From assembly GCA_009783465.1 (NCBI GenBank), contig WRDM01000006.1:27197-91196 (forward strand): 64,000 bases of DNA, in the 5' to 3' direction. Shown here piece by piece: positions 1 to 64,000 of the stretch. Within the stretch, counting starts at the first letter, position 1. Every line of letters starts with the position of its first letter. The DNA is from Phycisphaerae bacterium (GTDB lineage: Bacteria; Planctomycetota; Phycisphaerae; SM23-33). The notes beneath the pieces are model-generated. The model saw only the letters and a list, made by a program, of their open reading frames with translations. It was not told the origin of the DNA and did not search any database. Made by a program: the position numbers and the translations under genes.

Positions 1-67
1 CGAGGGCAACAAGGCGTACATGCTCACGAAAAAGCACAAGATGGGGCACATACTCGACAATTTGTAA
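1..67 (+). CDS. 3' end of an unidentified CDS entering from the left edge
   Basis: The frame is open from nt 2 to TAA at 65-67 (...EGNKAYMLTKKHKMGHILDNL*). Too short to classify. Confidence 0.15.
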   Translation, partial: EGNKAYMLTKKHKMGHILDNL

Positions 68-97
68 CATAGATGGCACGGGAAAGGACAACGAACG

Positions 98-516
98 ATG
101 AGCAAAACGGCGAAGATGATCACGGTACTGCTGTGCTTCATGCTGGCGTTATATGTTCCCACGGTGCTTGTCGTGCTCTTTCTGAACATGTCGTCGGGTA
201 AAGTCGTTGCGCAATGGCAGCAGCCGGCGGAAATCACGTATGACGGGCGGGGGCCGTATAACGTGACGATCATCGAAAAGGACGTAACTGGTACTTGTTT
301 ATGCCCACGGACCGGAACTACGCGATCTACGTGGGGCGTGAATCGTCGCCATCCTACGGTCATTGGATGAAATATCCGTTTACGGAGGACAGCGATACGA
401 TTTCGGCGAAACTGAGTCAGGCGACGGTGGAGTGGACCGACGACGGCGTGACGTTGGAACTGGCCACCGGGCATCGGATATTTGTGCCGAAAAAGAGTTT
501 CATTGGCGGGCGATGA
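98..516 (+). pseudogene. Small signal-anchored protein apparently split by a 1-nt frameshift (ORFs 98-370 and 295-516)
   Basis: AGGA lies about 9 nt upstream of ATG 98, and the N-terminus is hydrophobic (MITVLLCFMLALYVPTVLVVLFL). The second frame is open from 259 and reads on naturally after the A4 run at 276-279. The region is visibly lower in G+C. Confidence 0.3.
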
Positions 517-538
517 GTGCGGGTTTCTCCTTCAATCA

Positions 539-664
539 GGCCTGACGCCACTGGCTGAGGTCGAATGTGCGTTGGGGACGGCATCGAACGCGCGAACAAG
601 GGATTGTGCGCGTCGTTCGCTGCCGACTTCCGCGTCGGCGTGGCCTCGGCCAGTGGCGTCAGCC
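539..664. repeat. Family D inverted-repeat element, copy 1 (termini ggcctgacgccactggc...gccagtggcgtcagcc)
   Basis: The terminal IR is seen directly. A second copy with the same termini and a similar core (catcgaacg.gcgaaca.gg...tgcgcgtcgttcg) lies at 10026-10158. Confidence 0.8.
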
Positions 665-693
665 GCGATGAAATGCAAAAAACACCCGAAAAA

Positions 694-792
694 CCCAGGG
701 TTCGCGAGTACGCTCACCCTGGGCTACCCAAGACGCCCCGTTGGGGCTGTGTGCCCCCGCTTCCACGCGAGGTCGGGGAGGTTGATTGTTTG
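694..792 (+). repeat. Family E repeat, copy 1 (cccagggttcgcgagtac..ctcaccctgggctacccaagacgcc...)
   Basis: Contains an internal hairpin cccaggg/ccctggg. Five further copies lie at 9897-10000(-), 10186-10258(+), 17367-17421(-), 48877-48976(-) and 49092-49191(+). Confidence 0.8.
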
Positions 793-846
793 TTTTCAAC
801 GCCAAGAGCAATTCAAGAATGAGGTGTCGTGTCTTCTAAGCTGCGA

Positions 847-893
847 ATTACGCGAATTTCTCTAATGAATTCGCGTAATTCGCGGCGAAACGA
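847..893. repeat. Word-type hairpin gcgaattacgcgaatt / aattcgcgtaattcgc
   Basis: Near-perfect IR seen directly. A single related arm (gaataattcgcgtcattcgcggcgaaaag) lies at 2895-2925. Confidence 0.7.
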
Positions 894-1073
894 TCTACGA
901 CAGGTCGTTCGCAAATTGCTCAAGACGGCACACTTCACATGGTTATCGTCTTGATCTGTTTCGGATTTCGAACTTCGTGTTTCGGATTTACAACGTCTCC
1001 ATACGGCTGGATTCACATCAACCAATGCCGCACCTACAGCCTACAGCCTTCAGCCCACAGCCTACGATATCGC

Positions 1074-2648
1074 ATGGCCTACAACAATCTTCGGGAATTC
1101 GTGGTGGCGTTGGCGCGGGCGGGGCAGTTGGTTCGGGTGGCGGCGGCGGTGGATGTTCGGCTGGAGTTGGCGGAGGTGGCCGCGCGCGTGATGAAGGAGC
1201 CCTCGCCCGAGGGATTGGCTGGCGCGCCGGCGAGCGATCCGCTCAACGGGCGGCTGGGCGGGCGGGCGTTGTTGTTTGAGAACGTGCATTGCGACGGCAG
1301 GCGGTGCGAGTTGCCCGTGCTCGTCAACGTGTGGGGCAGTTATCGGCGGATGTGCATGGCCTTGGGCTGCGACGACTTCGACGAACTGGCCGCGCGCGTG
1401 AACGCGTTGGTTCGGCCCGAGGTGCCGCAGGGGTTTTTCGCGAAGGTGAGAAAGCTGCCGGAGTTGGCCCGGCTGGCGTCGCTGGGGCCGCGTGTGCGGG
1501 CGTCGCCCCCACCGTGTCAGGAGGTTGTGTGCGTCGGCGAGGCGGTGGATTTGTCGGCCCTTCCGGTGATTCAGTGCTGGCCCGACGACGGGGCCGGCCA
1601 TCCAGCCGGCGAGATCGCGCGGCGGTATATCACGCTCGGTTGCACGATGACGAAACACCCGGATACACACGCCCGCAATATGGGCATTTACCGCGTGCAG
1701 TTGCTGGGGCCTCGCCGGGCGGCGATGCACATTCATCCGCCGCACGACGGGGCGGAGAATTGGCGGGCGTGGACATCGCGAGGCCTGCCCATGCCGGCGG
1801 CGATTGTTTTCGGCGGCGAGCCTGCCGTCACGTACGCGGCATCCGCGCCGTGTCCGCCGGGGCTTGACGAGCTGCTGCTGGCGGGGTTTTTGCAAGGCAG
1901 GGCGATCGAGTTGGCGCCGTGTCTGACGCAGCCGCTGGAGGTGCCCGCGCAGGCGGAGCTGGTCATCGAGGGCCAGGTCGCGCACGATGAGACGACAATC
2001 GAGGGGCCTTTCGGCGACCACACGGGGTTTTACTCGGCCGCGGGGGAGTTTCCGGTGTTTCGCGCCACGGCCATCACGCGGCGGCGGGACGCGATCTATC
2101 CGACGACGGTCGTGGGCTATCCGCCGATGGAGGATTACTATTTCGGCAAGGCGACCGAGCGGATTTTTCTGCCGGCCTTGCGGATGCTCGTGCCGGAGGT
2201 GCTGGATTACGATCTGCCGCTGGCGGGGGCGTTTCACAATTTCGTGTTCGTGCGGATTCGCAAGGCGTACGCGGGGCAGGCGCGGAAGGTGATGCACGCG
2301 ATCTGGGGGGCTGGGCAGTTGGCGTGCAGCAAGATTGTCGTGGTGGTGGACGAGTCGGTGAACGTGCACGATCCCAACGACGTGTGGTTCGCCGTCGGCG
2401 CCAACGTGGACGTGCGTCGCGACCTGGAACACGCGGAGGGCCCGCTGGACATCCTCGATCACGCCGGCGAGGCCGTCGGCACGGGGGCGAAACTCGGCAT
2501 CGACGCCACACGCAAACTCCCCGGCGAGGGCCCGACCCGCGACTGGCCCAGGCCACTCCGCATGACAGAAGAAATTCGTCGGCAGGTGGATCGGCGGTGG
2601 GAGGAATTATTCGACTGCAAAAAGACCGAGCAGGATTACACGGATTAA
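1074..2648 (+). CDS. UbiD-family (de)carboxylase, menaquinone/ubiquinone-type
   Basis: 524 aa from ATG 1074 (the ORF track's start at 939 lies inside repeats). UbiD-like motifs include EGPFGDHTGFYS and the N-terminus MAYNNLREFVxxL. The stop codon lies inside a repeat arm. Confidence 0.8.
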   Translation: MAYNNLREFVVALARAGQLVRVAAAVDVRLELAEVAARVMKEPSPEGLAGAPASDPLNGRLGGRALLFENVHCDGRRCELPVLVNVWGSYRRMCMALGCDDFDELAARVNALVRPEVPQGFFAKVRKLPELARLASLGPRVRASPPPCQEVVCVGEAVDLSALPVIQCWPDDGAGHPAGEIARRYITLGCTMTKHPDTHARNMGIYRVQLLGPRRAAMHIHPPHDGAENWRAWTSRGLPMPAAIVFGGEPAVTYAASAPCPPGLDELLLAGFLQGRAIELAPCLTQPLEVPAQAELVIEGQVAHDETTIEGPFGDHTGFYSAAGEFPVFRATAITRRRDAIYPTTVVGYPPMEDYYFGKATERIFLPALRMLVPEVLDYDLPLAGAFHNFVFVRIRKAYAGQARKVMHAIWGAGQLACSKIVVVVDESVNVHDPNDVWFAVGANVDVRRDLEHAEGPLDILDHAGEAVGTGAKLGIDATRKLPGEGPTRDWPRPLRMTEEIRRQVDRRWEELFDCKKTEQDYTD

Positions 2649-2892
2649 AGGATTAAAAACAGGGCAAACGCATGGCACCTTTCGCACGTGGCGTGACTGG
2701 CCGCAGGCCCTGCCATGTTGCGTTTCAAACGTTTCCCGAGGCCAAATTTTCCACGGTTACCACGTTTTACAACGCAAAATGGCAGGGCCTGCGGCCAGTC
2801 ACGCCTGAACATGAGTCCCGCGCGAAAATGAGGAATGTACATGCGTTTGTCCTGTTTTTAATCCTTCAATCCGCGTCATCCCGCTCGGTCTT
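2622..2892. repeat. Family C hairpin (aagaccgagc.ggatt.c.cggatt.a.ggatt / inverse) carrying a nested family B element
   Basis: Arms at 2622-2659 and 2855-2892 match the uninterrupted copy at 37727-37832. The loop is occupied by family B copy 2660-2854. Confidence 0.75.
2660..2854. repeat. Family B long palindromic element, copy 1
   Basis: cagggcaaacgcatggcacctttcgcacgtggcgtgactggccgcagg.cctgccatgttgcgt ... inverse. The sister copy at 10280-10456 has the more perfect arms. Confidence 0.8.
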
Positions 2893-2933
2893 CTTGAAGT
2901 CGAATAATTCGCGTCATTCGCGGCGAAAAGAAA

Positions 2934-3815
2934 TCATGAAAAGATCACGCTCGCGTAGCCGACGGTGGAGTCGTCCGGGTCGGCGGGGTAGAGGTGGTGC
3001 ATGACGGCGTAGCTGTGGGTGTATTCGAGGAGGTGGGCTGCGGTGGCGCCGCGCTGGCGGCAGGCGGCGATGGTGGCGGCGATCGCGCCGGCGCCGCAGG
3101 CGTTGTGGTGGGTGGCGGCTTCGCCGATCACGCCGGCGGCGTCGAGGGCGTCGATGCGGGCCAGCAGGCGGCGGTCGTTGGCTTCGCTCCATCGCACGCC
3201 GGTCAGGCCTTTCCCGCCCGGCGAACCGAAGTGCCCGCCGTGATGCGTCAAGTCCGTGCTGCCGACCACGGGCACGTCGGGGAAGCGTTCGCCGAGCACG
3301 CGGCCTATGGTTTCGCCGATGTCCACCGCCAGCGCCGTTGGCGGGACGGCGATCGGCACGATTTTCACCCGCGGATCGAGCATCTGGAGCAGCGGCAACT
3401 GCACTTCGATGGAATGTTCGGTCGCGTGGGCGTTTGGGTTGGCTCGCAACGGCCCGCCGGCGGCGAGCAGGGCGGCGGCGAGTTCCGCGTCGACGGCGAC
3501 TTCGCCCAGTGGGGTCAGCCAGACGCCGCTGTCGAACACTTCGCCCACGCGCGCCCGCCCGACGTGGTCAGCCCCCAGCAGCACGACGGTCCGCGGCGAC
3601 GGCTGCGACGCCGGCGGAAAGAGAGCGTTGAACGTCAGCGCAGCCAGGCGGCCACTGAAGACCCATCCCGCGTGCGGCACCAGCCCGCCCAGCGGCCTGG
3701 CGGGCACGTCGGCAGGCACCTCCGCCGCCGTCAGCAGTTTGCCCGCATGAAGCCGGCAGGAACTGGCGGAGGCTTCGTAAAACGACCCCGCGCGAACGGC
3801 GTGGCGGATATTCAT
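2934..3815 (-). CDS. MEMO1 / AmmeMemoRadiSam system protein B family
   Basis: 293 aa from ATG 3815 with AAGGAG 6 nt upstream. Motifs: AGSFY, VPHAGWVFSG, LGADH, EHSIEVQLPLL. Confidence 0.75.
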   Translation of the reverse strand: MNIRHAVRAGSFYEASASSCRLHAGKLLTAAEVPADVPARPLGGLVPHAGWVFSGRLAALTFNALFPPASQPSPRTVVLLGADHVGRARVGEVFDSGVWLTPLGEVAVDAELAAALLAAGGPLRANPNAHATEHSIEVQLPLLQMLDPRVKIVPIAVPPTALAVDIGETIGRVLGERFPDVPVVGSTDLTHHGGHFGSPGGKGLTGVRWSEANDRRLLARIDALDAAGVIGEAATHHNACGAGAIAATIAACRQRGATAAHLLEYTHSYAVMHHLYPADPDDSTVGYASVIFS

Positions 3816-3842
3816 GGGTTTACTCCTTGTGGTGTATCGTGG

Positions 3843-4059
3843 CGTGAGTGAACGATTCGTCCGAGGGAAACAAGCCAGCAGCCAATAGCCAGTAGCCAAT
3901 AGGTATGGATGGGTCTGCGGGAAATCACACGATCCAAAATTTCGCTACACATGTATCCATTCCCGCTTTCATTGCCGTTTTGTCCTTGTCGTTCCGTACC
4001 TGTTGGCTACTGGCTATTGGCTACTGGCTTGTCTCCTTCGGACGAATCGTTCACTCACG
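3843..4059 (+). repeat. Family A composite element, copy A1 (ccagtagccaatagcc-type arms)
   Basis: IR arms of about 60 nt flank a core of about 100 nt (ggtatggatgggt...cacgatcc...attcccgctttcattgcc...cgttccgtacc). Homologous to the copy at 61788-62043. Confidence 0.8.
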
Positions 4060-4194
4060 TCACGAGGACGGGAAGTCCCTGGCTACAATTTCCATAGCCA
4101 TAACCAGGCCACTTTGCTAGGATGCCCGCATTGGCTGCACCTTATCATGTGACCGCGGGTTCCACTACCGTATTGTAGCGAAAGAAGGAAGCCC

Positions 4195-4827
4195 ATGACG
4201 CAAGAGCCGCCCCATGACGAATTGACGTCGCCCGACGAGCAGGCCCCGGACGCACCGCCGCCCGAGGGCGATGACGCTTTTGCCGTCGGCGGCGAAGGCG
4301 ACGCGATGCCCGATGCCGAAAGCGCCGATCCGCTCAGCGCGATGGCGGCGGGCGTGGATTTGAACGAAGTCGACCCGTACCTCGAGCAGCAGCGCAAGGC
4401 GGCCCGTGCGTTGGATGGCCTGCCCGAGGAGGAAGACGACGCGCCCGCCGACGTGCCGCAGACGTCGGCGTCGCCCGCAGCGGTCCGACCCGCCGTGGTG
4501 GCGGCCGCCGCGGCGTCCTCGCCGGAGGTCACGGCGAAAAATGCCGCCGAGCGCGCCCGCGCCAAGGCCGTCCAGGCGGCCGCCGCTTCGCTCCAATTCA
4601 AGCAGTTCATGATTCCGCTGCTGACGGCCGTCGGGCTGCTGCTGGTGGGCATGGGCGCGATTCCGTGGTTTTACAATCCGCTGGAAAACAGCCCCAATCC
4701 CGACACCTGGCAGGTCATTTTGATGAATGTCGTGAAACTCGCCTCCGCCCCCATGGGCCTGCTGCTGCTGGTCGGGGCCATCTACTTCCGCATGGAAGTC
4801 AATCGCACCCTGCGGAACAAACGCTGA
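4195..4827 (+). CDS. Hypothetical membrane protein (acidic disordered N-terminus, two C-terminal TM helices)
   Basis: AAGGAAG RBS. The stop TGA overlaps the next ATG (TGATG at 4825-4829), indicating translational coupling to the GT2 gene. Confidence 0.5.
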   Translation: MTQEPPHDELTSPDEQAPDAPPPEGDDAFAVGGEGDAMPDAESADPLSAMAAGVDLNEVDPYLEQQRKAARALDGLPEEEDDAPADVPQTSASPAAVRPAVVAAAAASSPEVTAKNAAERARAKAVQAAAASLQFKQFMIPLLTAVGLLLVGMGAIPWFYNPLENSPNPDTWQVILMNVVKLASAPMGLLLLVGAIYFRMEVNRTLRNKR

Positions 4828-5564
4828 TGCCCGTGCTGTCGATCGTCATTCCGGTGTATAACGAACGCGACGTCTGGCGCGAGTTGCTGCGGCGCGTGGA
4901 GGCGGTGGCGCTGTCGCCGCTGGGCGTGACGAGGCAGATCGTGCTCGTCAACGACGCCTCCACCGACGGCACCGGCGAGCAACTGGATGCCTGGTGGCGA
5001 GAGCTGCCCGACGACGCCAAAGCGTCCGCCGAATACCAACTCATCCGCCACGAAAAAAACCAGGGCAAAGGCGCCGCCCTCCGCAGCGGATTCGCCGCCG
5101 CCGCCGGCGACATCGTGCTCATCCAGGATGCCGACCTCGAATACAATCCCGACGAATACCCGCAACTGCTCGCGCCGATCCTCGCCGGCCAGGCCGACGT
5201 CGTCTACGGCAGCCGCTTCCTCGCCGGCAGGCCCAAACATATCCGCTGGGCGAATTATCTCGCCAACCGAGGCCTGACGTTCCTGTCCAACCGCATCACG
5301 GGACTGAAACTCACGGACATGGAGACCTGCTACAAAGTATTCCGTCGCGAGGTGATCGCCCGCGTCCGAATCGAGCACGACCGGTTCGACTTTGAACCGG
5401 AAATCACCGCCAAACTCGCCGCCCTCGGCGTCCGCGTCGCCGAGGTGCCCATCAGCTATCAGGGCCGCTCGAAAGACGAAGGCAAGAAAATCGGCTTCCG
5501 CGACGGCCTCGACGCCCTGCGATGCATCTGGCGATACCGCAAGCGTAGGCCACTCCATGAGTGA
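4827..5564 (+). CDS. Family 2 glycosyltransferase (polyprenol-phosphate sugar transferase-like)
   Basis: LSIVIPVYNE, DASTDGT and QDADLEY (DxD) motifs. 245 aa from ATG 4827. Confidence 0.8.
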   Translation: MPVLSIVIPVYNERDVWRELLRRVEAVALSPLGVTRQIVLVNDASTDGTGEQLDAWWRELPDDAKASAEYQLIRHEKNQGKGAALRSGFAAAAGDIVLIQDADLEYNPDEYPQLLAPILAGQADVVYGSRFLAGRPKHIRWANYLANRGLTFLSNRITGLKLTDMETCYKVFRREVIARVRIEHDRFDFEPEITAKLAALGVRVAEVPISYQGRSKDEGKKIGFRDGLDALRCIWRYRKRRPLHE

Positions 5565-7092
5565 CACGCCCACAGAGACGAACGGCCATACGAACGCCCC
5601 GCCGCTTCCCCTTGACGATCGTCGCGGCGGGCTGGGCGAGGTGGTTCGCATTTCCTGGCCGGCGAGCGTCAGCATGCTCAACAGCACGTTGATGCGGTTT
5701 GTGGATGCGCTGATGGTGTCGTTCGTGGGCGCGATTCCGTTCAGCGCGCAGTTTCTTGCCGGCATGACCGCCTTCATTCCTGAGAGTTTTGCCGTCGGCG
5801 TGCTGATGGTGGTCAACACGTACGTGGCCCAGAATTTCGGCGCGGGCCGGCTGGACCGGTGCAGCCAGTACACCTGGGCGGGGCTGAGGCTGGCGCTGGT
5901 CTTCTGCGTGCTGATCGCGCCGTTGGCGTTGCTGGCCAGGCCGATTTTTGAGTTGATGAGGCAAGGCCCCGAGTTCGGGAACCCGCCCGAGTTGATCGAG
6001 ATGGAAGTGATGTACTTCCGTTACATGGTTCTGGCGATTTTCTTCACGCTGACCGCCCGTCCGCTTGAGCAGTTTTTTTACGGCATTCATCGGCCTCGGG
6101 TCGTGCTGGTTGGCAGCATCATCACGAACGTGGTCAACATTATCGGCGCGTACACGTTGATTTTCGGCAGCGAGGCGATCATGGGGCACTTGCGTCATCT
6201 GGGCATGGAGGTGACGCTGCCGCACTGGTCGGCCCGCGGGCTGGAGGGGGCGGCCATCGCGGTGGTTGTCAGTTGGGTCGTCTATTTCGCGATCCTGCTG
6301 GGCGTGTTTCTCTCCGGGCCTATGGATCGGCAGTATCGCACGCGCACCGCGACGCGGGTTCTCTGGAGCGACATCAAGGACATTTTCCGCACGGGTTGGC
6401 CGGCAGGCGTGCAATTTCTCAACGACATCGGGCCTTGGGTCATCATGAGCGCGATCGTCAGTTCGTTCGGGTGGGAGCATTTGACGGCCACCAGCGTGGC
6501 GATGCGGTGGATGCCGCTGTCGTTCATGCCGGCGTTGGGGATCGGCATCGCGGCGACGGCGTTGGTGGGCAAGTATCTTGGCGCGGGCAGGCCCGACATT
6601 GCCCGGCGACGCACGCATACCGCGTTGAAACTGACGGTGGCATACATGGGGCTGTGCGGGCTTGCGTTTTTGATTTTCCGCGAGGAGATGGTGCGGTTTT
6701 TCATCACCGTGCTGCCGACCGAGCCGGGCCAGGAGGCGTTGGCGTCCGAGCAGGTCGAGCGGATCGTGCGGATCGGCGGCGGGGTGATGATTTGTGCGGC
6801 CTTGTTTCAATTGTTCGACGCGGTGGGGATCACATACATCAGCGCCCTTCGCGGCGCGGGCGACACGTTGGGGCCGATGCTGATCGTCATCTGCACGAGT
6901 TGGATCCTGGTGGTGGGCGGCGGCCTGTTCACGGTCTGGGCGTTCCCGCAACTGGGCAGCGTAGGCCCATGGATCGCGGGCAGCGTGTACGTCGTGGTGC
7001 TGGGGATACTGATGACCTGGCGCTTCGAACGCGGCGCGTGGCGGAAGATTGATTTGCTGAAACGGGGGGACGCAACCGTCACAGGGCCTTGA
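5557..7092 (+). CDS. MATE-family efflux transporter
   Basis: 511 aa and polytopic, with a MATE-type N-terminal segment ISWPASVSMLNSTLMRFVDALMVSFVG. The start overlaps the GT2 stop. Confidence 0.75.
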   Translation: MSDTPTETNGHTNAPPLPLDDRRGGLGEVVRISWPASVSMLNSTLMRFVDALMVSFVGAIPFSAQFLAGMTAFIPESFAVGVLMVVNTYVAQNFGAGRLDRCSQYTWAGLRLALVFCVLIAPLALLARPIFELMRQGPEFGNPPELIEMEVMYFRYMVLAIFFTLTARPLEQFFYGIHRPRVVLVGSIITNVVNIIGAYTLIFGSEAIMGHLRHLGMEVTLPHWSARGLEGAAIAVVVSWVVYFAILLGVFLSGPMDRQYRTRTATRVLWSDIKDIFRTGWPAGVQFLNDIGPWVIMSAIVSSFGWEHLTATSVAMRWMPLSFMPALGIGIAATALVGKYLGAGRPDIARRRTHTALKLTVAYMGLCGLAFLIFREEMVRFFITVLPTEPGQEALASEQVERIVRIGGGVMICAALFQLFDAVGITYISALRGAGDTLGPMLIVICTSWILVVGGGLFTVWAFPQLGSVGPWIAGSVYVVVLGILMTWRFERGAWRKIDLLKRGDATVTGP

Positions 7093-7495
7093 CGTAGGCG
7101 TCCACGGCGGAAAGGAACGTTTTGGCGTTTTCGATCTGTTCAGCGACTTCCTCTTTTGCGATCACAAAGAAGTCCTCATAGTCGCTGTCGCCACGCGTTT
7201 CAAAGGCAGCATCGATCATGCGGGAAAATTCCGCAGGAAAAATACCTGTTTTGATATATCGCTGCCGAAACACGGCAATGATGCCGGAATGTTTCTTGGA
7301 ATCGAAGCCATCTATCGCCAGCACGGCCCGCATCGCGTGAAATATGCAGTAATACGAACGATTCGCGGCACATTTGTACGAACCTCCTTCGACCTCACGT
7401 ACCGCGGTGTCCAGGCACTCGCGCGCCTGCTCAAGCCGGTATTTCGCGAGTCCCGTCTTGGTGGTATCGTCGTTACGCACACAACACCTTCCCAT
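7079..7495 (-). CDS. HEPN-domain protein (toxin partner of the MNT/HEPN module)
   Basis: Rx6H motif (RSYYCIFH). The start is ATG 7495, or GTG 7480, both overlapping the MNT gene end. The 3' end overlaps the convergent MATE gene by 14 nt. Confidence 0.75.
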   Translation of the reverse strand: MGRCCVRNDDTTKTGLAKYRLEQARECLDTAVREVEGGSYKCAANRSYYCIFHAMRAVLAIDGFDSKKHSGIIAVFRQRYIKTGIFPAEFSRMIDAAFETRGDSDYEDFFVIAKEEVAEQIENAKTFLSAVDAYVKAL

Positions 7496-7814
7496 CCCTG
7501 ACGACGTTCTGATAAAACGGCAGCACATCCAGGAAGCCGTAAAATGTTTCCGTGGACGTTATTTTTAAGGATAAAAGCACATCGTATTCCAAACCGATAT
7601 CGGGCAGAAGCGCGCGAATTTGCTTTCGCGCGCGCCATGCCTCCTCCATCGGAATATCCGCCAGGACCATGATGTCGATGTCGGATTCATCGTCCTGGTC
7701 GCCGCGCGCGTAGGATCCGTACAGGATGACTTTGTGCAGTTTGTCGCCCAGGCTTTCCCTGGCCGCCTGGACGACTTTGCTCGTGATTTCATTCAATGCC
7801 GACGCGGTGCACAT
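7473..7814 (-). CDS. Minimal nucleotidyltransferase (MNT) domain protein
   Basis: 113 aa from ATG 7814 with a GSYARG...DIDIMV motif. Only the C-terminal third of track ORF 7473-8543 is used. Confidence 0.8.
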   Translation of the reverse strand: MCTASALNEITSKVVQAARESLGDKLHKVILYGSYARGDQDDESDIDIMVLADIPMEEAWRARKQIRALLPDIGLEYDVLLSLKITSTETFYGFLDVLPFYQNVVRDGKVLCA

Positions 7815-7858
7815 AAGACGCCTTCGTTTCTCTTTATGCTCTTCATTATATCGGCCAA

Positions 7859-9778
7859 TTACTGTCGCGACCACCACCCGCCCAGCCAGAGGACGGCTGC
7901 GGCGGCGAGAAGCCACGGCCAGAGGTTCAGCGGTTCCGTCAGCGAGCGGGGCGCGGGGAGGGGCAGGGTGGCGATATCTGTCGGGGATTGCGTGGCGGTT
8001 TGCGTCGTGGGTTGTTCTGCCGGCCCGGCTATGTTTGGAATGAACACGCCTTGCCATTGGCCCTGCCCGTCGCGGTACAGGCCTGGCCAGGGCAGCGGTG
8101 TTGCCTCCAGCGTCGGCGAGGCGGCGTGCCAGCCGGTGGCGGGGCCTGCCTGGGTGGGCGTGATGAATTCGTATGTCGCGTGGCCTGTCGATGGTCGGCG
8201 CGGCGAGGGTTGACCTGTCGGTGCCTGGCCGGCCAGCCAGTCCACCGCGTTGGACAGCAGGACAACGAAACTCGCGTCGAGGCCCCAGTCGGTGTTGAGC
8301 GGGTCGATGTCGAAGGCGACATCGACGCGGCGCGTCGGCGAGTCGTTGGCGCTTCGCAGAATCAGCGTCGCGCCGTCGTCGCGCACCAGCGGCAGGCCAA
8401 GGATTTGCGAGGTGTCCACCGGCACGAAAGGCCTGACGCGACGCACGCCCACGCGGGCCAAATCTGCCCCCGCCGTCACGGGATCGTCCGCGACGACGGC
8501 CTGTCCAAGCAGCACAGGCCCGCGCTCCTCGCCTCGCTGCCACGACGGCGGCGGAGAAGGTGGATCAATCGCCAGCACGGGCTTGCCGCCCGCAGCCGCC
8601 GGAGGCGACGCCTGCGCGGCCATCACCACATCCGCGTCGGTGGGGTCTTCGACATGCTCCCAGCCAGGATTGACGCGAATCAGCCGCTCCAGCAGCGGCG
8701 AATCCCTGCCGACCACGACAATTTTCGTCCGCCCGGTTTCCCGCCTGGCCAGCCCCGCCTGCGCCAACGGACTCATGCCCGTCAGTGGGTTCAGTGGATC
8801 GGTTCTGTCGCCCGATAGGACGAAGACTGGCGCGAGGGCGACGAGATACGCGTCGCGCGCGGGAAGTTCCAACAGCACCTGGTCGTGCCCGATGGCCCAT
8901 TCCTGCGTGGCGATCCGCTCTAACCGTGTCGGCGACTCCGGGCTGCCTGACGGTGCATTCGGCGGCGCGAAAACGTATAAGGCCATCAGCGTGTGCGTGG
9001 GCGAGTTCGGCGACGTTCGTGCGGATCCGGGAAGAAGGTCCGCCCACGTGAGCGGGGTTCCGCCGTCGGTGCCGCGGACGAACAATTGCACCCGGTCGTC
9101 GGGAAGCGGTTCGGCGGCCAGGGCGAGAATTCGCGGCGCCGTCGCGAAGTCCATGTTGTCGGCGTCAACGGGGATGTGGCTGACGCGGGCGGAATCCCGC
9201 GGTGTCGGCGGGGGGCCGATGATGTACACGTGGTCGGCGTCGTCGGGCGGGACGAGTTCTTCGAGTAAGGTTGCGGCGGGCATCGGCACGGGGCGAAGCG
9301 TGGCGACGATTTCCTTTGCCCGCGCGGGTGTGACGGCACGTTGGGATTCAGGGGATGCGACCGTCGTGGCCGCGTGGTCGGGCAGTGACCATCGCGGCGC
9401 GATCACGTACACGCGGTCGTCAGGATCGAGCTGGTCCAGCAGCGCGTCGGCGGCCTGCCGCAGAGCGGGCATGGCGTCGACCAACTCCGCCGACGGCGTC
9501 ACCACGACGGCGACGGCCCGTCCCTGCCTCGCCGGCCCAAGCGTCCATCCCGTGCACGCCAGCACGCCCGCCAATCCGCCCGCCAACAGCAGCAGCCACG
9601 CGATATTCACCCGCCGCCGCCGTCGCCGGGCCGCCGCCGGCAACGCCTGCCTCGCCTGACGCCACAGCCGCAAACTGCCGACAACCACCTCCCGCCGCGC
9701 AGGCCTGACCAACGCCCACACCGCCACCGCCGCCAGCGGCGCCACCAGCCATAATGCCCACGGATCGGAAAAGCCCAT
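7859..9778 (-). CDS. Membrane protein with BatA-type N-terminal double-TM domain and a C-terminal TM anchor
   Basis: The N-terminus is MGFSDPWALWLVAPLAAVAVWALVRPARR and the C-terminus is WPWLLAAAAVLWLGGWW. The middle has no family I can name. Confidence 0.6.
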   Translation of the reverse strand: MGFSDPWALWLVAPLAAVAVWALVRPARREVVVGSLRLWRQARQALPAAARRRRRRVNIAWLLLLAGGLAGVLACTGWTLGPARQGRAVAVVVTPSAELVDAMPALRQAADALLDQLDPDDRVYVIAPRWSLPDHAATTVASPESQRAVTPARAKEIVATLRPVPMPAATLLEELVPPDDADHVYIIGPPPTPRDSARVSHIPVDADNMDFATAPRILALAAEPLPDDRVQLFVRGTDGGTPLTWADLLPGSARTSPNSPTHTLMALYVFAPPNAPSGSPESPTRLERIATQEWAIGHDQVLLELPARDAYLVALAPVFVLSGDRTDPLNPLTGMSPLAQAGLARRETGRTKIVVVGRDSPLLERLIRVNPGWEHVEDPTDADVVMAAQASPPAAAGGKPVLAIDPPSPPPSWQRGEERGPVLLGQAVVADDPVTAGADLARVGVRRVRPFVPVDTSQILGLPLVRDDGATLILRSANDSPTRRVDVAFDIDPLNTDWGLDASFVVLLSNAVDWLAGQAPTGQPSPRRPSTGHATYEFITPTQAGPATGWHAASPTLEATPLPWPGLYRDGQGQWQGVFIPNIAGPAEQPTTQTATQSPTDIATLPLPAPRSLTEPLNLWPWLLAAAAVLWLGGWWSRQ

Positions 9779-9896
9779 ACCCTACATTGTCGCAACGAAC
9801 CAGCCTTTTTGCGCGGGAAAATTTCGACGCGCCGGCCGGGGAAGGCCTAACCGGCTTCGAGGGAAAACCAAAACAGGCTCTAATGTGACGTGGAAA

Positions 9897-10000
9897 ACAA
9901 CCGATCGGCCTTCCCGGTCTTGCACATGGAATGGCCGGCACACAGCCGCGAAGCGGCGTCTTGGGTAGCCCAGGGTGAGCGGTACGCCGCGAACCCTGGG
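9897..10000 (-). repeat. Family E repeat, copy 2
   Basis: Reverse complement of the family E consensus. Flanks family D copy 2. Confidence 0.75.
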
Positions 10001-10025
10001 AATAGCGGTTTTTCCCAATAGAATC

Positions 10026-10158
10026 GTGCCTGACGCCACTGGCCGAGGTCGCGCACGCGGGCCTGTACGGCATCGAACGGCGCGAACAGGGGAACCTGCG
10101 CGTCGTTCGATGCCGCCTTCACGCGACGGTGTGACTTGCGGCCAGTGGCGTCAGGCAC
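10026..10158. repeat. Family D inverted-repeat element, copy 2
   Basis: Termini gtgcctgacgccactggc ... gccagtggcgtcaggcac. The core is similar to 539-664. Confidence 0.8.
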
Positions 10159-10185
10159 GATCATGGAGAAAAAGCAACGCCTTGT

Positions 10186-10258
10186 CCCAGGGTTCGCCGA
10201 GTACGGCTCATACTGGGCTACCCAAGGCGTCCCTTCGGGGCTACGAACCGCGTTCGTG
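10186..10258 (+). repeat. Family E repeat, copy 3 (3'-truncated)
   Basis: cccagggttcgccgagtacggctcatactgggctacccaaggcgtcccttcgggg. Confidence 0.7.
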
Positions 10259-10279
10259 GATCAACTCTACGTGGATAGG

Positions 10280-10456
10280 CAGGGCGAACGCATGGTACCT
10301 TTCGCACGTGGCGTGACTGGCCGCAGGGCCCTGCCATGTTGCGTTTCAAACGTTTCCCGAGGCCAGATTTTCCACGTTAACCACGTTTTACAACGCAACA
10401 TGGCAGGGCCTGCGGCCAGTCACGCCACATGCGAAAGGTACCATGCGTTCGCCCTG
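10280..10456. repeat. Family B long palindromic element, copy 2
   Basis: Arms of about 60 nt are almost perfectly complementary (cagggcgaacgcatggtacctttcgcacgtggcgtgactggccgcagggccctgccatgttgcgt / inverse). Confidence 0.85.
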
Positions 10457-10546
10457 TCATGCGTGGTGGTCATGTGTACTCTCCCGATATCGCCATTATA
10501 CTTCAGTCTGTTTTATCATACGATAAGCAGAAACGCGTTCCGCCGT

Positions 10547-12133
<1,587 letters not shown>

Positions 12134-12163
12134 GGTTGTTGATTGTCCTGTAGGTTTCGAGGC

Positions 12164-12317
12164 GAGCCACAAGCCACAAGCCACGAGGTATTCGTGGGTC
12201 GATTGTGTCGTCACACGATCCTGATTCTGTTGTTTGGCGGGTTCGTTCCCGCGGTCACTGCCTTTTTGATTTTTTCTGTGCGTGCCTTACCTTGTGGCTA
12301 GTGGCTTGTGGCTAGTG
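12164..12317 (+). repeat. Family A composite element, copy A2 (gccacaagccac-type arms)
   Basis: Arms at 12164-12188 and 12290-12317. The core shares cacacgatcctgatt and ttcccgc.gtcactgcc with the other copies. Confidence 0.75.
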
Positions 12318-12330
12318 ACTTTGCTGCAAA

Positions 12331-12362
12331 GAAAAACGGCCGCGAGTTTCCTCAGGGCCGTT
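12331..12362 (-). terminator. Rho-independent terminator (minus strand)
   Basis: The minus strand reads aacggccCTGAGgaaaCTCGcggccgtt followed by TTTTTCTTTG. The stem closes a GAAA tetraloop. Confidence 0.6.
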
Positions 12363-12534
12363 GCGGTTCGTGGGGCGATGGCAATGGGCCTAAGGTTGGG
12401 GTTCGGCAATCATGCCGTCGCGAACGGAGACCGCGGCCTGGGAAAGGCTGGTCTGGCCAGAACGATTCTGGGGCGTTCGCATAACTCTCCAACCGGTAAG
12501 CCCGGCGCGCCCATCGCGCCGGAAGTTTTATCGT
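12331..12534 (-). ncRNA. Candidate structured RNA of about 200 nt, or a leader upstream of cimA
   Basis: Bounded by a sigma70-like promoter and the terminator. Contains several perfect local hairpins (ccggcgcg-atgg-gcgcgccgg; ccagaa-tcg-ttctgg; gcgaacg...cgttcgc). No convincing ORF. Confidence 0.35.
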
Positions 12535-12540
12535 CGACAC

Positions 12541-12570
12541 ATCATATATCGGCACCCCGCCGCCGGTCAA
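12541..12570 (-). promoter_or_regulatory. Sigma70-like promoter (minus strand): TTGACC-N18-TATGAT
   Basis: The minus strand reads cgcaTTGACCggcggcggggtgccgataTATGATgtgtcg. Confidence 0.4.
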
Positions 12571-12756
12571 TGCGATAAAAACGAAATCCCAGGGTAATCA
12601 GATGGACATGATCCGGTTTTTCGTGTGATCCCGTGCGAAGAAGAGGAATGCACATACGATTACCCCACGAAATCCGCTTGCCAGAATGCCCAAGCCGGTT
12701 ACAATCGTAGACTGGATGGTTTGTGTTTTCATCGGTAACGACGCAAAGGAGAGGTT

Positions 12757-13848
12757 ATGAATCGTCTCATCGGTTTATCGGTTTTGGCCGTGGCGATGTC
12801 GCTGCCTGCGGTGTCGGCGCGGGCGGCGTGGGTGGTTGGCGCGGAGGTGAATTTCTACGCGGATCTCGCCAGGGCGAATGCGATGGATTTCGGCGGATAC
12901 GCTGTCCCCATCGGCGCGTTCAACGCCCTGGGGCATGCCGGGACCATGGGGCATGTGTATGGGGCGGTTCAACCGTCGAATCCGTATCACGGGTTCTTCG
13001 GCGCGCAGTGGGACGGGCCTGTCGAGGTGTACACACTGTCGTTGACGCAGTTGGTCGACGCCGGCCGGCAGCGGCCTGACGTGATCTACCTCTACACCGA
13101 CACCAATCCGGCGAATTATATCGAGATCGATCTGCCCGCCACATGGTGGGATGAGACGACCATCCAAGGCAAGGATATGGTGATCGACCTGACGGCGTTC
13201 AACGGCGGCAAGCCGATCCTCGCCAACAATTCGTATCTGCTGATGGCCGTGCAGACGATGCATCCGGGCGGCAACGACTCCAATTTCGGCGTGCTGTCCT
13301 ACGGGTTCGAAGCCATCGCCGCCGGTCCCGCCGACGTGAATTTCAACCGGGACGCCATCGACGTGGAATTTGTCGGCGCGTATTGGAACAACCCCTGGCG
13401 GACGAACGATGGCCGAGTTGCCACGTACGGCAGCGACACCCTGACATACTGGGACCGCGAGGCGCCGGTGAACTCGCTGATCGTGACCTACGGCGAACCG
13501 CAGACGATCGGTTCGATCGGCCTGGCCCTGGTGGGCGACGCCAACAACCGTGACTGCCCCAAGTGGGTGATGATCGTTCCTGACGGCGACCTCTCGCGGG
13601 CGCAGCAGATTTGGATCCAGGAAGGCATGTCGGCGTACGGACGCTATGAGCTGCCCGGCGGCCCGATGGTCGGCGTGACGGAACTCACGCTGCTCATGCC
13701 CCCCGGCGACGACGCGGACGCCTGGGTGATCCGCGGCGACAAATACTACGGCATCACGGAGTTCCAGGCCTTCGCGCCGGTTCCCGAACCGGCGACGATG
13801 ACGCTGCTGGCCCTGGGCGGTCTGGCGATGCTGCGGCGGCGGAAGTGA
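12757..13848 (+). CDS. PEP-CTERM-anchored secreted protein (paralogue 1)
   Basis: AAGGAGAGG RBS, signal peptide, and C-terminal VPEPATMTLLALGGLAMLRRRK. The N-terminal ~200 aa are near-identical to the next gene. Confidence 0.8.
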   Translation: MNRLIGLSVLAVAMSLPAVSARAAWVVGAEVNFYADLARANAMDFGGYAVPIGAFNALGHAGTMGHVYGAVQPSNPYHGFFGAQWDGPVEVYTLSLTQLVDAGRQRPDVIYLYTDTNPANYIEIDLPATWWDETTIQGKDMVIDLTAFNGGKPILANNSYLLMAVQTMHPGGNDSNFGVLSYGFEAIAAGPADVNFNRDAIDVEFVGAYWNNPWRTNDGRVATYGSDTLTYWDREAPVNSLIVTYGEPQTIGSIGLALVGDANNRDCPKWVMIVPDGDLSRAQQIWIQEGMSAYGRYELPGGPMVGVTELTLLMPPGDDADAWVIRGDKYYGITEFQAFAPVPEPATMTLLALGGLAMLRRRK

Positions 13849-13921
13849 CAGAATTGCCCTTTGGGTACTGTGGAGGAGATACGGAATGGTCTTTTTTACA
13901 AATAAGGAAGAAGGAATTGTC

Positions 13922-15043
13922 ATGAAACGTGCCGCGGGTTTGGTTATCGTGGCTGCGGTGTTGGCGATACCGATGGCGTCGGCGCAGGCGGATTGGGTCG
14001 TCGGCGCGGATGCGAGTTTCTATGCGGATCTCGCCAGGGCGAACGCGTTTAACTTCGGCGGATACGCCGTCCCCATCGGCGCGTTCAACGCGCCGGGCAA
14101 TGCCGGGACCCTGGGGCATGTGTATGGTTCCGTCCGGCCTGGGAATCCGCTGTTTGGATACTTTGGCGCGCAGTGGGACGGGCCTGTCGAGGTGTACACA
14201 CTGTCGTTGACGCAGTTGGTCGACGCTGGCCGGCAGCGGCCTGACGTGATCTATCTCTACACCGACACCAATCCGGAGAATTATATCGAGATCAACCTGG
14301 CCGCCCTGTGGGGAGACGGGACCACCATTCAGGGCAAGGAGCAGGTGATCGACCTGACGGCGTTCAACGGCGGCAAGCCGATCCTCGCCAACAATTCGTA
14401 TCTGCTGATGGCCGTGCAGACGATGCATCCGGGCGGCAACGACTCCAACTTCGGCGTGCTGTCCTACGGGTTCGAAGCCAAGGTCGCCGGCGACCTCGAT
14501 GTGAACCTCAACCGCCTGCCTGGCTCCACGGCGACGGGAACCGGCTCGGGCGGATACGCGGGGCTTATCGACGGCAGGATTCACGCCATTGGCGACGGGA
14601 ACGGTATTTTCTGGAATCGCGGCAACACGGATCCCAACACGGTGACGGTGAGCTATCTTGAGCCGCAGACCATCGGTTCCATCGGCTTGGGCATGGCGGC
14701 GGGGAATGCGGATCGTGACTGCCCGCAGTGGGTGGACATCACCGCGACGTTTGCGAACAACTCTACCGCCACGCAGCGAATCCATCTTACCAAGGAGATG
14801 GTCAGCTACGGCCGATACACGCTGCCCGACGGGCCGTTTGTCGACGCGGTGAAACTGACGCTGACGATGCCTCCGGGCGCGGGCGACGAAGAGGCCATGG
14901 CCGCCAACTGGTGGCTCAACGGCCGGGCCGCGGACCTCAACTTCGGCCTCACGCAATTCCAGGCCTTCGCGCCGATTCCCGAACCGGCGACGATGACGCT
15001 GCTGGCCCTGGGCGGCCTGGCGATGCTGCGGCGGCGGAAGTAA
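13922..15043 (+). CDS. PEP-CTERM-anchored secreted protein (paralogue 2)
   Basis: ATG 13922 follows AAGGAAGAAGGAA. Signal peptide MKRAAGLVIVAAVLAIPMASAQA and C-terminal IPEPATMTLLALGGLAMLRRRK. Confidence 0.8.
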   Translation: MKRAAGLVIVAAVLAIPMASAQADWVVGADASFYADLARANAFNFGGYAVPIGAFNAPGNAGTLGHVYGSVRPGNPLFGYFGAQWDGPVEVYTLSLTQLVDAGRQRPDVIYLYTDTNPENYIEINLAALWGDGTTIQGKEQVIDLTAFNGGKPILANNSYLLMAVQTMHPGGNDSNFGVLSYGFEAKVAGDLDVNLNRLPGSTATGTGSGGYAGLIDGRIHAIGDGNGIFWNRGNTDPNTVTVSYLEPQTIGSIGLGMAAGNADRDCPQWVDITATFANNSTATQRIHLTKEMVSYGRYTLPDGPFVDAVKLTLTMPPGAGDEEAMAANWWLNGRAADLNFGLTQFQAFAPIPEPATMTLLALGGLAMLRRRK

Positions 15044-15108
15044 ACGCGGCGGAGCGATGCGCAGCGGCGGTGTGGAATCAGGGAGTGTTCTGATAAAAGG
15101 AGAGTGCG

Positions 15109-16041
15109 ATGAACGTGCTTCGTATGATGGTGGCAGGTCTGGTGATTTCGCTGGCGGCGCCGGCATTCGCGGCCACGTCGGTTTCGGATATGTTTCCAGG
15201 CCTGAATCCGGTGCTGGAATATGATGTGGCGAACTGGGACGGCATCGGCGCCATTCCCAATACGGGCGTCCGAAACCATGGCGGCCCCTTTGGCTCCCAG
15301 GTGGCTGGAGCGATCTTCGATAATGTGGCTATCTCTGAGGAAGAGGCGGGCGCGCCCGTGTATGTGGGCGACGACGGGCGGCCTTATTTACGCTTCCAGC
15401 AATACGGCTACGTCACGTGCAACGACAGTCCCGCGACGCATGAGAACGCGTTTCGCCTCGATGTCGGCTACACGCTCGTGGGGTATTATCGTTTTACGGA
15501 GGACTTTTACGCCAAGGAGGGCGGCGCCATCGGGATGGCCCACAAGGGCGGCTGGGAAAATTCGTTGCTCCATATCGGCTGGTGGGGCCAGGGGCGGGAT
15601 TCGATCACGAATGTGACCAACAATAGCACCCTGCTGAAGGACGACCTTTCCAATGATCTGCCGGAGAACGAGTGGTTCCAGCTCGTCAAGACATTCACGC
15701 CCATCATGAGCGCCGACGCGACGGCGATTGAATCGTATCAGGTCGATTACTACGTCAACGGCCACCATGTCCTGACGAATGGGTTTGACGCGGAGGAAAA
15801 CGACACGTTCCAATGGCTCTGGGCGGGGGTGGGCGATATCGGCGTATGCCGTCAAGGCCCCCTGGGCATCGACCCCAAGCACCAGATGATGGGGTTGGAC
15901 TACGGCTACTTTGCCGCGTACGACCGTCCGCTGTCGGCTGAGGAGGTGGCGTTGTCCTACCAGTACCTCATCATCCCCGAACCGGCGACGATGACGCTGC
16001 TGGCCCTGGGCGGCCTGGCGATGCTGCGGCGGCGACGGTAG
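15109..16041 (+). CDS. PEP-CTERM-anchored secreted protein (unrelated ectodomain)
   Basis: AAGGAGAG RBS, signal peptide ...APAFA, and C-terminal IPEPATMTLLALGGLAMLRRRR. Confidence 0.8.
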   Translation: MNVLRMMVAGLVISLAAPAFAATSVSDMFPGLNPVLEYDVANWDGIGAIPNTGVRNHGGPFGSQVAGAIFDNVAISEEEAGAPVYVGDDGRPYLRFQQYGYVTCNDSPATHENAFRLDVGYTLVGYYRFTEDFYAKEGGAIGMAHKGGWENSLLHIGWWGQGRDSITNVTNNSTLLKDDLSNDLPENEWFQLVKTFTPIMSADATAIESYQVDYYVNGHHVLTNGFDAEENDTFQWLWAGVGDIGVCRQGPLGIDPKHQMMGLDYGYFAAYDRPLSAEEVALSYQYLIIPEPATMTLLALGGLAMLRRRR

Positions 16042-16046
16042 TCGGC

Positions 16047-16198
16047 AAATACAAAATCCGAAACAAACTCCAAAATTCAAAAGAGGAAAATTCCAAACGC
16101 TTATGCCACGCGACAAGACGCCTGGCGTGGGCGTTTGACATTTGGTGTTTGAAATTTTGTGATTTGTTTCGTATTTCGTATTTCGAGCTTCGGATTTT
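16047..16198. repeat. AT-rich word-type hairpin (aaaatccgaaacaaa... / ...tttgtttcgtatttcg...cggatttt)
   Basis: Imperfect long IR around a GC hairpin (ccacgc...gcgtgg). Related words (gtttcggatttcgaac) occur at 955-1000. Confidence 0.65.
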
Positions 16199-16264
16199 GA
16201 GCGTTCATTGGGATAGTTGCCTCGGAAGACGGCGACGGACTCTTTCACGAAAGACCAAGGAATA

Positions 16265-17338
16265 ATGATCACCCATCCCGACATTCCCAACGACAACGGG
16301 TTCCTCACCAGCCTGGAGCAGATGAAAGATTTGTTCGTGAAGAAAGGCTGTCGGCAGCGGTTTGGCGGCTCCACGAAGGATGAACTGCTCGCGTGGCAGG
16401 CCGATTCGCGGGCGCTGCTGCGACGGCTGTTGGGGTTTGACACGTTCGACGGCTGCGACAACAAATTTTTCGAACTCGACCGTGAAGTGCTCGACGGCTA
16501 CACGCGAACCAAGTGCGTGTTGCAGACCGAGGAAAAAGTGTACGTGCCTCTGTACGTGCTCACGCCGGCGGACATGAAGCCGGGCGAAAAGCGGCCGGCC
16601 ATGATCTGCCCGCACGGCCATACCGCCACGATGAAGGAAAGTGTCGCCGCCGTGCGGCACGCGGTCAACGCGGACAAAGATTTCGACACCTACAACGCCC
16701 AGTACGGCGAGGATTTCGTCAAGCGGGGCTACATGGTGTTCTGCCCCGACGCCCGCGGTTTCAACGAACGGGCGGAGAAACTCAAGCAGGATCAGGAATG
16801 GAAATGCTCCTGCTATCTCATCAATCACATGGGCATTCCGCTGGGCCGCAGCGCCGCGGGCATGAGCGTGTGGGACCTGGTGAAGCTGTGCGACCACATC
16901 GCCGCGCGCCCGGACTGCGACGCGAAGCGGATCGGCTGCGCGGGGCTTTCCGGCGGCGGATTGCAGGCCTTGTATCTTGCCGCCGCCGACGAGCGGATCG
17001 CGTGCACCGGTTCGAGCGGCTATTTCTACGGCGCGTTGGAGGCGCTGCTGGTGATCAGTTGGAATTGCGCGTGCAATTACGTGCCGGGCATGTGGCAGCA
17101 TTTCGACATGGGCGACATCGCCGCCCTGATCGCGCCGCGCCCGTTCATCGTGGAGACGGGCCTGCGCGACGCCCTCAATGGCGATAGCGGCCTGACGAAC
17201 GTGACGTCGCAACTGGACATCGCGCGAACGGCGTACCGGATTTTCGGCTGCCCAGAGCACCTCGCCCTCGCCACCTTCGACGACGGCCACAAGTGGGTGG
17301 GTACGGACGTGTATCCGTTTTTTGGGAAGAATTTGTGA
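16265..17338 (+). CDS. Alpha/beta hydrolase (acetyl-xylan-esterase / dienelactone-hydrolase-like)
   Basis: ATG 16265 follows AAGGAA. GLSGGG nucleophile elbow and PHGH segment. Confidence 0.6.
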   Translation: MITHPDIPNDNGFLTSLEQMKDLFVKKGCRQRFGGSTKDELLAWQADSRALLRRLLGFDTFDGCDNKFFELDREVLDGYTRTKCVLQTEEKVYVPLYVLTPADMKPGEKRPAMICPHGHTATMKESVAAVRHAVNADKDFDTYNAQYGEDFVKRGYMVFCPDARGFNERAEKLKQDQEWKCSCYLINHMGIPLGRSAAGMSVWDLVKLCDHIAARPDCDAKRIGCAGLSGGGLQALYLAAADERIACTGSSGYFYGALEALLVISWNCACNYVPGMWQHFDMGDIAALIAPRPFIVETGLRDALNGDSGLTNVTSQLDIARTAYRIFGCPEHLALATFDDGHKWVGTDVYPFFGKNL

Positions 17339-17366
17339 GGATGAAAACAGGCAGGATATTCGTAAG

Positions 17367-17421
17367 CCTCGGGAGGGGCGCCTTGGGTAGCCCAGGGCGA
17401 GCCGTACTCGGCGAGCCCTGG
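17367..17421 (-). repeat. Family E repeat, copy 4 (partial)
   Basis: gccttgggtagcccagggcgagccgtactcggcgagccctggg. Confidence 0.7.
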
Positions 17422-17453
17422 GATCAGACTATTGGCTGCCGTTAGGAGTTTTT

Positions 17454-18218
17454 ATGCGATTTGGCGTGTGCACAAGCGTTCATAATGTCGAGCAGGTCGC
17501 GAGGGCGGGGTTTGATTATGTGGAGTGTCCCGTCACGGAATTGGCCGGGATGGAGGAGGCGGATTTCCGTGCGGCGATCGAATCGGTCAAGCGGTCCGGC
17601 GTGACGGTGGACGTGTGCAACATCTTTTTTCCGGGCATTCGCATGACGGGCCCGGAAGTGGACACCGGCGTGATTACCGAGTACGTCAAGCGGGCGCTGG
17701 ACCGGGTGGCCAGGGCTGGCGCGTCGATGGTCGTCCTGGGCAACGGCGGGCTTCGCGCCATTCCCGACGGCTGGCCGTGGGCCGATGGCGTCCGGCAGTT
17801 CACCGACGTGCTGCGGATCATCGCCGACGGCTGCGAGCCATACGACATCACGCTGCTGCTGGAACCGCTGAATAAAAAGGAGACCAATCTCATCAACACC
17901 GTCGCCGAAGGCCTGGCGTTGGTGCGGGCGGTGGCGCATCCGCGGGTGAAACTGCTGGCAGATTATTACCACATGCGCGTGGAGTCGGACGCCCCGGCCT
18001 CCATCGTGGCGGCAGGCGATTGGATCGGGCATCTGCACTTCGCCAACGGCGTGGCCAGGGGATATCCCAAGGACGTGGCCGAGGACGACTATCCGCCGTT
18101 CGTGGCCGCGTGCAAGGCCGTCGGGAGCGCACGGCGAATTTCCATCGAGGGACGGACGGACGATTTCGACACCGACGCGCCGGCGGCGCTGTGCGTGATG
18201 AAGGAACTGTTTTCATGA
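17454..18218 (+). CDS. Sugar phosphate isomerase/epimerase (xylose-isomerase-like TIM barrel)
   Basis: AGGAG RBS. LLLEPLNKKETNLINT and GHLHFAN segments are typical of the family. Confidence 0.7.
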   Translation: MRFGVCTSVHNVEQVARAGFDYVECPVTELAGMEEADFRAAIESVKRSGVTVDVCNIFFPGIRMTGPEVDTGVITEYVKRALDRVARAGASMVVLGNGGLRAIPDGWPWADGVRQFTDVLRIIADGCEPYDITLLLEPLNKKETNLINTVAEGLALVRAVAHPRVKLLADYYHMRVESDAPASIVAAGDWIGHLHFANGVARGYPKDVAEDDYPPFVAACKAVGSARRISIEGRTDDFDTDAPAALCVMKELFS

Positions 18219-18227
18219 AGACGCAGA

Positions 18228-18439
18228 AAGCCACCAGCCACTAGCCACCAGGGCTTGCGAGGCGCGACAGTGAATTCACACCTCGCGGTAGCGAGAGTGG
18301 CCCCGAAGCTCCGCGGACACGAAGATCAAAGCTGGCGGGCGACTTTTCGAGTCTGCGAAGCATCGGGACCGCTCTCTCGGACATACGGTTCACATGTACC
18401 GTTACGCACCGAAAACCCTGGTGGCTAGTGGCTTGTGGC
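18228..18439. repeat. Inverted-repeat element with gccaccagccactagccacc-type arms and a distinct core
   Basis: Arms at 18228-18253 and 18416-18439. The core is unrelated to the family A core. Confidence 0.6.
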
Positions 18440-18460
18440 GTTTGCGAGCAAGGAGTTTCC

Positions 18461-19504
18461 ATGAGCGTACTGGATATTTGCCTGGACGACCTCCAGCGGC
18501 GGATTGACGAGACGGCCGAGGCCGAGCGGCTGCGGGCGTGGGTGGAGTTTCTGGACGGGCGGTGCCCGACGGTGGAGTTTTTCCCGTCGGAGCGTGCGCC
18601 GTCGAAGCCTGGCGTGGCGTGGCCCCGGCCTCGCGTGAACGAGACGCTGGAGGATTTCGACGCGATGCTGCTTCAGCAGTTTCGCGGCGTGTCGGACGTG
18701 CTGGAGCACGGCTGGCGGAACGTGTTGAGCGTGCGGAGCAATTACGGCACGGGGATTTTGCCGACGTTGTTCGGCTGTGAACTGTTTTTGATGGAGGACC
18801 AGCAGGACACGCTGCCGGCCGCCCGGCCGTTGGGGACCGCCGATGCCGTCCGCCGGCTGCTGGACCGCGGCGTGCCGGATCTCGACACGGGGCTGGGCGC
18901 GCGGACGTTCGAGTGCGGACGGCGGCTCAAGGAAATCCTGGGCCGCCATCCCGTGCTGGAGCGGTGGGTCTGGCTGTATCATCCCGACGTGCAGGGGCCC
19001 ATCGACGTCGCGGAGGTCGTGTGGGGCAGCGACATGTTCTACGCGTTTTACGAGGATCCGCCGCTGCTTCGCGATTTTCTGAACCTGGTCACGGAGACGT
19101 ACATCGCGTTCCTGCGGCGGTGGTACGAAATTGTGCCGCAACGCACGTCCTACGCCGCGCACTGGGGGCTGATGCATAAAGGTACGATCATGCTGCGGAA
19201 CGACTCGCTGATGAATCTCTCGCCGCAGGCGTACGTGGAGTTCGTCAGGCCTTTGGATGAACGGTGTTTCGACGCGTTTGGCGGCGGGGCGATTCATTTC
19301 TGCGGGCGGTGCGAACACTACATCGAGCCGATGAGCGCCTGTCGAGGCCTGACGGCGGTGAACATGGGCCAGCCGTACATGAACGATTCGGAGATGATTT
19401 GTCGCCATTCGGTAGATAAAGGCATTCACATCGTCGGGTTGTTCGGCGATTTTCCGCGTCGCGACGGCGGCACGCTGCGAGGACTGGCGCATCGGCAGGG
19501 GTGA
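18461..19504 (+). CDS. Hypothetical protein, possibly uroporphyrinogen-decarboxylase (URO-D)-like fold
   Basis: ATG 18461 follows AGGAG. Only weak by-eye resemblance to URO-D/MtaA-type proteins. Confidence 0.35.
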   Translation: MSVLDICLDDLQRRIDETAEAERLRAWVEFLDGRCPTVEFFPSERAPSKPGVAWPRPRVNETLEDFDAMLLQQFRGVSDVLEHGWRNVLSVRSNYGTGILPTLFGCELFLMEDQQDTLPAARPLGTADAVRRLLDRGVPDLDTGLGARTFECGRRLKEILGRHPVLERWVWLYHPDVQGPIDVAEVVWGSDMFYAFYEDPPLLRDFLNLVTETYIAFLRRWYEIVPQRTSYAAHWGLMHKGTIMLRNDSLMNLSPQAYVEFVRPLDERCFDAFGGGAIHFCGRCEHYIEPMSACRGLTAVNMGQPYMNDSEMICRHSVDKGIHIVGLFGDFPRRDGGTLRGLAHRQG

Positions 19505-19510
19505 GCGCAA

Positions 19511-19659
19511 CGTGACGCTGGCATCTTGCCCGCGTGTCTCGCGGGCGTCCCACCCGCGTTGGTTTTGCGAAAATGCTTGTTTTTATGGCATCCGTCGTGA
19601 GGAACAGTTAGCGAGGGCAAGATGCCCTCGCCACACGCGGGCGAGGCGCCCGCGTCACG
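19511..19659. repeat. Family G hairpin-of-hairpins element, copy G1
   Basis: Arms built of units such as gcgggcgtc..acccgc and cgagggcaagatgccctcg. Arms at 19511-19558 and 19611-19659 are complementary. Confidence 0.7.
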
Positions 19660-19837
19660 TTATAGGCGATCGCCCTGGGGATTTTCCTGGGGGATTTCCC
19701 TTGGGCGAAACAATGTCCGGCGTCGGGCGTTTTACTTAGTAAAGGAAAAAGGTAGAGGCTCCGGGTTCGCGGTGCCGTCGGTTTGCCGGTCGCCGTTCCT
19801 GAAAAATTTATTCCGCATGGAAATTGTCGGGATTTTT

Positions 19838-19865
19838 TTGACACCCGGAAAAATTTCGTGATAAT
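19838..19865 (+). promoter_or_regulatory. Strong sigma70-like promoter for the giant gene: TTGACA-N16-GATAAT
   Basis: ttTTGACAcccggaaaaatttcgtGATAATgagg, about 85 nt upstream of ATG 19949. A-tract/T-tract UP-like sequence lies upstream. Confidence 0.5.
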
Positions 19866-19948
19866 GAGGTCCAGCCGCGCATATGGCGCGGGTTTTGTGT
19901 GCGCGTAGCGTCGAGATGTTCAGGATTCAAAGGATTAGGGAGTATCGC

Positions 19949-22900
19949 ATGTCCGTTGAAGAGCACAACTACAACACCATCGTTCGTCCAGTTCTGGAAA
20001 ATCTTGAGCAGCGTCTGATGCTGACGACGCTGTATGCCGGGGATTTCTTCATCTATCAAAACAGCCAGGGCGACGTGATCCGCGTTGACTTGGTTGACTA
20101 CACCGATTCCTCCGTGCGGGCGGAGTTGATCGCCAACCACCGCGACGTTTTTGTGGCGGGGCACCCGACGTTCGAAGGCGGCTACGGTGACGTCGTCGGC
20201 ATCCTCTATAAAGCCAATGGCGACGTGGAGTACATCGGCTGGGGCGACGGGTTTTCGACGGTGTTTACGTTCGACGCCGACGGCAACAGGGGCTGGAAGG
20301 GTGGCCCCGCGGTCGAAACCATCAAGATCAACCCGGGCACGCCGCTGGAAGAAGACGTCACCTCCACCAACTGGGGCAGTTGGACGGAAATCTACGCGAT
20401 CTACATTCCCAACGCCACGCCCAACACGCAACTGCTGGTGACGACGCTGTCGGACGACGGCATGGATCCCAGGGCGCTGTGGACGGTGGATGGGTTCAGC
20501 GGGACGACGCCGTTCCTCCAGGGATATAATCCCCGAAACGGACAATTCGATGAGCCGGGGGCGGATAACATTCATGCGCCCGCGGGCACCGGCGGCGCGC
20601 TGGTCGGCGGGATGCACGCACCGTACTCGCCGGAGGAAGGGGATCCGACGGCCGAGACGATGGGGCACTATTGGGCACCGGCCTACGATTTTGGCCGTTA
20701 TCTCGACTACGGTATCGGCGTGTTCCCAGGCGGCTACATTGAGGGCGGCATCACCGTCGAGTCGGGCGACATGGGCCACATCCTGGTGATGGGCACGGTG
20801 GCGGGCAATGTCTATGTGCCGGGGTCGCTGGAGCGGAGCTATATCGGGTTCCTGTGGGGCACGATGGAAGTGTACGGCAGCATGGACACGCTGCTGCTCA
20901 AGTCCGGTGGCCTCGCCGAAGAAGGCAAGCGTCCCATGGACGCATCCATCTACGTGGCCGGTCAGATTCGGCTCATCGACGCCACCAGCGGCGACCTGGC
21001 GGTGAACATTCTCGTGGACAACGCGTACTGGGCGTCTTCGCCTTCGTGGGACCCCACGTTCGTCCTTGAATGGGAAGTCATTGGAGACGAAGAATGGCTT
21101 GACGAGCAGCAGACCGTTTCCGGCTGGCTGTTCGGTTACTGGGTGGATCACACCAACGACACGATGGCGACGGCACAGTACGTTTCGTCGCCCACCGGTT
21201 TCGCCACGATCTGGGGCCGGTCCGAACAGGCGATGACGGGCACAGGCACGGGCACGGGCCGCGGGTCGGTGGACTACTACGCCTTCTCCGTCATGGGCGG
21301 CCAGACGATCACGATCAACGGCTGCGTCGGTCATTACGACATCACCATGGGCGACACGTTCAACGGGTTCGTCGGGTGGGATGTGTACGGCTTCACGGTG
21401 AGACTGGTGGACATGCACGGTAACGTGATCGACACGCTGGGCAAGCACACCACGAGCGGCGCCAGTCCCACCGCATTCGATGAGCAGAAGCCCATCGTGT
21501 TCACCGCCCCCGAAGCGGGCATCTACTACATTGAGGTGTCGGATGACGGTCGCATACGGCCGCCCCTGACGTACACCTTGTTCCTGTCGGGGTTGACCGG
21601 GACGGCGTTGGGTGCGATTCACGTCGCCGGCATGTACGGCCAGGCGGTGGATGAGGAGACGAACACGGTCGAGGTAACGGGCATCAGTGTCCGTAACGGC
21701 GGTTCGGTGGGCGTCATCGACGTGGGAGAAACGCTCCGGGGCGGGAGCATCTACGTCAAGGGCGGCGGTGAGTTGGGCGTGCTGCGCGCCAACGTCATCA
21801 CGGCCGGCTACCTCGAAACGGACAGCAACGTCGGTCGACTGCACACCGAAGGCAACATGAACATGAACGTCATCGTCGGGATGACGATGTTCAACGACAA
21901 CGCCTACATTCAGAACATTTACTGCGGCGGCATATTTGGCACGATGCGGATCGGCAGCCCCAACATCCTGGCCACCACGGGATCGATCGGCATTATGGAG
22001 GTAGTGGGCGATATCGTGGCCACGAACATCATCGTCAACAGCGACGGTGTTGGTCCGGGCGGACGGATCGACCTGATCGACGTCGGCGGCAACTGGGGCG
22101 GGGCGAACGATCCGCCGACGCTCTCCACGGGTCCCAACGGTAACATCGGCGCCATCCGCGTGGTGGGCGACATTTACGAGCGGGGCATGGATGGCTGGCT
22201 GCGCGTGGTTCCGTACACGATTTACGACGACGGTCGAACCGTCGTGCTCAACGACGACGGCGGCGGGCAGCTTCGGGTGACCGGCCTGCGGTCGCCTGTT
22301 CTGGGCCCGAACGGTCAGCCGGTGCGCGACGCGAACGGAATGTGGCAGTTTTTCACCACGACGGTCGCGTTCCGCTACATCAAGGTGGACGGCGGCGTGG
22401 GCGGCGTGATTGTGGATTTACAGGTCAACGGCCCGGTGTCGATGGTTGCCGACGGCGTGGTGCACGTGTCGCACCTGTTGATTACCGGCGAGAATCCGAC
22501 CATTTCGGTCAGCGGTTCGGGCGAGTGCAGTTTCTACTACGTCAGCGCGGCGGCGTTTGTGCAGTCGTTCACCAACACCACGCCGGGCGCGCTGGTGAGC
22601 GGGCGGTTTGGCGGCGGCGTGGATCGGATTGCCGTCAACGGCAGTATCGGCGCGCAGGCGGGTTCGACGGGCGCGTGGATTTCCGGCTACGAGTTCGCTC
22701 CCGGTTCGGGCATGGGCACGGGCACTCCGGCCGCGATCAACGTGGCCGCCGAGGTGCGGTTCGGCTGGTTCGCCAACCGCATTAACGGGTTGAATATTAT
22801 CGGCGACGTGAACGTGATCAGCGCCGGCGGGAGCATTGGCGACCTGCGGATCGAAGGCAGCGTCAATCAGATCATCGCCAACAGCGACAAGCGGACGACG

Positions 22901-25900
22901 CCCGGCGGGTGGGACGGTATTGCGGGCGTGGTCTGGGCGCGAGGGCGGATCGGGTCGATTTCCGTTGGCGATGGCGTGGCGGACACGGGCGGCGGCGAGT
23001 TGGCCCGCGCGGGTATCTTCTCCACCGCTGGCATCGGCACGGTGAGCATCAGCGGCCCGCGGTACGAGTCGGGCGGCAAGGTGTTCGGCGAGATTCGCGG
23101 CGTGATTATCGGTTCGGGCGCGGGGATCGACAGAGTCGTCGGCACCAACGGCGCGACGCTGACGGGCTGGGTGCTCGGTACGGCCCTGGACACGTTTACC
23201 AATCTCGGGTGGATGATGACCAGCCCGATCGGGACGGTCAATTTCAGCGGCCAGGGCGCCTTCATTTACCAGACGACCATTTCGGGAACCATTGTCGGTT
23301 CGGTCATTACCTCCAGGGATTCCAGGGGTATCTGGAATGTGTACATTTCCGGCGATTATCCGCCTGGCGCCAACGTGCTGTCGATCGGCAGGATCGAAGC
23401 GGGCGGCGACGGCCTGATCGACTGCTTCATTTACGGCGGTTCCGGGCGCATCGGCCCGATCGTCGGCGTCGGTCCGGTGGCGGATATCCGCAACACGACG
23501 TTCGAATCGCCCGACGGGATCGTGTCGCTGACCGCGCGCGACTTCTCGGGCAACTTCTTCTCGACGCCGGGTAAGATTGACTCGATCAACGCGACGGGCA
23601 TGTTCATCGGCAACACGTCCACGTTGATGGGCGGGCTGGGCAAGCTCACCGTCGGCAGGGATTTCCGCAACAACTATATCGCGGTGGCCGGCACGGTCGA
23701 CACGGTGTCGATCAAGGGCCAGTTCATGAATTCGGCGCTGGTGATCCAGGGTGCCGACGGCCACCTGAAGAACGTCACCATCGGCGGCGACATGGACGAG
23801 AACAGCCTGCTCCTGTCGGCCGGGCGCATCGGGAAGATCGTCGTGAGCGGCCAGGTCCGCGGCGACATCGTGACGACCAGCGGCGGCAAGGCGGGCGACA
23901 TCGAGACGCTCCAGGTCGACGGCGGGTATGTCGGCAACCTGACGGTCGGCGGCAGCCTGGGCACGTTCACCACCAAGACGTCGCTGGGGCTGGATCCGAG
24001 TTTGTACGGCTACACGCAGACGTTCAACATCTGGGGCAACGTGGGCATGATCCGCGTGCAGTCGGGCGGCAAAGACCCGGTGACCAAGCAGAACATTCCG
24101 GCGGACCTGTTCGCCAACATCAACGTGGGCGGCAACGTCAAGACGATCCAGGTGGACGGCACGCTGTATGGCGACATCAGCGTCAACGGCGACCTGGAGA
24201 ATCTGCAACTGGCCGGCGGGCTTGGCGGGATGCTGGACATCGGCGGCACGCCGACGCCGTTCGGCAGCGTGCATGCGCTGGGATCGCTGAAGAATCTGAA
24301 GTTCAACACGGCCCAGGACATGGTGGCCGACCTGTTTCTCGGCGGCTCGCTGAAGTCGCTGGAGATGAAGGGCGGTTCGATCCTTGGCAATATCGAGATG
24401 CCGTCGGGCACGATCGGCACGCTGTCGGTCAGCGGCGGCGACATCGCGGGCAACGTCACGGTCCGCAGCGTCGAGAAGATTTCGGTGACGGGCACGCAGG
24501 ACAAGACCACCGGCATGATCGTCGGCGGCAACATCTTCGGCGACCTGACCGTCACGGGCGGGAACGTCAAGAACATCACGCTCAAGAACGGCTCGCTGCT
24601 GGGCGACGTGTCGGTGCTCAACGGCGACCTGGAGCAACTGAACATCGAGATGGGTTCGCTGATCGGGTCGGTGCTCGTCAGCGGCACCCTGAAGAAGGTC
24701 GAGATTTCCGGCGGCGATCTGCTGGCCCCGGTGGAGGCAGGGGGCACGATCGGCACCGTGTCGGTCAAGAGCAAAAAAGTCAATAACGTCGTTATTGGCG
24801 GCAACATCGCCGCCCTGATCAACGGCGTCTACGGCGTGGGTAACGTGCAGGTCGAGGGCAACCTCTCGAGCACGATTCGCTCGGGCGTGAGCATCAACCA
24901 GGTGACGGCCGGCTCGATGAGCGCCGGCGCGATCGTCTCGGCGGCGTACAACATCGGCACGGTCAACGTCAAGGGCAACATGATCAACGCGATGGTGTTG
25001 GCGGGCTACGACGTCGGCCCCGACGGCGTGTTCGACACGGGCGACGACAACCCGCTGACCGGCGGCGCGGTCCATGCCGGCACCATCAAGTCGGTCACGG
25101 TCAACGGCCTGTTCTTCAACTCCACCGTGGCTGCGGGCGTGAATCCCGACGACCTGGCCAACCCCGCCAAGGGCGTCAGCCGCATCGAGAAGATGAAGAT
25201 CAACGACAAGCTCAACACCAACCTGGGCGCGAGCGCGGTGTTGGCGCACACGTCGATCGACGCGAGTTTCCTCAAGTTCCTCACGGACAAGAGCATCGCC
25301 GGCGTGACGGCGAGCATTGTGACATACGCGGATCCGGCTGTGGGCGGCTTGCCGGAGTTCGGCCAGAACTCGACGTCGAAACAGCAGACGTATCCTTTGA
25401 TCGGCACCATCGACGGTTTGAGCTTCAAGCTCACCGGCGCGGGCAAGGCGTACTACGACAGCGTCAACCACACGCTGATCCTGTGGGATACGACGTCGTC
25501 GAGCCAACTGACGATCACGGGCGACAACGGCGTCAACGAGTTGACGATCATCAGCCGGGACAACGCGGCCCTTGGCTCGCTGACGGCGGGCGCGAACGTG
25601 AATATCGAGCGGATCGAGATTGACGGCCTGGTCGGCAAATTGACGCTGGCCTCGGGCGTCACCGATACGCTGTACCTGCCGGGCGGCCTGAACGAAGGGA
25701 GGCTTCTCAGCCTGGCGCCGACGTCCACGTTTGGCGCCGTCGGCACGCTGGCGGTTGCCAACGGCACGGCCGCGGATCTGCTCGTCGACACGGTCAAGAA
25801 TCTGACGGTCGGCGGCATGCGTCTGGACCTGGGCAAGGGCCAACTGGTCAACGACGGCAACGTCTTCAGCACCATGTTCTTCGAGACGGACGTGCTGTTC

Positions 25901-28453
25901 GGCGGCATTGAGAAGCTCGACGTCAAGGGCCTGCTCAACAGCGCCAACGTCTTCCGCGGCGAAGTGAAGACGGTGACGGCACTGGGCGGCGGTGTCAACG
26001 CGATGTTGACCCTCCTGGTGGGCACGCTGGACAAGATCAACAGCAACGCCAACACCAAGTTCGGCTTCACAGGCGACTGGGCCGGCGTGGTGGACATTCA
26101 CAAGGGCCTGCTGAAAAACGCCTCCTTCGCCGGCGCGGTTGGCGGCGAGATTCACGCCGCTGGCGGGATCGGCAAGATCTCGGCGACTGGCGACATGACG
26201 GGCGTCATCGCCACGCGCGGCGACGTGGACAACATCAGCACGAAGGGCACGCTGCGAGGCCGTATCGGCGCGGCGGGCTCCGGCAAGACGGTGGACGTCG
26301 GCGCGATGGACGGTGCGTTGGTGAGTTTCGGCGGCAATTTGGACACGGTGAAGGTCGCCCGCGACATGGTCGACAGCATGATCCTGGCGGGCTTCGACGC
26401 CGGCAGCGCGGGCTACCAGCCGGGCGACAGCTTCTGGAATGCGGCCCAGTTGGACAGCCGAAGCACCAGTCCGGGCAATGCGGACAGGCCTTCGTCGGGC
26501 AGCATCAAGCAGGTCACGGTCGGCGGACGGATGGAACGTTCGTCGATCGGCGCGGGCGTCTCGCCGGGGAACGACGGGTTCCTGGGCAGCAACGACGACA
26601 TGGTGTTCGGCATGGGCACGATCGGCAGGGTGCAGGTCAAGGGTTACATCACCGGATCGCTCAACCCCGCCGAACACTACGGTATCGTGGCCGCCAGCAA
26701 CCTGCCGCAGGTCACGATGTACAATCAGCCCTTCACCGGGCTGGGCAACATGGTGGTCCAGTGGGTCTCCGGCATGGCCGGCCCCTTGCAGGTGGTCGAC
26801 ATCAGCGTGCGATACAACTCGGTGACCATCTACTTCAACCATCCGCTGGACATGTCGACGTTCGACTCGTCGTCGCTGCACGTGTTGATGGCGAACAATT
26901 CGTCGTTCATCGGCGCCACGGACATGATGTCGCTGTCGCACACGATATCGTACGACAACAGCCGCTACGCCGTGACCATCTCCATGGGCACGCAATGGTC
27001 GAATTACGGCGAGTGGATGCAGGTGACGGTGGACGACACGGTGCGGGATAACCGCAATAACCGACTGGACGGCGAGTTCCGCGGCGCGTTCCCGTCGGGC
27101 GACAGCAAGGCCGGCGGCGACTTTGTGTTCACCTACTTCATGGGCGACCTCCCCGGTGATTTCTACTACACAATCCCGACCATTCAGCCGGTTCTGGACG
27201 GCGGGCCGCTTGTCTTCTCCAGTACCTTTGCGTACTCGGGCGATGTGAGTATCCTCCACTTCTCCGCGGATGCGTGGACGTTCTTCTCGGCGAATCTGGT
27301 GGCCAACAGCAGTGCCTACCTGAGCATGGCGCTGTTCTATTATGATGCCGACGGCTTCGGCTACCACAAGCTGCTCACCCGGGTCGAAGCCAGCGACATG
27401 CCGGGCCAGTCGCTCTTCGCCGCGTTCGAACTGCCCGTGGCCGGCGACTACTACCTGGCGATCTGCATGCCGTCGGGTTTCGCGTCAACCATGTACACGC
27501 TGTCGATGACGCACGCCTCCAGCGACACGGAACTGGTGAACGCCCAACTGAACGGTGTGCTGCCTCGCGGCGCCCGCATCGCGTACGTGAGCAACGAGTT
27601 GAACGAGAACAACAACGAGCTTGGTTACAACGATCCCAAGCAGCTCGTGTACATTAACTTCACGGGCGGCGTGGCCACCAAATTCCTCGATTCGCACGGC
27701 TTCGACGCGGTCCCCGTGGGCGCGTTCAACCTGCGTGAGATTGACCCGACGCTGGCGAATCTGGAGAGCCAGATCATCAACGGCGGCGTGGTCAACGGCG
27801 TCGGCATCACCGGGATCATGGAGTACCTCCTGGAGATCTACCAGACGGTGCCCGCTTCGGTGCTTGGCATGGGCTGGAACGTCCAGCAGATCGTCACGGC
27901 GTTCGACTGGGACGCGTACGAGTCGGCCACGAACGGCCTGTTCTTCACGACGATCAATCCGGCGACGAAGGGGTACGATTCGGAGACGGAGTACACGACG
28001 ATCTTCGTGGGCAACGCCAATACGATGCTGTTCGGCGGTTCGCTTCTGGGCATCGCCTGCCAGGTGGATCTGGCGAACATGGAAAAGGCGGACAACGCCA
28101 TTGTGTTCTCGCAGATGTACGCCGGGTTCGCGACGGCTTCGACGGTGGCGGGCCGGTTGCAGCAGTACAGCTTTGCCCTGGCCAACTGCATCGCTCACGA
28201 ACTGGGCCACACGCTGGGCCTGAACCATCAGCCGACGGTAGGCTACTACTACACCCTGATGCCGGACCTGTACGGCGGTGATTTGTGGGCCGACATGTTC
28301 GACATGGGCGCGCTGATGGCGTACCGTCCGATGTACGATGACATGTCGAGCCTGTCGTATCTGGGCACGGCGTATGCGGAACATTTCCGCGGCATGTACG
28401 GCTACGTGGGGTATGTCGACACGCTGACGCAGTTGACGTGGTGGCTGACGTAA
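19949..28453 (+). CDS. Giant (2834 aa) secreted beta-helix-like repeat protein with C-terminal metzincin-type zinc protease domain
   Basis: GGGAG RBS and an N-terminal LENLEQRLMLTT motif. Hundreds of short G-x-hydrophobic repeats (for example GGDIAGNVTVRSVEKISVTG). Two PPC-like segments (GSVDYYAFSV; GDYYLAICMP). HELGHTLGLNH lies near the C-terminus. Confidence 0.85.
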   Translation: MSVEEHNYNTIVRPVLENLEQRLMLTTLYAGDFFIYQNSQGDVIRVDLVDYTDSSVRAELIANHRDVFVAGHPTFEGGYGDVVGILYKANGDVEYIGWGDGFSTVFTFDADGNRGWKGGPAVETIKINPGTPLEEDVTSTNWGSWTEIYAIYIPNATPNTQLLVTTLSDDGMDPRALWTVDGFSGTTPFLQGYNPRNGQFDEPGADNIHAPAGTGGALVGGMHAPYSPEEGDPTAETMGHYWAPAYDFGRYLDYGIGVFPGGYIEGGITVESGDMGHILVMGTVAGNVYVPGSLERSYIGFLWGTMEVYGSMDTLLLKSGGLAEEGKRPMDASIYVAGQIRLIDATSGDLAVNILVDNAYWASSPSWDPTFVLEWEVIGDEEWLDEQQTVSGWLFGYWVDHTNDTMATAQYVSSPTGFATIWGRSEQAMTGTGTGTGRGSVDYYAFSVMGGQTITINGCVGHYDITMGDTFNGFVGWDVYGFTVRLVDMHGNVIDTLGKHTTSGASPTAFDEQKPIVFTAPEAGIYYIEVSDDGRIRPPLTYTLFLSGLTGTALGAIHVAGMYGQAVDEETNTVEVTGISVRNGGSVGVIDVGETLRGGSIYVKGGGELGVLRANVITAGYLETDSNVGRLHTEGNMNMNVIVGMTMFNDNAYIQNIYCGGIFGTMRIGSPNILATTGSIGIMEVVGDIVATNIIVNSDGVGPGGRIDLIDVGGNWGGANDPPTLSTGPNGNIGAIRVVGDIYERGMDGWLRVVPYTIYDDGRTVVLNDDGGGQLRVTGLRSPVLGPNGQPVRDANGMWQFFTTTVAFRYIKVDGGVGGVIVDLQVNGPVSMVADGVVHVSHLLITGENPTISVSGSGECSFYYVSAAAFVQSFTNTTPGALVSGRFGGGVDRIAVNGSIGAQAGSTGAWISGYEFAPGSGMGTGTPAAINVAAEVRFGWFANRINGLNIIGDVNVISAGGSIGDLRIEGSVNQIIANSDKRTTPGGWDGIAGVVWARGRIGSISVGDGVADTGGGELARAGIFSTAGIGTVSISGPRYESGGKVFGEIRGVIIGSGAGIDRVVGTNGATLTGWVLGTALDTFTNLGWMMTSPIGTVNFSGQGAFIYQTTISGTIVGSVITSRDSRGIWNVYISGDYPPGANVLSIGRIEAGGDGLIDCFIYGGSGRIGPIVGVGPVADIRNTTFESPDGIVSLTARDFSGNFFSTPGKIDSINATGMFIGNTSTLMGGLGKLTVGRDFRNNYIAVAGTVDTVSIKGQFMNSALVIQGADGHLKNVTIGGDMDENSLLLSAGRIGKIVVSGQVRGDIVTTSGGKAGDIETLQVDGGYVGNLTVGGSLGTFTTKTSLGLDPSLYGYTQTFNIWGNVGMIRVQSGGKDPVTKQNIPADLFANINVGGNVKTIQVDGTLYGDISVNGDLENLQLAGGLGGMLDIGGTPTPFGSVHALGSLKNLKFNTAQDMVADLFLGGSLKSLEMKGGSILGNIEMPSGTIGTLSVSGGDIAGNVTVRSVEKISVTGTQDKTTGMIVGGNIFGDLTVTGGNVKNITLKNGSLLGDVSVLNGDLEQLNIEMGSLIGSVLVSGTLKKVEISGGDLLAPVEAGGTIGTVSVKSKKVNNVVIGGNIAALINGVYGVGNVQVEGNLSSTIRSGVSINQVTAGSMSAGAIVSAAYNIGTVNVKGNMINAMVLAGYDVGPDGVFDTGDDNPLTGGAVHAGTIKSVTVNGLFFNSTVAAGVNPDDLANPAKGVSRIEKMKINDKLNTNLGASAVLAHTSIDASFLKFLTDKSIAGVTASIVTYADPAVGGLPEFGQNSTSKQQTYPLIGTIDGLSFKLTGAGKAYYDSVNHTLILWDTTSSSQLTITGDNGVNELTIISRDNAALGSLTAGANVNIERIEIDGLVGKLTLASGVTDTLYLPGGLNEGRLLSLAPTSTFGAVGTLAVANGTAADLLVDTVKNLTVGGMRLDLGKGQLVNDGNVFSTMFFETDVLFGGIEKLDVKGLLNSANVFRGEVKTVTALGGGVNAMLTLLVGTLDKINSNANTKFGFTGDWAGVVDIHKGLLKNASFAGAVGGEIHAAGGIGKISATGDMTGVIATRGDVDNISTKGTLRGRIGAAGSGKTVDVGAMDGALVSFGGNLDTVKVARDMVDSMILAGFDAGSAGYQPGDSFWNAAQLDSRSTSPGNADRPSSGSIKQVTVGGRMERSSIGAGVSPGNDGFLGSNDDMVFGMGTIGRVQVKGYITGSLNPAEHYGIVAASNLPQVTMYNQPFTGLGNMVVQWVSGMAGPLQVVDISVRYNSVTIYFNHPLDMSTFDSSSLHVLMANNSSFIGATDMMSLSHTISYDNSRYAVTISMGTQWSNYGEWMQVTVDDTVRDNRNNRLDGEFRGAFPSGDSKAGGDFVFTYFMGDLPGDFYYTIPTIQPVLDGGPLVFSSTFAYSGDVSILHFSADAWTFFSANLVANSSAYLSMALFYYDADGFGYHKLLTRVEASDMPGQSLFAAFELPVAGDYYLAICMPSGFASTMYTLSMTHASSDTELVNAQLNGVLPRGARIAYVSNELNENNNELGYNDPKQLVYINFTGGVATKFLDSHGFDAVPVGAFNLREIDPTLANLESQIINGGVVNGVGITGIMEYLLEIYQTVPASVLGMGWNVQQIVTAFDWDAYESATNGLFFTTINPATKGYDSETEYTTIFVGNANTMLFGGSLLGIACQVDLANMEKADNAIVFSQMYAGFATASTVAGRLQQYSFALANCIAHELGHTLGLNHQPTVGYYYTLMPDLYGGDLWADMFDMGALMAYRPMYDDMSSLSYLGTAYAEHFRGMYGYVGYVDTLTQLTWWLT

Positions 28454-28588
28454 GCGTTGGCCTATGACGGTTCACCAACGGGCGGGAGTCGCGCGGCGGC
28501 TCCTTGCCCGTTGTCGTTGCCATGGCGACAGGAGGTGTTTTCGCGTGAGCGCATGGTCTCCGAAAACTCGTTGCGGAGCGGACGTCGG

Positions 28589-29728
28589 ATGACGCGGCGT
28601 CGTGTGTTCATTTCCTGTTATTTTCCGCGAAGCGTCGCATTGGAGGGCGTGGGCACGCTGGTGTGCGGATTTTCCCGTGCGTTTACCTGCGCGGGATGGG
28701 ACGTGACGCTTCTGCTGCCGCAAGGCGAATACGCCGTTTCCGACGCGACGGTGGAGATGTATCGGCCGGGACTGTTCGGCGTGGCCGGGCTGCCGCGATA
28801 TTACCGCGCGGTTGGCCGTCTCAGCGCGTTGGCGGACGTCACGCTGCTGGTGGAGAGCAGTCCGGCGTTGGGGGCGTCGGTGTCGTGCGTGGCGGACCTC
28901 GCTCGGGCGCGGGCGTTGTTTTATCTGCCGTTGCAGACGTCGTCGGTGTTGCGTGAGATCGGGCTGTCGAGGCAGGCGTTGGTGCACTGGGCGGGGATGC
29001 ATCGGCTTTGGGCGCGGCGGATTGATTGGCGGGACAAGCATTGCGTCGTCGGCAGCGAGTTCCAGGTCCGGCAGATGCGAGCGTTACACTGCGGGCACGT
29101 GGATGTGCTGCCTGTCAGCGGCGTGTCGCGGGATGCGACGGTGCTTTCACGGTCGGCGGCGCGGCGGCGGCTTGGCTGGGACGATCAGCCGGTGGTGGGT
29201 TATCTGGGCCATTACTCGCGGGCCAAGGGCGTGGATGTGCTCGTCGAGGCGTTCGCGAAGGTTCGCGGGGCGGGCGTGCTGGCGTTGGCGCACAGCGGCC
29301 GGGGCGAACTCACGTCGCGAGGCCGGGCGGCGTTGGCGAGTCTGCGGGCACAAGGCCGTGTGAGAGAGTTGGGCGTGTGCGAGCCGCTGAATTTTCTTGC
29401 CGCGTGCGATGTGGTGGCGCTGCCGTACATTACCAGCAGCATTTGTCATCAGCCGCAGGTGCTGCTGGAATCGCTGGCAGCATCGACGGCGGTGGTCACG
29501 ACCGCGTTGGGCGGGTTCGCGGAGTTGCTCTCACAAGGCCCGTGCGGCTGGGTGATCCGCCCCCGCGACGTTGACGCGTTGGCGTCGGCCCTGGCCGGGG
29601 CGCTGGCGGATCTTCCCGCACTGCACGCGACGGGCCAACGCGGGCGGACGGTGTTCGAAGCCTCCTGTGCTAGCGAACGCATGGTGGCGTATATGGATGA
29701 AATCGTAGCACGGGCGTCTCGCCCGTGA
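28589..29728 (+). CDS. Family 4 (GT-B) glycosyltransferase
   Basis: YLGHYSRAKGVDVLVEAF and LLESLAASTAVVTTALGGFAELL segments. The start is ATG 28589 or 28553. The stop lies inside a family G arm. Confidence 0.65.
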   Translation: MTRRRVFISCYFPRSVALEGVGTLVCGFSRAFTCAGWDVTLLLPQGEYAVSDATVEMYRPGLFGVAGLPRYYRAVGRLSALADVTLLVESSPALGASVSCVADLARARALFYLPLQTSSVLREIGLSRQALVHWAGMHRLWARRIDWRDKHCVVGSEFQVRQMRALHCGHVDVLPVSGVSRDATVLSRSAARRRLGWDDQPVVGYLGHYSRAKGVDVLVEAFAKVRGAGVLALAHSGRGELTSRGRAALASLRAQGRVRELGVCEPLNFLAACDVVALPYITSSICHQPQVLLESLAASTAVVTTALGGFAELLSQGPCGWVIRPRDVDALASALAGALADLPALHATGQRGRTVFEASCASERMVAYMDEIVARASRP

Positions 29729-29810
29729 GTTTCACGGGCATCTTGCCCGTGTCTGGCGTTGCATGGGCGAGACGCCCATGCGACTCACGGGCGAGACGCC
29801 CGTGCTACGA
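29704..29810. repeat. Family G hairpin-of-hairpins element, copy G2
   Basis: gtagcacgggcgtctcgcccgtgagtttcacgggcatcttgcccgtg ... gcatgggcgagacgcccatgcgactcacgggcgagacgcccgtgctac. Confidence 0.8.
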
Positions 29811-29820
29811 CGGAGACGCG

Positions 29821-30531
29821 ATGACCCCATTGGATTCAGCGGCGATGCGGAAGCGACAGGCCTGGGCCGAGCGGTCCGGGACGCGGACGTACATTGCCGA
29901 AATGGGCCGCTATGCCCTGGCTCGCGACGAGGCGAATGTGCGGTCGCTGCTGGGGCGCGGGCCTGGGCGGCTGCTGGACCTGCCTTGCGGCACGGGGCGG
30001 TTTCTGGAGACGGCGAAGGCGTTGGGGTTCACGGTCACGGCGGCCGATTACAGCCCGACGATGCTGAGCGTCGCCCGGCAGCACGCGGGCGTGGAGTTTG
30101 TGGTGGCCGACGCGTTCGATCCGCCGTTCGCGCCCGAGACGTTCGACGCGATTCTCGTCATGCGGCTGCTGTTTCATTATGCCAATCCCGAGGCGATCGT
30201 ATCGGCCCTGGCGCGGTGTTTAAAGCCCGGCGGGCGGATGGTCTTTGACACGCTGAATTGTTTTTCCACGCGTTGGCTGGCAAGCCGGGTGATCCAGGCG
30301 TTCCGCAGGGATCCGTCGCGGCGGCTGTATTTTGAGACGCGGACGTCGATGCAACGCAAGATCGAGCGGGCGGGCCTGCGCGTGACGGCGACGCGGACGG
30401 CGTATCTGTTGCCGACGCGGGCGTATCGCGGGCTGCCCCGCGCCGTGACGCGACCGATCGACCTGTTCGAACAACTCACGCCGCCCCCCATGCGAGTGAT
30501 GACGTACTGGCAAGTCGAGAAACCCCGATGA
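29821..30531 (+). CDS. Class I SAM-dependent methyltransferase
   Basis: Motif I LLDLPCGTGRF. 236 aa from ATG 29821, immediately after the G2 element. Confidence 0.75.
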   Translation: MTPLDSAAMRKRQAWAERSGTRTYIAEMGRYALARDEANVRSLLGRGPGRLLDLPCGTGRFLETAKALGFTVTAADYSPTMLSVARQHAGVEFVVADAFDPPFAPETFDAILVMRLLFHYANPEAIVSALARCLKPGGRMVFDTLNCFSTRWLASRVIQAFRRDPSRRLYFETRTSMQRKIERAGLRVTATRTAYLLPTRAYRGLPRAVTRPIDLFEQLTPPPMRVMTYWQVEKPR

Positions 30532-31841
30532 CGCAACACGCCGCCGAGTACCGCATGCTGGAGCATCGCGCCGCCTGGCTGACCGTTCTCGCCGGCGGAT
30601 TCAACGCGTTTTTCGCGTTCATGACGTTCGGTTCGTCGCTGCTGATGCTGTACTTCATGAAACTCGACTTGCCGATGGACAAAATCGGCAGGCTGCTGTC
30701 GTTCTTCCCGTTCGCCGGCGTGATCGCGGTCGTGCTCGCGCCGCTGACGGCCCGCTTCGGCTACAAACGCACTTTCTGTCTGTTCTACGGCGTCCGCAAA
30801 TTCGTGATCCTGGCCGCGTTAGCGACGCCTGTGATCATGGACCGTTTCGGCTTCGATGCCGGCGTCGCCTACGTCACCGTGGTGATCCTGCTGTTCACGC
30901 TCTGTCGCGCGATCGCCGAGACGGGGTACTATCCGTGGTCGCTGACGTTCGTGCCCAGCGAGGTCCGCGGGCGATACTCCGCCGCCACCAGCCTCGTGGG
31001 GTCGCTGGGAGGGCTGACGGCGCTGGTGATCGCCAACCAGGCCCTTCGCCGGTCCAGCGAATTGGGCGACTTCACGCTGCTGATCGGCGTCGGGGCGGTG
31101 GTGGGGGTTGTCGGCGTGGTGCTTCACGCGTTCGTGCCCGGCGGCGAGCCGATGCACCGCACCGTCCGCGTGGGAATGTACGTGCGGAAAATCCTCGCCG
31201 CCCTCGGACGCCGCGAGTTTCGGCGGTTTCTGCTGGCCGTCAGCCTGGCGACGATCAGCGCGGCGCCGATGGCATTCCTGCCCGCCTATCTGAAAAAAAC
31301 CATCGCCATGCCCGACCAGGACATCGTGTTGATCAACATGGCCATGCTGGTGGGCGGCATCGCGGGGAGCGTGTTCTGGGGCCGCGTGGCCGATCGCCTC
31401 GGCGGTCGGCGGACGCAGATGCTCGGGCTGGTGCTCGGGTGCGTGTTCCCGATGTTCTGGCTGTTGCTGCCTCGCGGCGATGCGGGCGTGTACGCGGCGG
31501 CGAGTTTGTACGTGGGCGTCGCGATTGCGTTGTCGGGCGGAGCGATTGGGGTCGGCACGGCGGTCGGCAGCAGCAAACATTTATTTGGCCAATTGATCCC
31601 GCCGCGCCGCCGCGCGGAGTTCAGCGCTGCCTGGTACGCCAGCATCGGTTTGGCCGGCGGCGCCGGACCGCTGATCGTCGGCCATCTGCTCGTCGTCCTC
31701 GAACAGCGCCCGCTCGCGATAGCCGACGTGTCCGCCAGCCCGTTCGCGATCCTGTTCGCGGCCACGTCACTGCTCCAACTGGCCGCCGCAGCCATCTTGG
31801 CGACGGGCGGAGGAACCAAGCCAGTAGCCAATAGCCAGTAG
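30528..31841 (+). CDS. MFS-type transporter
   Basis: ATGA overlap with the methyltransferase gene. About 12 hydrophobic segments. The last 8 codons and the stop come from a family A repeat arm. Confidence 0.6.
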   Translation: MTQHAAEYRMLEHRAAWLTVLAGGFNAFFAFMTFGSSLLMLYFMKLDLPMDKIGRLLSFFPFAGVIAVVLAPLTARFGYKRTFCLFYGVRKFVILAALATPVIMDRFGFDAGVAYVTVVILLFTLCRAIAETGYYPWSLTFVPSEVRGRYSAATSLVGSLGGLTALVIANQALRRSSELGDFTLLIGVGAVVGVVGVVLHAFVPGGEPMHRTVRVGMYVRKILAALGRREFRRFLLAVSLATISAAPMAFLPAYLKKTIAMPDQDIVLINMAMLVGGIAGSVFWGRVADRLGGRRTQMLGLVLGCVFPMFWLLLPRGDAGVYAAASLYVGVAIALSGGAIGVGTAVGSSKHLFGQLIPPRRRAEFSAAWYASIGLAGGAGPLIVGHLLVVLEQRPLAIADVSASPFAILFAATSLLQLAAAAILATGGGTKPVANSQ

Positions 31842-31900
31842 CCAACAGGTATGGAAAAATAAGGGCGAAACGGCAATAAAAGCGGGAATGGCCACATCCG
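31818..31900 (-). repeat. Family A element, truncated copy A3 (one arm plus part of the core)
   Basis: caagccagtagccaatagccagtagccaacaggtatggaa...ggcaataaaagcgggaatgg is the reverse complement of the right half of A1/A8. Confidence 0.7.
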
Positions 31901-32142
31901 GAATTTTCGTCACGGCGGACGTTCACAACGGGCCGGGACTGTGCCCCGGCACCGCCGCGCGAGGCCAGGAAGGAAAATCGGTTGTTTTCCACGAAAAACC
32001 GACGGATCAATATTGGCCATAAAATCAGGTCACTCACGGGTAAAGAACGGAAAAACCCTTCATTTCTTTCTTGACCTTTTGCGAATCGGCGGTAGGGTAA
32101 ACGGTTCGGAGAGGTCTTGCGACGGATTCAAAGGAGAACCCG

Positions 32143-32832
32143 ATGCGTACATTCGTGGCATTGTCATTGGTGTTGGCGTTCGCCGTCCCCGCGATGGCGG
32201 GTGTGTTTACGTATACGATGGGGCCGCTCAACGTGGATTTGACGAAGCCGCAGAATGAATTGCGGTTTTCCAGCCCGTTCGAAGTGCCAGCGACGTTTAC
32301 GTGCGGCGGCGAGAGTGTTGTGGCCTCACATCCCGGCGAGCCGGTGCAAAGCGGTCTGGGCGGCGCGGATTGGGTGGCCGGCTGGTTTTCGTTCTCCGGC
32401 GATGGTGACGACTGGACCGTGACCTGCACGACGGCGTTGTATATTGGGGATGCGAACAGCGATTTTTGGGTTGGCACGGTGATGGTGGGCGATTTCCAGT
32501 CGACGTCCGTCCGTTTTGCGGACGGCGTGATTACGATTGTCGGCGAGTTTACGGCCCGGCCTGGTCATGCCTCCATTTTCTGGAAGGACACGTTTGACGG
32601 CGACACGGACAGCATCGCCATCCCCGATTGGGATAGCTGGGAATCGGCCATCATGACGATTGAGATCACGCCGAATTTCTCTGGTGTGAACAGCGTAGGT
32701 GATTTTTTCGGAAACAATTTAGGTCAGGCTGGCAACTTGGCGAGCATTACGATCGTAAGTATTCCTGAGCCGGCGACGATGTGTTTGTTGGTCTTGGGCG
32801 GCGTGGCGCTGCTTCGCCGGCGGCGCGGGTAG
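32143..32832 (+). CDS. PEP-CTERM-anchored secreted protein
   Basis: AAGGAGAA RBS, signal peptide ...AFAVPAMA, and C-terminal IPEPATMCLLVLGGVALLRRRRG. Confidence 0.8.
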   Translation: MRTFVALSLVLAFAVPAMAGVFTYTMGPLNVDLTKPQNELRFSSPFEVPATFTCGGESVVASHPGEPVQSGLGGADWVAGWFSFSGDGDDWTVTCTTALYIGDANSDFWVGTVMVGDFQSTSVRFADGVITIVGEFTARPGHASIFWKDTFDGDTDSIAIPDWDSWESAIMTIEITPNFSGVNSVGDFFGNNLGQAGNLASITIVSIPEPATMCLLVLGGVALLRRRRG

Positions 32833-32864
32833 TTCGGATACGGTTTCAGATACCTACGCGTACA

Positions 32865-32961
32865 CCTTGACGTAAAACTGGCTTGCCTCTTTGCGCTGTA
32901 GAACGTCGTGCCATACACAACGTTCCACAGCGCAAAGAGGCAAGCCAGTTTTACGTCAAGG
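32865..32961. terminator. 35-bp perfect hairpin between convergent genes (putative bidirectional terminator)
   Basis: Arms 32865-32899 and 32927-32961 are exactly complementary. The loop adds a further gaacgt/acgttc pairing. Confidence 0.5.
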
Positions 32962-32996
32962 CGCGTGGTGTCGCCGTTCGGATTTATCTATCGTCC

Positions 32997-33755
32997 TCAA
33001 CTCGCGTGGTGTCGCTCGTGGCTTTGAAATTGTGCGACTTTGTTGCTGATGACGCGGAGGGCTTCTTTGCCTTCGGGCGTTTGCGCCAGGCCTAGAAACT
33101 GGAAGCCCATGACGATGCCTTGGTCGTTTTCCTCGACGTGGCGGAACTGGGCGTCGGCGTAGACGGTGCCGTCGTCGCTGCCGAAGGCGATTCGCACGCC
33201 GATGTTTTCGCCGACGTCAAGCCGGGCAACGCGATCGGGCGGGCAGACCAGTTGGAACCCGCCGGCGCTGAGGTTGGTGATCCGGCCGGTCCAGACCGGC
33301 ATCGAGGAGGGGCCTTGCGGCTCGGCGTTGCGACCGCCCATCCAGAACGACGCCCGCACGACGCGGTTGGCGGGAACGTCCACGCGAAGGAACGCACGAC
33401 GCTGGAGCCGCTGCATCCGCGTGGGCAGGCACAGCGAAATCGCCTTCATCGTGACGTCGCCAAGCCGATGATCCACGATCCCCGCCACCGTGACGCTGAC
33501 GAGATGCTTGTAATGCTTGAGTTTGAAACTCAAGCCCAGCTTCTCGGCGGGCGTGAATTCGTGCGGGGCGATGTTTGCCTCGGGCAGCGGCAGCTCGATC
33601 AGAAGGTGGGTGTCGGTCATGGCCAGCATGCGGCTGGGGTAATTCACCCACGCCCGGCTTTGCGGAATCGTAATGGTAGCCGGCACTTGTTTCTGCGTGG
33701 CCAACTTCAGCGCCTCGTCGATCTGTCGAATGCTCAACTCTTGAAGTTCGGACAT
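32997..33755 (-). CDS. PilZ-domain protein (YcgR-like architecture), probable c-di-GMP receptor
   Basis: 252 aa from ATG 33755 with a GGAG RBS. RLQRRAFLR and NLSAGG PilZ motifs. Confidence 0.75.
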   Translation of the reverse strand: MSELQELSIRQIDEALKLATQKQVPATITIPQSRAWVNYPSRMLAMTDTHLLIELPLPEANIAPHEFTPAEKLGLSFKLKHYKHLVSVTVAGIVDHRLGDVTMKAISLCLPTRMQRLQRRAFLRVDVPANRVVRASFWMGGRNAEPQGPSSMPVWTGRITNLSAGGFQLVCPPDRVARLDVGENIGVRIAFGSDDGTVYADAQFRHVEENDQGIVMGFQFLGLAQTPEGKEALRVISNKVAQFQSHERHHAS

Positions 33756-33975
33756 CGTTTCTATCTCCTGTCCCTCCGTACGCGGCACATAGTGAAATTC
33801 GGCAAACACGGGGTTGTTCTTGAACAAGCATCCTTTGGGTGTGGCCAAATTTTTTTGTACGAGAAGAATTGCTGGTTTTGTTTTCACAAAAATCGACGAT
33901 TCCTCTCGTGCGAGCAGAAAATTCAACCACACCTTCAGGGCTATCGCATCTAAATTCCCCGTTTTTTCGCGAAAA

Positions 33976-34071
33976 GGCTGTAGACTGTAGGCTGTAGGCT
34001 GTAGTCGCGGCAGTTTTTGCGACAACTTTTTCGACACGGCATGTCGCACCTACAGCCTACAGCCTACAGCC
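33976..34071. repeat. Word-type hairpin (ggctgtag)n / (ctacagcc)n
   Basis: Arms at 33976-34004 and 34050-34071. A related single arm lies at 1035-1072. Confidence 0.75.
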
Positions 34072-34271
34072 TAAAAACGGGACTTTTTAGATGCGATGGC
34101 CCTGGCCACACCTTTTGAATCATCCCGGAAAGCGATTTTTTGTCCGCGAACGACATTCTCTGGTATCATGAACAACTCGGTGGGGCGGTCTCCAGAAAAC
34201 CCAATGATTTCGACGAAACACGCCGATAAACCGTATGAGGTCCGAGAGTCTGCCGTTGCTCCGAGAATTCT

Positions 34272-35546
34272 ATGAAGAAAAAAGTCCGTAAGATCGCGAT
34301 GCTGTCCGCCAAGCTGCTGTTGGCGGGCGGGTTGCTGGCGTGGGTGCTGTCGGGCGTGCATTGGAACGATTACGTCGCCGCGACGGACGCCGCCGGCAAG
34401 ACGGCGACGTATGCCATTTCGCGGATTCAGGAGCACCCGGCCCTGACGATCGCGCATGGGGAATCCCAGTCGCACGGATCGCTTGTCGTGACGGAAGGTC
34501 GGCTGTGGTGGGCGTCGCAAAAAATCGTGAGGATCGCCGAGCTGGACTTCACGGACACGGTGAAAAAGAACGCGTTGTCCGAAGCGCGGGCACGAGGCGA
34601 CGAGTCGGTGTCGCCGCCGTCGTTGCTGGAGGACGTCCGTCGGCGCGGCGTGCGGTCGGCGTTGGGGCAGATGAACATCCTGCTGCTGGTGTTGGCCTGC
34701 CTGGGTTTTCTCGGCTCGATTCTGGTCATCGCCGTGCGGTGGTGGTTCCTGTTGAGAATTCAGGACATCACGATTCGCCTGTGGGAGGCGGTTCGGCTGA
34801 CGTTTCTGGGGCAGTTTTTCAATTACGTCATTCCGGGCTCGGTGGGCGGGGACCTGGTCAAGGCGTATTACGTCAGCAAGCACACGCCGCGCAAGGCGGC
34901 CGTGCTGGTGAGCGTATTTGTCGACCGCGTGCTGGGCTTGACCGAACTGGTGGTGCTTGGCGGCGTGATGTTGATTGTGATTGTGTGGGCGGGCATGAAG
35001 TCGTTTGACGACACGCTTCGATTGGCCGCGTATGTGCTGGGCGCGGTGTCGGTCCTGGTGATGGGGGCGTTTGTATTTCTGTTGAGTCCGCGATTCCGCA
35101 AGGCGTTGCGGCTGGAAAAACTGTATCAACGGCTGCCGATCGCGCATCACATCGCCGCCGCGGGCGAGGCGGCCACGCTGTACCGCAAGCGGCTGCCGGC
35201 GTTGGGCAAGGCCATTCTGTTCACCCTCGGGGCGCATGTGCTGGTGATTGGTGCGATCGCGCTGGTCGGGTTGAGTCTGAACATGGACGCCCCGTGGTAT
35301 ACGTATTTCGTGTATGTGCCGGTGATTTTCATTATCGCGGCGGTGCCGATCACGCCGGGCGCGGTCGGGGTGACGGAGTTGCTGTACCAGACGGCGTTTG
35401 CGTCGTCGAGTCCGAGCACGGTGATCGTGTTGGCGTTGCTGGCGAGGCTGATTCCGATGTTCTGGGGCCTGCCCGGCGCGATCGTCGCGGTCACCGGCAC
35501 AAAACTTCCCAAGGCCAAGGAGATGGAAGCGGAGTTGAACGCCTGA
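34272..35546 (+). CDS. UPF0104 / lysylphosphatidylglycerol-synthase-TM-region-like (flippase-like) membrane protein
   Basis: [22 protein letters not shown] signature. Polytopic. Confidence 0.7.
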
Positions 35547-35625
35547 AAAATCTCATTTTCGCCTCTTGGCAACAAACCCCTCGTCGCGGTACACTTTCCC
35601 TCTTTGCAACCAAGAGGATTCAGCC

Positions 35626-37188
35626 ATGATCAAGCCCGCCGGCCAGAGTGAAACGATCGTTATTCTTGACTTCGGCAGCCAGTACGCCCAGCTGATCGCG
35701 CGTCGCGTTCGCGAGAACGGCGTGTACAGCGTGCTTGCCCGCCCGGACGTGTCGGCTGAGGAAATTCTCGCCCTGAACCCCAAGGGGCTGATTTTTTCCG
35801 GCGGGCCTTCGAGCGTGTACGACGCCGGCGCGCCGCGGTGCCGCAAGGAGGTTTTTGATCTTGGCTTGCCGATCCTGGGCATCTGCTACGGCATGCAGGT
35901 CGCGTGCGATCTGCTGGGCGGCAAGGTGCAGCCTGCCGACCCCGCGCGCGAGTACGGCCGCTGCCGGCTGACCGTCGCCGAGCACGACAAACTGCTCAAA
36001 AACATTCCGACGGAGACGACCGTCTGGATGAGCCACGCCGACCAGGTGAAGGTTCTCGGCGACCAGTTCGTGCCCCTCGCAGCCACGCCCACGTGTCCGA
36101 TGGCGGCGATGCGTCACAAGACCCGCCCGATTTTCGGCGTGCAGTTTCACCCCGAGGTCACGCACACGCTGCATGGCGGCGAGATTTTCGCGAATTTCCT
36201 GTACGACATTTGCGGCTGCGCGGGGCTGTGGAAGATGGGGTCGTTCATCGACGAAGTGGTCGAGGACGTTCGCCGTCGCGTCGGGCCTGACGACCGCGTG
36301 ATCTGCGGGCTCTCGGGCGGCGTGGACAGTTCCGTCGTGGCGGCCATGTTGCACAAGGCTATTCCCGACCGCCTGACGTGCATTTTCGTCGATCATGGCC
36401 TGCTTCGCGCCAACGAGCGTGAGTTTGTGGACGCGACGTTCCGCGAACATTTCAAGATCGACCTGCGCGTCGTGGACGCGACGGATTTGTTTCTGACGCG
36501 ATTGGCGGGCGTGACCGAGCCGCAGGAAAAACGCAAAATTATCGGCCACACGTTTATCGACGTCTTCAAGCAGGAAGCGGCCACGGTGGCCAACGCCCGT
36601 TTCCTGGCCCAGGGCACGTTGTATCCCGACGTGATCGAGTCGGGTCAAAGTCTCGCCGGGCAGGCGGCGAATATCAAACTGCACCACAACGTCGGCGGGC
36701 TGCCGGAGCAACTGGGCTTCGACCTGATCGAGCCGCTCCGCGACCTGTTCAAGGACGAAGTCCGTGTGGTGGGCGAACTGCTGGGCCTGCCGGAGAAAAT
36801 TGTTTGGCGTCACCCGTTCCCCGGCCCCGGCCTGGCGGTGCGGTGCCTCGGCGAAGTGACCCGCGACAAACTGGCCCTGCTCCGCAAGGCCGACACGATC
36901 CTGCTGGAGGAAATCACCGCCAACAACATGTATCGCAAGACGGCCCAGACGTTCGCGGTGCTGCTGCCGGTGCGCAGCGTCGGCGTGATGGGCGACGGCA
37001 GAACCTACGACTACGCGGTCGCCCTCCGCAGCGTCGACACCACCGACTTCATGACGGCCGACTGGTCGCGAATCCCCTACGAAATCCTCGCCACCATCAG
37101 CAGCCGCATCATCAACGAAGTCCGCGGCATCAACCGCGTGGTGTACGACATTTCCACCAAACCGCCGGCGACGATTGAGTGGGAGTAG
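35626..37188 (+). CDS. guaA: Glutamine-hydrolysing GMP synthase
   Basis: [27 protein letters not shown]-loop, and C-terminal ...KPPATIEWE. Confidence 0.95.
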
Positions 37189-37260
37189 CCTCCGATGGGG
37201 TTTTGCCCTCGTATAATGGAGTGAGCGGAAACCTGTGAGGGGTCGGAGGAGGGTGTCGGT

Positions 37261-37653
37261 ATGGACGACGATATTCGCAATCCGGGGCGGCGTATGGAAG
37301 AGGATGCCCGTAATGCGGGACGGCGCATTGAGGGGGAGGTTCGCAATGCGGGGCGACGCGTCGAACACGGGCTGGAGCGGACCCGGGAGCGGGCCAGCGG
37401 CGCGGTGCGGAGCCTGTTCGCGATCGACGTGATCGCGATGGTGCTGGTGATCATCGGTGCGGTCACGCTGGGGCTGATCGGGCTGTTTCAGTGGAATCTG
37501 CTCCACGCGATTTTCGGGGCCGTGCCGTGGCTGGAGCGGCTGATTTATGTCGCCATCGGCGCGGGGGGCGTGTACACCGCGATCGTCACGCCGGTGCTGG
37601 TCCGGCTGCACCGCACATCCAGGCAGCCGACGGTCACACAACAGAGTCTGTGA
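37261..37653 (+). CDS. DUF378-like small membrane protein with an N-terminal triple 11-aa repeat
   Basis: GGAGGAGGG RBS. The C-terminal half (GAVTLGLIGLFQWNLLHAIFG...IYVAIGAGGVY) resembles DUF378. Confidence 0.6.
   Translation: MDDDIRNPGRRMEEDARNAGRRIEGEVRNAGRRVEHGLERTRERASGAVRSLFAIDVIAMVLVIIGAVTLGLIGLFQWNLLHAIFGAVPWLERLIYVAIGAGGVYTAIVTPVLVRLHRTSRQPTVTQQSL
37273..37371 (+). repeat. 3 x 33-nt in-frame tandem repeat (xRNxGRRxExx)
   Basis: IRNPGRRMEED / ARNAGRRIEGE / VRNAGRRVEHG. Confidence 0.8.
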
Positions 37654-37726
37654 GTGCGACGTGGATACGGCTTGCCGGTTTGCGTTGTAAGGCGTTCCAG
37701 TCGAGGAAGGTAGATCTGTCCATTTT

Positions 37727-37832
37727 CGCGAAGACCGAGCGGGATTGCGCGGATTGACGGATTAGAGGATTACCGTTCCAGTACGGCAATTCTGTAATCC
37801 TTCAATCCGTGTAATCCCGCTCGGTCTTCGCG
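37727..37832. repeat. Family C hairpin, uninterrupted copy
   Basis: cgcgaagaccgagcgggattgcgcggattgacggattagaggatt ... aatccttcaatccgtgtaatcccgctcggtcttcgcg. Confidence 0.8.
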
Positions 37833-37961
37833 AAGACGTGTAAACACAACGTTTTGCCGTGAGAAACGTTCACCAGCGTAAACCGGCAAGCCGTTGTGAA
37901 AGGTTTGGCAATTCGGTATGCTCTCTCTTGTCGCCCGTCGGGCGGTTGAGGGCATACGATT

Positions 37962-38783
37962 ATGCGTGCAGCGGTGCTTGTCTTGGCGGTTGTTTTCTGC
38001 GGAATGCTTGGCGGATGCGGGATGTCGGAAGAGGCTGGCCAGCAATTGGCCGGCGCGAATGCGGCCTACTCCGCCGGCGATTACGCGGGCACGGTCCGCC
38101 AGGCGGATGCGTTCCTGGCCTTGCACAGCCGCTCCGGTGGCGCGGGGGAAGCGTATTATCTTCGTGGGGCCGCCCGATACAATCAGGCCAAGGCCCGCAG
38201 CGGCGGCGACTTGGAATATCTCGATCGCGACCTCTGCCAGCAGGCCAAGAGCGACCTTCAGCAGGCCATCGCCAAAAGCAACACGTCCGACCTCCGCGGC
38301 AAAGCGGGCCTGACGCTGGGGCACCTTTCGCATGACACGGACGACATTGACCTGGCCGAGCGGATGTACCGGCTGGCGATCGACGCCGTCGGCAAGGATC
38401 CGGTGATGGGGGCGGAGGCGTTGTATCGCCTCGGATGCGTGTTGCAGCGGCAGGGCAAGTGGCGGGACGCGGACGTGCGTTTTCAGAAGGTGATGTACGA
38501 GTTTCCGGGCGGTGAGCCGGCGCGGGCGGCGGCAGGCCGGGTTAACGCCAACGCGTGGACGGTTCAGGCGGGCGCGTTTGCCACGCGCGACAACGCCGAC
38601 CGCGCCGCGGCATCGCTGACAGGCAAGGACGCCTCGCTGCCCGCCCGGACCGTGGCGATTCTCGACGGCCAGCCGCGATACGTCGTGCACGTCGGGCGAT
38701 ACGTGAAATACGAAGACGCCGACACGATGCGCCGCCGCGTGAGGGCGTTCCAGAGCGACGCATTTGTCACGGTGACGAAGTAG
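37962..38783 (+). CDS. SPOR-domain lipoprotein with TPR-like N-terminal region
   Basis: Lipobox LGGCG. C-terminal SPOR-like segment WTVQAGAFATRDNADRAA...YVVHVGRY. Confidence 0.65.
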   Translation: MRAAVLVLAVVFCGMLGGCGMSEEAGQQLAGANAAYSAGDYAGTVRQADAFLALHSRSGGAGEAYYLRGAARYNQAKARSGGDLEYLDRDLCQQAKSDLQQAIAKSNTSDLRGKAGLTLGHLSHDTDDIDLAERMYRLAIDAVGKDPVMGAEALYRLGCVLQRQGKWRDADVRFQKVMYEFPGGEPARAAAGRVNANAWTVQAGAFATRDNADRAAASLTGKDASLPARTVAILDGQPRYVVHVGRYVKYEDADTMRRRVRAFQSDAFVTVTK

Positions 38784-38790
38784 CGTGACG

Positions 38791-39597
38791 TCACAGCCCT
38801 GCCCATTGGCGGATGGGGTCTGTCGTCGGGATGGGGGCGAAGATCAGCCAGGCGATGTTCAGGCCGGTGACGATGTCGTATGCCCAGGTGGCGCGTGGGT
38901 ATTTCCAGAGTTGGATTCGCAGCCAGAAGTTTCCTTTTCGCGGGTCGGTGATGGGTTGTTTTCCGTCGATGACGGCCTTGGTGTAGAAGACGCGTCGCAG
39001 GACGGTCAGCAGGGGGAGGAAGGCTTGCTGGACGAGCAGGGCGGGGATGTTGTGTGCGAAGGTTGCGATGAGGATGGCGGCGATGCGTTCGCCACGTTGC
39101 CAGTAGCCCACGGTGCATTCGGGGATGATGTCCTCGGCGCGTGCCCGGGTGTAGGCGATCATGTATCCGTTGAACATGGCCAGGGCGGCCATCAGGATGA
39201 AGCTGATGTTCGCGGGGGCGGCCCAGGCGTAGTAGACGGCGATTCCGGTGAAGACGACGAAATCGGCGAATCGGTCGAGGGTGCTGTCGAGGAACGCGCC
39301 AAATCGGCTGGTGAGGTTGCCGATGCGTGCGACCGCGCCGTCGAGCATGTCGCAGGCGGCCGACAGGAACATCAACGCCGCGGCCAGCAGGAGGTAGATG
39401 TTGGCCTCAGCAAGCGGCGTCCAGTTCCACGCCGGCCTGGCTGCTCCTGCGCCCAGCGCGTAGCAGACGCCGATGCCTGCGATAATCACCAGGCCTGCCA
39501 GGGAAAGCATATTCGGCGTGATGCCCACGCGCAGCAGCATGCGGGCGCAAAAATCCCGTGCGACGACAAACCCATGACCAATCGCGTTTCCGATCAT
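38791..39597 (-). CDS. CDP-alcohol phosphatidyltransferase family protein
   Basis: DMLDGAVARIGNLTSRFGAFLDSTLDRFAD motif. 268 aa from ATG 39597. Confidence 0.8.
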   Translation of the reverse strand: MIGNAIGHGFVVARDFCARMLLRVGITPNMLSLAGLVIIAGIGVCYALGAGAARPAWNWTPLAEANIYLLLAAALMFLSAACDMLDGAVARIGNLTSRFGAFLDSTLDRFADFVVFTGIAVYYAWAAPANISFILMAALAMFNGYMIAYTRARAEDIIPECTVGYWQRGERIAAILIATFAHNIPALLVQQAFLPLLTVLRRVFYTKAVIDGKQPITDPRKGNFWLRIQLWKYPRATWAYDIVTGLNIAWLIFAPIPTTDPIRQWAGL

Positions 39598-39620
39598 GGG
39601 GACATGGTAGCACGGGGACG

Positions 39621-39658
39621 TTTTTTTTACCACAGAGGCACAGAGGATACGGAGAAAA
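39621..39658. repeat. Single arm of the ccacagaggcacagagg word family
   Basis: ttttttttaccacagaggcacagaggatacggagaaaa. Compare the full hairpin at 56175-56254. Confidence 0.6.
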
Positions 39659-39721
39659 CGAGGTCGCAGGGTTTTGCGGCGCGTGGGTGAATGTGGCCTG
39701 TGGTTCGAGGGAGTCATTTTC

Positions 39722-39885
39722 GTTAGAGCGGTTCACGATTTGCTGTGGCTGCTGGCCTGCCTGCGGCGTCGCCAGGCGGCGTCGGCCTGCATCGCCGATG
39801 CGACGGCATCGGCTGCTTCGGCCTCCTGGCCTGGCTCGTCCTCGGCGACGGCCAACAGCGACAGCAAATCGTGAACCGCTCTAAC
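39722..39885. repeat. Palindromic element with 25-nt perfect termini
   Basis: gttagagcggttcacgatttgctgt (39722-39746) and its exact complement (39861-39885). The interior is itself partly palindromic. Confidence 0.8.
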
Positions 39886-39886
39886 T

Positions 39887-39950
39887 CGTTGACTCGTGAA
39901 TTCGTGTGCAGATCCACGAGGTAACGAGTCAACGAATTCACGAGTCAACG
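39887..39950. repeat. Word-type hairpin cgttgactcgtgaattcgt / acgaattcacgagtcaacg (family F)
   Basis: 19-nt perfect IR lying immediately 3' of phoU. Confidence 0.8.
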
Positions 39951-39954
39951 AACG

Positions 39955-40635
39955 TCATCGTTCCCGGCTGATGCCTGGGTGTCGGACGTCTTTGCCCTGG
40001 CACATGTAGATGACGTCTTCGGCGATGTTTGTCGCGTGGTCGGCGATGCGTTCGAGGTGGCGGGCGATGAGGATGAGGGCCAGCGCCCGCTCGACGATCG
40101 TATCGGAGTTTTGTTTCATGATCGTCAGCAGGTGGTCTTTCACCTGGTCGCACAGGCGGTCGACGATGTCGTCCATCATGATGACGGTTTGGGCCAGCAG
40201 CGGGTCGGACTTCACCAGGGCCTGCATGGCCTTGTCGAGCATGTCGCGGGCGGTGCTGGCCATTTTGGGGATGTCGATCAGCGGCTTGACGGGCGGATGC
40301 TGTAGCAGGGTGCGTGTGTTCTGGGAGATATTGATGGCCAAATCGCCGATGCGTTCGAGTTCGCCGGTGATTCGCGTGCAGGCCATGAGGAACCGCAGGT
40401 CGGAGGCGACAGGCTGATACGTCGCCAGCAGCGCCAGGACGATCTCGTCAATCTCCAGTTGCATGCGATTGACGTCCTGTTCGTCGTTGGGCACGTCCTT
40501 GGCGATGGATTCGTCGCGTTCGACCAGGGCGGTGATGACCTGGTCGGTCATTTTGGCCGCCGCCGCCGCCATCATCAGCAGTTTGCTCTTGAGGTCGCCA
40601 AGTTCCTTGTCAAATTGTCGGGGATGGATGGTCAT
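39955..40635 (-). CDS. phoU: Phosphate signalling complex protein PhoU
   Basis: 226 aa with two PhoU repeats (ERIGDLAINI / ERIADHATNIAEDV). Lies downstream of pstB. Confidence 0.9.
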   Translation of the reverse strand: MTIHPRQFDKELGDLKSKLLMMAAAAAKMTDQVITALVERDESIAKDVPNDEQDVNRMQLEIDEIVLALLATYQPVASDLRFLMACTRITGELERIGDLAINISQNTRTLLQHPPVKPLIDIPKMASTARDMLDKAMQALVKSDPLLAQTVIMMDDIVDRLCDQVKDHLLTIMKQNSDTIVERALALILIARHLERIADHATNIAEDVIYMCQGKDVRHPGISRER

Positions 40636-40712
40636 GGCACGTCCTTGTAACGGGAGCCGTTCTTCGCTTGCTCACGGTGCAATCATATCACGTTCGAGGG
40701 AGTAGTTTCGTG

Positions 40713-40796
40713 GCTTCGTTAACTCGTTAACTCGTTGACTGGTTTCTTGGCGAAACCACCAGTCAACGAGTTAACGAATCCACGAGTCAACGAAGC
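40713..40796. repeat. Family F word-type hairpin between pstB and phoU
   Basis: gcttcgttaactcgttaactcgttgactgg ... ccagtcaacgagttaacgaatccacgagtcaacgaagc. Confidence 0.8.
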
Positions 40797-40804
40797 CGCG
40801 GCGT

Positions 40805-41575
40805 TTAACCGTAGCGTCCCGTTACATAATCTTCGGTTCTTTTGTCCTCTGGACTTGTGAAGATTTTGTTCGTGGCTGCGAATTCTACCAAAACCCCCAG
40901 GAGCATGAAGGCGGTGTGCTGCGAAATCCGGGCGGCCTGATGCATGTTGTGCGTGACGATCACGATGGTGTACTGGCTGGCCAACTCGCGCATGAGTTCT
41001 TCGATGTGCTCGGTGGCGATGGGGTCCAGGGCGGAGCAGGGTTCGTCCATGAGCAGGACTTCGGGTTCGACGGCCACCAGCCGCGAGATGCACAGCCGCT
41101 GCTGCTGTTCGGCGGAGAGTCCCAATGCGGGCGAGGCGAGGCGGTCCTTGAGGGTGTCCCAGAGGGCGCTGGCTTTGAGCGAGCGTTCGACGGCGGCGTC
41201 GAGATCGGCCTTTTTCGTGACGCCGTGCACTCGCATGCCGTAGACGACGTTATCGTACACCGACAGCGGAAAGGGGTTGGGCCTTTGAAACACCATGCCC
41301 ACGCGTCGGCGGAGGCTCGTCAGCGGGATGCCGTCGTAGATGTCCTGGCCGTCGAGGAGAATATTCCCCTTCACGCGGCAGTAGGGCGTCAGATCGTTCA
41401 TGCGGTTGAAGCACCGCAGCAGCGTGCTCTTGCCGCACCCGCTGGGGCCTATAATCGCCGTGATCGACCGCGACGGAATCGACACGCTCACATCCTTGAG
41501 CGCGTGAAACTTGTCGTAATGCAGGTCAAGGTGTTCGCTGCGGATCTTCTCTTGCGTTGCCGTGGTCGTTTCCAT
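40805..41575 (-). CDS. pstB: Phosphate ABC transporter ATP-binding protein, copy 2 (degenerate signature LSAEQ)
   Basis: [41 protein letters not shown] and a C-terminal EDYVTGRYG. The signature reads LSAEQQQRL. Confidence 0.9.
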
Positions 41576-41598
41576 AAGTGCCGCCGTCTGTCAAAAAA

Positions 41599-41736
41599 GC
41601 CACTAGCCACAAGCCACCAGGTATGGCGGGGTTTGTTTTCACTCAGTCGATCCCTGTTTTGCCTGGAGGCATCGTTGTTTCCGCTGTCACTGTCTTATTA
41701 GCCAGAGCCGTTCCTTACCTTGTGGCTAGTGGCTGC
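41599..41736 (+). repeat. Family A composite element, copy A4, inserted between the two pstB genes
   Basis: Arms gccactagccacaagccaccagg / ccttgtggctagtggctgc. Core ggtatggcggggtttg...gatccctg...tttccgctgtcactgtctt...cgttccttacc. Confidence 0.8.
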
Positions 41737-41745
41737 CGTTCTCTG

Positions 41746-42546
41746 CTATCCAAAATGTCCCGTAATATACTGTCCCGTTCGGCCGTGTTCGGGGTTGGTG
41801 AACAGTTTGGCCGTCGGGCCTGCTTCGATCAGTTCGCCCATGAGGAAGAACGCGGTGCGGTCGCTGGCTCGGGCGGCCTGTTTGGTGTTGTTGGTCACGA
41901 GCACGATGGCGTATTTGCTTTTGAGTTCGGCCAAGGCTTCCTCGATGGAGGCGGTGGAGATCGGGTCCAGCCCGCTGCACGGTTCGTCGAGGAGGAGGAT
42001 GTTCGGCTCGAGCGCGAGCACGCGCGCGATGCAGAGCCGCTGCTGCTGCCCGCCGGAGAGATTGGTGGCCAACTCGTCGAGGCGGTCTTTGACTTCCGTC
42101 CAGAGGCAGGCGGCCTCGAGCGACTCCTGCACGAGTTGCTCCAGTTTGCTTTTGGACCGCACGCCGTCCATACGGGGGCCGAAGGTGATGTTCTCGCGGA
42201 TCGTCCACGGCAGGGGGGTTGGCACGGCGTATACCATGCCGACGGTCCGCCGCAGGGCGGGCACGCTGACGGTCGGGCCGTAAATGTCGTGCCCGTCCAG
42301 CAGGATCGTTCCCTCGCGGCGGAAACTCGACTCCAGGTCGGTCAGGCGGTTAAGACACCGCAGCAGGGTGCTCTTGCCGCTGCCGGCGGGCCCGATAATA
42401 GCCAGCCGCTCGTTGGGGAAAATGTCCAGGTTGATCCGCCGCAAGGCCGGGTACTCGCCAAGAAACGCGCTGAAGTCGCGCACGGCGACCTTGGGGGCGA
42501 GGGCCTTGGCTTTGGTGTTGTTGGGGTTGTGTAGTATGGTTGTCAT
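41746..42546 (-). CDS. pstB: Phosphate ABC transporter ATP-binding protein, copy 1 (degenerate Q-loop and switch-His)
   Basis: GPAGSGKST, LSGGQQQRL and LLLDEPCSGLD are intact, but it reads VGMVYAVPTP (no Q) and VTNNTKQAA (no H). Confidence 0.85.
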   Translation of the reverse strand: MTTILHNPNNTKAKALAPKVAVRDFSAFLGEYPALRRINLDIFPNERLAIIGPAGSGKSTLLRCLNRLTDLESSFRREGTILLDGHDIYGPTVSVPALRRTVGMVYAVPTPLPWTIRENITFGPRMDGVRSKSKLEQLVQESLEAACLWTEVKDRLDELATNLSGGQQQRLCIARVLALEPNILLLDEPCSGLDPISTASIEEALAELKSKYAIVLVTNNTKQAARASDRTAFFLMGELIEAGPTAKLFTNPEHGRTGQYITGHFG

Positions 42547-42553
42547 CGGTTTC

Positions 42554-43399
42554 TCACCGGCTCTTGACGCTGAATCGCTGCATCAGCCAGTACGCCAGCA
42601 GGTTGATGGCCAGGATCGTCAGGACCAGGACGGTGGCGGTCGCGTAGGCTTTGTCCATGCTGATGCCCTCGCGGCTGAGGATGTAAAAATGCAGCGCCAG
42701 CGTGCGCGAGGAATCGAACATGGATTCGGGCATATTCAGCACCGAGCCTGCCGTCAGCATGACGGCGGCGGTTTCGGAAATGCTGCGTCCGATCGAGAGC
42801 ACGACGCCCGTGCCGATGCCCGGCAACGCCCCGCGAAGCACGACCCGCGTGACCATCTGCCACCGCGTCGCGCCCAGGCCGAAACTCACGTCGCGATAAC
42901 TCGCCGGCACCGCCCGGATGGCCTCCTCGCTGGTGCGGATAATGGTCGGCAAGACCATGATCGCCAAGGTCAACGCGCCGCTGAGGACGCTGATCCCCAG
43001 GCCGCATACGTCGACGAAAAAGACCCAGCCAAACAGGCCGAAAATGATCGACGGAATGCCCGCCAGGCAGTCGGCGCCGAACCGGATGGCGTGGGTGAAT
43101 CGGCTTTCGCGCGTGTACTCGGTGAGATAGACGGCCGTGGCGACGCCGACGGGCGCGGCGATAACGACGGCCAGGCCGGCCACGAACACCGTGCCGACGA
43201 TCATGGGAAAGATGCCCCCGTCGCGTCCCATGTTGGCGGGGCTTTTCGTGAGGAATTCCCACGTGATCAGGGGCAGTCCGTGGTAGAGGATGTAGGCGAT
43301 GACGAACATCAGCACGCCCAGCGTCACCAGGGCCAGCGACCAGAGAAAGGTCACCGCCATCGCCTGGGTGTGGGCGGGTTTGACTTTCAGTATCATCAC
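42554..43399 (-). CDS. pstA: Phosphate ABC transporter permease PstA
   Basis: 281 aa and polytopic, with an EAA-type loop (SEEAIRAVPASYRDVSFGLGATRWQ). Confidence 0.9.
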   Translation of the reverse strand: MMILKVKPAHTQAMAVTFLWSLALVTLGVLMFVIAYILYHGLPLITWEFLTKSPANMGRDGGIFPMIVGTVFVAGLAVVIAAPVGVATAVYLTEYTRESRFTHAIRFGADCLAGIPSIIFGLFGWVFFVDVCGLGISVLSGALTLAIMVLPTIIRTSEEAIRAVPASYRDVSFGLGATRWQMVTRVVLRGALPGIGTGVVLSIGRSISETAAVMLTAGSVLNMPESMFDSSRTLALHFYILSREGISMDKAYATATVLVLTILAINLLAYWLMQRFSVKSR

Positions 43400-44403
43400 A
43401 CACCCGCCTTTCGGCTACGGCGTCGCGAGACGGTCAGGGCGATGCTGTTGAGGATCATGATGATGACAAACAGAACCACGCCGGTGGCGAAGAGGGCTTG
43501 CCGGTGGTCGCCGGCGGCGTAGCCCATTTCCAGGGCGATGTTGCTGGTGAGGGTTCGTACGGGGTCGAGGATGCTTTGCGGGATGTCGATGGTGTTGCCC
43601 GCGACCATGATGACGGCCATCGTTTCGCCGACGGCCCTGCCCATGCCGAGGATGATGGCCGCCACCACGCCGCTGCGGGCGGCTTTGATGATGACCATGT
43701 GCGTGGTCTGCCAGGTGGTGGCCCCCAGGGCGATCGAGCCGTCGCGGTAGGATTTGGGCACCGACCGCAGGGCGTCGACGCTGATGCTTGTGACGGTCGG
43801 CAGCACCATCACGCCCAGCACCACCCCCGACGCCAGCACGCTCAACCCCCACCCGCCGAATACGTCGCGGATAAACGGCACCAAAATCACCACGCCGATG
43901 AAGCCGTACACTACCGACGGAATGCCCGCCAGCAGCTCGATACTCGGTTTGAGCACGGCGACCACGCGGGGCGGACAAAACTGCGTCAGGACGATGGCAC
44001 AGCCCAGGCCGAGGAAACCGCCGATGAGCATCGCGACGACCGTGACCATCAGCGAGCCGACGATCATCGGCAGAATGCCGAAATGCGGCGGCGATTCGGT
44101 GGGATACCAGTCGCCCGAAAACAGAAACGAGCCCGCGCCGACCTTGGAGATGATCGGCAGGCCTTCCTTGAAGATAAACCCCGTGATGACGGCCAGGCTG
44201 GCGATGGCCGTCAGGGCCATCAGCATGAGCATGGCTCGGAGGGCGCGTTCTTTGAATCGTCCCCAGGCGGCCAATCCGCCGGTCCAACTGGGCGCGGCGG
44301 GGGCGGGTGTCGTGATTTCCGTGATGCCTGGTTGGGCCTGGTCGGGCGGCAAACCAGGCTCGGCGGGCGGTGCGTCGGGCTCGCTTGTCTGTTGTGAGGT
44401 CAT
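43396..44403 (-). CDS. pstC: Phosphate ABC transporter permease PstC
   Basis: 335 aa with loop SVDALRSVPKSYRDGSIALGATTWQ. 4-nt overlap with pstA. Confidence 0.9.
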   Translation of the reverse strand: MTSQQTSEPDAPPAEPGLPPDQAQPGITEITTPAPAAPSWTGGLAAWGRFKERALRAMLMLMALTAIASLAVITGFIFKEGLPIISKVGAGSFLFSGDWYPTESPPHFGILPMIVGSLMVTVVAMLIGGFLGLGCAIVLTQFCPPRVVAVLKPSIELLAGIPSVVYGFIGVVILVPFIRDVFGGWGLSVLASGVVLGVMVLPTVTSISVDALRSVPKSYRDGSIALGATTWQTTHMVIIKAARSGVVAAIILGMGRAVGETMAVIMVAGNTIDIPQSILDPVRTLTSNIALEMGYAAGDHRQALFATGVVLFVIIMILNSIALTVSRRRSRKAGV

Positions 44404-44504
44404 CTAAATAAATTCTTCATGGATGGCCAATGAGTTCTTAACATATTGTGCAAAAAGTCGGCCTCGGATGACATAGGGAACTCGGGGAAAAACGAAAAAA
44501 GCGG

Positions 44505-45485
44505 TTAATTTTCCGTCGGCTCACCCGCCTCCGCCGGCGTCGTCGTTGCCCAGGGGAGTGGCTGTTGCTGTGTGGGAGACAGGCTGACAAGTCCTTCTCG
44601 TTCAAGCAGTTGCTGTCCGGCGTCGGAGAGGACGTATTCGGTGAATTCGCGGGCGATTTTCGGCACATTCGCGCCATTGCGGAAGGCAAAGATGAACGGA
44701 CGTTTGAGCGGGTACGATCCGTCGCGGACGGCCTCCAGGGTCGGGGTGATTCCGTCGACGTCCAGGGCGGCCAGGCCTGAATCGTGCGTCACCAGCCCCA
44801 GCGACATATACCCGATGGTCGCCCGGTCGTTCCGCACGAGTTCCTTCACCGCGCCGTTGGATTCCTGCGTGACGGCCTTGGTGTAGATGCGGCCTTTGAA
44901 TTGAATCAGCCTCAACTGGGCGGGGGCGTGGCCGTAGTCGCTGGCGTGTTCGGGGTGTTGCTTGATGTCCTTGATGCCCTCGTTCATGACGAGTTTGGCG
45001 AAGGCTTCGCGGGTGCCGCTGCCTTCTTCGCGGGTGATGACGTGAATGGTGCGGTCCTCGCCGCCGACGGCTTTCCAGTTGGTGATGTCTCCGGAAAAAA
45101 TCAGGGCGATCTGCCAGCGGGTTAGTCCGTGCTTGAGGACGGGATTGCTCGGGTGGACGACGATGGCCAATCCGTCGTAGGCGATGATGACGGGGTCGCA
45201 ACTGGCTTCGCTGGGATCGTCTTCTTTGAGGTCGCGCGAGCACATGCCGATGTCGGCGATGCCGTTATTGACGCCCTCAAGCCCCGCCTTCGAGCCGCCG
45301 CCCTGGACCTCGACATTTCGGCCTGTTGTCTGGGCGTTGAATTCCTGCGAAAGCATCTCCGCGAAGGGCTGAATGGACGTCGACCCCAGGACGTTGGTCG
45401 TGCCCTCCCGAGATCCCCGGCAGGCGGCGGTGAAACCCATCGTCACACAAAGCCACGCAATCAACATTATCGTTCGTACATCCAT
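44505..45485 (-). CDS. pstS: Phosphate-binding protein PstS (lipoprotein-type signal)
   Basis: 326 aa from ATG 45485. GSTSIQP...GGGS...EGSGTR segments are typical of PstS/PBP-2. Confidence 0.85.
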   Translation of the reverse strand: MDVRTIMLIAWLCVTMGFTAACRGSREGTTNVLGSTSIQPFAEMLSQEFNAQTTGRNVEVQGGGSKAGLEGVNNGIADIGMCSRDLKEDDPSEASCDPVIIAYDGLAIVVHPSNPVLKHGLTRWQIALIFSGDITNWKAVGGEDRTIHVITREEGSGTREAFAKLVMNEGIKDIKQHPEHASDYGHAPAQLRLIQFKGRIYTKAVTQESNGAVKELVRNDRATIGYMSLGLVTHDSGLAALDVDGITPTLEAVRDGSYPLKRPFIFAFRNGANVPKIAREFTEYVLSDAGQQLLEREGLVSLSPTQQQPLPWATTTPAEAGEPTEN

Positions 45486-45569
45486 GCGCCAACCGTACTC
45501 GCAACGGCGAGGCGATGCAAGGGTTTCTTTTGTGGACAGAAAAGTCAACCGCCCCGCCCTCGCAGATCC

Positions 45570-46427
45570 TTATTCCTGCCGTGACTCGATCAGGCTTACG
45601 AATTCCTTCAGCGTGTCGAAATATTTCGTTCCCGCGACGAGCATGAGGTTGTTGTGGCCGGCGGATTCGACCCAGTAGAACTGTTTGGGTTCGTTGGCGG
45701 CGTGGAAGTTTTTTTCGGCGTGCCAGAAGGGCAGCAGGTTGTCCTGTCGGCCATGGATGAACAGCACGGGGCAGTGCACGTTGGGCAGTTTTTCGAGGTT
45801 TCGGTAGCGGTCGCGGGGGAAGATCGGCCAGCGCGTCGCCACGCGGAAGGCGGAGGTGAAACTGCTTTCGAGGATCAATCCGCCGACGGGTTTTCGCATG
45901 GCCAGGTCGGTGGCGGGCCCACTGCCGAGGGATCGTCCCAGCACGAGGATCCGGCTGGGTTCCACGCCCGCTTGCGTCACGAGGTAGTCGTACGCGGCGT
46001 CGATGTCGGCGTAGGTGGCCTCCTCGCTGGGCGAGCCTTCGCTCGTGCCGTAGCCGTGGTAGTCGTACGCCAGCACGTTGTACCCGGCCGAGTCGAACAT
46101 GCGGTAGTAGGGCTCCATCTGCCCCATGTCCTCGCCGTTGCCGTGGCTGTAGAGGATCGTGTAGCGGGCGGCGGGGTTTTGCAGGTGCATGGCGGCGATT
46201 TTCGTGCCGTCGGCGGTGGTGAGTTTGAGAATCCCCTCGCCGTCGGAGTAACTCGCCGGTCGCGGCGGATGATACATGATCCGATTGATGCACCCTGTAG
46301 CCACGATCACTCCAAAAAGATACGCCCCGGCCAGCAGCACGCCCAGCCGGGCCAGTTGACGTGTAAACGTCATCTTCCGCCGAGGGGCCTTGCCGGTCGC
46401 GGCCGGGATGGCGTTTTTTGTCATCAT
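45570..46427 (-). CDS. Alpha/beta hydrolase (BEM46/ABHD13-like) with N-terminal TM anchor
   Basis: HGNGEDMG and GRSLGSG nucleophile elbow. Confidence 0.7.
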   Translation of the reverse strand: MMTKNAIPAATGKAPRRKMTFTRQLARLGVLLAGAYLFGVIVATGCINRIMYHPPRPASYSDGEGILKLTTADGTKIAAMHLQNPAARYTILYSHGNGEDMGQMEPYYRMFDSAGYNVLAYDYHGYGTSEGSPSEEATYADIDAAYDYLVTQAGVEPSRILVLGRSLGSGPATDLAMRKPVGGLILESSFTSAFRVATRWPIFPRDRYRNLEKLPNVHCPVLFIHGRQDNLLPFWHAEKNFHAANEPKQFYWVESAGHNNLMLVAGTKYFDTLKEFVSLIESRQE

Positions 46428-46521
46428 GGGGGCATTGTATCATTTGCGTGGACACATGCCGTCGAATCTCGCGAAAAACGGGAACATTATGCGATGGCCC
46501 CGGGCTCTGGAGAAAAGACTC

Positions 46522-46570
46522 TTGAACCGCTCGCCGGTCGTTCGTATAACTCTCGTACGAAATTTTCGTA
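46522..46570 (+). promoter_or_regulatory. Sigma70-like promoter TTGAAC-N17-TATAAC followed by the perfect palindrome TACGAAAtTTTCGTA (candidate operator)
   Basis: -35 at 46522-46527, -10 at 46545-46550, palindrome at 46556-70. About 170 nt upstream of the metal ATPase start. Confidence 0.4.
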
Positions 46571-46740
46571 AAAAGAGATCATCGCGTGTCGAACTTTGAG
46601 GATGATCCCGTCGTATGTTGTGTATCCGCGCCGCTTTGCGTCCCGCTGTGTCCGTCCTGCGTCGTCCGTGAGGTTTGGCGGGCAGGCGTGGCGGCGTGGG
46701 CAGGTCGCGGAATTTGGTGTGCCTCTCTACGGAGCAATCG

Positions 46741-48750
46741 ATGGCTCATGACATTATAAAGGACTCGGTGGAGGCCCAGACGCATCGGGCCAGCGCGTTT
46801 ATTATTGCCATTTTGCTTGGCGGCGTGCTGGTGGTGCTCTCCTACATCGCGTTGTGGTTTGTCTTCCCCGAGTACACCGACGCCGACGGCAGCAACTTCT
46901 ACAGCGACGTGCTGGCCCTGGCGGGCACCGTCCTGCTGGGCGCGCCCATTGTCGGGCACGCGTTCAAGCATTTGGCCAAGGGGCACATGCACATGGACGA
47001 ACTGGTCGCGCTGGCGGTGATCGCTGCCGTCGCGACGGGCGACTACCAGACCGCCGGCGCGGTGGCGTTTTTCCTGCTGTTGGCCAACCTGATCGAGACG
47101 CGCACGGCCCTTGGCGCCCGCGCGAGCATCGAGAGCCTCATCCGTCTGACGCCCAAGAAGGCCCACCGCGTCCGGGACGACAAGGAAGAGTTGGTCGATC
47201 CGCGCGAGCTGAAGGCCAACGACATCGTTCGCGTGCGGCCTGGCGACAACGTGCCCGCCGACGGCGTGATTGTCAGCGGGGCCAGTTCGATCAATCAGGC
47301 GAATATCACGGGCGAGTCGCTGCCGGTGGACAAGGCCGTCGGCGACGAGGTGTTCAGCGGCACGAACAACCAGGCCGGCGCGATCGACGTCCGCGTCACG
47401 CGGGCCGGCGAGGACACCACGCTGGGCAAGGTGAAGAATCTCATTCTCCAGGCCCAGTCGAGCAAAATCCCGGTCATGCGGATGATCGACCGTTACGCGG
47501 CCTGGTATACGCCGACGATTTTGATGCTGGCGGGCGCGGTGTTGTTTTTCACGCGGGAGGCCGACGGCATGAACCGCGCGGTGACGATGCTGGTGCTGGC
47601 CTGTCCGTGCGCGTTGATTCTGGCGGTGCCGACGGCGATCGTGGCGGCGCTGAGTTGCGCGGCCCGGCTGGGCATTTATATCAAGGACGTCTCCGCGTTG
47701 GAGACGGCGAAGAATTTGACGGGGTTCGTGTTCGACAAGACCGGCACGTTGACGACGGGGCAGTTGAGCGTGACGCAGATGAAGCCCGCCCCCGGCGTGG
47801 ACGGGGCGGATTTGTTGTCGGCGGCGGCCAGTGCGGAGCAGATGTCCAAGCACCCGGTGGCCAGGGCGGTGGTGGCGGTGGCGGAGAAGGCCCGCATTTC
47901 GCTGGGGAAACCGAAGGATTTCGAGGAAATTTCAGGCCGAGGCGTGCGGGCCAGCGTGGACGGCTCGACGGTGATGGTCGGTCGGGCGACGTGGCTGGCG
48001 GAGCAGGGCGTGGACATGTCGCCGATGAACGACCCGCGATTCGCCGAGCCCGAAGGCGTCTCGACGCTGTACGTCGTGCGCGACGGGATGCTCTTGGGCT
48101 GGATCGGCCTGGAGGACCGCACGCGCGGCGAAGCCCGTCACGCGCTGGACGAGCTGCGCGGGGTCGGCATGAAGGATCTGGTGATGGTGACAGGCGACCG
48201 CTGGAGCGTTGCCCGCCGCGTCGCGCGGGAGATGGGCTGCACCGAGGTGCAGGCCGAGGTCTTGCCCGCGGACAAGCTCGAGCTGGTGGCGGCGATGAAG
48301 CGTCGCGGCCACAAGGTGGCGGTGGTGGGCGACGGCGTGAACGACGCGCCGGCCTTGGCGGCGGGCGATCTGTCCATCGCGATGGGCGCCGCCGGCAGTG
48401 ACGTGGCCATCAATTCCGCCGCGATTGCCCTGATGAACAACGACCTCCGCCGTCTGCCGTTTTTGATCAAGCTCTCCCGCCGGACGATGAAGGTGATTCA
48501 CCAGAATCTGATTTTCGGCGTGGTGTTCATTGTGCTTGGCCAGGTGGCCGCCGCGAGCGGATTGATGAAAATTCCGATCGTCGGCGCGGTGCTGCACATG
48601 CTGGCGGCAACGTTCGTGATCTTCAACTCCGCCCGCTTGGTCCGCTTCGGCGACGAGGAAGACCTGGCGCAGGGCCAGGCCGAAACGGCGCCGGCGCCCA
48701 GGGCGAGAGTGGAAGTGGTGGCGGTGGAAGCGGCAGCCACAAGCCACTAG
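46741..48750 (+). CDS. Heavy-metal translocating P1B-type ATPase (no N-terminal CxxC metal-binding domain)
   Basis: ITGESLPV, CPC (LACPCALIL), FDKTGTLT, VGDGVNDAPAL. The stop codon lies within a family A arm. Confidence 0.9.
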   Translation: MAHDIIKDSVEAQTHRASAFIIAILLGGVLVVLSYIALWFVFPEYTDADGSNFYSDVLALAGTVLLGAPIVGHAFKHLAKGHMHMDELVALAVIAAVATGDYQTAGAVAFFLLLANLIETRTALGARASIESLIRLTPKKAHRVRDDKEELVDPRELKANDIVRVRPGDNVPADGVIVSGASSINQANITGESLPVDKAVGDEVFSGTNNQAGAIDVRVTRAGEDTTLGKVKNLILQAQSSKIPVMRMIDRYAAWYTPTILMLAGAVLFFTREADGMNRAVTMLVLACPCALILAVPTAIVAALSCAARLGIYIKDVSALETAKNLTGFVFDKTGTLTTGQLSVTQMKPAPGVDGADLLSAAASAEQMSKHPVARAVVAVAEKARISLGKPKDFEEISGRGVRASVDGSTVMVGRATWLAEQGVDMSPMNDPRFAEPEGVSTLYVVRDGMLLGWIGLEDRTRGEARHALDELRGVGMKDLVMVTGDRWSVARRVAREMGCTEVQAEVLPADKLELVAAMKRRGHKVAVVGDGVNDAPALAAGDLSIAMGAAGSDVAINSAAIALMNNDLRRLPFLIKLSRRTMKVIHQNLIFGVVFIVLGQVAAASGLMKIPIVGAVLHMLAATFVIFNSARLVRFGDEEDLAQGQAETAPAPRARVEVVAVEAAATSH

Positions 48751-48876
48751 CCACAAGGTAAGGCACGTCGGTGGCGAAGTGAGAGCGTTGATTCGTTAAC
48801 TCGTTACTTCGTTGCTCGTGGTTGGTGAATGGAAGTGTTTGTTCGATGAGACGGTCGCATGGTTGACGTGAATAAC

Positions 48877-48976
48877 AACAGATTGGCCTTCCCGGTCTCG
48901 TGCCGGAGTGCCGGTACACAGCCGCGAAGCGGCGTTGTATATAGCCCAGGGCGAGCCGTACCCGGCGAGCCCTGGG
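48877..48976 (-). repeat. Family E repeat, copy 5
   Basis: Its reverse complement is nearly collinear with copy 6. Together they form a large IR. Confidence 0.8.
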
Positions 48977-49091
48977 GTAGCGGCCCCAACGAAATGAAGC
49001 CCCGGAGGGGCGTCTTGTTGTTCCACGCGTTCAGGCGTTCGCACTACGATACGACGCCCCTTCGGGGCTTGGATGGTATAGAGCAGCCTGT

Positions 49092-49191
49092 CCCAGGGTT
49101 CGCGGAGTACCGCTCACCCTGGGCTGTAGATGACGCCCCTTCGGGGCTGTGTGCCGGCACTCCGGCGCGAGACCGGGAAGGCCAGTCTGTT
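49092..49191 (+). repeat. Family E repeat, copy 6
   Basis: cccagggttcgcggagtaccgctcaccctgggctgtagatgacgccccttcggggctgtgtgccggcactccggcgcgagaccgggaaggccag. Confidence 0.8.
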
Positions 49192-49316
49192 ATTTCCCGC
49201 GATTACAAAGAAATAAAAGTAACCGAAGTGACTAGAGAAATCAGTGTAACGCTGTTTGCGACTGGCCTTGCCATACCTGGTGGCTTGTGGCTAGTGGCTT
49301 GTGGCTTGGGTGCGTA

Positions 49317-50807
49317 ATGATTCGATTCCTGTCCATCACGCATAACACGTTCATCCAGACGATCCGCCAGCCGATCTACGTCGTCGTGATCCTGGTTGTA
49401 TTCGCGGTGCTCGCGTTGACGCTGCCGCTGGCGGGGTGGACGGTTTCGACGGACTATCACGCCACCGACCAGTTGTTCCTGGAGGTGCTGGGGCTGGCGA
49501 ATCTCGGGGCGGCGGGGCTGCTGCTGGCGGCCTTCAGCGCGTCCAGCGTGCTGGCCAGGGAGATCGAGGAACGCACCGCGCTGACGGTGATTGCCAAGCC
49601 GGTGGCCCGGTCGACGTTTGTGCTGGGCAAGTTCGCTGGCGTGGCCGGGGCCGTCGCGATCGGGTTTTATCTGTGTTCGATCGTTTTCCTGCTGACGATC
49701 CGTCACAAGGTGATGTCGGCGGCGTCGGATTCGTTCGATTGGCCGGTGATCGTGATGGGGGTGTCGGCGCTGCTGTTGACGACGGCCGTCGCCATCGCGG
49801 GCAACCTGGTGTTCGGATGGCACATGACGTCCACGGCCGTCTGGTCGGGGCTGGCGTTTTTCACGGCGGCGTTTATGGTGGTGCTGTTTGTTGGCAAGGG
49901 GTGGGTGGCCGTGGTGCCGGGGTACGACGTGGTGCCCAATCCATTTCGCCCCGAGTCGCCGGTGATTACGGGCAAGCTTGTGACGGCGGTGGGGTTGATT
50001 TTCCTGGCCGTGATGGTGTTGACGGCGGTCGCGGTGGCGGCGAGCACGCGCATGGGCATGTTGATGACGCTGCTGACGTGCGGCGCGGTGTTTGTTCTGG
50101 GCGGCATGCATCCGAAGTTCCAGGTGTTGGCCCAGAGCGTGCCGGCGGTTCACGCGTTGACGTTCGCGCTGCCGAATCTGACGTATTTCTTCGCCGTGGA
50201 TGCGATGGCCGATCCGAAGGTGAGCATTCCGCTGTCGGTGGTCGGTTGGTACGTGTTGTACGCGGCGGTGTACATCGCGGGCGTGCTGGCGGCGGGGATC
50301 GCGTTGTTCCAGACACGCGAATTGTCGAATCAGGAGGGCGGTTCGTCGCTGTCGGGGGCGATGGGCGTGCTGGCCTGGGCGGGCAGGGTCGAGGCGGCCG
50401 TGCTGGTCGTCGCGGGCGTGTGCGTGCTGTCGACGCTGTTTCGCGCCGGGTTGTCGGCGGCGACGACGGGTCTGCCGCTGCTGCTGGCGGGCGTGGGCTT
50501 GTGGCTGTTATGGGGTTTCTTCGCGCGAGGCCGACGGTGGGGGTTCGGACTGGTCGGCCTGCGTTTCGTGGCGCAATTGGCGTACGGCGTGCTGGGGTTG
50601 TACCTCATCACGCTTCGGCCCGACCTTGGCGCCAACACGACCGGATATCTTTTCGTGGGAGCGGTTCTTGCCGGAGTCGCCCTGTTGATCCTGGCGCTGC
50701 CGCACACGCGCCAGCATTTTGGATGGGTTCGATCAAACAAAACGCGTCAGGCCCTGCCCATGGCCGTGCACGGGCCCTCGCACGCCGCGGTGAGCCATCA
50801 TGAGTGA
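49317..50807 (+). CDS. ABC-2/NosY-like polytopic membrane protein (496 aa)
   Basis: The N-terminus MIRFLSITHNTFIQTIRQPIYVVV and the segment LAREIEERTALTVIAKPVARSTFVLGKF are typical of ABC-2 permeases. There are extra C-terminal TM helices. Confidence 0.6.
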   Translation: MIRFLSITHNTFIQTIRQPIYVVVILVVFAVLALTLPLAGWTVSTDYHATDQLFLEVLGLANLGAAGLLLAAFSASSVLAREIEERTALTVIAKPVARSTFVLGKFAGVAGAVAIGFYLCSIVFLLTIRHKVMSAASDSFDWPVIVMGVSALLLTTAVAIAGNLVFGWHMTSTAVWSGLAFFTAAFMVVLFVGKGWVAVVPGYDVVPNPFRPESPVITGKLVTAVGLIFLAVMVLTAVAVAASTRMGMLMTLLTCGAVFVLGGMHPKFQVLAQSVPAVHALTFALPNLTYFFAVDAMADPKVSIPLSVVGWYVLYAAVYIAGVLAAGIALFQTRELSNQEGGSSLSGAMGVLAWAGRVEAAVLVVAGVCVLSTLFRAGLSAATTGLPLLLAGVGLWLLWGFFARGRRWGFGLVGLRFVAQLAYGVLGLYLITLRPDLGANTTGYLFVGAVLAGVALLILALPHTRQHFGWVRSNKTRQALPMAVHGPSHAAVSHHE

Positions 50808-53193
50808 ACATCCTCTGCAAACACAACAACCCGCCAGTGATCCCCTCGACGTCGTCAGTCAGCGTCGCGGCAAGCATATCGCCATTGCCGGCTTCGTCGT
50901 GCAACTGGCCCTTAGCGGCGTGCTGCTGGTGATCTGGAAGCTGACGGATTCGCTTTCGGCGATGTCGCTGGGCTGGCTGATGATCAGCGGCAGCCCGCTG
51001 TGGCTGATGAGCGCCGTGCTGTTCTATGTCCGCCAGTTGGCCTGCCAGGAGACGCTCGAACTGGAGCAGATTTCCCGCCAGGCCGCCGCGGGGTCGATCT
51101 TCGAGGCCAACGACATTTCGCTCCGCCCGGCCGCGAGCCGCGTGGCGTTCGTCCTGCGGTGGGTCGTGCCGATTTTCTCGCTGGCGCTGGCGTTGTACCT
51201 CGTGGGCGCGGGGCTGATGATGATTCGCTCGGCCTGGCTCAGCGGGGCCGACGGCGAGCTGCCGATTTCGCAGGCGATGGCGTCGCAACTGACGATCTTC
51301 ATTTTCGCGACGGTGGGCGTGGGTTTCGCGGCCTTTTTGTTCTCCCGCTATGCCACCGGGCTGGGCAGTCAACAAACCTATCGGCCGCTGCGGGCCACCG
51401 GAAGTTACCTGCTGGTGTGTGTGCTGGGCAGCCTGGTGCTGGCGGTGGCGCTGATGTTGGCGTACGGCAAGTATTATGCGTTCGATCGATATTTCGCGTT
51501 GGCGTTGCCGGCGGCGGCGATGATTGTTGCCGTGGAAATGATCTTCAACTTCGTGCTGGACATTTATCGGCCTCGCGTTCGCGGGCAGGAGGCCAGGCTC
51601 GCGTACGACAGCCGGCTGTTGAATCTGCTCGCCGAGCCAGGCCGGGTCGGGCACGGCATGGCGGAGGCGTTGAATTACCAGTTCGGTTTTGAGGTCTCCA
51701 AGACGTGGTTTTACCAGTTGTTGTCGCGGGCGTTGGCGCCGCTGATGCTGGCGGCGGTGCTGATCATGGTGCTCCTGACGAGCGTGGTGATCGTGCCGGA
51801 GGGCGACCAGGCCGTCGTCTTCGTCATGGGCAAGGCCAAGCCCGAGACGCTCAAATCGGGGCTTCGCGTCAAGCTTCCCTGGCCGCTCGCGACCGCCGAA
51901 ATCATCGACACCAGCGCCATTCACGAAATCCTCCTTGGCACCGGCGCGGCCCGGACCAGCGAGGACATCGAGAAGAACTACATCACCAGCCCCGCCACCG
52001 GGCGGAAGGAAGTGCAGCTCTGGACCACCGAACACGGCACGCAGGCGGAGAATGATTTCCTGGTGGCCGTGCCGGCGTCGCGGGACAATCCCGCCGCCGT
52101 CAACGTCATCAAGCTGGTGACGTGCGTGCAGTACGTCATCGACGATCCGTTCAAGTATTCGTACACGTACGACGACGCGCGGGCGCTGCTCGAGTCGGTG
52201 GCATACCAGGAGATGGTCCGCTACCTTGCCAGTGCCACGTTGCTGGAGGAGGACGGCACGCATCCGGGCCGGCCTCAGGCGATCATGACGACGGGTCGGC
52301 AGGCGGCGGCGGTGGCGTTGATGGAACGCATTCGCGGCCGCGTCGGGCCCGCCGGACTGGACCTGGGCGTGGCGATCGTGAACGTGGATTTCCAGTCGGT
52401 TCACCCGCCCGCGTCGGCGGCGGAGGCGTTCGAGAAGGTGCTCGCCGCCGAGCGAGGCCGCGACGTGCAGCGGTACGAGGCGCAGAAGCAGGCGAATCTC
52501 ATTTTGGCGCAGGTGGCGGGCACGCCGTCGGCGGCGTTGAGGCTGGCGTTCGCGATCGACCGCTATCAGAACCTCGAATCGCTGTCGCTGTCGCGTGAGG
52601 CGAATCTGGCCAAGCAGGTCGACACGTATCTCAAGCGGGCCTTGGATGACCTGGCCACGCTGCGTGAGGAGATTGAACGGGACGAGCTTTCGGGCAAGGC
52701 GTACACGGTGGCGCGTGTGGCGGAGGAGCAGGCGGCGGGCGAGTCGGTGGACATCGCCGACGCCGGCGACGCGCTGGCGGACAAGCGGCTGCTTCGCGAG
52801 GAGTACCGCCAGTACATCGCGACGTTGCAGGCCCTCAAGGCCGACCCGGCCTCGGTGGATTTGGCCAAGGCCCTCGACGACGCCAGTCGGCAGGCGAATG
52901 AATTGTTCGCCAAGGCGCAGGGCGAGCCGGCGCGTCTGTTGGCCGAGGCCCGCGCCGACCGGTGGTCGCGCGTGATGGCCGAACGGGCGCGAGCGGAGAC
53001 GTTCGACCGCGAGTTGGCCGCCTTCGAGGCCGCCCCGCAGCTGTACGTCTTCGACCGCTGGATGGACGTCATGGACCAGACGCTTCCGGACATCACCAAA
53101 AAGATCATCGCGGCCCCGCGACATTTCTATGAAGTTTGGTACGACCAAAGTCGCGGCGCCGGGGCCATGCAGGGCGCGCTGGAAGATCGGTAA
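50800..53193 (+). CDS. Polytopic membrane protein fused to an SPFH/band-7 domain and a coiled-coil tail (797 aa)
   Basis: 8-nt overlap with the upstream gene. About 7 hydrophobic helices, then IVPEGDQAVVFVMGKAKPETLKSGLRVKLPWPL (SPFH start), then a long Ala/Glu/Arg-rich helical C-terminus. Confidence 0.7.
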   Translation: MSEHPLQTQQPASDPLDVVSQRRGKHIAIAGFVVQLALSGVLLVIWKLTDSLSAMSLGWLMISGSPLWLMSAVLFYVRQLACQETLELEQISRQAAAGSIFEANDISLRPAASRVAFVLRWVVPIFSLALALYLVGAGLMMIRSAWLSGADGELPISQAMASQLTIFIFATVGVGFAAFLFSRYATGLGSQQTYRPLRATGSYLLVCVLGSLVLAVALMLAYGKYYAFDRYFALALPAAAMIVAVEMIFNFVLDIYRPRVRGQEARLAYDSRLLNLLAEPGRVGHGMAEALNYQFGFEVSKTWFYQLLSRALAPLMLAAVLIMVLLTSVVIVPEGDQAVVFVMGKAKPETLKSGLRVKLPWPLATAEIIDTSAIHEILLGTGAARTSEDIEKNYITSPATGRKEVQLWTTEHGTQAENDFLVAVPASRDNPAAVNVIKLVTCVQYVIDDPFKYSYTYDDARALLESVAYQEMVRYLASATLLEEDGTHPGRPQAIMTTGRQAAAVALMERIRGRVGPAGLDLGVAIVNVDFQSVHPPASAAEAFEKVLAAERGRDVQRYEAQKQANLILAQVAGTPSAALRLAFAIDRYQNLESLSLSREANLAKQVDTYLKRALDDLATLREEIERDELSGKAYTVARVAEEQAAGESVDIADAGDALADKRLLREEYRQYIATLQALKADPASVDLAKALDDASRQANELFAKAQGEPARLLAEARADRWSRVMAERARAETFDRELAAFEAAPQLYVFDRWMDVMDQTLPDITKKIIAAPRHFYEVWYDQSRGAGAMQGALEDR

Positions 53194-53199
53194 CGAGAA

Positions 53200-53398
53200 C
53201 GTAGCATGGGCGTCCCGCCCATGCGTTCCACGGGCGTCTCGCCCGTGGTGAGGTTGGCTGGATGTTTTGTACGGTGGATTGTTGACGCCCACACAGATGT
53301 GACGTTGAGTCGGCGTGTGGTGTGGACGTGTTGCCTGTCGTTACGGTTGCATGGGCGAGACGCCCATGCGACTCACGGGCAAGATGCCCGTGCTACGG
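53200..53398. repeat. Family G hairpin-of-hairpins element, copy G3 (inside the SPFH cluster)
   Basis: Arms at 53200-53253 and 53345-53398 (gtagcatgggcgtcccgcccatgcg... / ...cacgggcaagatgcccgtgctac). Confidence 0.8.
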
Positions 53399-53431
53399 TT
53401 TGAACAGCCTGATAACGAGGAAATGATTGAT

Positions 53432-54385
53432 ATGAAAAAGCACAAGGTAATTTTCGTGATGGCGGTGCTGTTGGTGGCGGTGTTGTTGGCCAACACGGTG
53501 ATGTTCGCGGTGGACGAGAAGCGCGACATCGTGTTGCTGGCGACGTTCAATTCCATCGGCGAGCCGATCTGGGGCAACCGCGACGATGCCGCCGGGCTGC
53601 ATTTCAAGGCCCCCTGGCCGATCCAGAAGGTCGTCCGCTACGACAGCCGCCAGATGGTCTTCGAGGACGCCCTCCAGGAGGTCGCCACCGCCGACAAACA
53701 GAACGTGCTCGTCATGATGTTCTGTGCGTGGCGGATCGACGACCCGGCCTTGTTCTACCGGGACGTCAAGACCGAGACCAACGCCGAGAAGAGTCTCCAG
53801 GACCGCCTGCGATCGACCAAGGCCGACGTGATTGCCCGCCGCGCGTTGAGCGACCTGGTCAACACCGACCCGGCCCGCATGAAGCTCGAGGACATCGAGG
53901 TGGAGATTCGCAAGGAACTGACCGTTTTCGCCAAGAAACGCGGTATCGAGATCACGCAGTTGGGCATCAAGCAGTTGGGGCTGTCGGCCCGCGTGAGCGA
54001 GACGGTCATCGAGTCGCAGATCAAGGAGCGCGAGCAGGAGGCCCAGACGTACCGGACCGCCGGCGAGGCGACCGCGACGGCGATCGTCGGGCGCGCCCGC
54101 GCCGCCAGCGACACGATCCTCGCCTTCGCCAAGCGTGACGCGGCCATCATCAAAACCGAGGGCGTCCGTGACGCCGCAACATCCTATGAAGCCTTCAGCA
54201 AGCACGAAAAACTCAGCATGTACCTGCGCCTGCTGGAGACCATCCAGAACGGATTCACCCGCAACACGGAAATCCTGCTGGACTTGACCAACCCCACCCT
54301 CGTCCCGCTGCCGCCGAGCATGGAAAGCCTCGGCATCCCTCGCGAGAGACCCATGAGCGGCGGGGGGACGGCGGCGGCGAAGTGA
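53432..54385 (+). CDS. HflC-like SPFH/band-7 protein (single N-terminal TM)
   Basis: MKKHKVIFVMAVLLVAVLLANTVMFAVDEKRDIVLLATFN... The start is ATG 53432 or 53423. Confidence 0.75.
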   Translation: MKKHKVIFVMAVLLVAVLLANTVMFAVDEKRDIVLLATFNSIGEPIWGNRDDAAGLHFKAPWPIQKVVRYDSRQMVFEDALQEVATADKQNVLVMMFCAWRIDDPALFYRDVKTETNAEKSLQDRLRSTKADVIARRALSDLVNTDPARMKLEDIEVEIRKELTVFAKKRGIEITQLGIKQLGLSARVSETVIESQIKEREQEAQTYRTAGEATATAIVGRARAASDTILAFAKRDAAIIKTEGVRDAATSYEAFSKHEKLSMYLRLLETIQNGFTRNTEILLDLTNPTLVPLPPSMESLGIPRERPMSGGGTAAAK

Positions 54386-54390
54386 GGAAG

Positions 54391-54586
54391 AAGCCAGTAG
54401 CCAATAGCCAATAGGTAAGGAACGTTGGTGGCCACGGCAAAAATGAGATGTGTTGGCTTGACGATGCGGTGCGACATGTGGAATGAGATGCGAAAAATGC
54501 AAACGAGGATTTGCCCGGAACCAGTGTGATGCTGTATACGCCAAATCCTGCCATACCTGATGGCTATTGGCTACTGGCTATTGGCT
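54391..54586 (-). repeat. Family A composite element, copy A6 (inside the SPFH cluster)
   Basis: Arms aagccagtagccaatagccaatagg / cctgatggctattggctactggctattggct. Core ends ggtaaggaacg... and ...ctgccatacc. Confidence 0.8.
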
Positions 54587-54596
54587 GAGGAGATAG

Positions 54597-56153
54597 ATGA
54601 TGGCTGACCATAATCACAAACACGATCACGATAACCACGAGCACGGCCCGGCATGTAATCATGGGCACGATCACGACCACGAACCTGGCGTAGGATGTTG
54701 TGCCCACGGGCACGGGGTTGTGGACGACGGGCCTTTGGATACGTCGAACATGGACGTGGCCAGCCGGAGTTTGGCCGACGCGTTGCGGCTGAGTTTCCGC
54801 GTGCTGTCGGTGCTCATGATTGGCGTGCTGATCGCGTTCGCGGTGAGCGGGTTTTCGTTCGTCGACAGCGGGCAGGTGGGCGTGAAGAAAGTCTTCGGCC
54901 GCGTGACGGGCACCAGCCCGGCCGGCGGCGGACTGACGTACACCTGGCCGTATCCGGTGGGCGACATCGAACTGGTCGACGTCCGTGAGCGGCAGTTGCA
55001 GATCAAGGATTTCTGGATGCTCGAAAGTGCCGCCGACGTCGGCAAGGACGTCTCGCAACGCACGACGATGTCGAAGGGCCTGCAGCCCGTGCTCGACGGC
55101 GCGCTCTTCACGGGCGACCGCAACCTGATTCATGCCCGCATCGACTGCCGCTACCGCGTGACGGACCCCGTGACGTACCTCGCCCAGATCGCGCAGGTCA
55201 AGAGCAGCGATATCCTGGCTGAACGCGATCGCGATAAGGCGCTGGAGGAAGTGGTTCGCATGGCCGTCTGCCGGGCGGCCATTCGGTCGGCGGCGGAGCG
55301 GACCGCGCAGCATCTCAAGACGTACAAGAACCATTTCGAGGAAGTGGTTCGCGTGTCGGCCCAGCGGGAATTGGACGCGATGCTCGGTGGCGCGGGGGCG
55401 TCGCAGGTGGTGGTGCTCAACACGTTGTTGATGGACGTTGAGTGGCCTGTGCAGGCCCAGCCGGCGTACGTGGCCGCCGACCAGGCGCGGAAGAATTTCC
55501 AGACCCGCAAGAACGACGCGATTCGTCAGGCCCGCGAGGTGCTCAATCAGACCGCCGGCGAGGAGTACGCCAGGTTGGTCGGTGTGCCCTGGCAGGACGA
55601 CGTGCCCGAGGTCGGCAGCGACACCAATCTTATTGGGCAGTATCAGTGGCTTCGCGAGGAGGCCAATCGCAAGCTGGCCCTGGCGGCGAAGGAAGACAGG
55701 ATCGAGAAGGGTTCCGCCCGCGCCGCCGAACTGCGGGCCGAGGCCGACGAACTCGAGTCCAAGGCGTTGATCGCGCTGGAACGCGTCGGCGACGAACTGA
55801 CCTCCGGCCGCGTGAAGGGCAAGGCCAGCGAAATCCTCGCCAAGGCCCGCGCGGAGTCGATGGATTACATCCTGGCCATGAAGGCCAGGGAGGACCGCCT
55901 GACGCAACTGCTGCCGGAGTACGAGAAATCGCCCGAGATGCTGATGGACCGTCTGTGGCGCGAAACGTGGGACCAGGTGCAGGGGTCGCCGATGGTGCTG
56001 CGGCGATTCATACCGTTCGCGGACGGCCCCCGCACGGTGATCCAGCTTGGCCCGAACCCCGACCATATTAAGGCGTACAACAAGGCGCACGCGGACTGGC
56101 TCAAGGGCGAAGCCGCCCGCAAAGCCAAAACGGAATTACCGCCGGCGCCGTGA
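54597..56153 (+). CDS. SPFH/band-7 protein with a His/Cys-rich N-terminus (518 aa)
   Basis: GAGGAG RBS. N-terminus MMADHNHKHDHDNHEHGPACNHGHDHDHEPGVGCCAHGHG, then a TM helix, then SPFH start FVDSGQVGVKKVFGRVTG, then a coiled-coil tail. Confidence 0.75.
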   Translation: MMADHNHKHDHDNHEHGPACNHGHDHDHEPGVGCCAHGHGVVDDGPLDTSNMDVASRSLADALRLSFRVLSVLMIGVLIAFAVSGFSFVDSGQVGVKKVFGRVTGTSPAGGGLTYTWPYPVGDIELVDVRERQLQIKDFWMLESAADVGKDVSQRTTMSKGLQPVLDGALFTGDRNLIHARIDCRYRVTDPVTYLAQIAQVKSSDILAERDRDKALEEVVRMAVCRAAIRSAAERTAQHLKTYKNHFEEVVRVSAQRELDAMLGGAGASQVVVLNTLLMDVEWPVQAQPAYVAADQARKNFQTRKNDAIRQAREVLNQTAGEEYARLVGVPWQDDVPEVGSDTNLIGQYQWLREEANRKLALAAKEDRIEKGSARAAELRAEADELESKALIALERVGDELTSGRVKGKASEILAKARAESMDYILAMKAREDRLTQLLPEYEKSPEMLMDRLWRETWDQVQGSPMVLRRFIPFADGPRTVIQLGPNPDHIKAYNKAHADWLKGEAARKAKTELPPAP

Positions 56154-56174
56154 GACGGCCGATAGTCGAAAGTC

Positions 56175-56254
56175 TTTTTTTGCCACAGAGACACAGAGGA
56201 CGCAGAGATTCTCTGTGTCACTCTCTGAGTTCTCTGTGCCTCTGTGGTAAAAAA
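56175..56254. repeat. Word-type hairpin ccacagagacacagagg / cctctgtgcctctgtgg flanked by a T-run (5') and an A-run (3')
   Basis: The IR is seen directly. The flanking runs are in the opposite order to a canonical terminator on both strands. Confidence 0.75.
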
Positions 56255-56271
56255 CGCAACGAGGAAAACCG

Positions 56272-57522
56272 ATGCCCGCCGTTATCGAAGCTTTGAACGT
56301 GACGAAAACTTTCCGCGACTTCTGGCTGCGCGAGAAGGTCACCGCCGTCAATGCGCTGGACCTGACCGTCGAGCCGAGGCAAGTGTTTGGCCTGCTCGGT
56401 CCCAACGGGTCGGGAAAGAGCACGACCATCAAGATGATGCTCGGCCTGCTGTTTCCCACGCGCGGACGCATCAGCGTGTTCGGCAAGCTGCCCACGGACG
56501 TGGCCGTCAAAAACCGCATCGGCTTTCTGCCGGAGGAATCGTACCTCTATCCGTTCCTGGACGCCCGCGAGACGCTGGATTATTACGGACGGCTGTTTCA
56601 TCTGCCGCGAGCCGACCGCCGCCGCCGCATCGAGATGCTGCTGGAAATGGTCGGGCTTTCGAGCGTGGCGTACCGCCGCGTGGGCGAGTATTCCAAGGGC
56701 ATGCAGCGGCGGATCGGGCTGGCGCAGGCGCTGATCAACGATCCCGACCTGCTGATTCTCGACGAGCCGACCAGCGGCATGGATCCGATCGGCACGCGGC
56801 AGTTCAAGGATTTGATTCAGACGCTGGCCCTTCGCGGCAAGACGATCGTGCTGTCGAGCCACCTGCTCGGCGACGTCGAAGACGTGTGCGACCAGGTGTG
56901 CATCCTCTACGGCGGGCGGAAGCGGGCGCTGGGGCGGGTCGACGAACTGCTGGCCAAGACCGACGCGATGGAACTCACCGTCGACACGATCGACGAGGCG
57001 ACGATGGCGCAGATCGAAGCGGTGTTGGCCAAGCAGGGCAAGGCCGTCCGCGGCGTCAAGCCGCCTCGTGACCGGCTGGAAGATCTGTTCCTGCGGATCG
57101 TTCGCGAGGCGCAGGCGCAGAAGGTGTCGACGGGCGGCGCGATGGCCGGCGGGGCGGTGGCGGAATTTTTGCGTGTCGGCGGCGGATCGCGGTCGGTGAT
57201 CGACGAGCTGGTCCAGTCGGCGGATTCCGACGCGCCGAAAACCGAGCCGGTGCACGTGTCGGCGGCGACGGAGTCGTCGTCGATTGAGCGGGATGTGTTG
57301 CGGCAGTTGGAAAACGCCGACACCGCGCCAGCGGAGGTATCTATCGTATCCACGAGCAAGCCTGCTACGGGAGATTCACGCGGGCAAGATGCCCGCGCCA
57401 CGTTGCCGGCGGCTTCGCCGTCCGCCAAGGCGCCCGCCAAGCCGGCGCCCGCGCCGCAGAAGGATGCCGACCGGTCCGTGATTGATTCGCTGCTGTCGCG
57501 TGACCAGGAGAAGGGCCAATGA
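56272..57522 (+). CDS. ABC transporter ATP-binding protein (ABC-2 subfamily) with a ~170-aa low-complexity tail
   Basis: GLLGPNGSGKST, YSKGMQRRIGLAQAL, LLILDEPTSGMD, VLSSHLL. The tail is rich in Ala/Pro/Ser. Confidence 0.85.
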   Translation: MPAVIEALNVTKTFRDFWLREKVTAVNALDLTVEPRQVFGLLGPNGSGKSTTIKMMLGLLFPTRGRISVFGKLPTDVAVKNRIGFLPEESYLYPFLDARETLDYYGRLFHLPRADRRRRIEMLLEMVGLSSVAYRRVGEYSKGMQRRIGLAQALINDPDLLILDEPTSGMDPIGTRQFKDLIQTLALRGKTIVLSSHLLGDVEDVCDQVCILYGGRKRALGRVDELLAKTDAMELTVDTIDEATMAQIEAVLAKQGKAVRGVKPPRDRLEDLFLRIVREAQAQKVSTGGAMAGGAVAEFLRVGGGSRSVIDELVQSADSDAPKTEPVHVSAATESSSIERDVLRQLENADTAPAEVSIVSTSKPATGDSRGQDARATLPAASPSAKAPAKPAPAPQKDADRSVIDSLLSRDQEKGQ

Positions 57523-59489
57523 CCAACGTCTGGGCCGTCACGAGAGCGACGTTCATCCAAAGCCTCCGCTCCAAGGTCGGGCTGGCGGCGATGATTCTGT
57601 TGGCCGTCCTGCTGCTGGCGGCGCCGATGATGGTCAACAACGGCGCCGCTCCGCTGGCCGACCGCATCCGCACGTTTCTCTCCTACAGCCTCGGACTTAC
57701 GGGCGTCATCCTGGCCGTCATCACGATTTTCCTCGGCACGACCTTTCTCTGCGCCGACGTGCGGCAGAAACAGATTTTCATCCTCGCCGCCAAGCCCGTG
57801 GCCCGGTGGCAGTATGTTGTGGGACGCTGGCTGGGCGTCGTCCTGTTGAACGTGGTGCTGCTGGCGATCGCCGGCGCCGGCGTGTACGCGGGAGCGCAAT
57901 ACCTCCGCAGCCAGCCGGCCCTGAGCCCCACCGACCGCCGCGCCGTCGAGACGGAAGTGTTCACCGCCCGTCGGCAGATCGCGCCCGATTTCTCTCGCGA
58001 CGACGAGTACGTCCTTGCCACCATCGAAGGCGAGATCGAGCGGCTCCGCAGGGAGCACGCGCTGGAGGACGTGATTGCCGGCTATCTGCCTCGCGCGGGC
58101 GGAAACCGCGAGGAGGCGTTCAACCTCGTCAAGCAGGAACTCGCGAAGATGGCGCAGGACTCGAAGCAGTCCTTCCGGCCTGGCGGGGGCAGGGCGTATG
58201 TTTTCCGCGACGTCCAGGTTGCAGGGATGACCCGCACGGCGTCGGCGACGGTGGACAAGCTCGCCGCCGAAGAACGCACGCTGTTCCTGGAGATTTCCGA
58301 CTCGCTGGCCTCCGAACTGCTGCCGGGCAGGCCCGTGAATGTCAACGGGGCGCTGTCGCGCGTGCAGGAGGTGGTCGACAAGGGCGTGGTCCGTTCCGCG
58401 CTGGCGATGGTGAATACCGCCGACACGGGCAAACGTCAATTGCTGCTGGAGGCCCCCGCGCATGTGCTCGCGGAGTTCAAGCCGGACATGACGGTGAACA
58501 TCCAGGAGGCCCCGTCGCGCGTGGTGAGCGTCGGCGGCACCCGGCTGCGGGTTGAGGTGGAGAAGGATTCGTTCGCCGACAAGGGCCTGGCCAATCTCAA
58601 GCGCGGCGACTACGTGGCGGTGGCGGTGGAGTTGAATTACAGCCGGCTTGAGGTCGAGGTGACGGAGTCGGCGTTTTTCAGCCAGGGGCTTGGCCGCCTC
58701 AGGGAAGGCGACCGCGTGGAGATCGCGATGGAGCCGATGATGGAGCTGAGTTACAAGCTCACGGCCGGCTCGTCGGTGCCCAGCGGGCAGACCGTCAGGA
58801 GCCTGTGGGACATCGGGCCGTTGAATACCGAGAACAGTCAGCGGGTGTATGAACGGATTCCGCAGAATGACGTGCCCAGCCGGAACGTGCGTGTGCTCGC
58901 GTCAGGCCGGTGCGTGGACAACGAGGGCGCGGTCGTCGCGGTGTTCATTAACGTCAATACGGGCGAGGGCGGCGGGCCTGTCACGTCGATCACGATCGCG
59001 CCGGGTGACATTTCGCTGCTGTACCCGGTGGGGTCGTTCGGGCCGAACCTGGCCTGGGCGCTGGTCACGATATTGGTGCAGTTGGCGTTCATCGCGGCGG
59101 TGGGCGTGCTGACGGCGACGTTTTTGTCGTTCCCGGTGGCGGTGCTGACGTCGGGCGCGCTGGTGCTGTTCGCGCTCATGATGGGCTACATCACCGACGC
59201 GGTGGGCTTCATGCCTTCCGAAGGCGCCAACTACGGCATGAAGGGCATCGTCTGGCTGTTGTCGCTGGTGCTGCCGAATCTCAGTGATTTGTCGCCGGCC
59301 CAGGACATCGTCAACGGCGTGGAGGTGGCGACGTTCACGGGCGGCTGGCGAAACATGGCGATGCGTCCCGGCCTGGACACGTTCTGGCAGGCGATGAAAA
59401 CATTGCAAGCCCCGCTGTCGACGCTGATCGTGCTGGCGATCGGCTGTGCGATTTTCACGAAGCGGGAGCTGGCGAGAGTGCAGGTGTAA
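57519..59489 (+). CDS. ABC-2-like permease with a large insert between TM helices (656 aa)
   Basis: ATGA overlap with the ATPase gene. The N-terminus MTNVWAVTRATFIQSLRSKVG and the segment ADVRQKQIFILAAKPVARWQYVVGRW are ABC-2-like. A hydrophilic block of about 350 aa precedes the C-terminal TM bundle. Confidence 0.65.
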   Translation: MTNVWAVTRATFIQSLRSKVGLAAMILLAVLLLAAPMMVNNGAAPLADRIRTFLSYSLGLTGVILAVITIFLGTTFLCADVRQKQIFILAAKPVARWQYVVGRWLGVVLLNVVLLAIAGAGVYAGAQYLRSQPALSPTDRRAVETEVFTARRQIAPDFSRDDEYVLATIEGEIERLRREHALEDVIAGYLPRAGGNREEAFNLVKQELAKMAQDSKQSFRPGGGRAYVFRDVQVAGMTRTASATVDKLAAEERTLFLEISDSLASELLPGRPVNVNGALSRVQEVVDKGVVRSALAMVNTADTGKRQLLLEAPAHVLAEFKPDMTVNIQEAPSRVVSVGGTRLRVEVEKDSFADKGLANLKRGDYVAVAVELNYSRLEVEVTESAFFSQGLGRLREGDRVEIAMEPMMELSYKLTAGSSVPSGQTVRSLWDIGPLNTENSQRVYERIPQNDVPSRNVRVLASGRCVDNEGAVVAVFINVNTGEGGGPVTSITIAPGDISLLYPVGSFGPNLAWALVTILVQLAFIAAVGVLTATFLSFPVAVLTSGALVLFALMMGYITDAVGFMPSEGANYGMKGIVWLLSLVLPNLSDLSPAQDIVNGVEVATFTGGWRNMAMRPGLDTFWQAMKTLQAPLSTLIVLAIGCAIFTKRELARVQV

Positions 59490-59491
59490 CG

Positions 59492-59654
59492 GCAGCCAAC
59501 CAGCCACCAGCCACAAGCCACAAGGTAAGGAACGCACAGGGCGAAAAAGACAATGATAGCGGAAATAACGATGCCTGTGACAACATCAGGATCGGCTGAT
59601 ATAGCAACCGAACGACGAATACCTTGTGGCGTGTGGCTAGTGGCTTGTGGCTGG
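59492..59654 (-). repeat. Family A composite element, copy A7
   Basis: Arms gcagccaaccagccaccagccacaagccacaagg / ccttgtggcgtgtggctagtggcttgtggctgg. The core matches A4 (gatcctgatg...ggcatcgttatttccgctatcattgtcttt...cgttccttacc on the minus strand). Confidence 0.8.
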
Positions 59655-59666
59655 TTTGGAGAATAA

Positions 59667-61784
59667 ATGTCCATAAGCCCAACCAGACTTCGACAACTCG
59701 TATTCCTCGCCGCGGCTCTTGTGCTGCTGGGGTGCGGTTTTGCCATGCAGGGTTCGCTCAACGAGGTGACGGAGGCACACCAGATGGTGATGCCCGACAA
59801 CGTCGTTCAGGAGAATCATCCCGAGCTGGTGCTGCTGGAAACCATGCCCGGCGGGCTGCGGGCGATCGTGGTGAACTATCTCTGGATGCGGGCCGAGGAA
59901 CTCAAGCAGGAAGGGAAGTATCACGAAAGCCGGCAGCTGGCGGAGATGATCTGCAAGCTCATGCCCCGCCAGACTGGCGTGTGGGCGTATCACGCGTGGA
60001 ACAACGCGTTCAACATTTCCGTGGGCACGCACACGGCGGACGAACGGTGGGAGTGGGTCACCAGCGGCGTTCGGCTGCTGCGGGACAACGGCATTCGGTT
60101 CAATCCGCAGTCGCTGGAGCTGCACAAGGAACTGGGGTGGATTTTCTGGATGAAGATGGGCGGGCAGCTCGACGACATGCACAAGGAGTACAAGAGTCGC
60201 TGGGCGGGCGAGATGCAGTATCTGCTGGCCGCGCCGCCGCTGGGCGAGACGTCCGTTGTGGTCGACGCATTCGAGCCGATCGCGAAGGCGCGGATCATCA
60301 AGCCGTCAGAGAACAAGCTCGTCCAGCCGGGCGATTGGCTCGTTCAGCCGGGGCCTCTCGAAGAACTGCTCAAGGACGCCGACGTGGCGGCGCTGGCGAA
60401 GGCGTTGAAGGACGTGGGCGTCCACGTGCTCATCGCCAACGACACGGGCAAACGCGAGGAGGACTGGAAGGCCGAACTGGCCATGCGAAGCCCCGACATG
60501 CTGCCGCGGTCGTTCCTGTCGGCTTACTCTCGCTACAGCCTGGACCAGTCGATCCAGTCGGTCCGCCTCCAGCGCCCGCAGCTCAAGACCGAGCGCGCCC
60601 AGCGGGTGTCTGCCGTCATCAATGACGCCAGGTATGCCGATGGGCGGGCCAAGGCGCTGGCCTTCCTGCGGGCGCAGGTGCTCTGGAACGCCTACAAAAT
60701 GGACCCGTCGTGGATGCACGAGATGATGCAGGTCTACGGGCCTCTCGACTGGCGGAGCGTCCAGACGCACGCGCTGTATTGGATGACGTACGGCTTCCAC
60801 GCGTCCACCGGGCGGAACGTGGAGGAGATCGCCGGCAAAGTCGCCGCCGCCGAGGAATACAGCGCCCGCAAGCGGGACGAACGGGCCGGCGTCACGACGC
60901 TCAACAGCGACCGCGTCATGTTCAACGCGCTCAAGGATCTCACCTGGTTCGGCCGCGTGACGCTGCTGGAGGATCAACAATGGGTGACGGTGCCCGCCGA
61001 GTTCGACGCGCGCGGGCGCGTGATCGCGACGGTGCAGATCCTTCAGCCAGGCCCGTTGAGGCCGGAGTCGCCGGTGGTGCTGTACACCGCCGACGCGCGG
61101 TTCATCGAGCCGTTGAACAAACTGATGGATCACGTCATCCGCGAAGTGATCGCGATTGAAAACCAGGCGTACGAAGACAGCGTGTTCCGGGCCGGACATT
61201 TGAATTACATGGTGTCGGCCATGCGACTGCTGTACATGCTCGACCGGCCTCGCGAGGCGACGCGGCTGTACGAGGAGATGAAGGACAACTACAAACTTGG
61301 CGGCGACGGGGTGTGGGACAAGGACCTCGGCGACCTGCTGCGGGAGCGAATGTCCGCCGACGGCGGCAGGCCGATCACGTCCGAGGGCACCGCGCAGATC
61401 ACCGCCGGGCTGGTGACGTGGCTGATGTTGCAGGCGGTTTCGTACGATCAGGCCAGCCTGGACCGCTCGCAGGAGTTTCTGCAATGGGCCCTCGACGTGC
61501 ACACGGCGACGAATCTCGACACGAACGACCGCATCCGGCTGGCGCCGTTCGACGTCTTCGCGATGGTGGTCGCCCGCAACCTGTTGATCTCGCCCGAGGT
61601 GTACAGCATGCGGCTGGACATTCAGGACCGCGCCAAGCTCTGGCGAAGCCTGCCCGACGAGTGGCGGCTGCGGATCTACGACAGCCTGGTCGTCCCGCTG
61701 CGTGTGCAGTGCGCGCAGGAGAACGAGTCGTTCGAGACCAATTTCCGCGAACCGCCAGGCATGCGGGAGTTCCGGCAGCAGTAG
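59667..61784 (+). CDS. Hypothetical 705-aa N-terminally anchored, predominantly helical protein
   Basis: GGAGAA RBS. One N-terminal TM helix (LVFLAAALVLLGCGF). No family recognised by eye. Confidence 0.6.
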   Translation: MSISPTRLRQLVFLAAALVLLGCGFAMQGSLNEVTEAHQMVMPDNVVQENHPELVLLETMPGGLRAIVVNYLWMRAEELKQEGKYHESRQLAEMICKLMPRQTGVWAYHAWNNAFNISVGTHTADERWEWVTSGVRLLRDNGIRFNPQSLELHKELGWIFWMKMGGQLDDMHKEYKSRWAGEMQYLLAAPPLGETSVVVDAFEPIAKARIIKPSENKLVQPGDWLVQPGPLEELLKDADVAALAKALKDVGVHVLIANDTGKREEDWKAELAMRSPDMLPRSFLSAYSRYSLDQSIQSVRLQRPQLKTERAQRVSAVINDARYADGRAKALAFLRAQVLWNAYKMDPSWMHEMMQVYGPLDWRSVQTHALYWMTYGFHASTGRNVEEIAGKVAAAEEYSARKRDERAGVTTLNSDRVMFNALKDLTWFGRVTLLEDQQWVTVPAEFDARGRVIATVQILQPGPLRPESPVVLYTADARFIEPLNKLMDHVIREVIAIENQAYEDSVFRAGHLNYMVSAMRLLYMLDRPREATRLYEEMKDNYKLGGDGVWDKDLGDLLRERMSADGGRPITSEGTAQITAGLVTWLMLQAVSYDQASLDRSQEFLQWALDVHTATNLDTNDRIRLAPFDVFAMVVARNLLISPEVYSMRLDIQDRAKLWRSLPDEWRLRIYDSLVVPLRVQCAQENESFETNFREPPGMREFRQQ

Positions 61785-61787
61785 CGA

Positions 61788-62043
61788 GGGGCTTCCCTTC
61801 TCATGGCGTAGACGAAATATTCGTTCGAGGGAAGCAAGCCAGTAGCCAATAGCCAGTAGCCATCAGGTATGGCTGGGTTTGCTGTAAATTACACGATCCT
61901 GATTTGCGTTTTTCGCGTATCGATCCCCGCTTTCATTGCCTTTTCGCTCTTGTCGTTCCATACCTGTTGGCTACTGGCTATTGGCTACTGGCTTGTTACC
62001 CTCGAACGAGTTTCTCACTCGTGCCACGAGAAGGGAAAGCCCA
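61788..62043 (+). repeat. Family A composite element, copy A8 (~80-nt arms), between convergent genes
   Basis: gggcttcccttctc...cgttcgagggaagcaagccagtagccaatagccagtagcc / inverse. The core is near-collinear with A1. Confidence 0.85.
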
Positions 62044-62050
62044 TCCCGCG

Positions 62051-62773
62051 TCAGGCGATGTGTTGTCCGCCGTCGACGTAGAGCAGCAGGCCGGTGACGT
62101 AGGTGTTGTCGAGGAGGAACTCGGCGGCGGCGGCGATGTCTGCGACGTCGCCGGTTCGCCGGAGCGGGGTTTTGTCGGCGACGTGTTGCAGCCCTGCGTC
62201 GGTTCCGCCGGGCGGGGGCAGCACCGGGCCTGGGCAGATGCCGTTAACGCGGATGCGAGGCCCGAGTGACCGGGCGGCCATCTGGGTGAACTCCGCGAGC
62301 AGTTTTTTCGTCAGCGTGTACGCGAAGTACGCTCCGCCGGTGTGCGTGTGGGCGGCGTCGACGAGGTTGATGATGTGGCCGGGCCCGTCGCACTGGCGGG
62401 CGAAATCGCGTGAGAGGAGAAACGGCGCGCGGAAGTTGACGTCGAAGTGGCGGTCGAAAAAATCCTCCTCGGTCTGAAGGAATTCGCCGCGCTCGAAAAT
62501 GGCCGCGTTGTTCACCAGCAGCGACAACGGCCCCATCGCCTCCCGCGCCCGGCCGATCAACTCGCGAACCTCCGCCGCGTCACCCAGGTCGGCCCGCACC
62601 ACCTCGCACCGCCGCCCAAGCTGACGAATCTCCGCCGCCGTCGCCCGCGCGTCGGCCTCGGCGGCGCCGTAATGCAACACAACATCCCACCCACGACGCG
62701 CCACGCCCAGCGCAATTGCCTTACCCAACCGCCGGGCGGCGCCAGTGATTAACACGGTGTTGCTTGTTGTCAC
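62051..62773 (-). CDS. Short-chain dehydrogenase/reductase (pteridine-reductase-like)
   Basis: GTG 62773 lies 7 nt after GGAGG. TGAARRLG, NNAA and YxxxK (YTLTK) motifs. Confidence 0.75.
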   Translation of the reverse strand: MTTSNTVLITGAARRLGKAIALGVARRGWDVVLHYGAAEADARATAAEIRQLGRRCEVVRADLGDAAEVRELIGRAREAMGPLSLLVNNAAIFERGEFLQTEEDFFDRHFDVNFRAPFLLSRDFARQCDGPGHIINLVDAAHTHTGGAYFAYTLTKKLLAEFTQMAARSLGPRIRVNGICPGPVLPPPGGTDAGLQHVADKTPLRRTGDVADIAAAAEFLLDNTYVTGLLLYVDGGQHIA

Positions 62774-62931
62774 GGAGATCCTCCGTAGAAGTCTGTGTGC
62801 AAAAAAGTAACCCACCAGTTTGAGGATGCGTTCTCACACGCACTAGCCTTGGCGGGTTTTCTGACCATGAGTTTACGGCATAGCATCCCGATATGTAACA
62901 AAGTTTTTCAGGAAATTATCGACGTCTGGAA

Positions 62932-64000
62932 TCATGGCTCCAGTTCCACAACCGCCCATTCCAGCGAGCTGAAGAAGCTCAGCGGCGAGCCGGTCAGGCG
63001 GAGTTGCAGGCGGTCGGGGAGTTCGACGGAACGTTCGATGTCGGAGACGGTCAGGTCGATGCGAAAACGGCCTTTGGCGGCGAGCGTTTTGGTGGGGAAC
63101 TGTGACGCGGGCAGTTTGAACTCGATCACGTAGCCGGCGGCGGTGAGGCAGTAGGCGGCTTCGAGGGTTTTCGCAAACCGGTCGTCACCGCTGCCGGCGG
63201 AGACGGCGGCGGGGCCTGCGTTGCCTGGGCCTGGGCCGATTACGACTTGGCCGGCATTTTTCTCGCCGTAGACCTGGACGGGTTCGGGTTTGCCCGCCTC
63301 GGTTTGGCGGAGGTCGAGGTGGAACTCGATGCAATCGCCGTCCCACACGTTCGTGGTTTTGCTCCGCAGCAACGCCGGCGTGACGACCTCTACAGCCACA
63401 TACAGCCCCTCGTTGTCCCACGCCATTCTTGCCTTGGCGTTGGTCATGGTCAACGGGAGCGGAGACCAATGATACTGCCTATCCACCGTCTCCGGATCCC
63501 ATGGCCTTGGATGTCTCGGGGGTGGGCGGCTGCCCGAACTTCTGCTGTTGTGAATAATACCGGACACCTGTTGCGTTTTCGGGTTGTCCAGTTCGATCGT
63601 GACGGGGATGTCTTTCCAGTCGTCAAGATTTCCGTCGATCGTGATCGGTGTTTTGGTGCGGGGCACCTTGATGTGCAACCGTTCCAGCGGCACGACGGTG
63701 ACGTTCATTTTTCCCGGCGGCAGGGGCAGCGTGAATTTCACGTTTTTATTGGCGGCGATTTTTTTGGGGTCCATCGCGGACACCTGCGTGGCGCGGACGG
63801 TGATGCTCCACTCTGTGGTCGGCGGTTTTTTGGGGTGGTTTTCGTCGGCGTCGTGGAATTCGCCCAGCGCGTTGAGGCAGGCGGCGGCGTAGATCTGGTA
63901 GCCCAGTTCGTTCACGTGCACGGCATCGCCGCCAAAGTGGACGGTTTTCGGTGGGACGTCCCGCACGGCGTTGTACAGGTCCTGCGTCGGAATCAGCAGG
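62932..64000 (-). CDS. Partial CDS (N-terminus off-window): end of an SGNH/GDSL-type hydrolase domain plus a C-terminal carbohydrate-binding (CBM9-like) domain
   Basis: The frame is open to the window edge. GGDAVHVNELG resembles SGNH block V. DGNLDDWKD...AWDNEGLYVAVEV...DCIEFHLD resembles CBM9/DOMON-type modules. Confidence 0.4.
   Translation of the reverse strand, partial: LLIPTQDLYNAVRDVPPKTVHFGGDAVHVNELGYQIYAAACLNALGEFHDADENHPKKPPTTEWSITVRATQVSAMDPKKIAANKNVKFTLPLPPGKMNVTVVPLERLHIKVPRTKTPITIDGNLDDWKDIPVTIELDNPKTQQVSGIIHNSRSSGSRPPPRHPRPWDPETVDRQYHWSPLPLTMTNAKARMAWDNEGLYVAVEVVTPALLRSKTTNVWDGDCIEFHLDLRQTEAGKPEPVQVYGEKNAGQVVIGPGPGNAGPAAVSAGSGDDRFAKTLEAAYCLTAAGYVIEFKLPASQFPTKTLAAKGRFRIDLTVSDIERSVELPDRLQLRLTGSPLSFFSSLEWAVVELEP

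Follow-up and report, generated by a model that had tools for sequence, protein, structure and literature searches.

The window analyzed here is a stretch of 64,000 nt from contig WRDM01000006.1 of a Phycisphaerae bacterium. Positions 49317-61784 contain, on the forward strand, seven genes (g1 to g7; Table 1), which include all the genes listed in the initial annotation and match their descriptions, although that annotation had counted eight. The only further same-strand ORF inside or beside these positions (48859-49317, 152 aa) is not a gene: it lies within a palindromic repeat and has 0 homologs in 80 related loci. The conserved eighth member is a P1B-type ATPase gene upstream of g1, outside the originally delimited region; the first listing of members was thus incomplete, and the overlooked metal ATPase, being strictly co-conserved, bears on the function of the cluster.

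Table 1. Features of the gene cluster and its upstream neighbors (positions in the window).
Feature	Coordinates	Strand	Evidence
P1B-type heavy-metal P-type ATPase	46741-48750	+	TIGR01525, E1-E2_ATPase matches
Inserted palindromic repeat element filling the P1B ATPase/g1 gap	48734-49306		Inverted-repeat ends
g1, ABC-2/NosY-like permease, 496 aa	49317-50807	+	PF13346; PF12679 in orthologs; hhalign
g2, N-terminal polytopic domain	50800-51795	+	Hydropathy scan, 7 predicted TM segments
g2, HflK-like part: SPFH, extended helical region, HflK-type C-terminal segment	51796-53193	+	Band_7, TIGR01933
g3, single-TM HflC-like SPFH protein, 320 aa	53423-54385	+	Band_7, TIGR01932, 7vhp_G
g4, His/Asp/Cys-rich cytoplasmic N-terminal tail, residues 1-48	54597-54740	+	Sequence reading
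g4, HflK-like body: TM, SPFH, extended helical region, HflK-type C-terminal segment	54741-56153	+	Band_7, TIGR01933
g5, ABC ATPase (DrrA/GldA/NodI-like)	56272-57522	+	ABC_tran, TIGR01188
g6, NosY-like ABC-2 permease, 656 aa	57519-59489	+	PF12679, AF2 model, PDB structure matches
g7, N-terminally anchored periplasmic alpha-solenoid, 705 aa	59667-61784	+	AF2 model

Relatives of the polytopic SPFH protein g2 occur in at least 305 species genomes. The order P1B ATPase, g1, g2 to g7 is retained in all of the related loci inspected (80/80), with the full eight-gene set in 50 of them and the other 30 interrupted by contig ends; the gene-order check proposed with the initial annotation thus revealed conservation outside this genome, across a deep clade. 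The genes flanking these loci on either side are not common to the window, the commonest flanking family being found in only ~22 of 80 loci, and the neighborhood is therefore not a chance juxtaposition. In most genomes g2 to g7 are tightly packed, as in an operon, with median gaps between successive genes of 47, 17, 18, -0.5, and 12 nt and with g5 and g6 overlapping in most loci, while the pump, g1, and g2-g7 constitute three separate transcription units. The strand of g1 has switched across loci while its slot has not changed: 76 of the 79 loci carry it on the opposite strand. Thus, the same-strand layout first described is true of the window, where the stop codon of g1 and the ATG of g2 do overlap by 8 nt (..CATCATGAGTGA..), but is a minority case elsewhere. 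In the closest relatives, from the window's own clade, the pump gene is 15-100 nt upstream of g1 and on the same strand. All of the related loci are from one phylum, and protein identity across them is 26-45% for most cluster members. Genes mcsA and mcsB are found upstream in about 20 loci, and hslVU and fxsA downstream in locus L081, these neighbors being lineage-specific. We found no metal-sensing riboswitch or regulator in or adjoining the cluster, and the PADLOC models of known anti-phage defence systems gave only generic ABC-ATPase cross-matches, for g5.

Three of the products exceed the Band_7 cut-off (PF01145, 23.6 bits), with 45.2 bits for g2, 79.4 for g3, and 39.5 for g4, and comprise two HflK-like paralogs (g2 and g4) and an HflC-like one (g3). 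As originally described, g2 (50800-53193) is a polytopic SPFH fusion of 797 aa, with seven TM segments followed by Band_7. Its polytopic domain includes a highly conserved cytoplasmic loop (DSRL..AEPGRVGH..EALNYQFGFEVSKTWFYQLL), there are invariant columns (N292-Y305) in an alignment of 23 sequences, and the positive-inside pattern suggests a cytoplasmic N-terminus and a periplasmic SPFH domain. The ORF of g3 spans 53315-54385, although the ATG at 53423 is the more likely start; its product has a single TM and aligns collinearly with E. coli HflC (7vhp_G, E 1.2e-16), in agreement with its first description. Likewise, g4 (54597-56153, 518 aa), which starts with MMADHNHKHDHDNHEHGPACNHGHDHDHEPGVGCCAHGHG and has the juxtamembrane motif SLADALRLSFRVL, combines the reported His/Cys-rich N-terminus with an SPFH domain, Band_7 being its sole match in Pfam. 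Residues 694-770 of g2 and 398-465 of g4 (E 9e-11) match HflK in the PDB (7vhp_E), and g2 (283-785) aligns with the g4 family (55-488) at 99.8% in hhalign. The scores with the NCBIfam models are under the equivalog cut-offs, both for g2 and g4 with hflK (TIGR01933; 84 and 54.4 bits; cut-off 159.4) and for g3 with hflC (TIGR01932; 109.1 bits; cut-off 134.4), and by sequence g2 and g4 are HflK-like proteins, not equivalogs. Their helical regions exceed that of HflK by ~85-115 residues, while g3 keeps the canonical length, so that a simple alternating cage in the style of HflK/C is not assured. The cluster encodes neither FtsH nor NfeD, as previously remarked: there is no FtsH signature in the 64-kb window, and NfeD had no match among the cluster products or the called genes of loci L081-L086. 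However, the absence of FtsH does not prove that it is not involved; in E. coli, too, ftsH lies apart from hflKC, which makes the lack of this gene from the cluster uninformative.

The ATPase g5 scored 106.1 bits with ABC_tran (PF00005, cut-off 25) and 196 bits with TIGR01188, and well with the DrrA, GldA, and NodI models. The low-complexity tail that had been ascribed to it is disordered, of ~150 aa, and contains two V-I-D-[DES]-L-[LV] motifs (57196-57213 and 57478-57495); at least two of these motifs are present in the tail of 49 out of 59 orthologs. The ATGA overlap of g5 with g6 is present, and so is the hydrophilic insert of the latter, between TM3 and TM4, which we now delimit as a beta-rich periplasmic domain of ~390 aa (about 57909-59036) instead of ~350 aa. 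The best PDB matches of the g6 model (pLDDT 86.8) are NosY chains 7o0y, 7znq, and 7o0z, with probability 1.00 and a TM-score of ~0.4 relative to the target, and its membrane part is 18-20% identical to NosY. No significant match to the insert was found in the PDB; in Foldseek it shows only a weak, not significant likeness to CBM and MreC-like beta domains (CBM chains with E above 0.1), and no match to NosD. Its listed invariant or nearly invariant residues do not include Cys, His, or Met, and there is thus no obvious metal site. Permease g1 has about 12 hydrophobic segments, with a core at residues 1-337 and a lineage-specific C-terminal extension containing 4-5 TM segments; in L081 it has only 331 aa. 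Although g1 (24.3 bits with PF13346, cut-off 25) and g6 (25.9 bits with PF12679, cut-off 27.2) themselves score just under the Pfam cut-offs, 6 of 10 orthologs of g1 are over that of PF12679 and 36 of 46 members of the g6 family match this profile. These comparisons, together with the predicted structure of g6, indicate that both are ABC-2 permeases and, from the hhalign match between g1 and the g6 family (probability 99.7%, E 2.6e-25), that they are paralogous and NosY-like.

The last gene, g7, had been presented as coding for an anchored helical protein of no recognizable family, and is still unplaced after comparison with Pfam, NCBIfam, and PDB sequences, none of which matched. Its AF2 model (pLDDT 89.8, pTM 0.90) has a small beta-sheet insert at residues 430-474, and its best Foldseek match reached E 0.016 with a TM of 0.14. 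The g7 family contains 3138 representative clusters at E ≤ 1e-3, and homologs of only 26-28% identity are surrounded by the same operon. The invariant residues are Trp, Arg, Asn, Asp, Lys, and Tyr; since H172 and M350 are the only metal-ligand types (Cys, His, Met) among the listed invariant or nearly invariant positions, g7 shows no obvious metal site.

Overall, the profile and structure tests upheld the SPFH, ABC-2, and ABC ATPase assignments. A literature search retrieved no characterized ortholog or published description of such a system, as the initial annotation had supposed, and none of the three outcomes that it had named as contrary to its proposal (failure of the profiles, lack of conservation, characterized orthologs) was found. 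The cluster is a conserved, uncharacterized inner-membrane module of Phycisphaerae (Planctomycetota).

The assignment of the upstream product to the P1B type relies on its score with TIGR01525 (560.3 bits, cut-off 346) and on a CPx motif in TM4; it also scored 185 bits with E1-E2_ATPase. The ORF opens with a TTG at 46675, with the conserved start (MAHDI..) at 46741. The pump is devoid of an N-terminal metal-binding domain and adjoins the cluster in every locus whose contig extends that far, with 63-79% identity. Residues C310-P-C312 and H641, the TM6 His, are invariant and H609-Q-N nearly so, with the CPC of TM4 present in 56 of 57 sequences. When aligned by eye to reference pumps, its TM4 (CPC, not SPC), TM5 (HQNL..GxxFI, without YN), and TM6 (ALHxxAAT, with the invariant His) did not fit subgroups P1B-1 (Cu+), P1B-2 (Zn2+), or P1B-4 (Co2+), whose signatures we take to be YN plus MxxSS, a TM6 Asp, and SPC plus HEGxT, respectively. 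The repeat element between the pump gene and g1 has inverted-repeat ends made of (AGCCAnn)n heptamers, with inner arms of 103 nt. The orthologous loci do not contain it; the median distance from the pump gene to g1 is 31 nt overall, and in locus L085 it is 15 nt.

PacL1, which carries the motif DLHDHDH, organizes P-ATPase platforms (PMC9374683, PMC13043812). In two counts, 26 of 63 and 29 of 66 orthologs of g4 (41-44%) had a tail with at least four His, over half of them lacking a His-rich tail; no other cluster protein has a His-rich terminus with comparable frequency (0-12% vs. 44% for g4). Additionally, the pump of four genomes contains a His-rich N-terminal insert similar to the g4 tail, and in three of these the g4 tail has 0-1 His.

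The best explanation for the whole, which we put forward tentatively, is that an HflK/C-like cage arranges the ABC-2 machine and the metal pump as one inner-membrane platform. The HflC-like g3 and the HflK-like g4 and g2, with their N-termini in the cytoplasm, would form an oligomeric SPFH cage of the HflK/C type on the periplasmic face of the inner membrane. The ATPase g5 and g6, probably with its paralog g1, would constitute a NosFY-like type-V ABC machine, the large periplasmic domain of g6 cooperating with the anchored solenoid g7. The cage would confine this machine and the neighboring P1B pump in one membrane microdomain, where they would replace FtsH, the client of classical HflK/C. The His/Asp-rich cytoplasmic tail of g4 may serve the pump, itself devoid of a metal-binding domain, as an arm that binds metal and is tethered to the membrane; in some genomes an equivalent tail would be on the pump instead, in a manner resembling PacL1 with CtpC from M. 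tuberculosis. The overall role might be the handling of a divalent transition metal at the cell envelope, by efflux or delivery. Points against this explanation are the three transcription units of most genomes, the many g4 orthologs lacking a His-rich tail, the absence of an obvious metal site in the g6 insert and g7 and of a metal-sensing riboswitch or regulator near the cluster, and the longer helical regions of g2 and g4. The general idea of a cage organizing an exporter, already advanced in the initial annotation, is a plausible hypothesis. We are more doubtful about its most specific form, a self-contained caged transporter made up of a three-paralog SPFH cage of the HflK/C type, an ABC-2 mechanotransducer plus P1B pump as its dedicated client in place of a protease, and a scaffold-tethered metal arm; if true, no other SPFH cage of bacteria would precede it in having a transport machine as a client encoded in the same operon.

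In the PDB and NCBIfam, nothing matches g2, g3, and g4 better than HflK and HflC themselves, and the SPFH proteins of the cluster (g3 and g4, plus g2 as a further paralog) could simply be the HflC/HflK of Phycisphaerae, regulating an FtsH encoded elsewhere, an alternative that we deem unlikely. Rather than being clients enclosed in a cage, the ABC-2 transporter, the pump, and g7 would in that case be substrates of FtsH or co-regulated factors of envelope quality control, which is equally unlikely. The absence of an FtsH gene does not argue against it, as hflKC and ftsH are unlinked in E. coli, and mcsA/mcsB (about 20 loci) and hslVU/fxsA (L081) point to a protein quality-control neighborhood. 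Moreover, MgtA, which is a P-type ATPase, is among the listed FtsH substrates (PMC13220708). However, these quality-control neighbors are only lineage-specific, the 64-kb window lacks an FtsH signature, all three SPFH proteins are under the equivalog cut-offs (84 and 54 vs. 159.4 bits, 109 vs. 134.4 bits), and nothing in known hflKC loci corresponds to the tight and deeply conserved operon that they form with g7 and an ABC machine.

Considering that the usual cargo of ABC-2 (type V) transporters is polysaccharides, lipids, or lipid-linked molecules, the cluster could also serve chiefly to export or extract a component of the envelope, such as a lipid, glycan, or lipoprotein, which g5, g6, and g1 would move towards g7. 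This seems rather improbable to us, as does the associated role of the SPFH proteins as a lipid microdomain scaffold with the metal pump as a mere syntenic neighbor. The scores of g5 with DrrA, GldA, and NodI agree with such a function, as do the invariant residues of g7, typical of the binding of glycans or headgroups and not of metals, and the weak resemblance of the g6 insert to CBM and MreC-like domains. Nevertheless, none of the Foldseek hits of the insert is significant (the CBM chains have E above 0.1), the block does not contain glycosyltransferase or lipid-synthesis genes, and the strict co-conservation of the pump and the His-rich tails are left unexplained. Finally, the provenance of all loci from a single phylum and the three transcription units of most genomes would be compatible with neighbors maintained by inherited synteny only, with no joint action. 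This is very improbable in view of an order that is invariant despite 26-45% identity and flanks not common to the window, of the g5/g6 overlap in most loci, of g2-g7 gaps of a few tens of nt, and of a g1 gene that flipped strand yet stayed in its slot.

The current view of SPFH proteins (HflK/C, prohibitins, flotillins, stomatins, erlins) is that they are scaffolds forming cages, with the identity of the enclosed clients, and the reason for enclosing them, still mostly unsettled. In the present case, the genes of the candidate clients, which are a metal pump, a NosFY-like ABC machine, and a periplasmic solenoid of no known class, lie in a deeply conserved gene block, encoding a defined set of eight proteins, from an abundant environmental bacterial class. 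The block also includes two large unannotated families with confident predicted folds, g7 and the periplasmic domain of g6. If the link to metals is true, the idea of a scaffolded effluxosome would no longer be confined to mycobacteria but would also apply to an unrelated phylum and to scaffolds of the SPFH kind.

Among known systems, the E. coli HflK/HflC-FtsH complex (PDB 7vhp, 7wi3, 9cz1) shares with the cluster an N-in TM anchor followed by a periplasmic SPFH domain and helical regions; g3 is collinear with HflC, and the alignment of g2 and g4 with HflK includes the C-terminal segment LLPEY..PE...RL. Conversely, the cluster has three paralogs instead of two, g2 has six more TM helices, g4 a His-rich tail, and both have the longer helical regions described above; all three have sub-equivalog scores, and the partners are the ABC-2 machine and g7 and not hfq and hflX, with no FtsH in view. 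NosDFY(L) is an ABC machine that delivers copper for the maturation of nitrous oxide reductase (PDB 7o0y, 7znq, 7qba; PMC8457098). It resembles the cluster in the membrane part of g6, for which NosY is the best structural match, in the NosF-type ABC-2 ATPase g5, in the coupling of a periplasmic domain to the permease, and in the link to metal. Yet the cluster has two paralogous permeases, and its periplasmic domain is the in-chain insert of g6, without evident conserved metal ligands; the NosD, NosL, and NosZ families had no match among its products, which places it outside NosDFY. The NfeD-stomatin operons, such as Pyrococcus PH1510/PH1511 (PMC2636767, PMC4208085), also associate an SPFH protein with a dedicated membrane partner in a conserved operon, but the SPFH proteins of the cluster are of the HflK/C type, not of the stomatin type, and neither the cluster nor the related loci inspected contain an NfeD or ClpP-like protease gene. 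In the PacL1-CtpC effluxosomes of M. tuberculosis (PMC9374683, PMC13043812), a P1B ATPase gene adjoins that of a membrane-anchored protein with a cytoplasmic His/Asp motif (DLHDHDH in PacL1, HDHDNHEH..HGHDHDHE in g4), and this partner gathers the pump into membrane platforms. PacL proteins are small and of the DUF1490/DUF6110 type, with a C-terminal motif, no SPFH domain, and no ABC transporter; g4, for which Pfam gives only Band_7, does not belong to them, and what they share is the His/Asp motif and the neighboring pump. We thus interpret the likeness of g4 and its pump to PacL1-CtpC as a functional analogy only, and not as homology.

Tblastn comparisons using the window proteins revealed that the order P1B ATPase (the pump), g1, g2, g3, g4, g5, g6 and g7 is maintained throughout 80 related loci from other genomes, the check that had been proposed with the initial annotation. 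Each was analyzed with 10-kb flanks, and together they are the 80 best of at least 305 genomes encoding a relative of g2, as counted in a pattern scan in which each GTDB species was represented by a single genome. The complete eight-gene set was present in 50 of these loci, the genes missing from the remaining 30 fall past the end of a contig, and we found no real exception to the order among the 80. The more than 120 full-length relatives of g2, the polytopic SPFH protein, share around 42% identity and, where the source was named, carry a Phycisphaerae or Planctomycetes label.

In the window, the seven long ORFs g1 to g7 agree one by one with the genes described in the initial annotation, including the 8-nt overlap of g1 and g2, whose start codon falls within the terminal codons of g1. 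That annotation announced eight genes and listed seven. It missed the pump gene, which belongs to the block. The only other ORF present there, of 152 aa, was considered as an eighth gene and discarded, because it lies inside a palindromic repeat element and none of the related loci contains a homologue. Coordinates of these and other features are collected below.

Features of the cluster and of its surroundings in the window
Feature	Position	Strand	Details
pst-phoU operon	39955-45548	-	pstS, pstC, pstA, two pstB paralogues, phoU
pstB paralogues	41746-42546; 40805-41575	-	
P1B ATPase (pump)	46741-48750	+	TIGR01525, 560 bits
Discarded ORF	48859-49317		152 aa
g1 to g7	49317-61784	+	
g1 (NosY/ABC-2-like permease)	49317-50807	+	496 aa; 3' end ..CAT CAT GAG TGA
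g2 start codon	50800	+	ATG
g3 probable start codon	53423	+	ATG
g5 tail motif copies	57196-57213; 57478-57495	+	V-I-D-[DES]-L-[LV]
g5/g6 overlap	57519-57522	+	ATGA common to both
Direct repeat in g6	58322-58364; 58481-58523		43 nt, 159 nt apart, 74% identity
Dispersed palindromic family	3873-4029; 12165-12320; 18229-18440; 31819-31844; 41598-41616; 48735-49306; 54392-54586; 59502-59652; 61837-61993		intergenic
Acido-Lenti-1 matches	48920-48976; 49092-49148	-; +	35 and 33.2 bits
Sequence related to the Acido-Lenti-1-like arms	near 9934-10297 and 702-782		
Other long hairpins or inverted repeats	56174-56258; 53200-53247 with 53350-53397; 32864-32962; 9989-10197; 2691-2804		intergenic

Median intergenic distances from g2 through g7 (47, 17, 18, -0.5 and 12 nt) are operon-like. 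Of 79 loci, 76 have g1 on the opposite strand, convergent with the pump gene and divergent from g2, so that the same-strand, g2-overlapping form of the window, common to its closest relatives, is the minority form. Besides the window, loci L042, L066 and L067 and the close relatives L085 and L086 also have g1 on the strand of the other genes, and the gene was inverted in place with its slot kept (compare 8453-9874 in locus L001); in the distant locus L081 it encodes a short protein of 331 aa in which the C-terminal transmembrane extension is missing. In the closest relatives of the window the pump gene precedes g1 by just 15-100 nt and shares its strand, so all eight genes may form a single transcript within this clade.

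A six-frame comparison found no sequence common to the window and the 80 loci upstream of the ATPase gene or downstream of g7. Two upstream ORFs of the window were rejected as conserved neighbors, their apparent matches being PstB ATPases that cross-match g5. The window cluster is flanked by the pstSCAB-phoU operon, which is not conserved next to it in other genomes, and by genes for an alpha/beta hydrolase, a short-chain dehydrogenase and a CBM9-like protein. Recurrent flanking genes are lineage-specific only: around 20 of the 80 loci contain mcsA- and mcsB-like genes, probably also with clpC, upstream and on the opposite strand. Downstream of the cluster, L081 carries fxsA with hslV and hslU (12088-15276); both sets are protein quality-control genes that adjoin the cluster in some lineages. 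Motif and tblastn searches found no further SPFH or ABC-2 paralogues in the window, and there was no PADLOC match to a defence system for the cluster.

The assignment of g2, g3 and g4 to the SPFH family was borne out by Pfam Band_7/SPFH scores of 45.2, 79.4 and 39.5 bits, respectively (gathering cut-off 23.6). The single-TM protein g3 is collinear with Escherichia coli HflC (7vhp_G, E 1.2e-16; TIGR01932, 109 bits), and NCBIfam and PDB searches matched g4 and g2 to HflK, including its C-terminal LLPEY..PE..RL segment. Since none of the three reaches the NCBIfam equivalog cut-offs, they are best regarded as HflK/C-like proteins and not as demonstrable orthologues. When families derived from these loci were compared profile against profile, residues 283-785 of g2 proved paralogous to residues 55-488 of g4 (99.8%), including a common cytoplasmic juxtamembrane motif, which indicates that g2 is a g4-like protein with six extra TM helices in place of the variable tail. 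A hydropathy scan detected six strong segments and a weaker one in g2, and a single segment in each of g3, g4 and g7; the positive-inside pattern predicts cytoplasmic N-termini and periplasmic SPFH domains for g2, g3 and g4, as in HflK/C. The start of g3 at the later ATG is supported because an inverted-repeat pair (53200-53397) overlaps its GTG-extended reading.

The ABC ATPase g5 was also as first described (ABC_tran, 106 bits), and so were the ABC-2 permeases: g1 and g6 from the window score slightly below the Pfam cut-offs, and PF12679 was passed by 6 of 10 g1 orthologues and matched by 36 of 46 g6 relatives. Judging from these profiles, both families are clearly ABC-2, and they are paralogous across their first 145 or so residues (hhalign 99.7%, E 2.6e-25). 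The scan gave around 12 segments for g1 and, for g6, two groups of three separated by a gap of approximately 390 residues. The AlphaFold2 model of g6 (pLDDT 86.8) had as best structural match NosY of the NosDFY complex (probability 1.00), and a sequence search of the PDB gave no match at E<=1. By topology the beta-rich insert between TM3 and TM4 is periplasmic; Foldseek found no significant match to it in the PDB, and a NosD-like beta-helix was thus discarded. The direct repeat in g6, encoding ..VNVNGALSRV.. and ..VNIQEAPSRV.., suggests duplication of a module of approximately 53 aa of the insert. The protein has 656 aa in the window versus approximately 550-570 aa in its relatives, and residues 291-370 were modeled with low confidence. 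The disordered tail of g5 is unconserved except for its V-I-D-[DES]-L-[LV] motif, present in at least two copies in 49 of 59 orthologues and probably a docking motif for a partner protein; A-D-R usually precedes the last copy.

Protein g7 had no Pfam, NCBIfam or PDB sequence match, the PDB search being empty at E<=1, and 46 of 47 aligned relatives lacked any Pfam match, the other giving a marginal TPR_14. Its model, of high confidence (pLDDT 89.8, pTM 0.90), is an alpha-solenoid anchored at the N-terminus and bearing a four-stranded insert, for which Foldseek retrieved only generic alpha-solenoid or helical-repeat matches from the PDB (best E 0.016, TM 0.14). The family is a large one of 3138 representative clusters at E<=1e-3 among 1.84 billion proteins, and the genes for its most divergent homologues (26-28% identity) are preceded by three Band_7 genes, an ABC ATPase and a permease.

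The pump is the best-conserved member of the block (63-79% identity). All orthologues with a clear start open with MAHDI.. and run straight into the membrane, and the protein therefore lacks an N-terminal metal-binding domain. Its invariant residues include C-P-C in TM4 and His641 in TM6, and it lacks what we take to be the signatures for Cu(I), YN and MxxSS, and for Zn(II), an aspartate. The N-terminal tail of g4, of approximately 30 residues, contains at least four His in 26 of 63 orthologues (29 of 66 in a second count), and in the other seven proteins comparable enrichment at one or the other terminus occurs in at most 12% of orthologues. Four genomes (L013, L018, L037 and L066) have a His-rich insert in the pump directly after the conserved MAHD, such as MAHDIFHVHSHDDEHS, and three of these genomes have a g4 tail with 0-1 His. 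We found no riboswitch or known regulatory RNA in the cluster or the whole window using Rfam.

The long gaps of the window cluster are filled by palindromic elements that are absent from orthologous loci and therefore represent MITE- or REP-like insertions. They belong to a dispersed family, and four copies occupy gaps within or beside the cluster. The ends of the elements consist of inverted runs of three to four AGCCAnn heptamers followed by AGGTAAGG; the heptamer pattern has 25 matches in the window versus none expected by chance. Over the window, Rfam returned only miRNA-like scores for palindromes, including the other hairpins, which are simple long hairpins, and two Acido-Lenti-1 matches below the cut-off of 37, in the 103-nt inverted arms inside the element between the pump gene and g1.

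What the analysis shows is gene content, domain identities, predicted topology and conservation; we infer every interaction in the following model, which is the one we prefer but consider possible rather than probable. Protein g3, with g4 and g2, would build an HflK/C-type cage surrounding a NosFY-like ABC machine that comprises g5, g6 and possibly g1; g7 would be the periplasmic partner of this machine and the g4 tail would serve the pump, all parts forming one inner-membrane platform for envelope handling of a divalent metal. If the pump and g4 work together, a metal-binding arm on one or the other would be expected. That synteny alone unites the genes seems to us highly improbable.

The HflK/C likeness of g2 to g4 also brings up the possibility that they are the ordinary HflK/C of this lineage, partnered with FtsH, which we consider unlikely. 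Motif and tblastn searches found no FtsH signature in the window. The residues listed as invariant or nearly invariant include no Cys, His or Met in the g6 insert and consist largely of Trp, Arg, Asn, Asp, Lys and Tyr in g7, where only H172 and M350 are possible metal ligands, which argues against metal as the substrate of the ABC machine. A core role in export of envelope lipid or glycan, with the pump as a bystander, is in our view unlikely. The remaining probability corresponds to something else.

As initially stated, no characterised system with this combination was found, nor any paper describing it: HflK, HflC and ABC-2 appeared together in none of the papers found, there was nothing relevant on SPFH with ABC transporters and Planctomycetes, and SPFH survey papers do not mention an ABC partner. 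Source annotations of members read 'SPFH domain-containing protein', 'FtsH protease regulator HflK', 'ABC transporter permease' or 'hypothetical protein'. The closest structural relative of g5 plus g6 is NosDFY, part of a copper-delivery route in nitrous oxide reductase assembly (PMC8457098), from which the cluster differs in having no NosD-like partner. The closest precedent for the g4 tail and the pump, by analogy and not homology, is PacL1 from Mycobacterium tuberculosis, a membrane-anchored, Zn-binding protein that has a DLHDHDH motif and groups P1B ATPases into membrane 'effluxosomes' (PMC9374683, PMC13043812). Compared with HflK, the helical regions of g2 and g4 are approximately 85-115 residues longer, and g3 has the canonical length. 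We rate the parts as coming from known superfamilies, and the whole as an SPFH scaffold operon whose set of clients is new.
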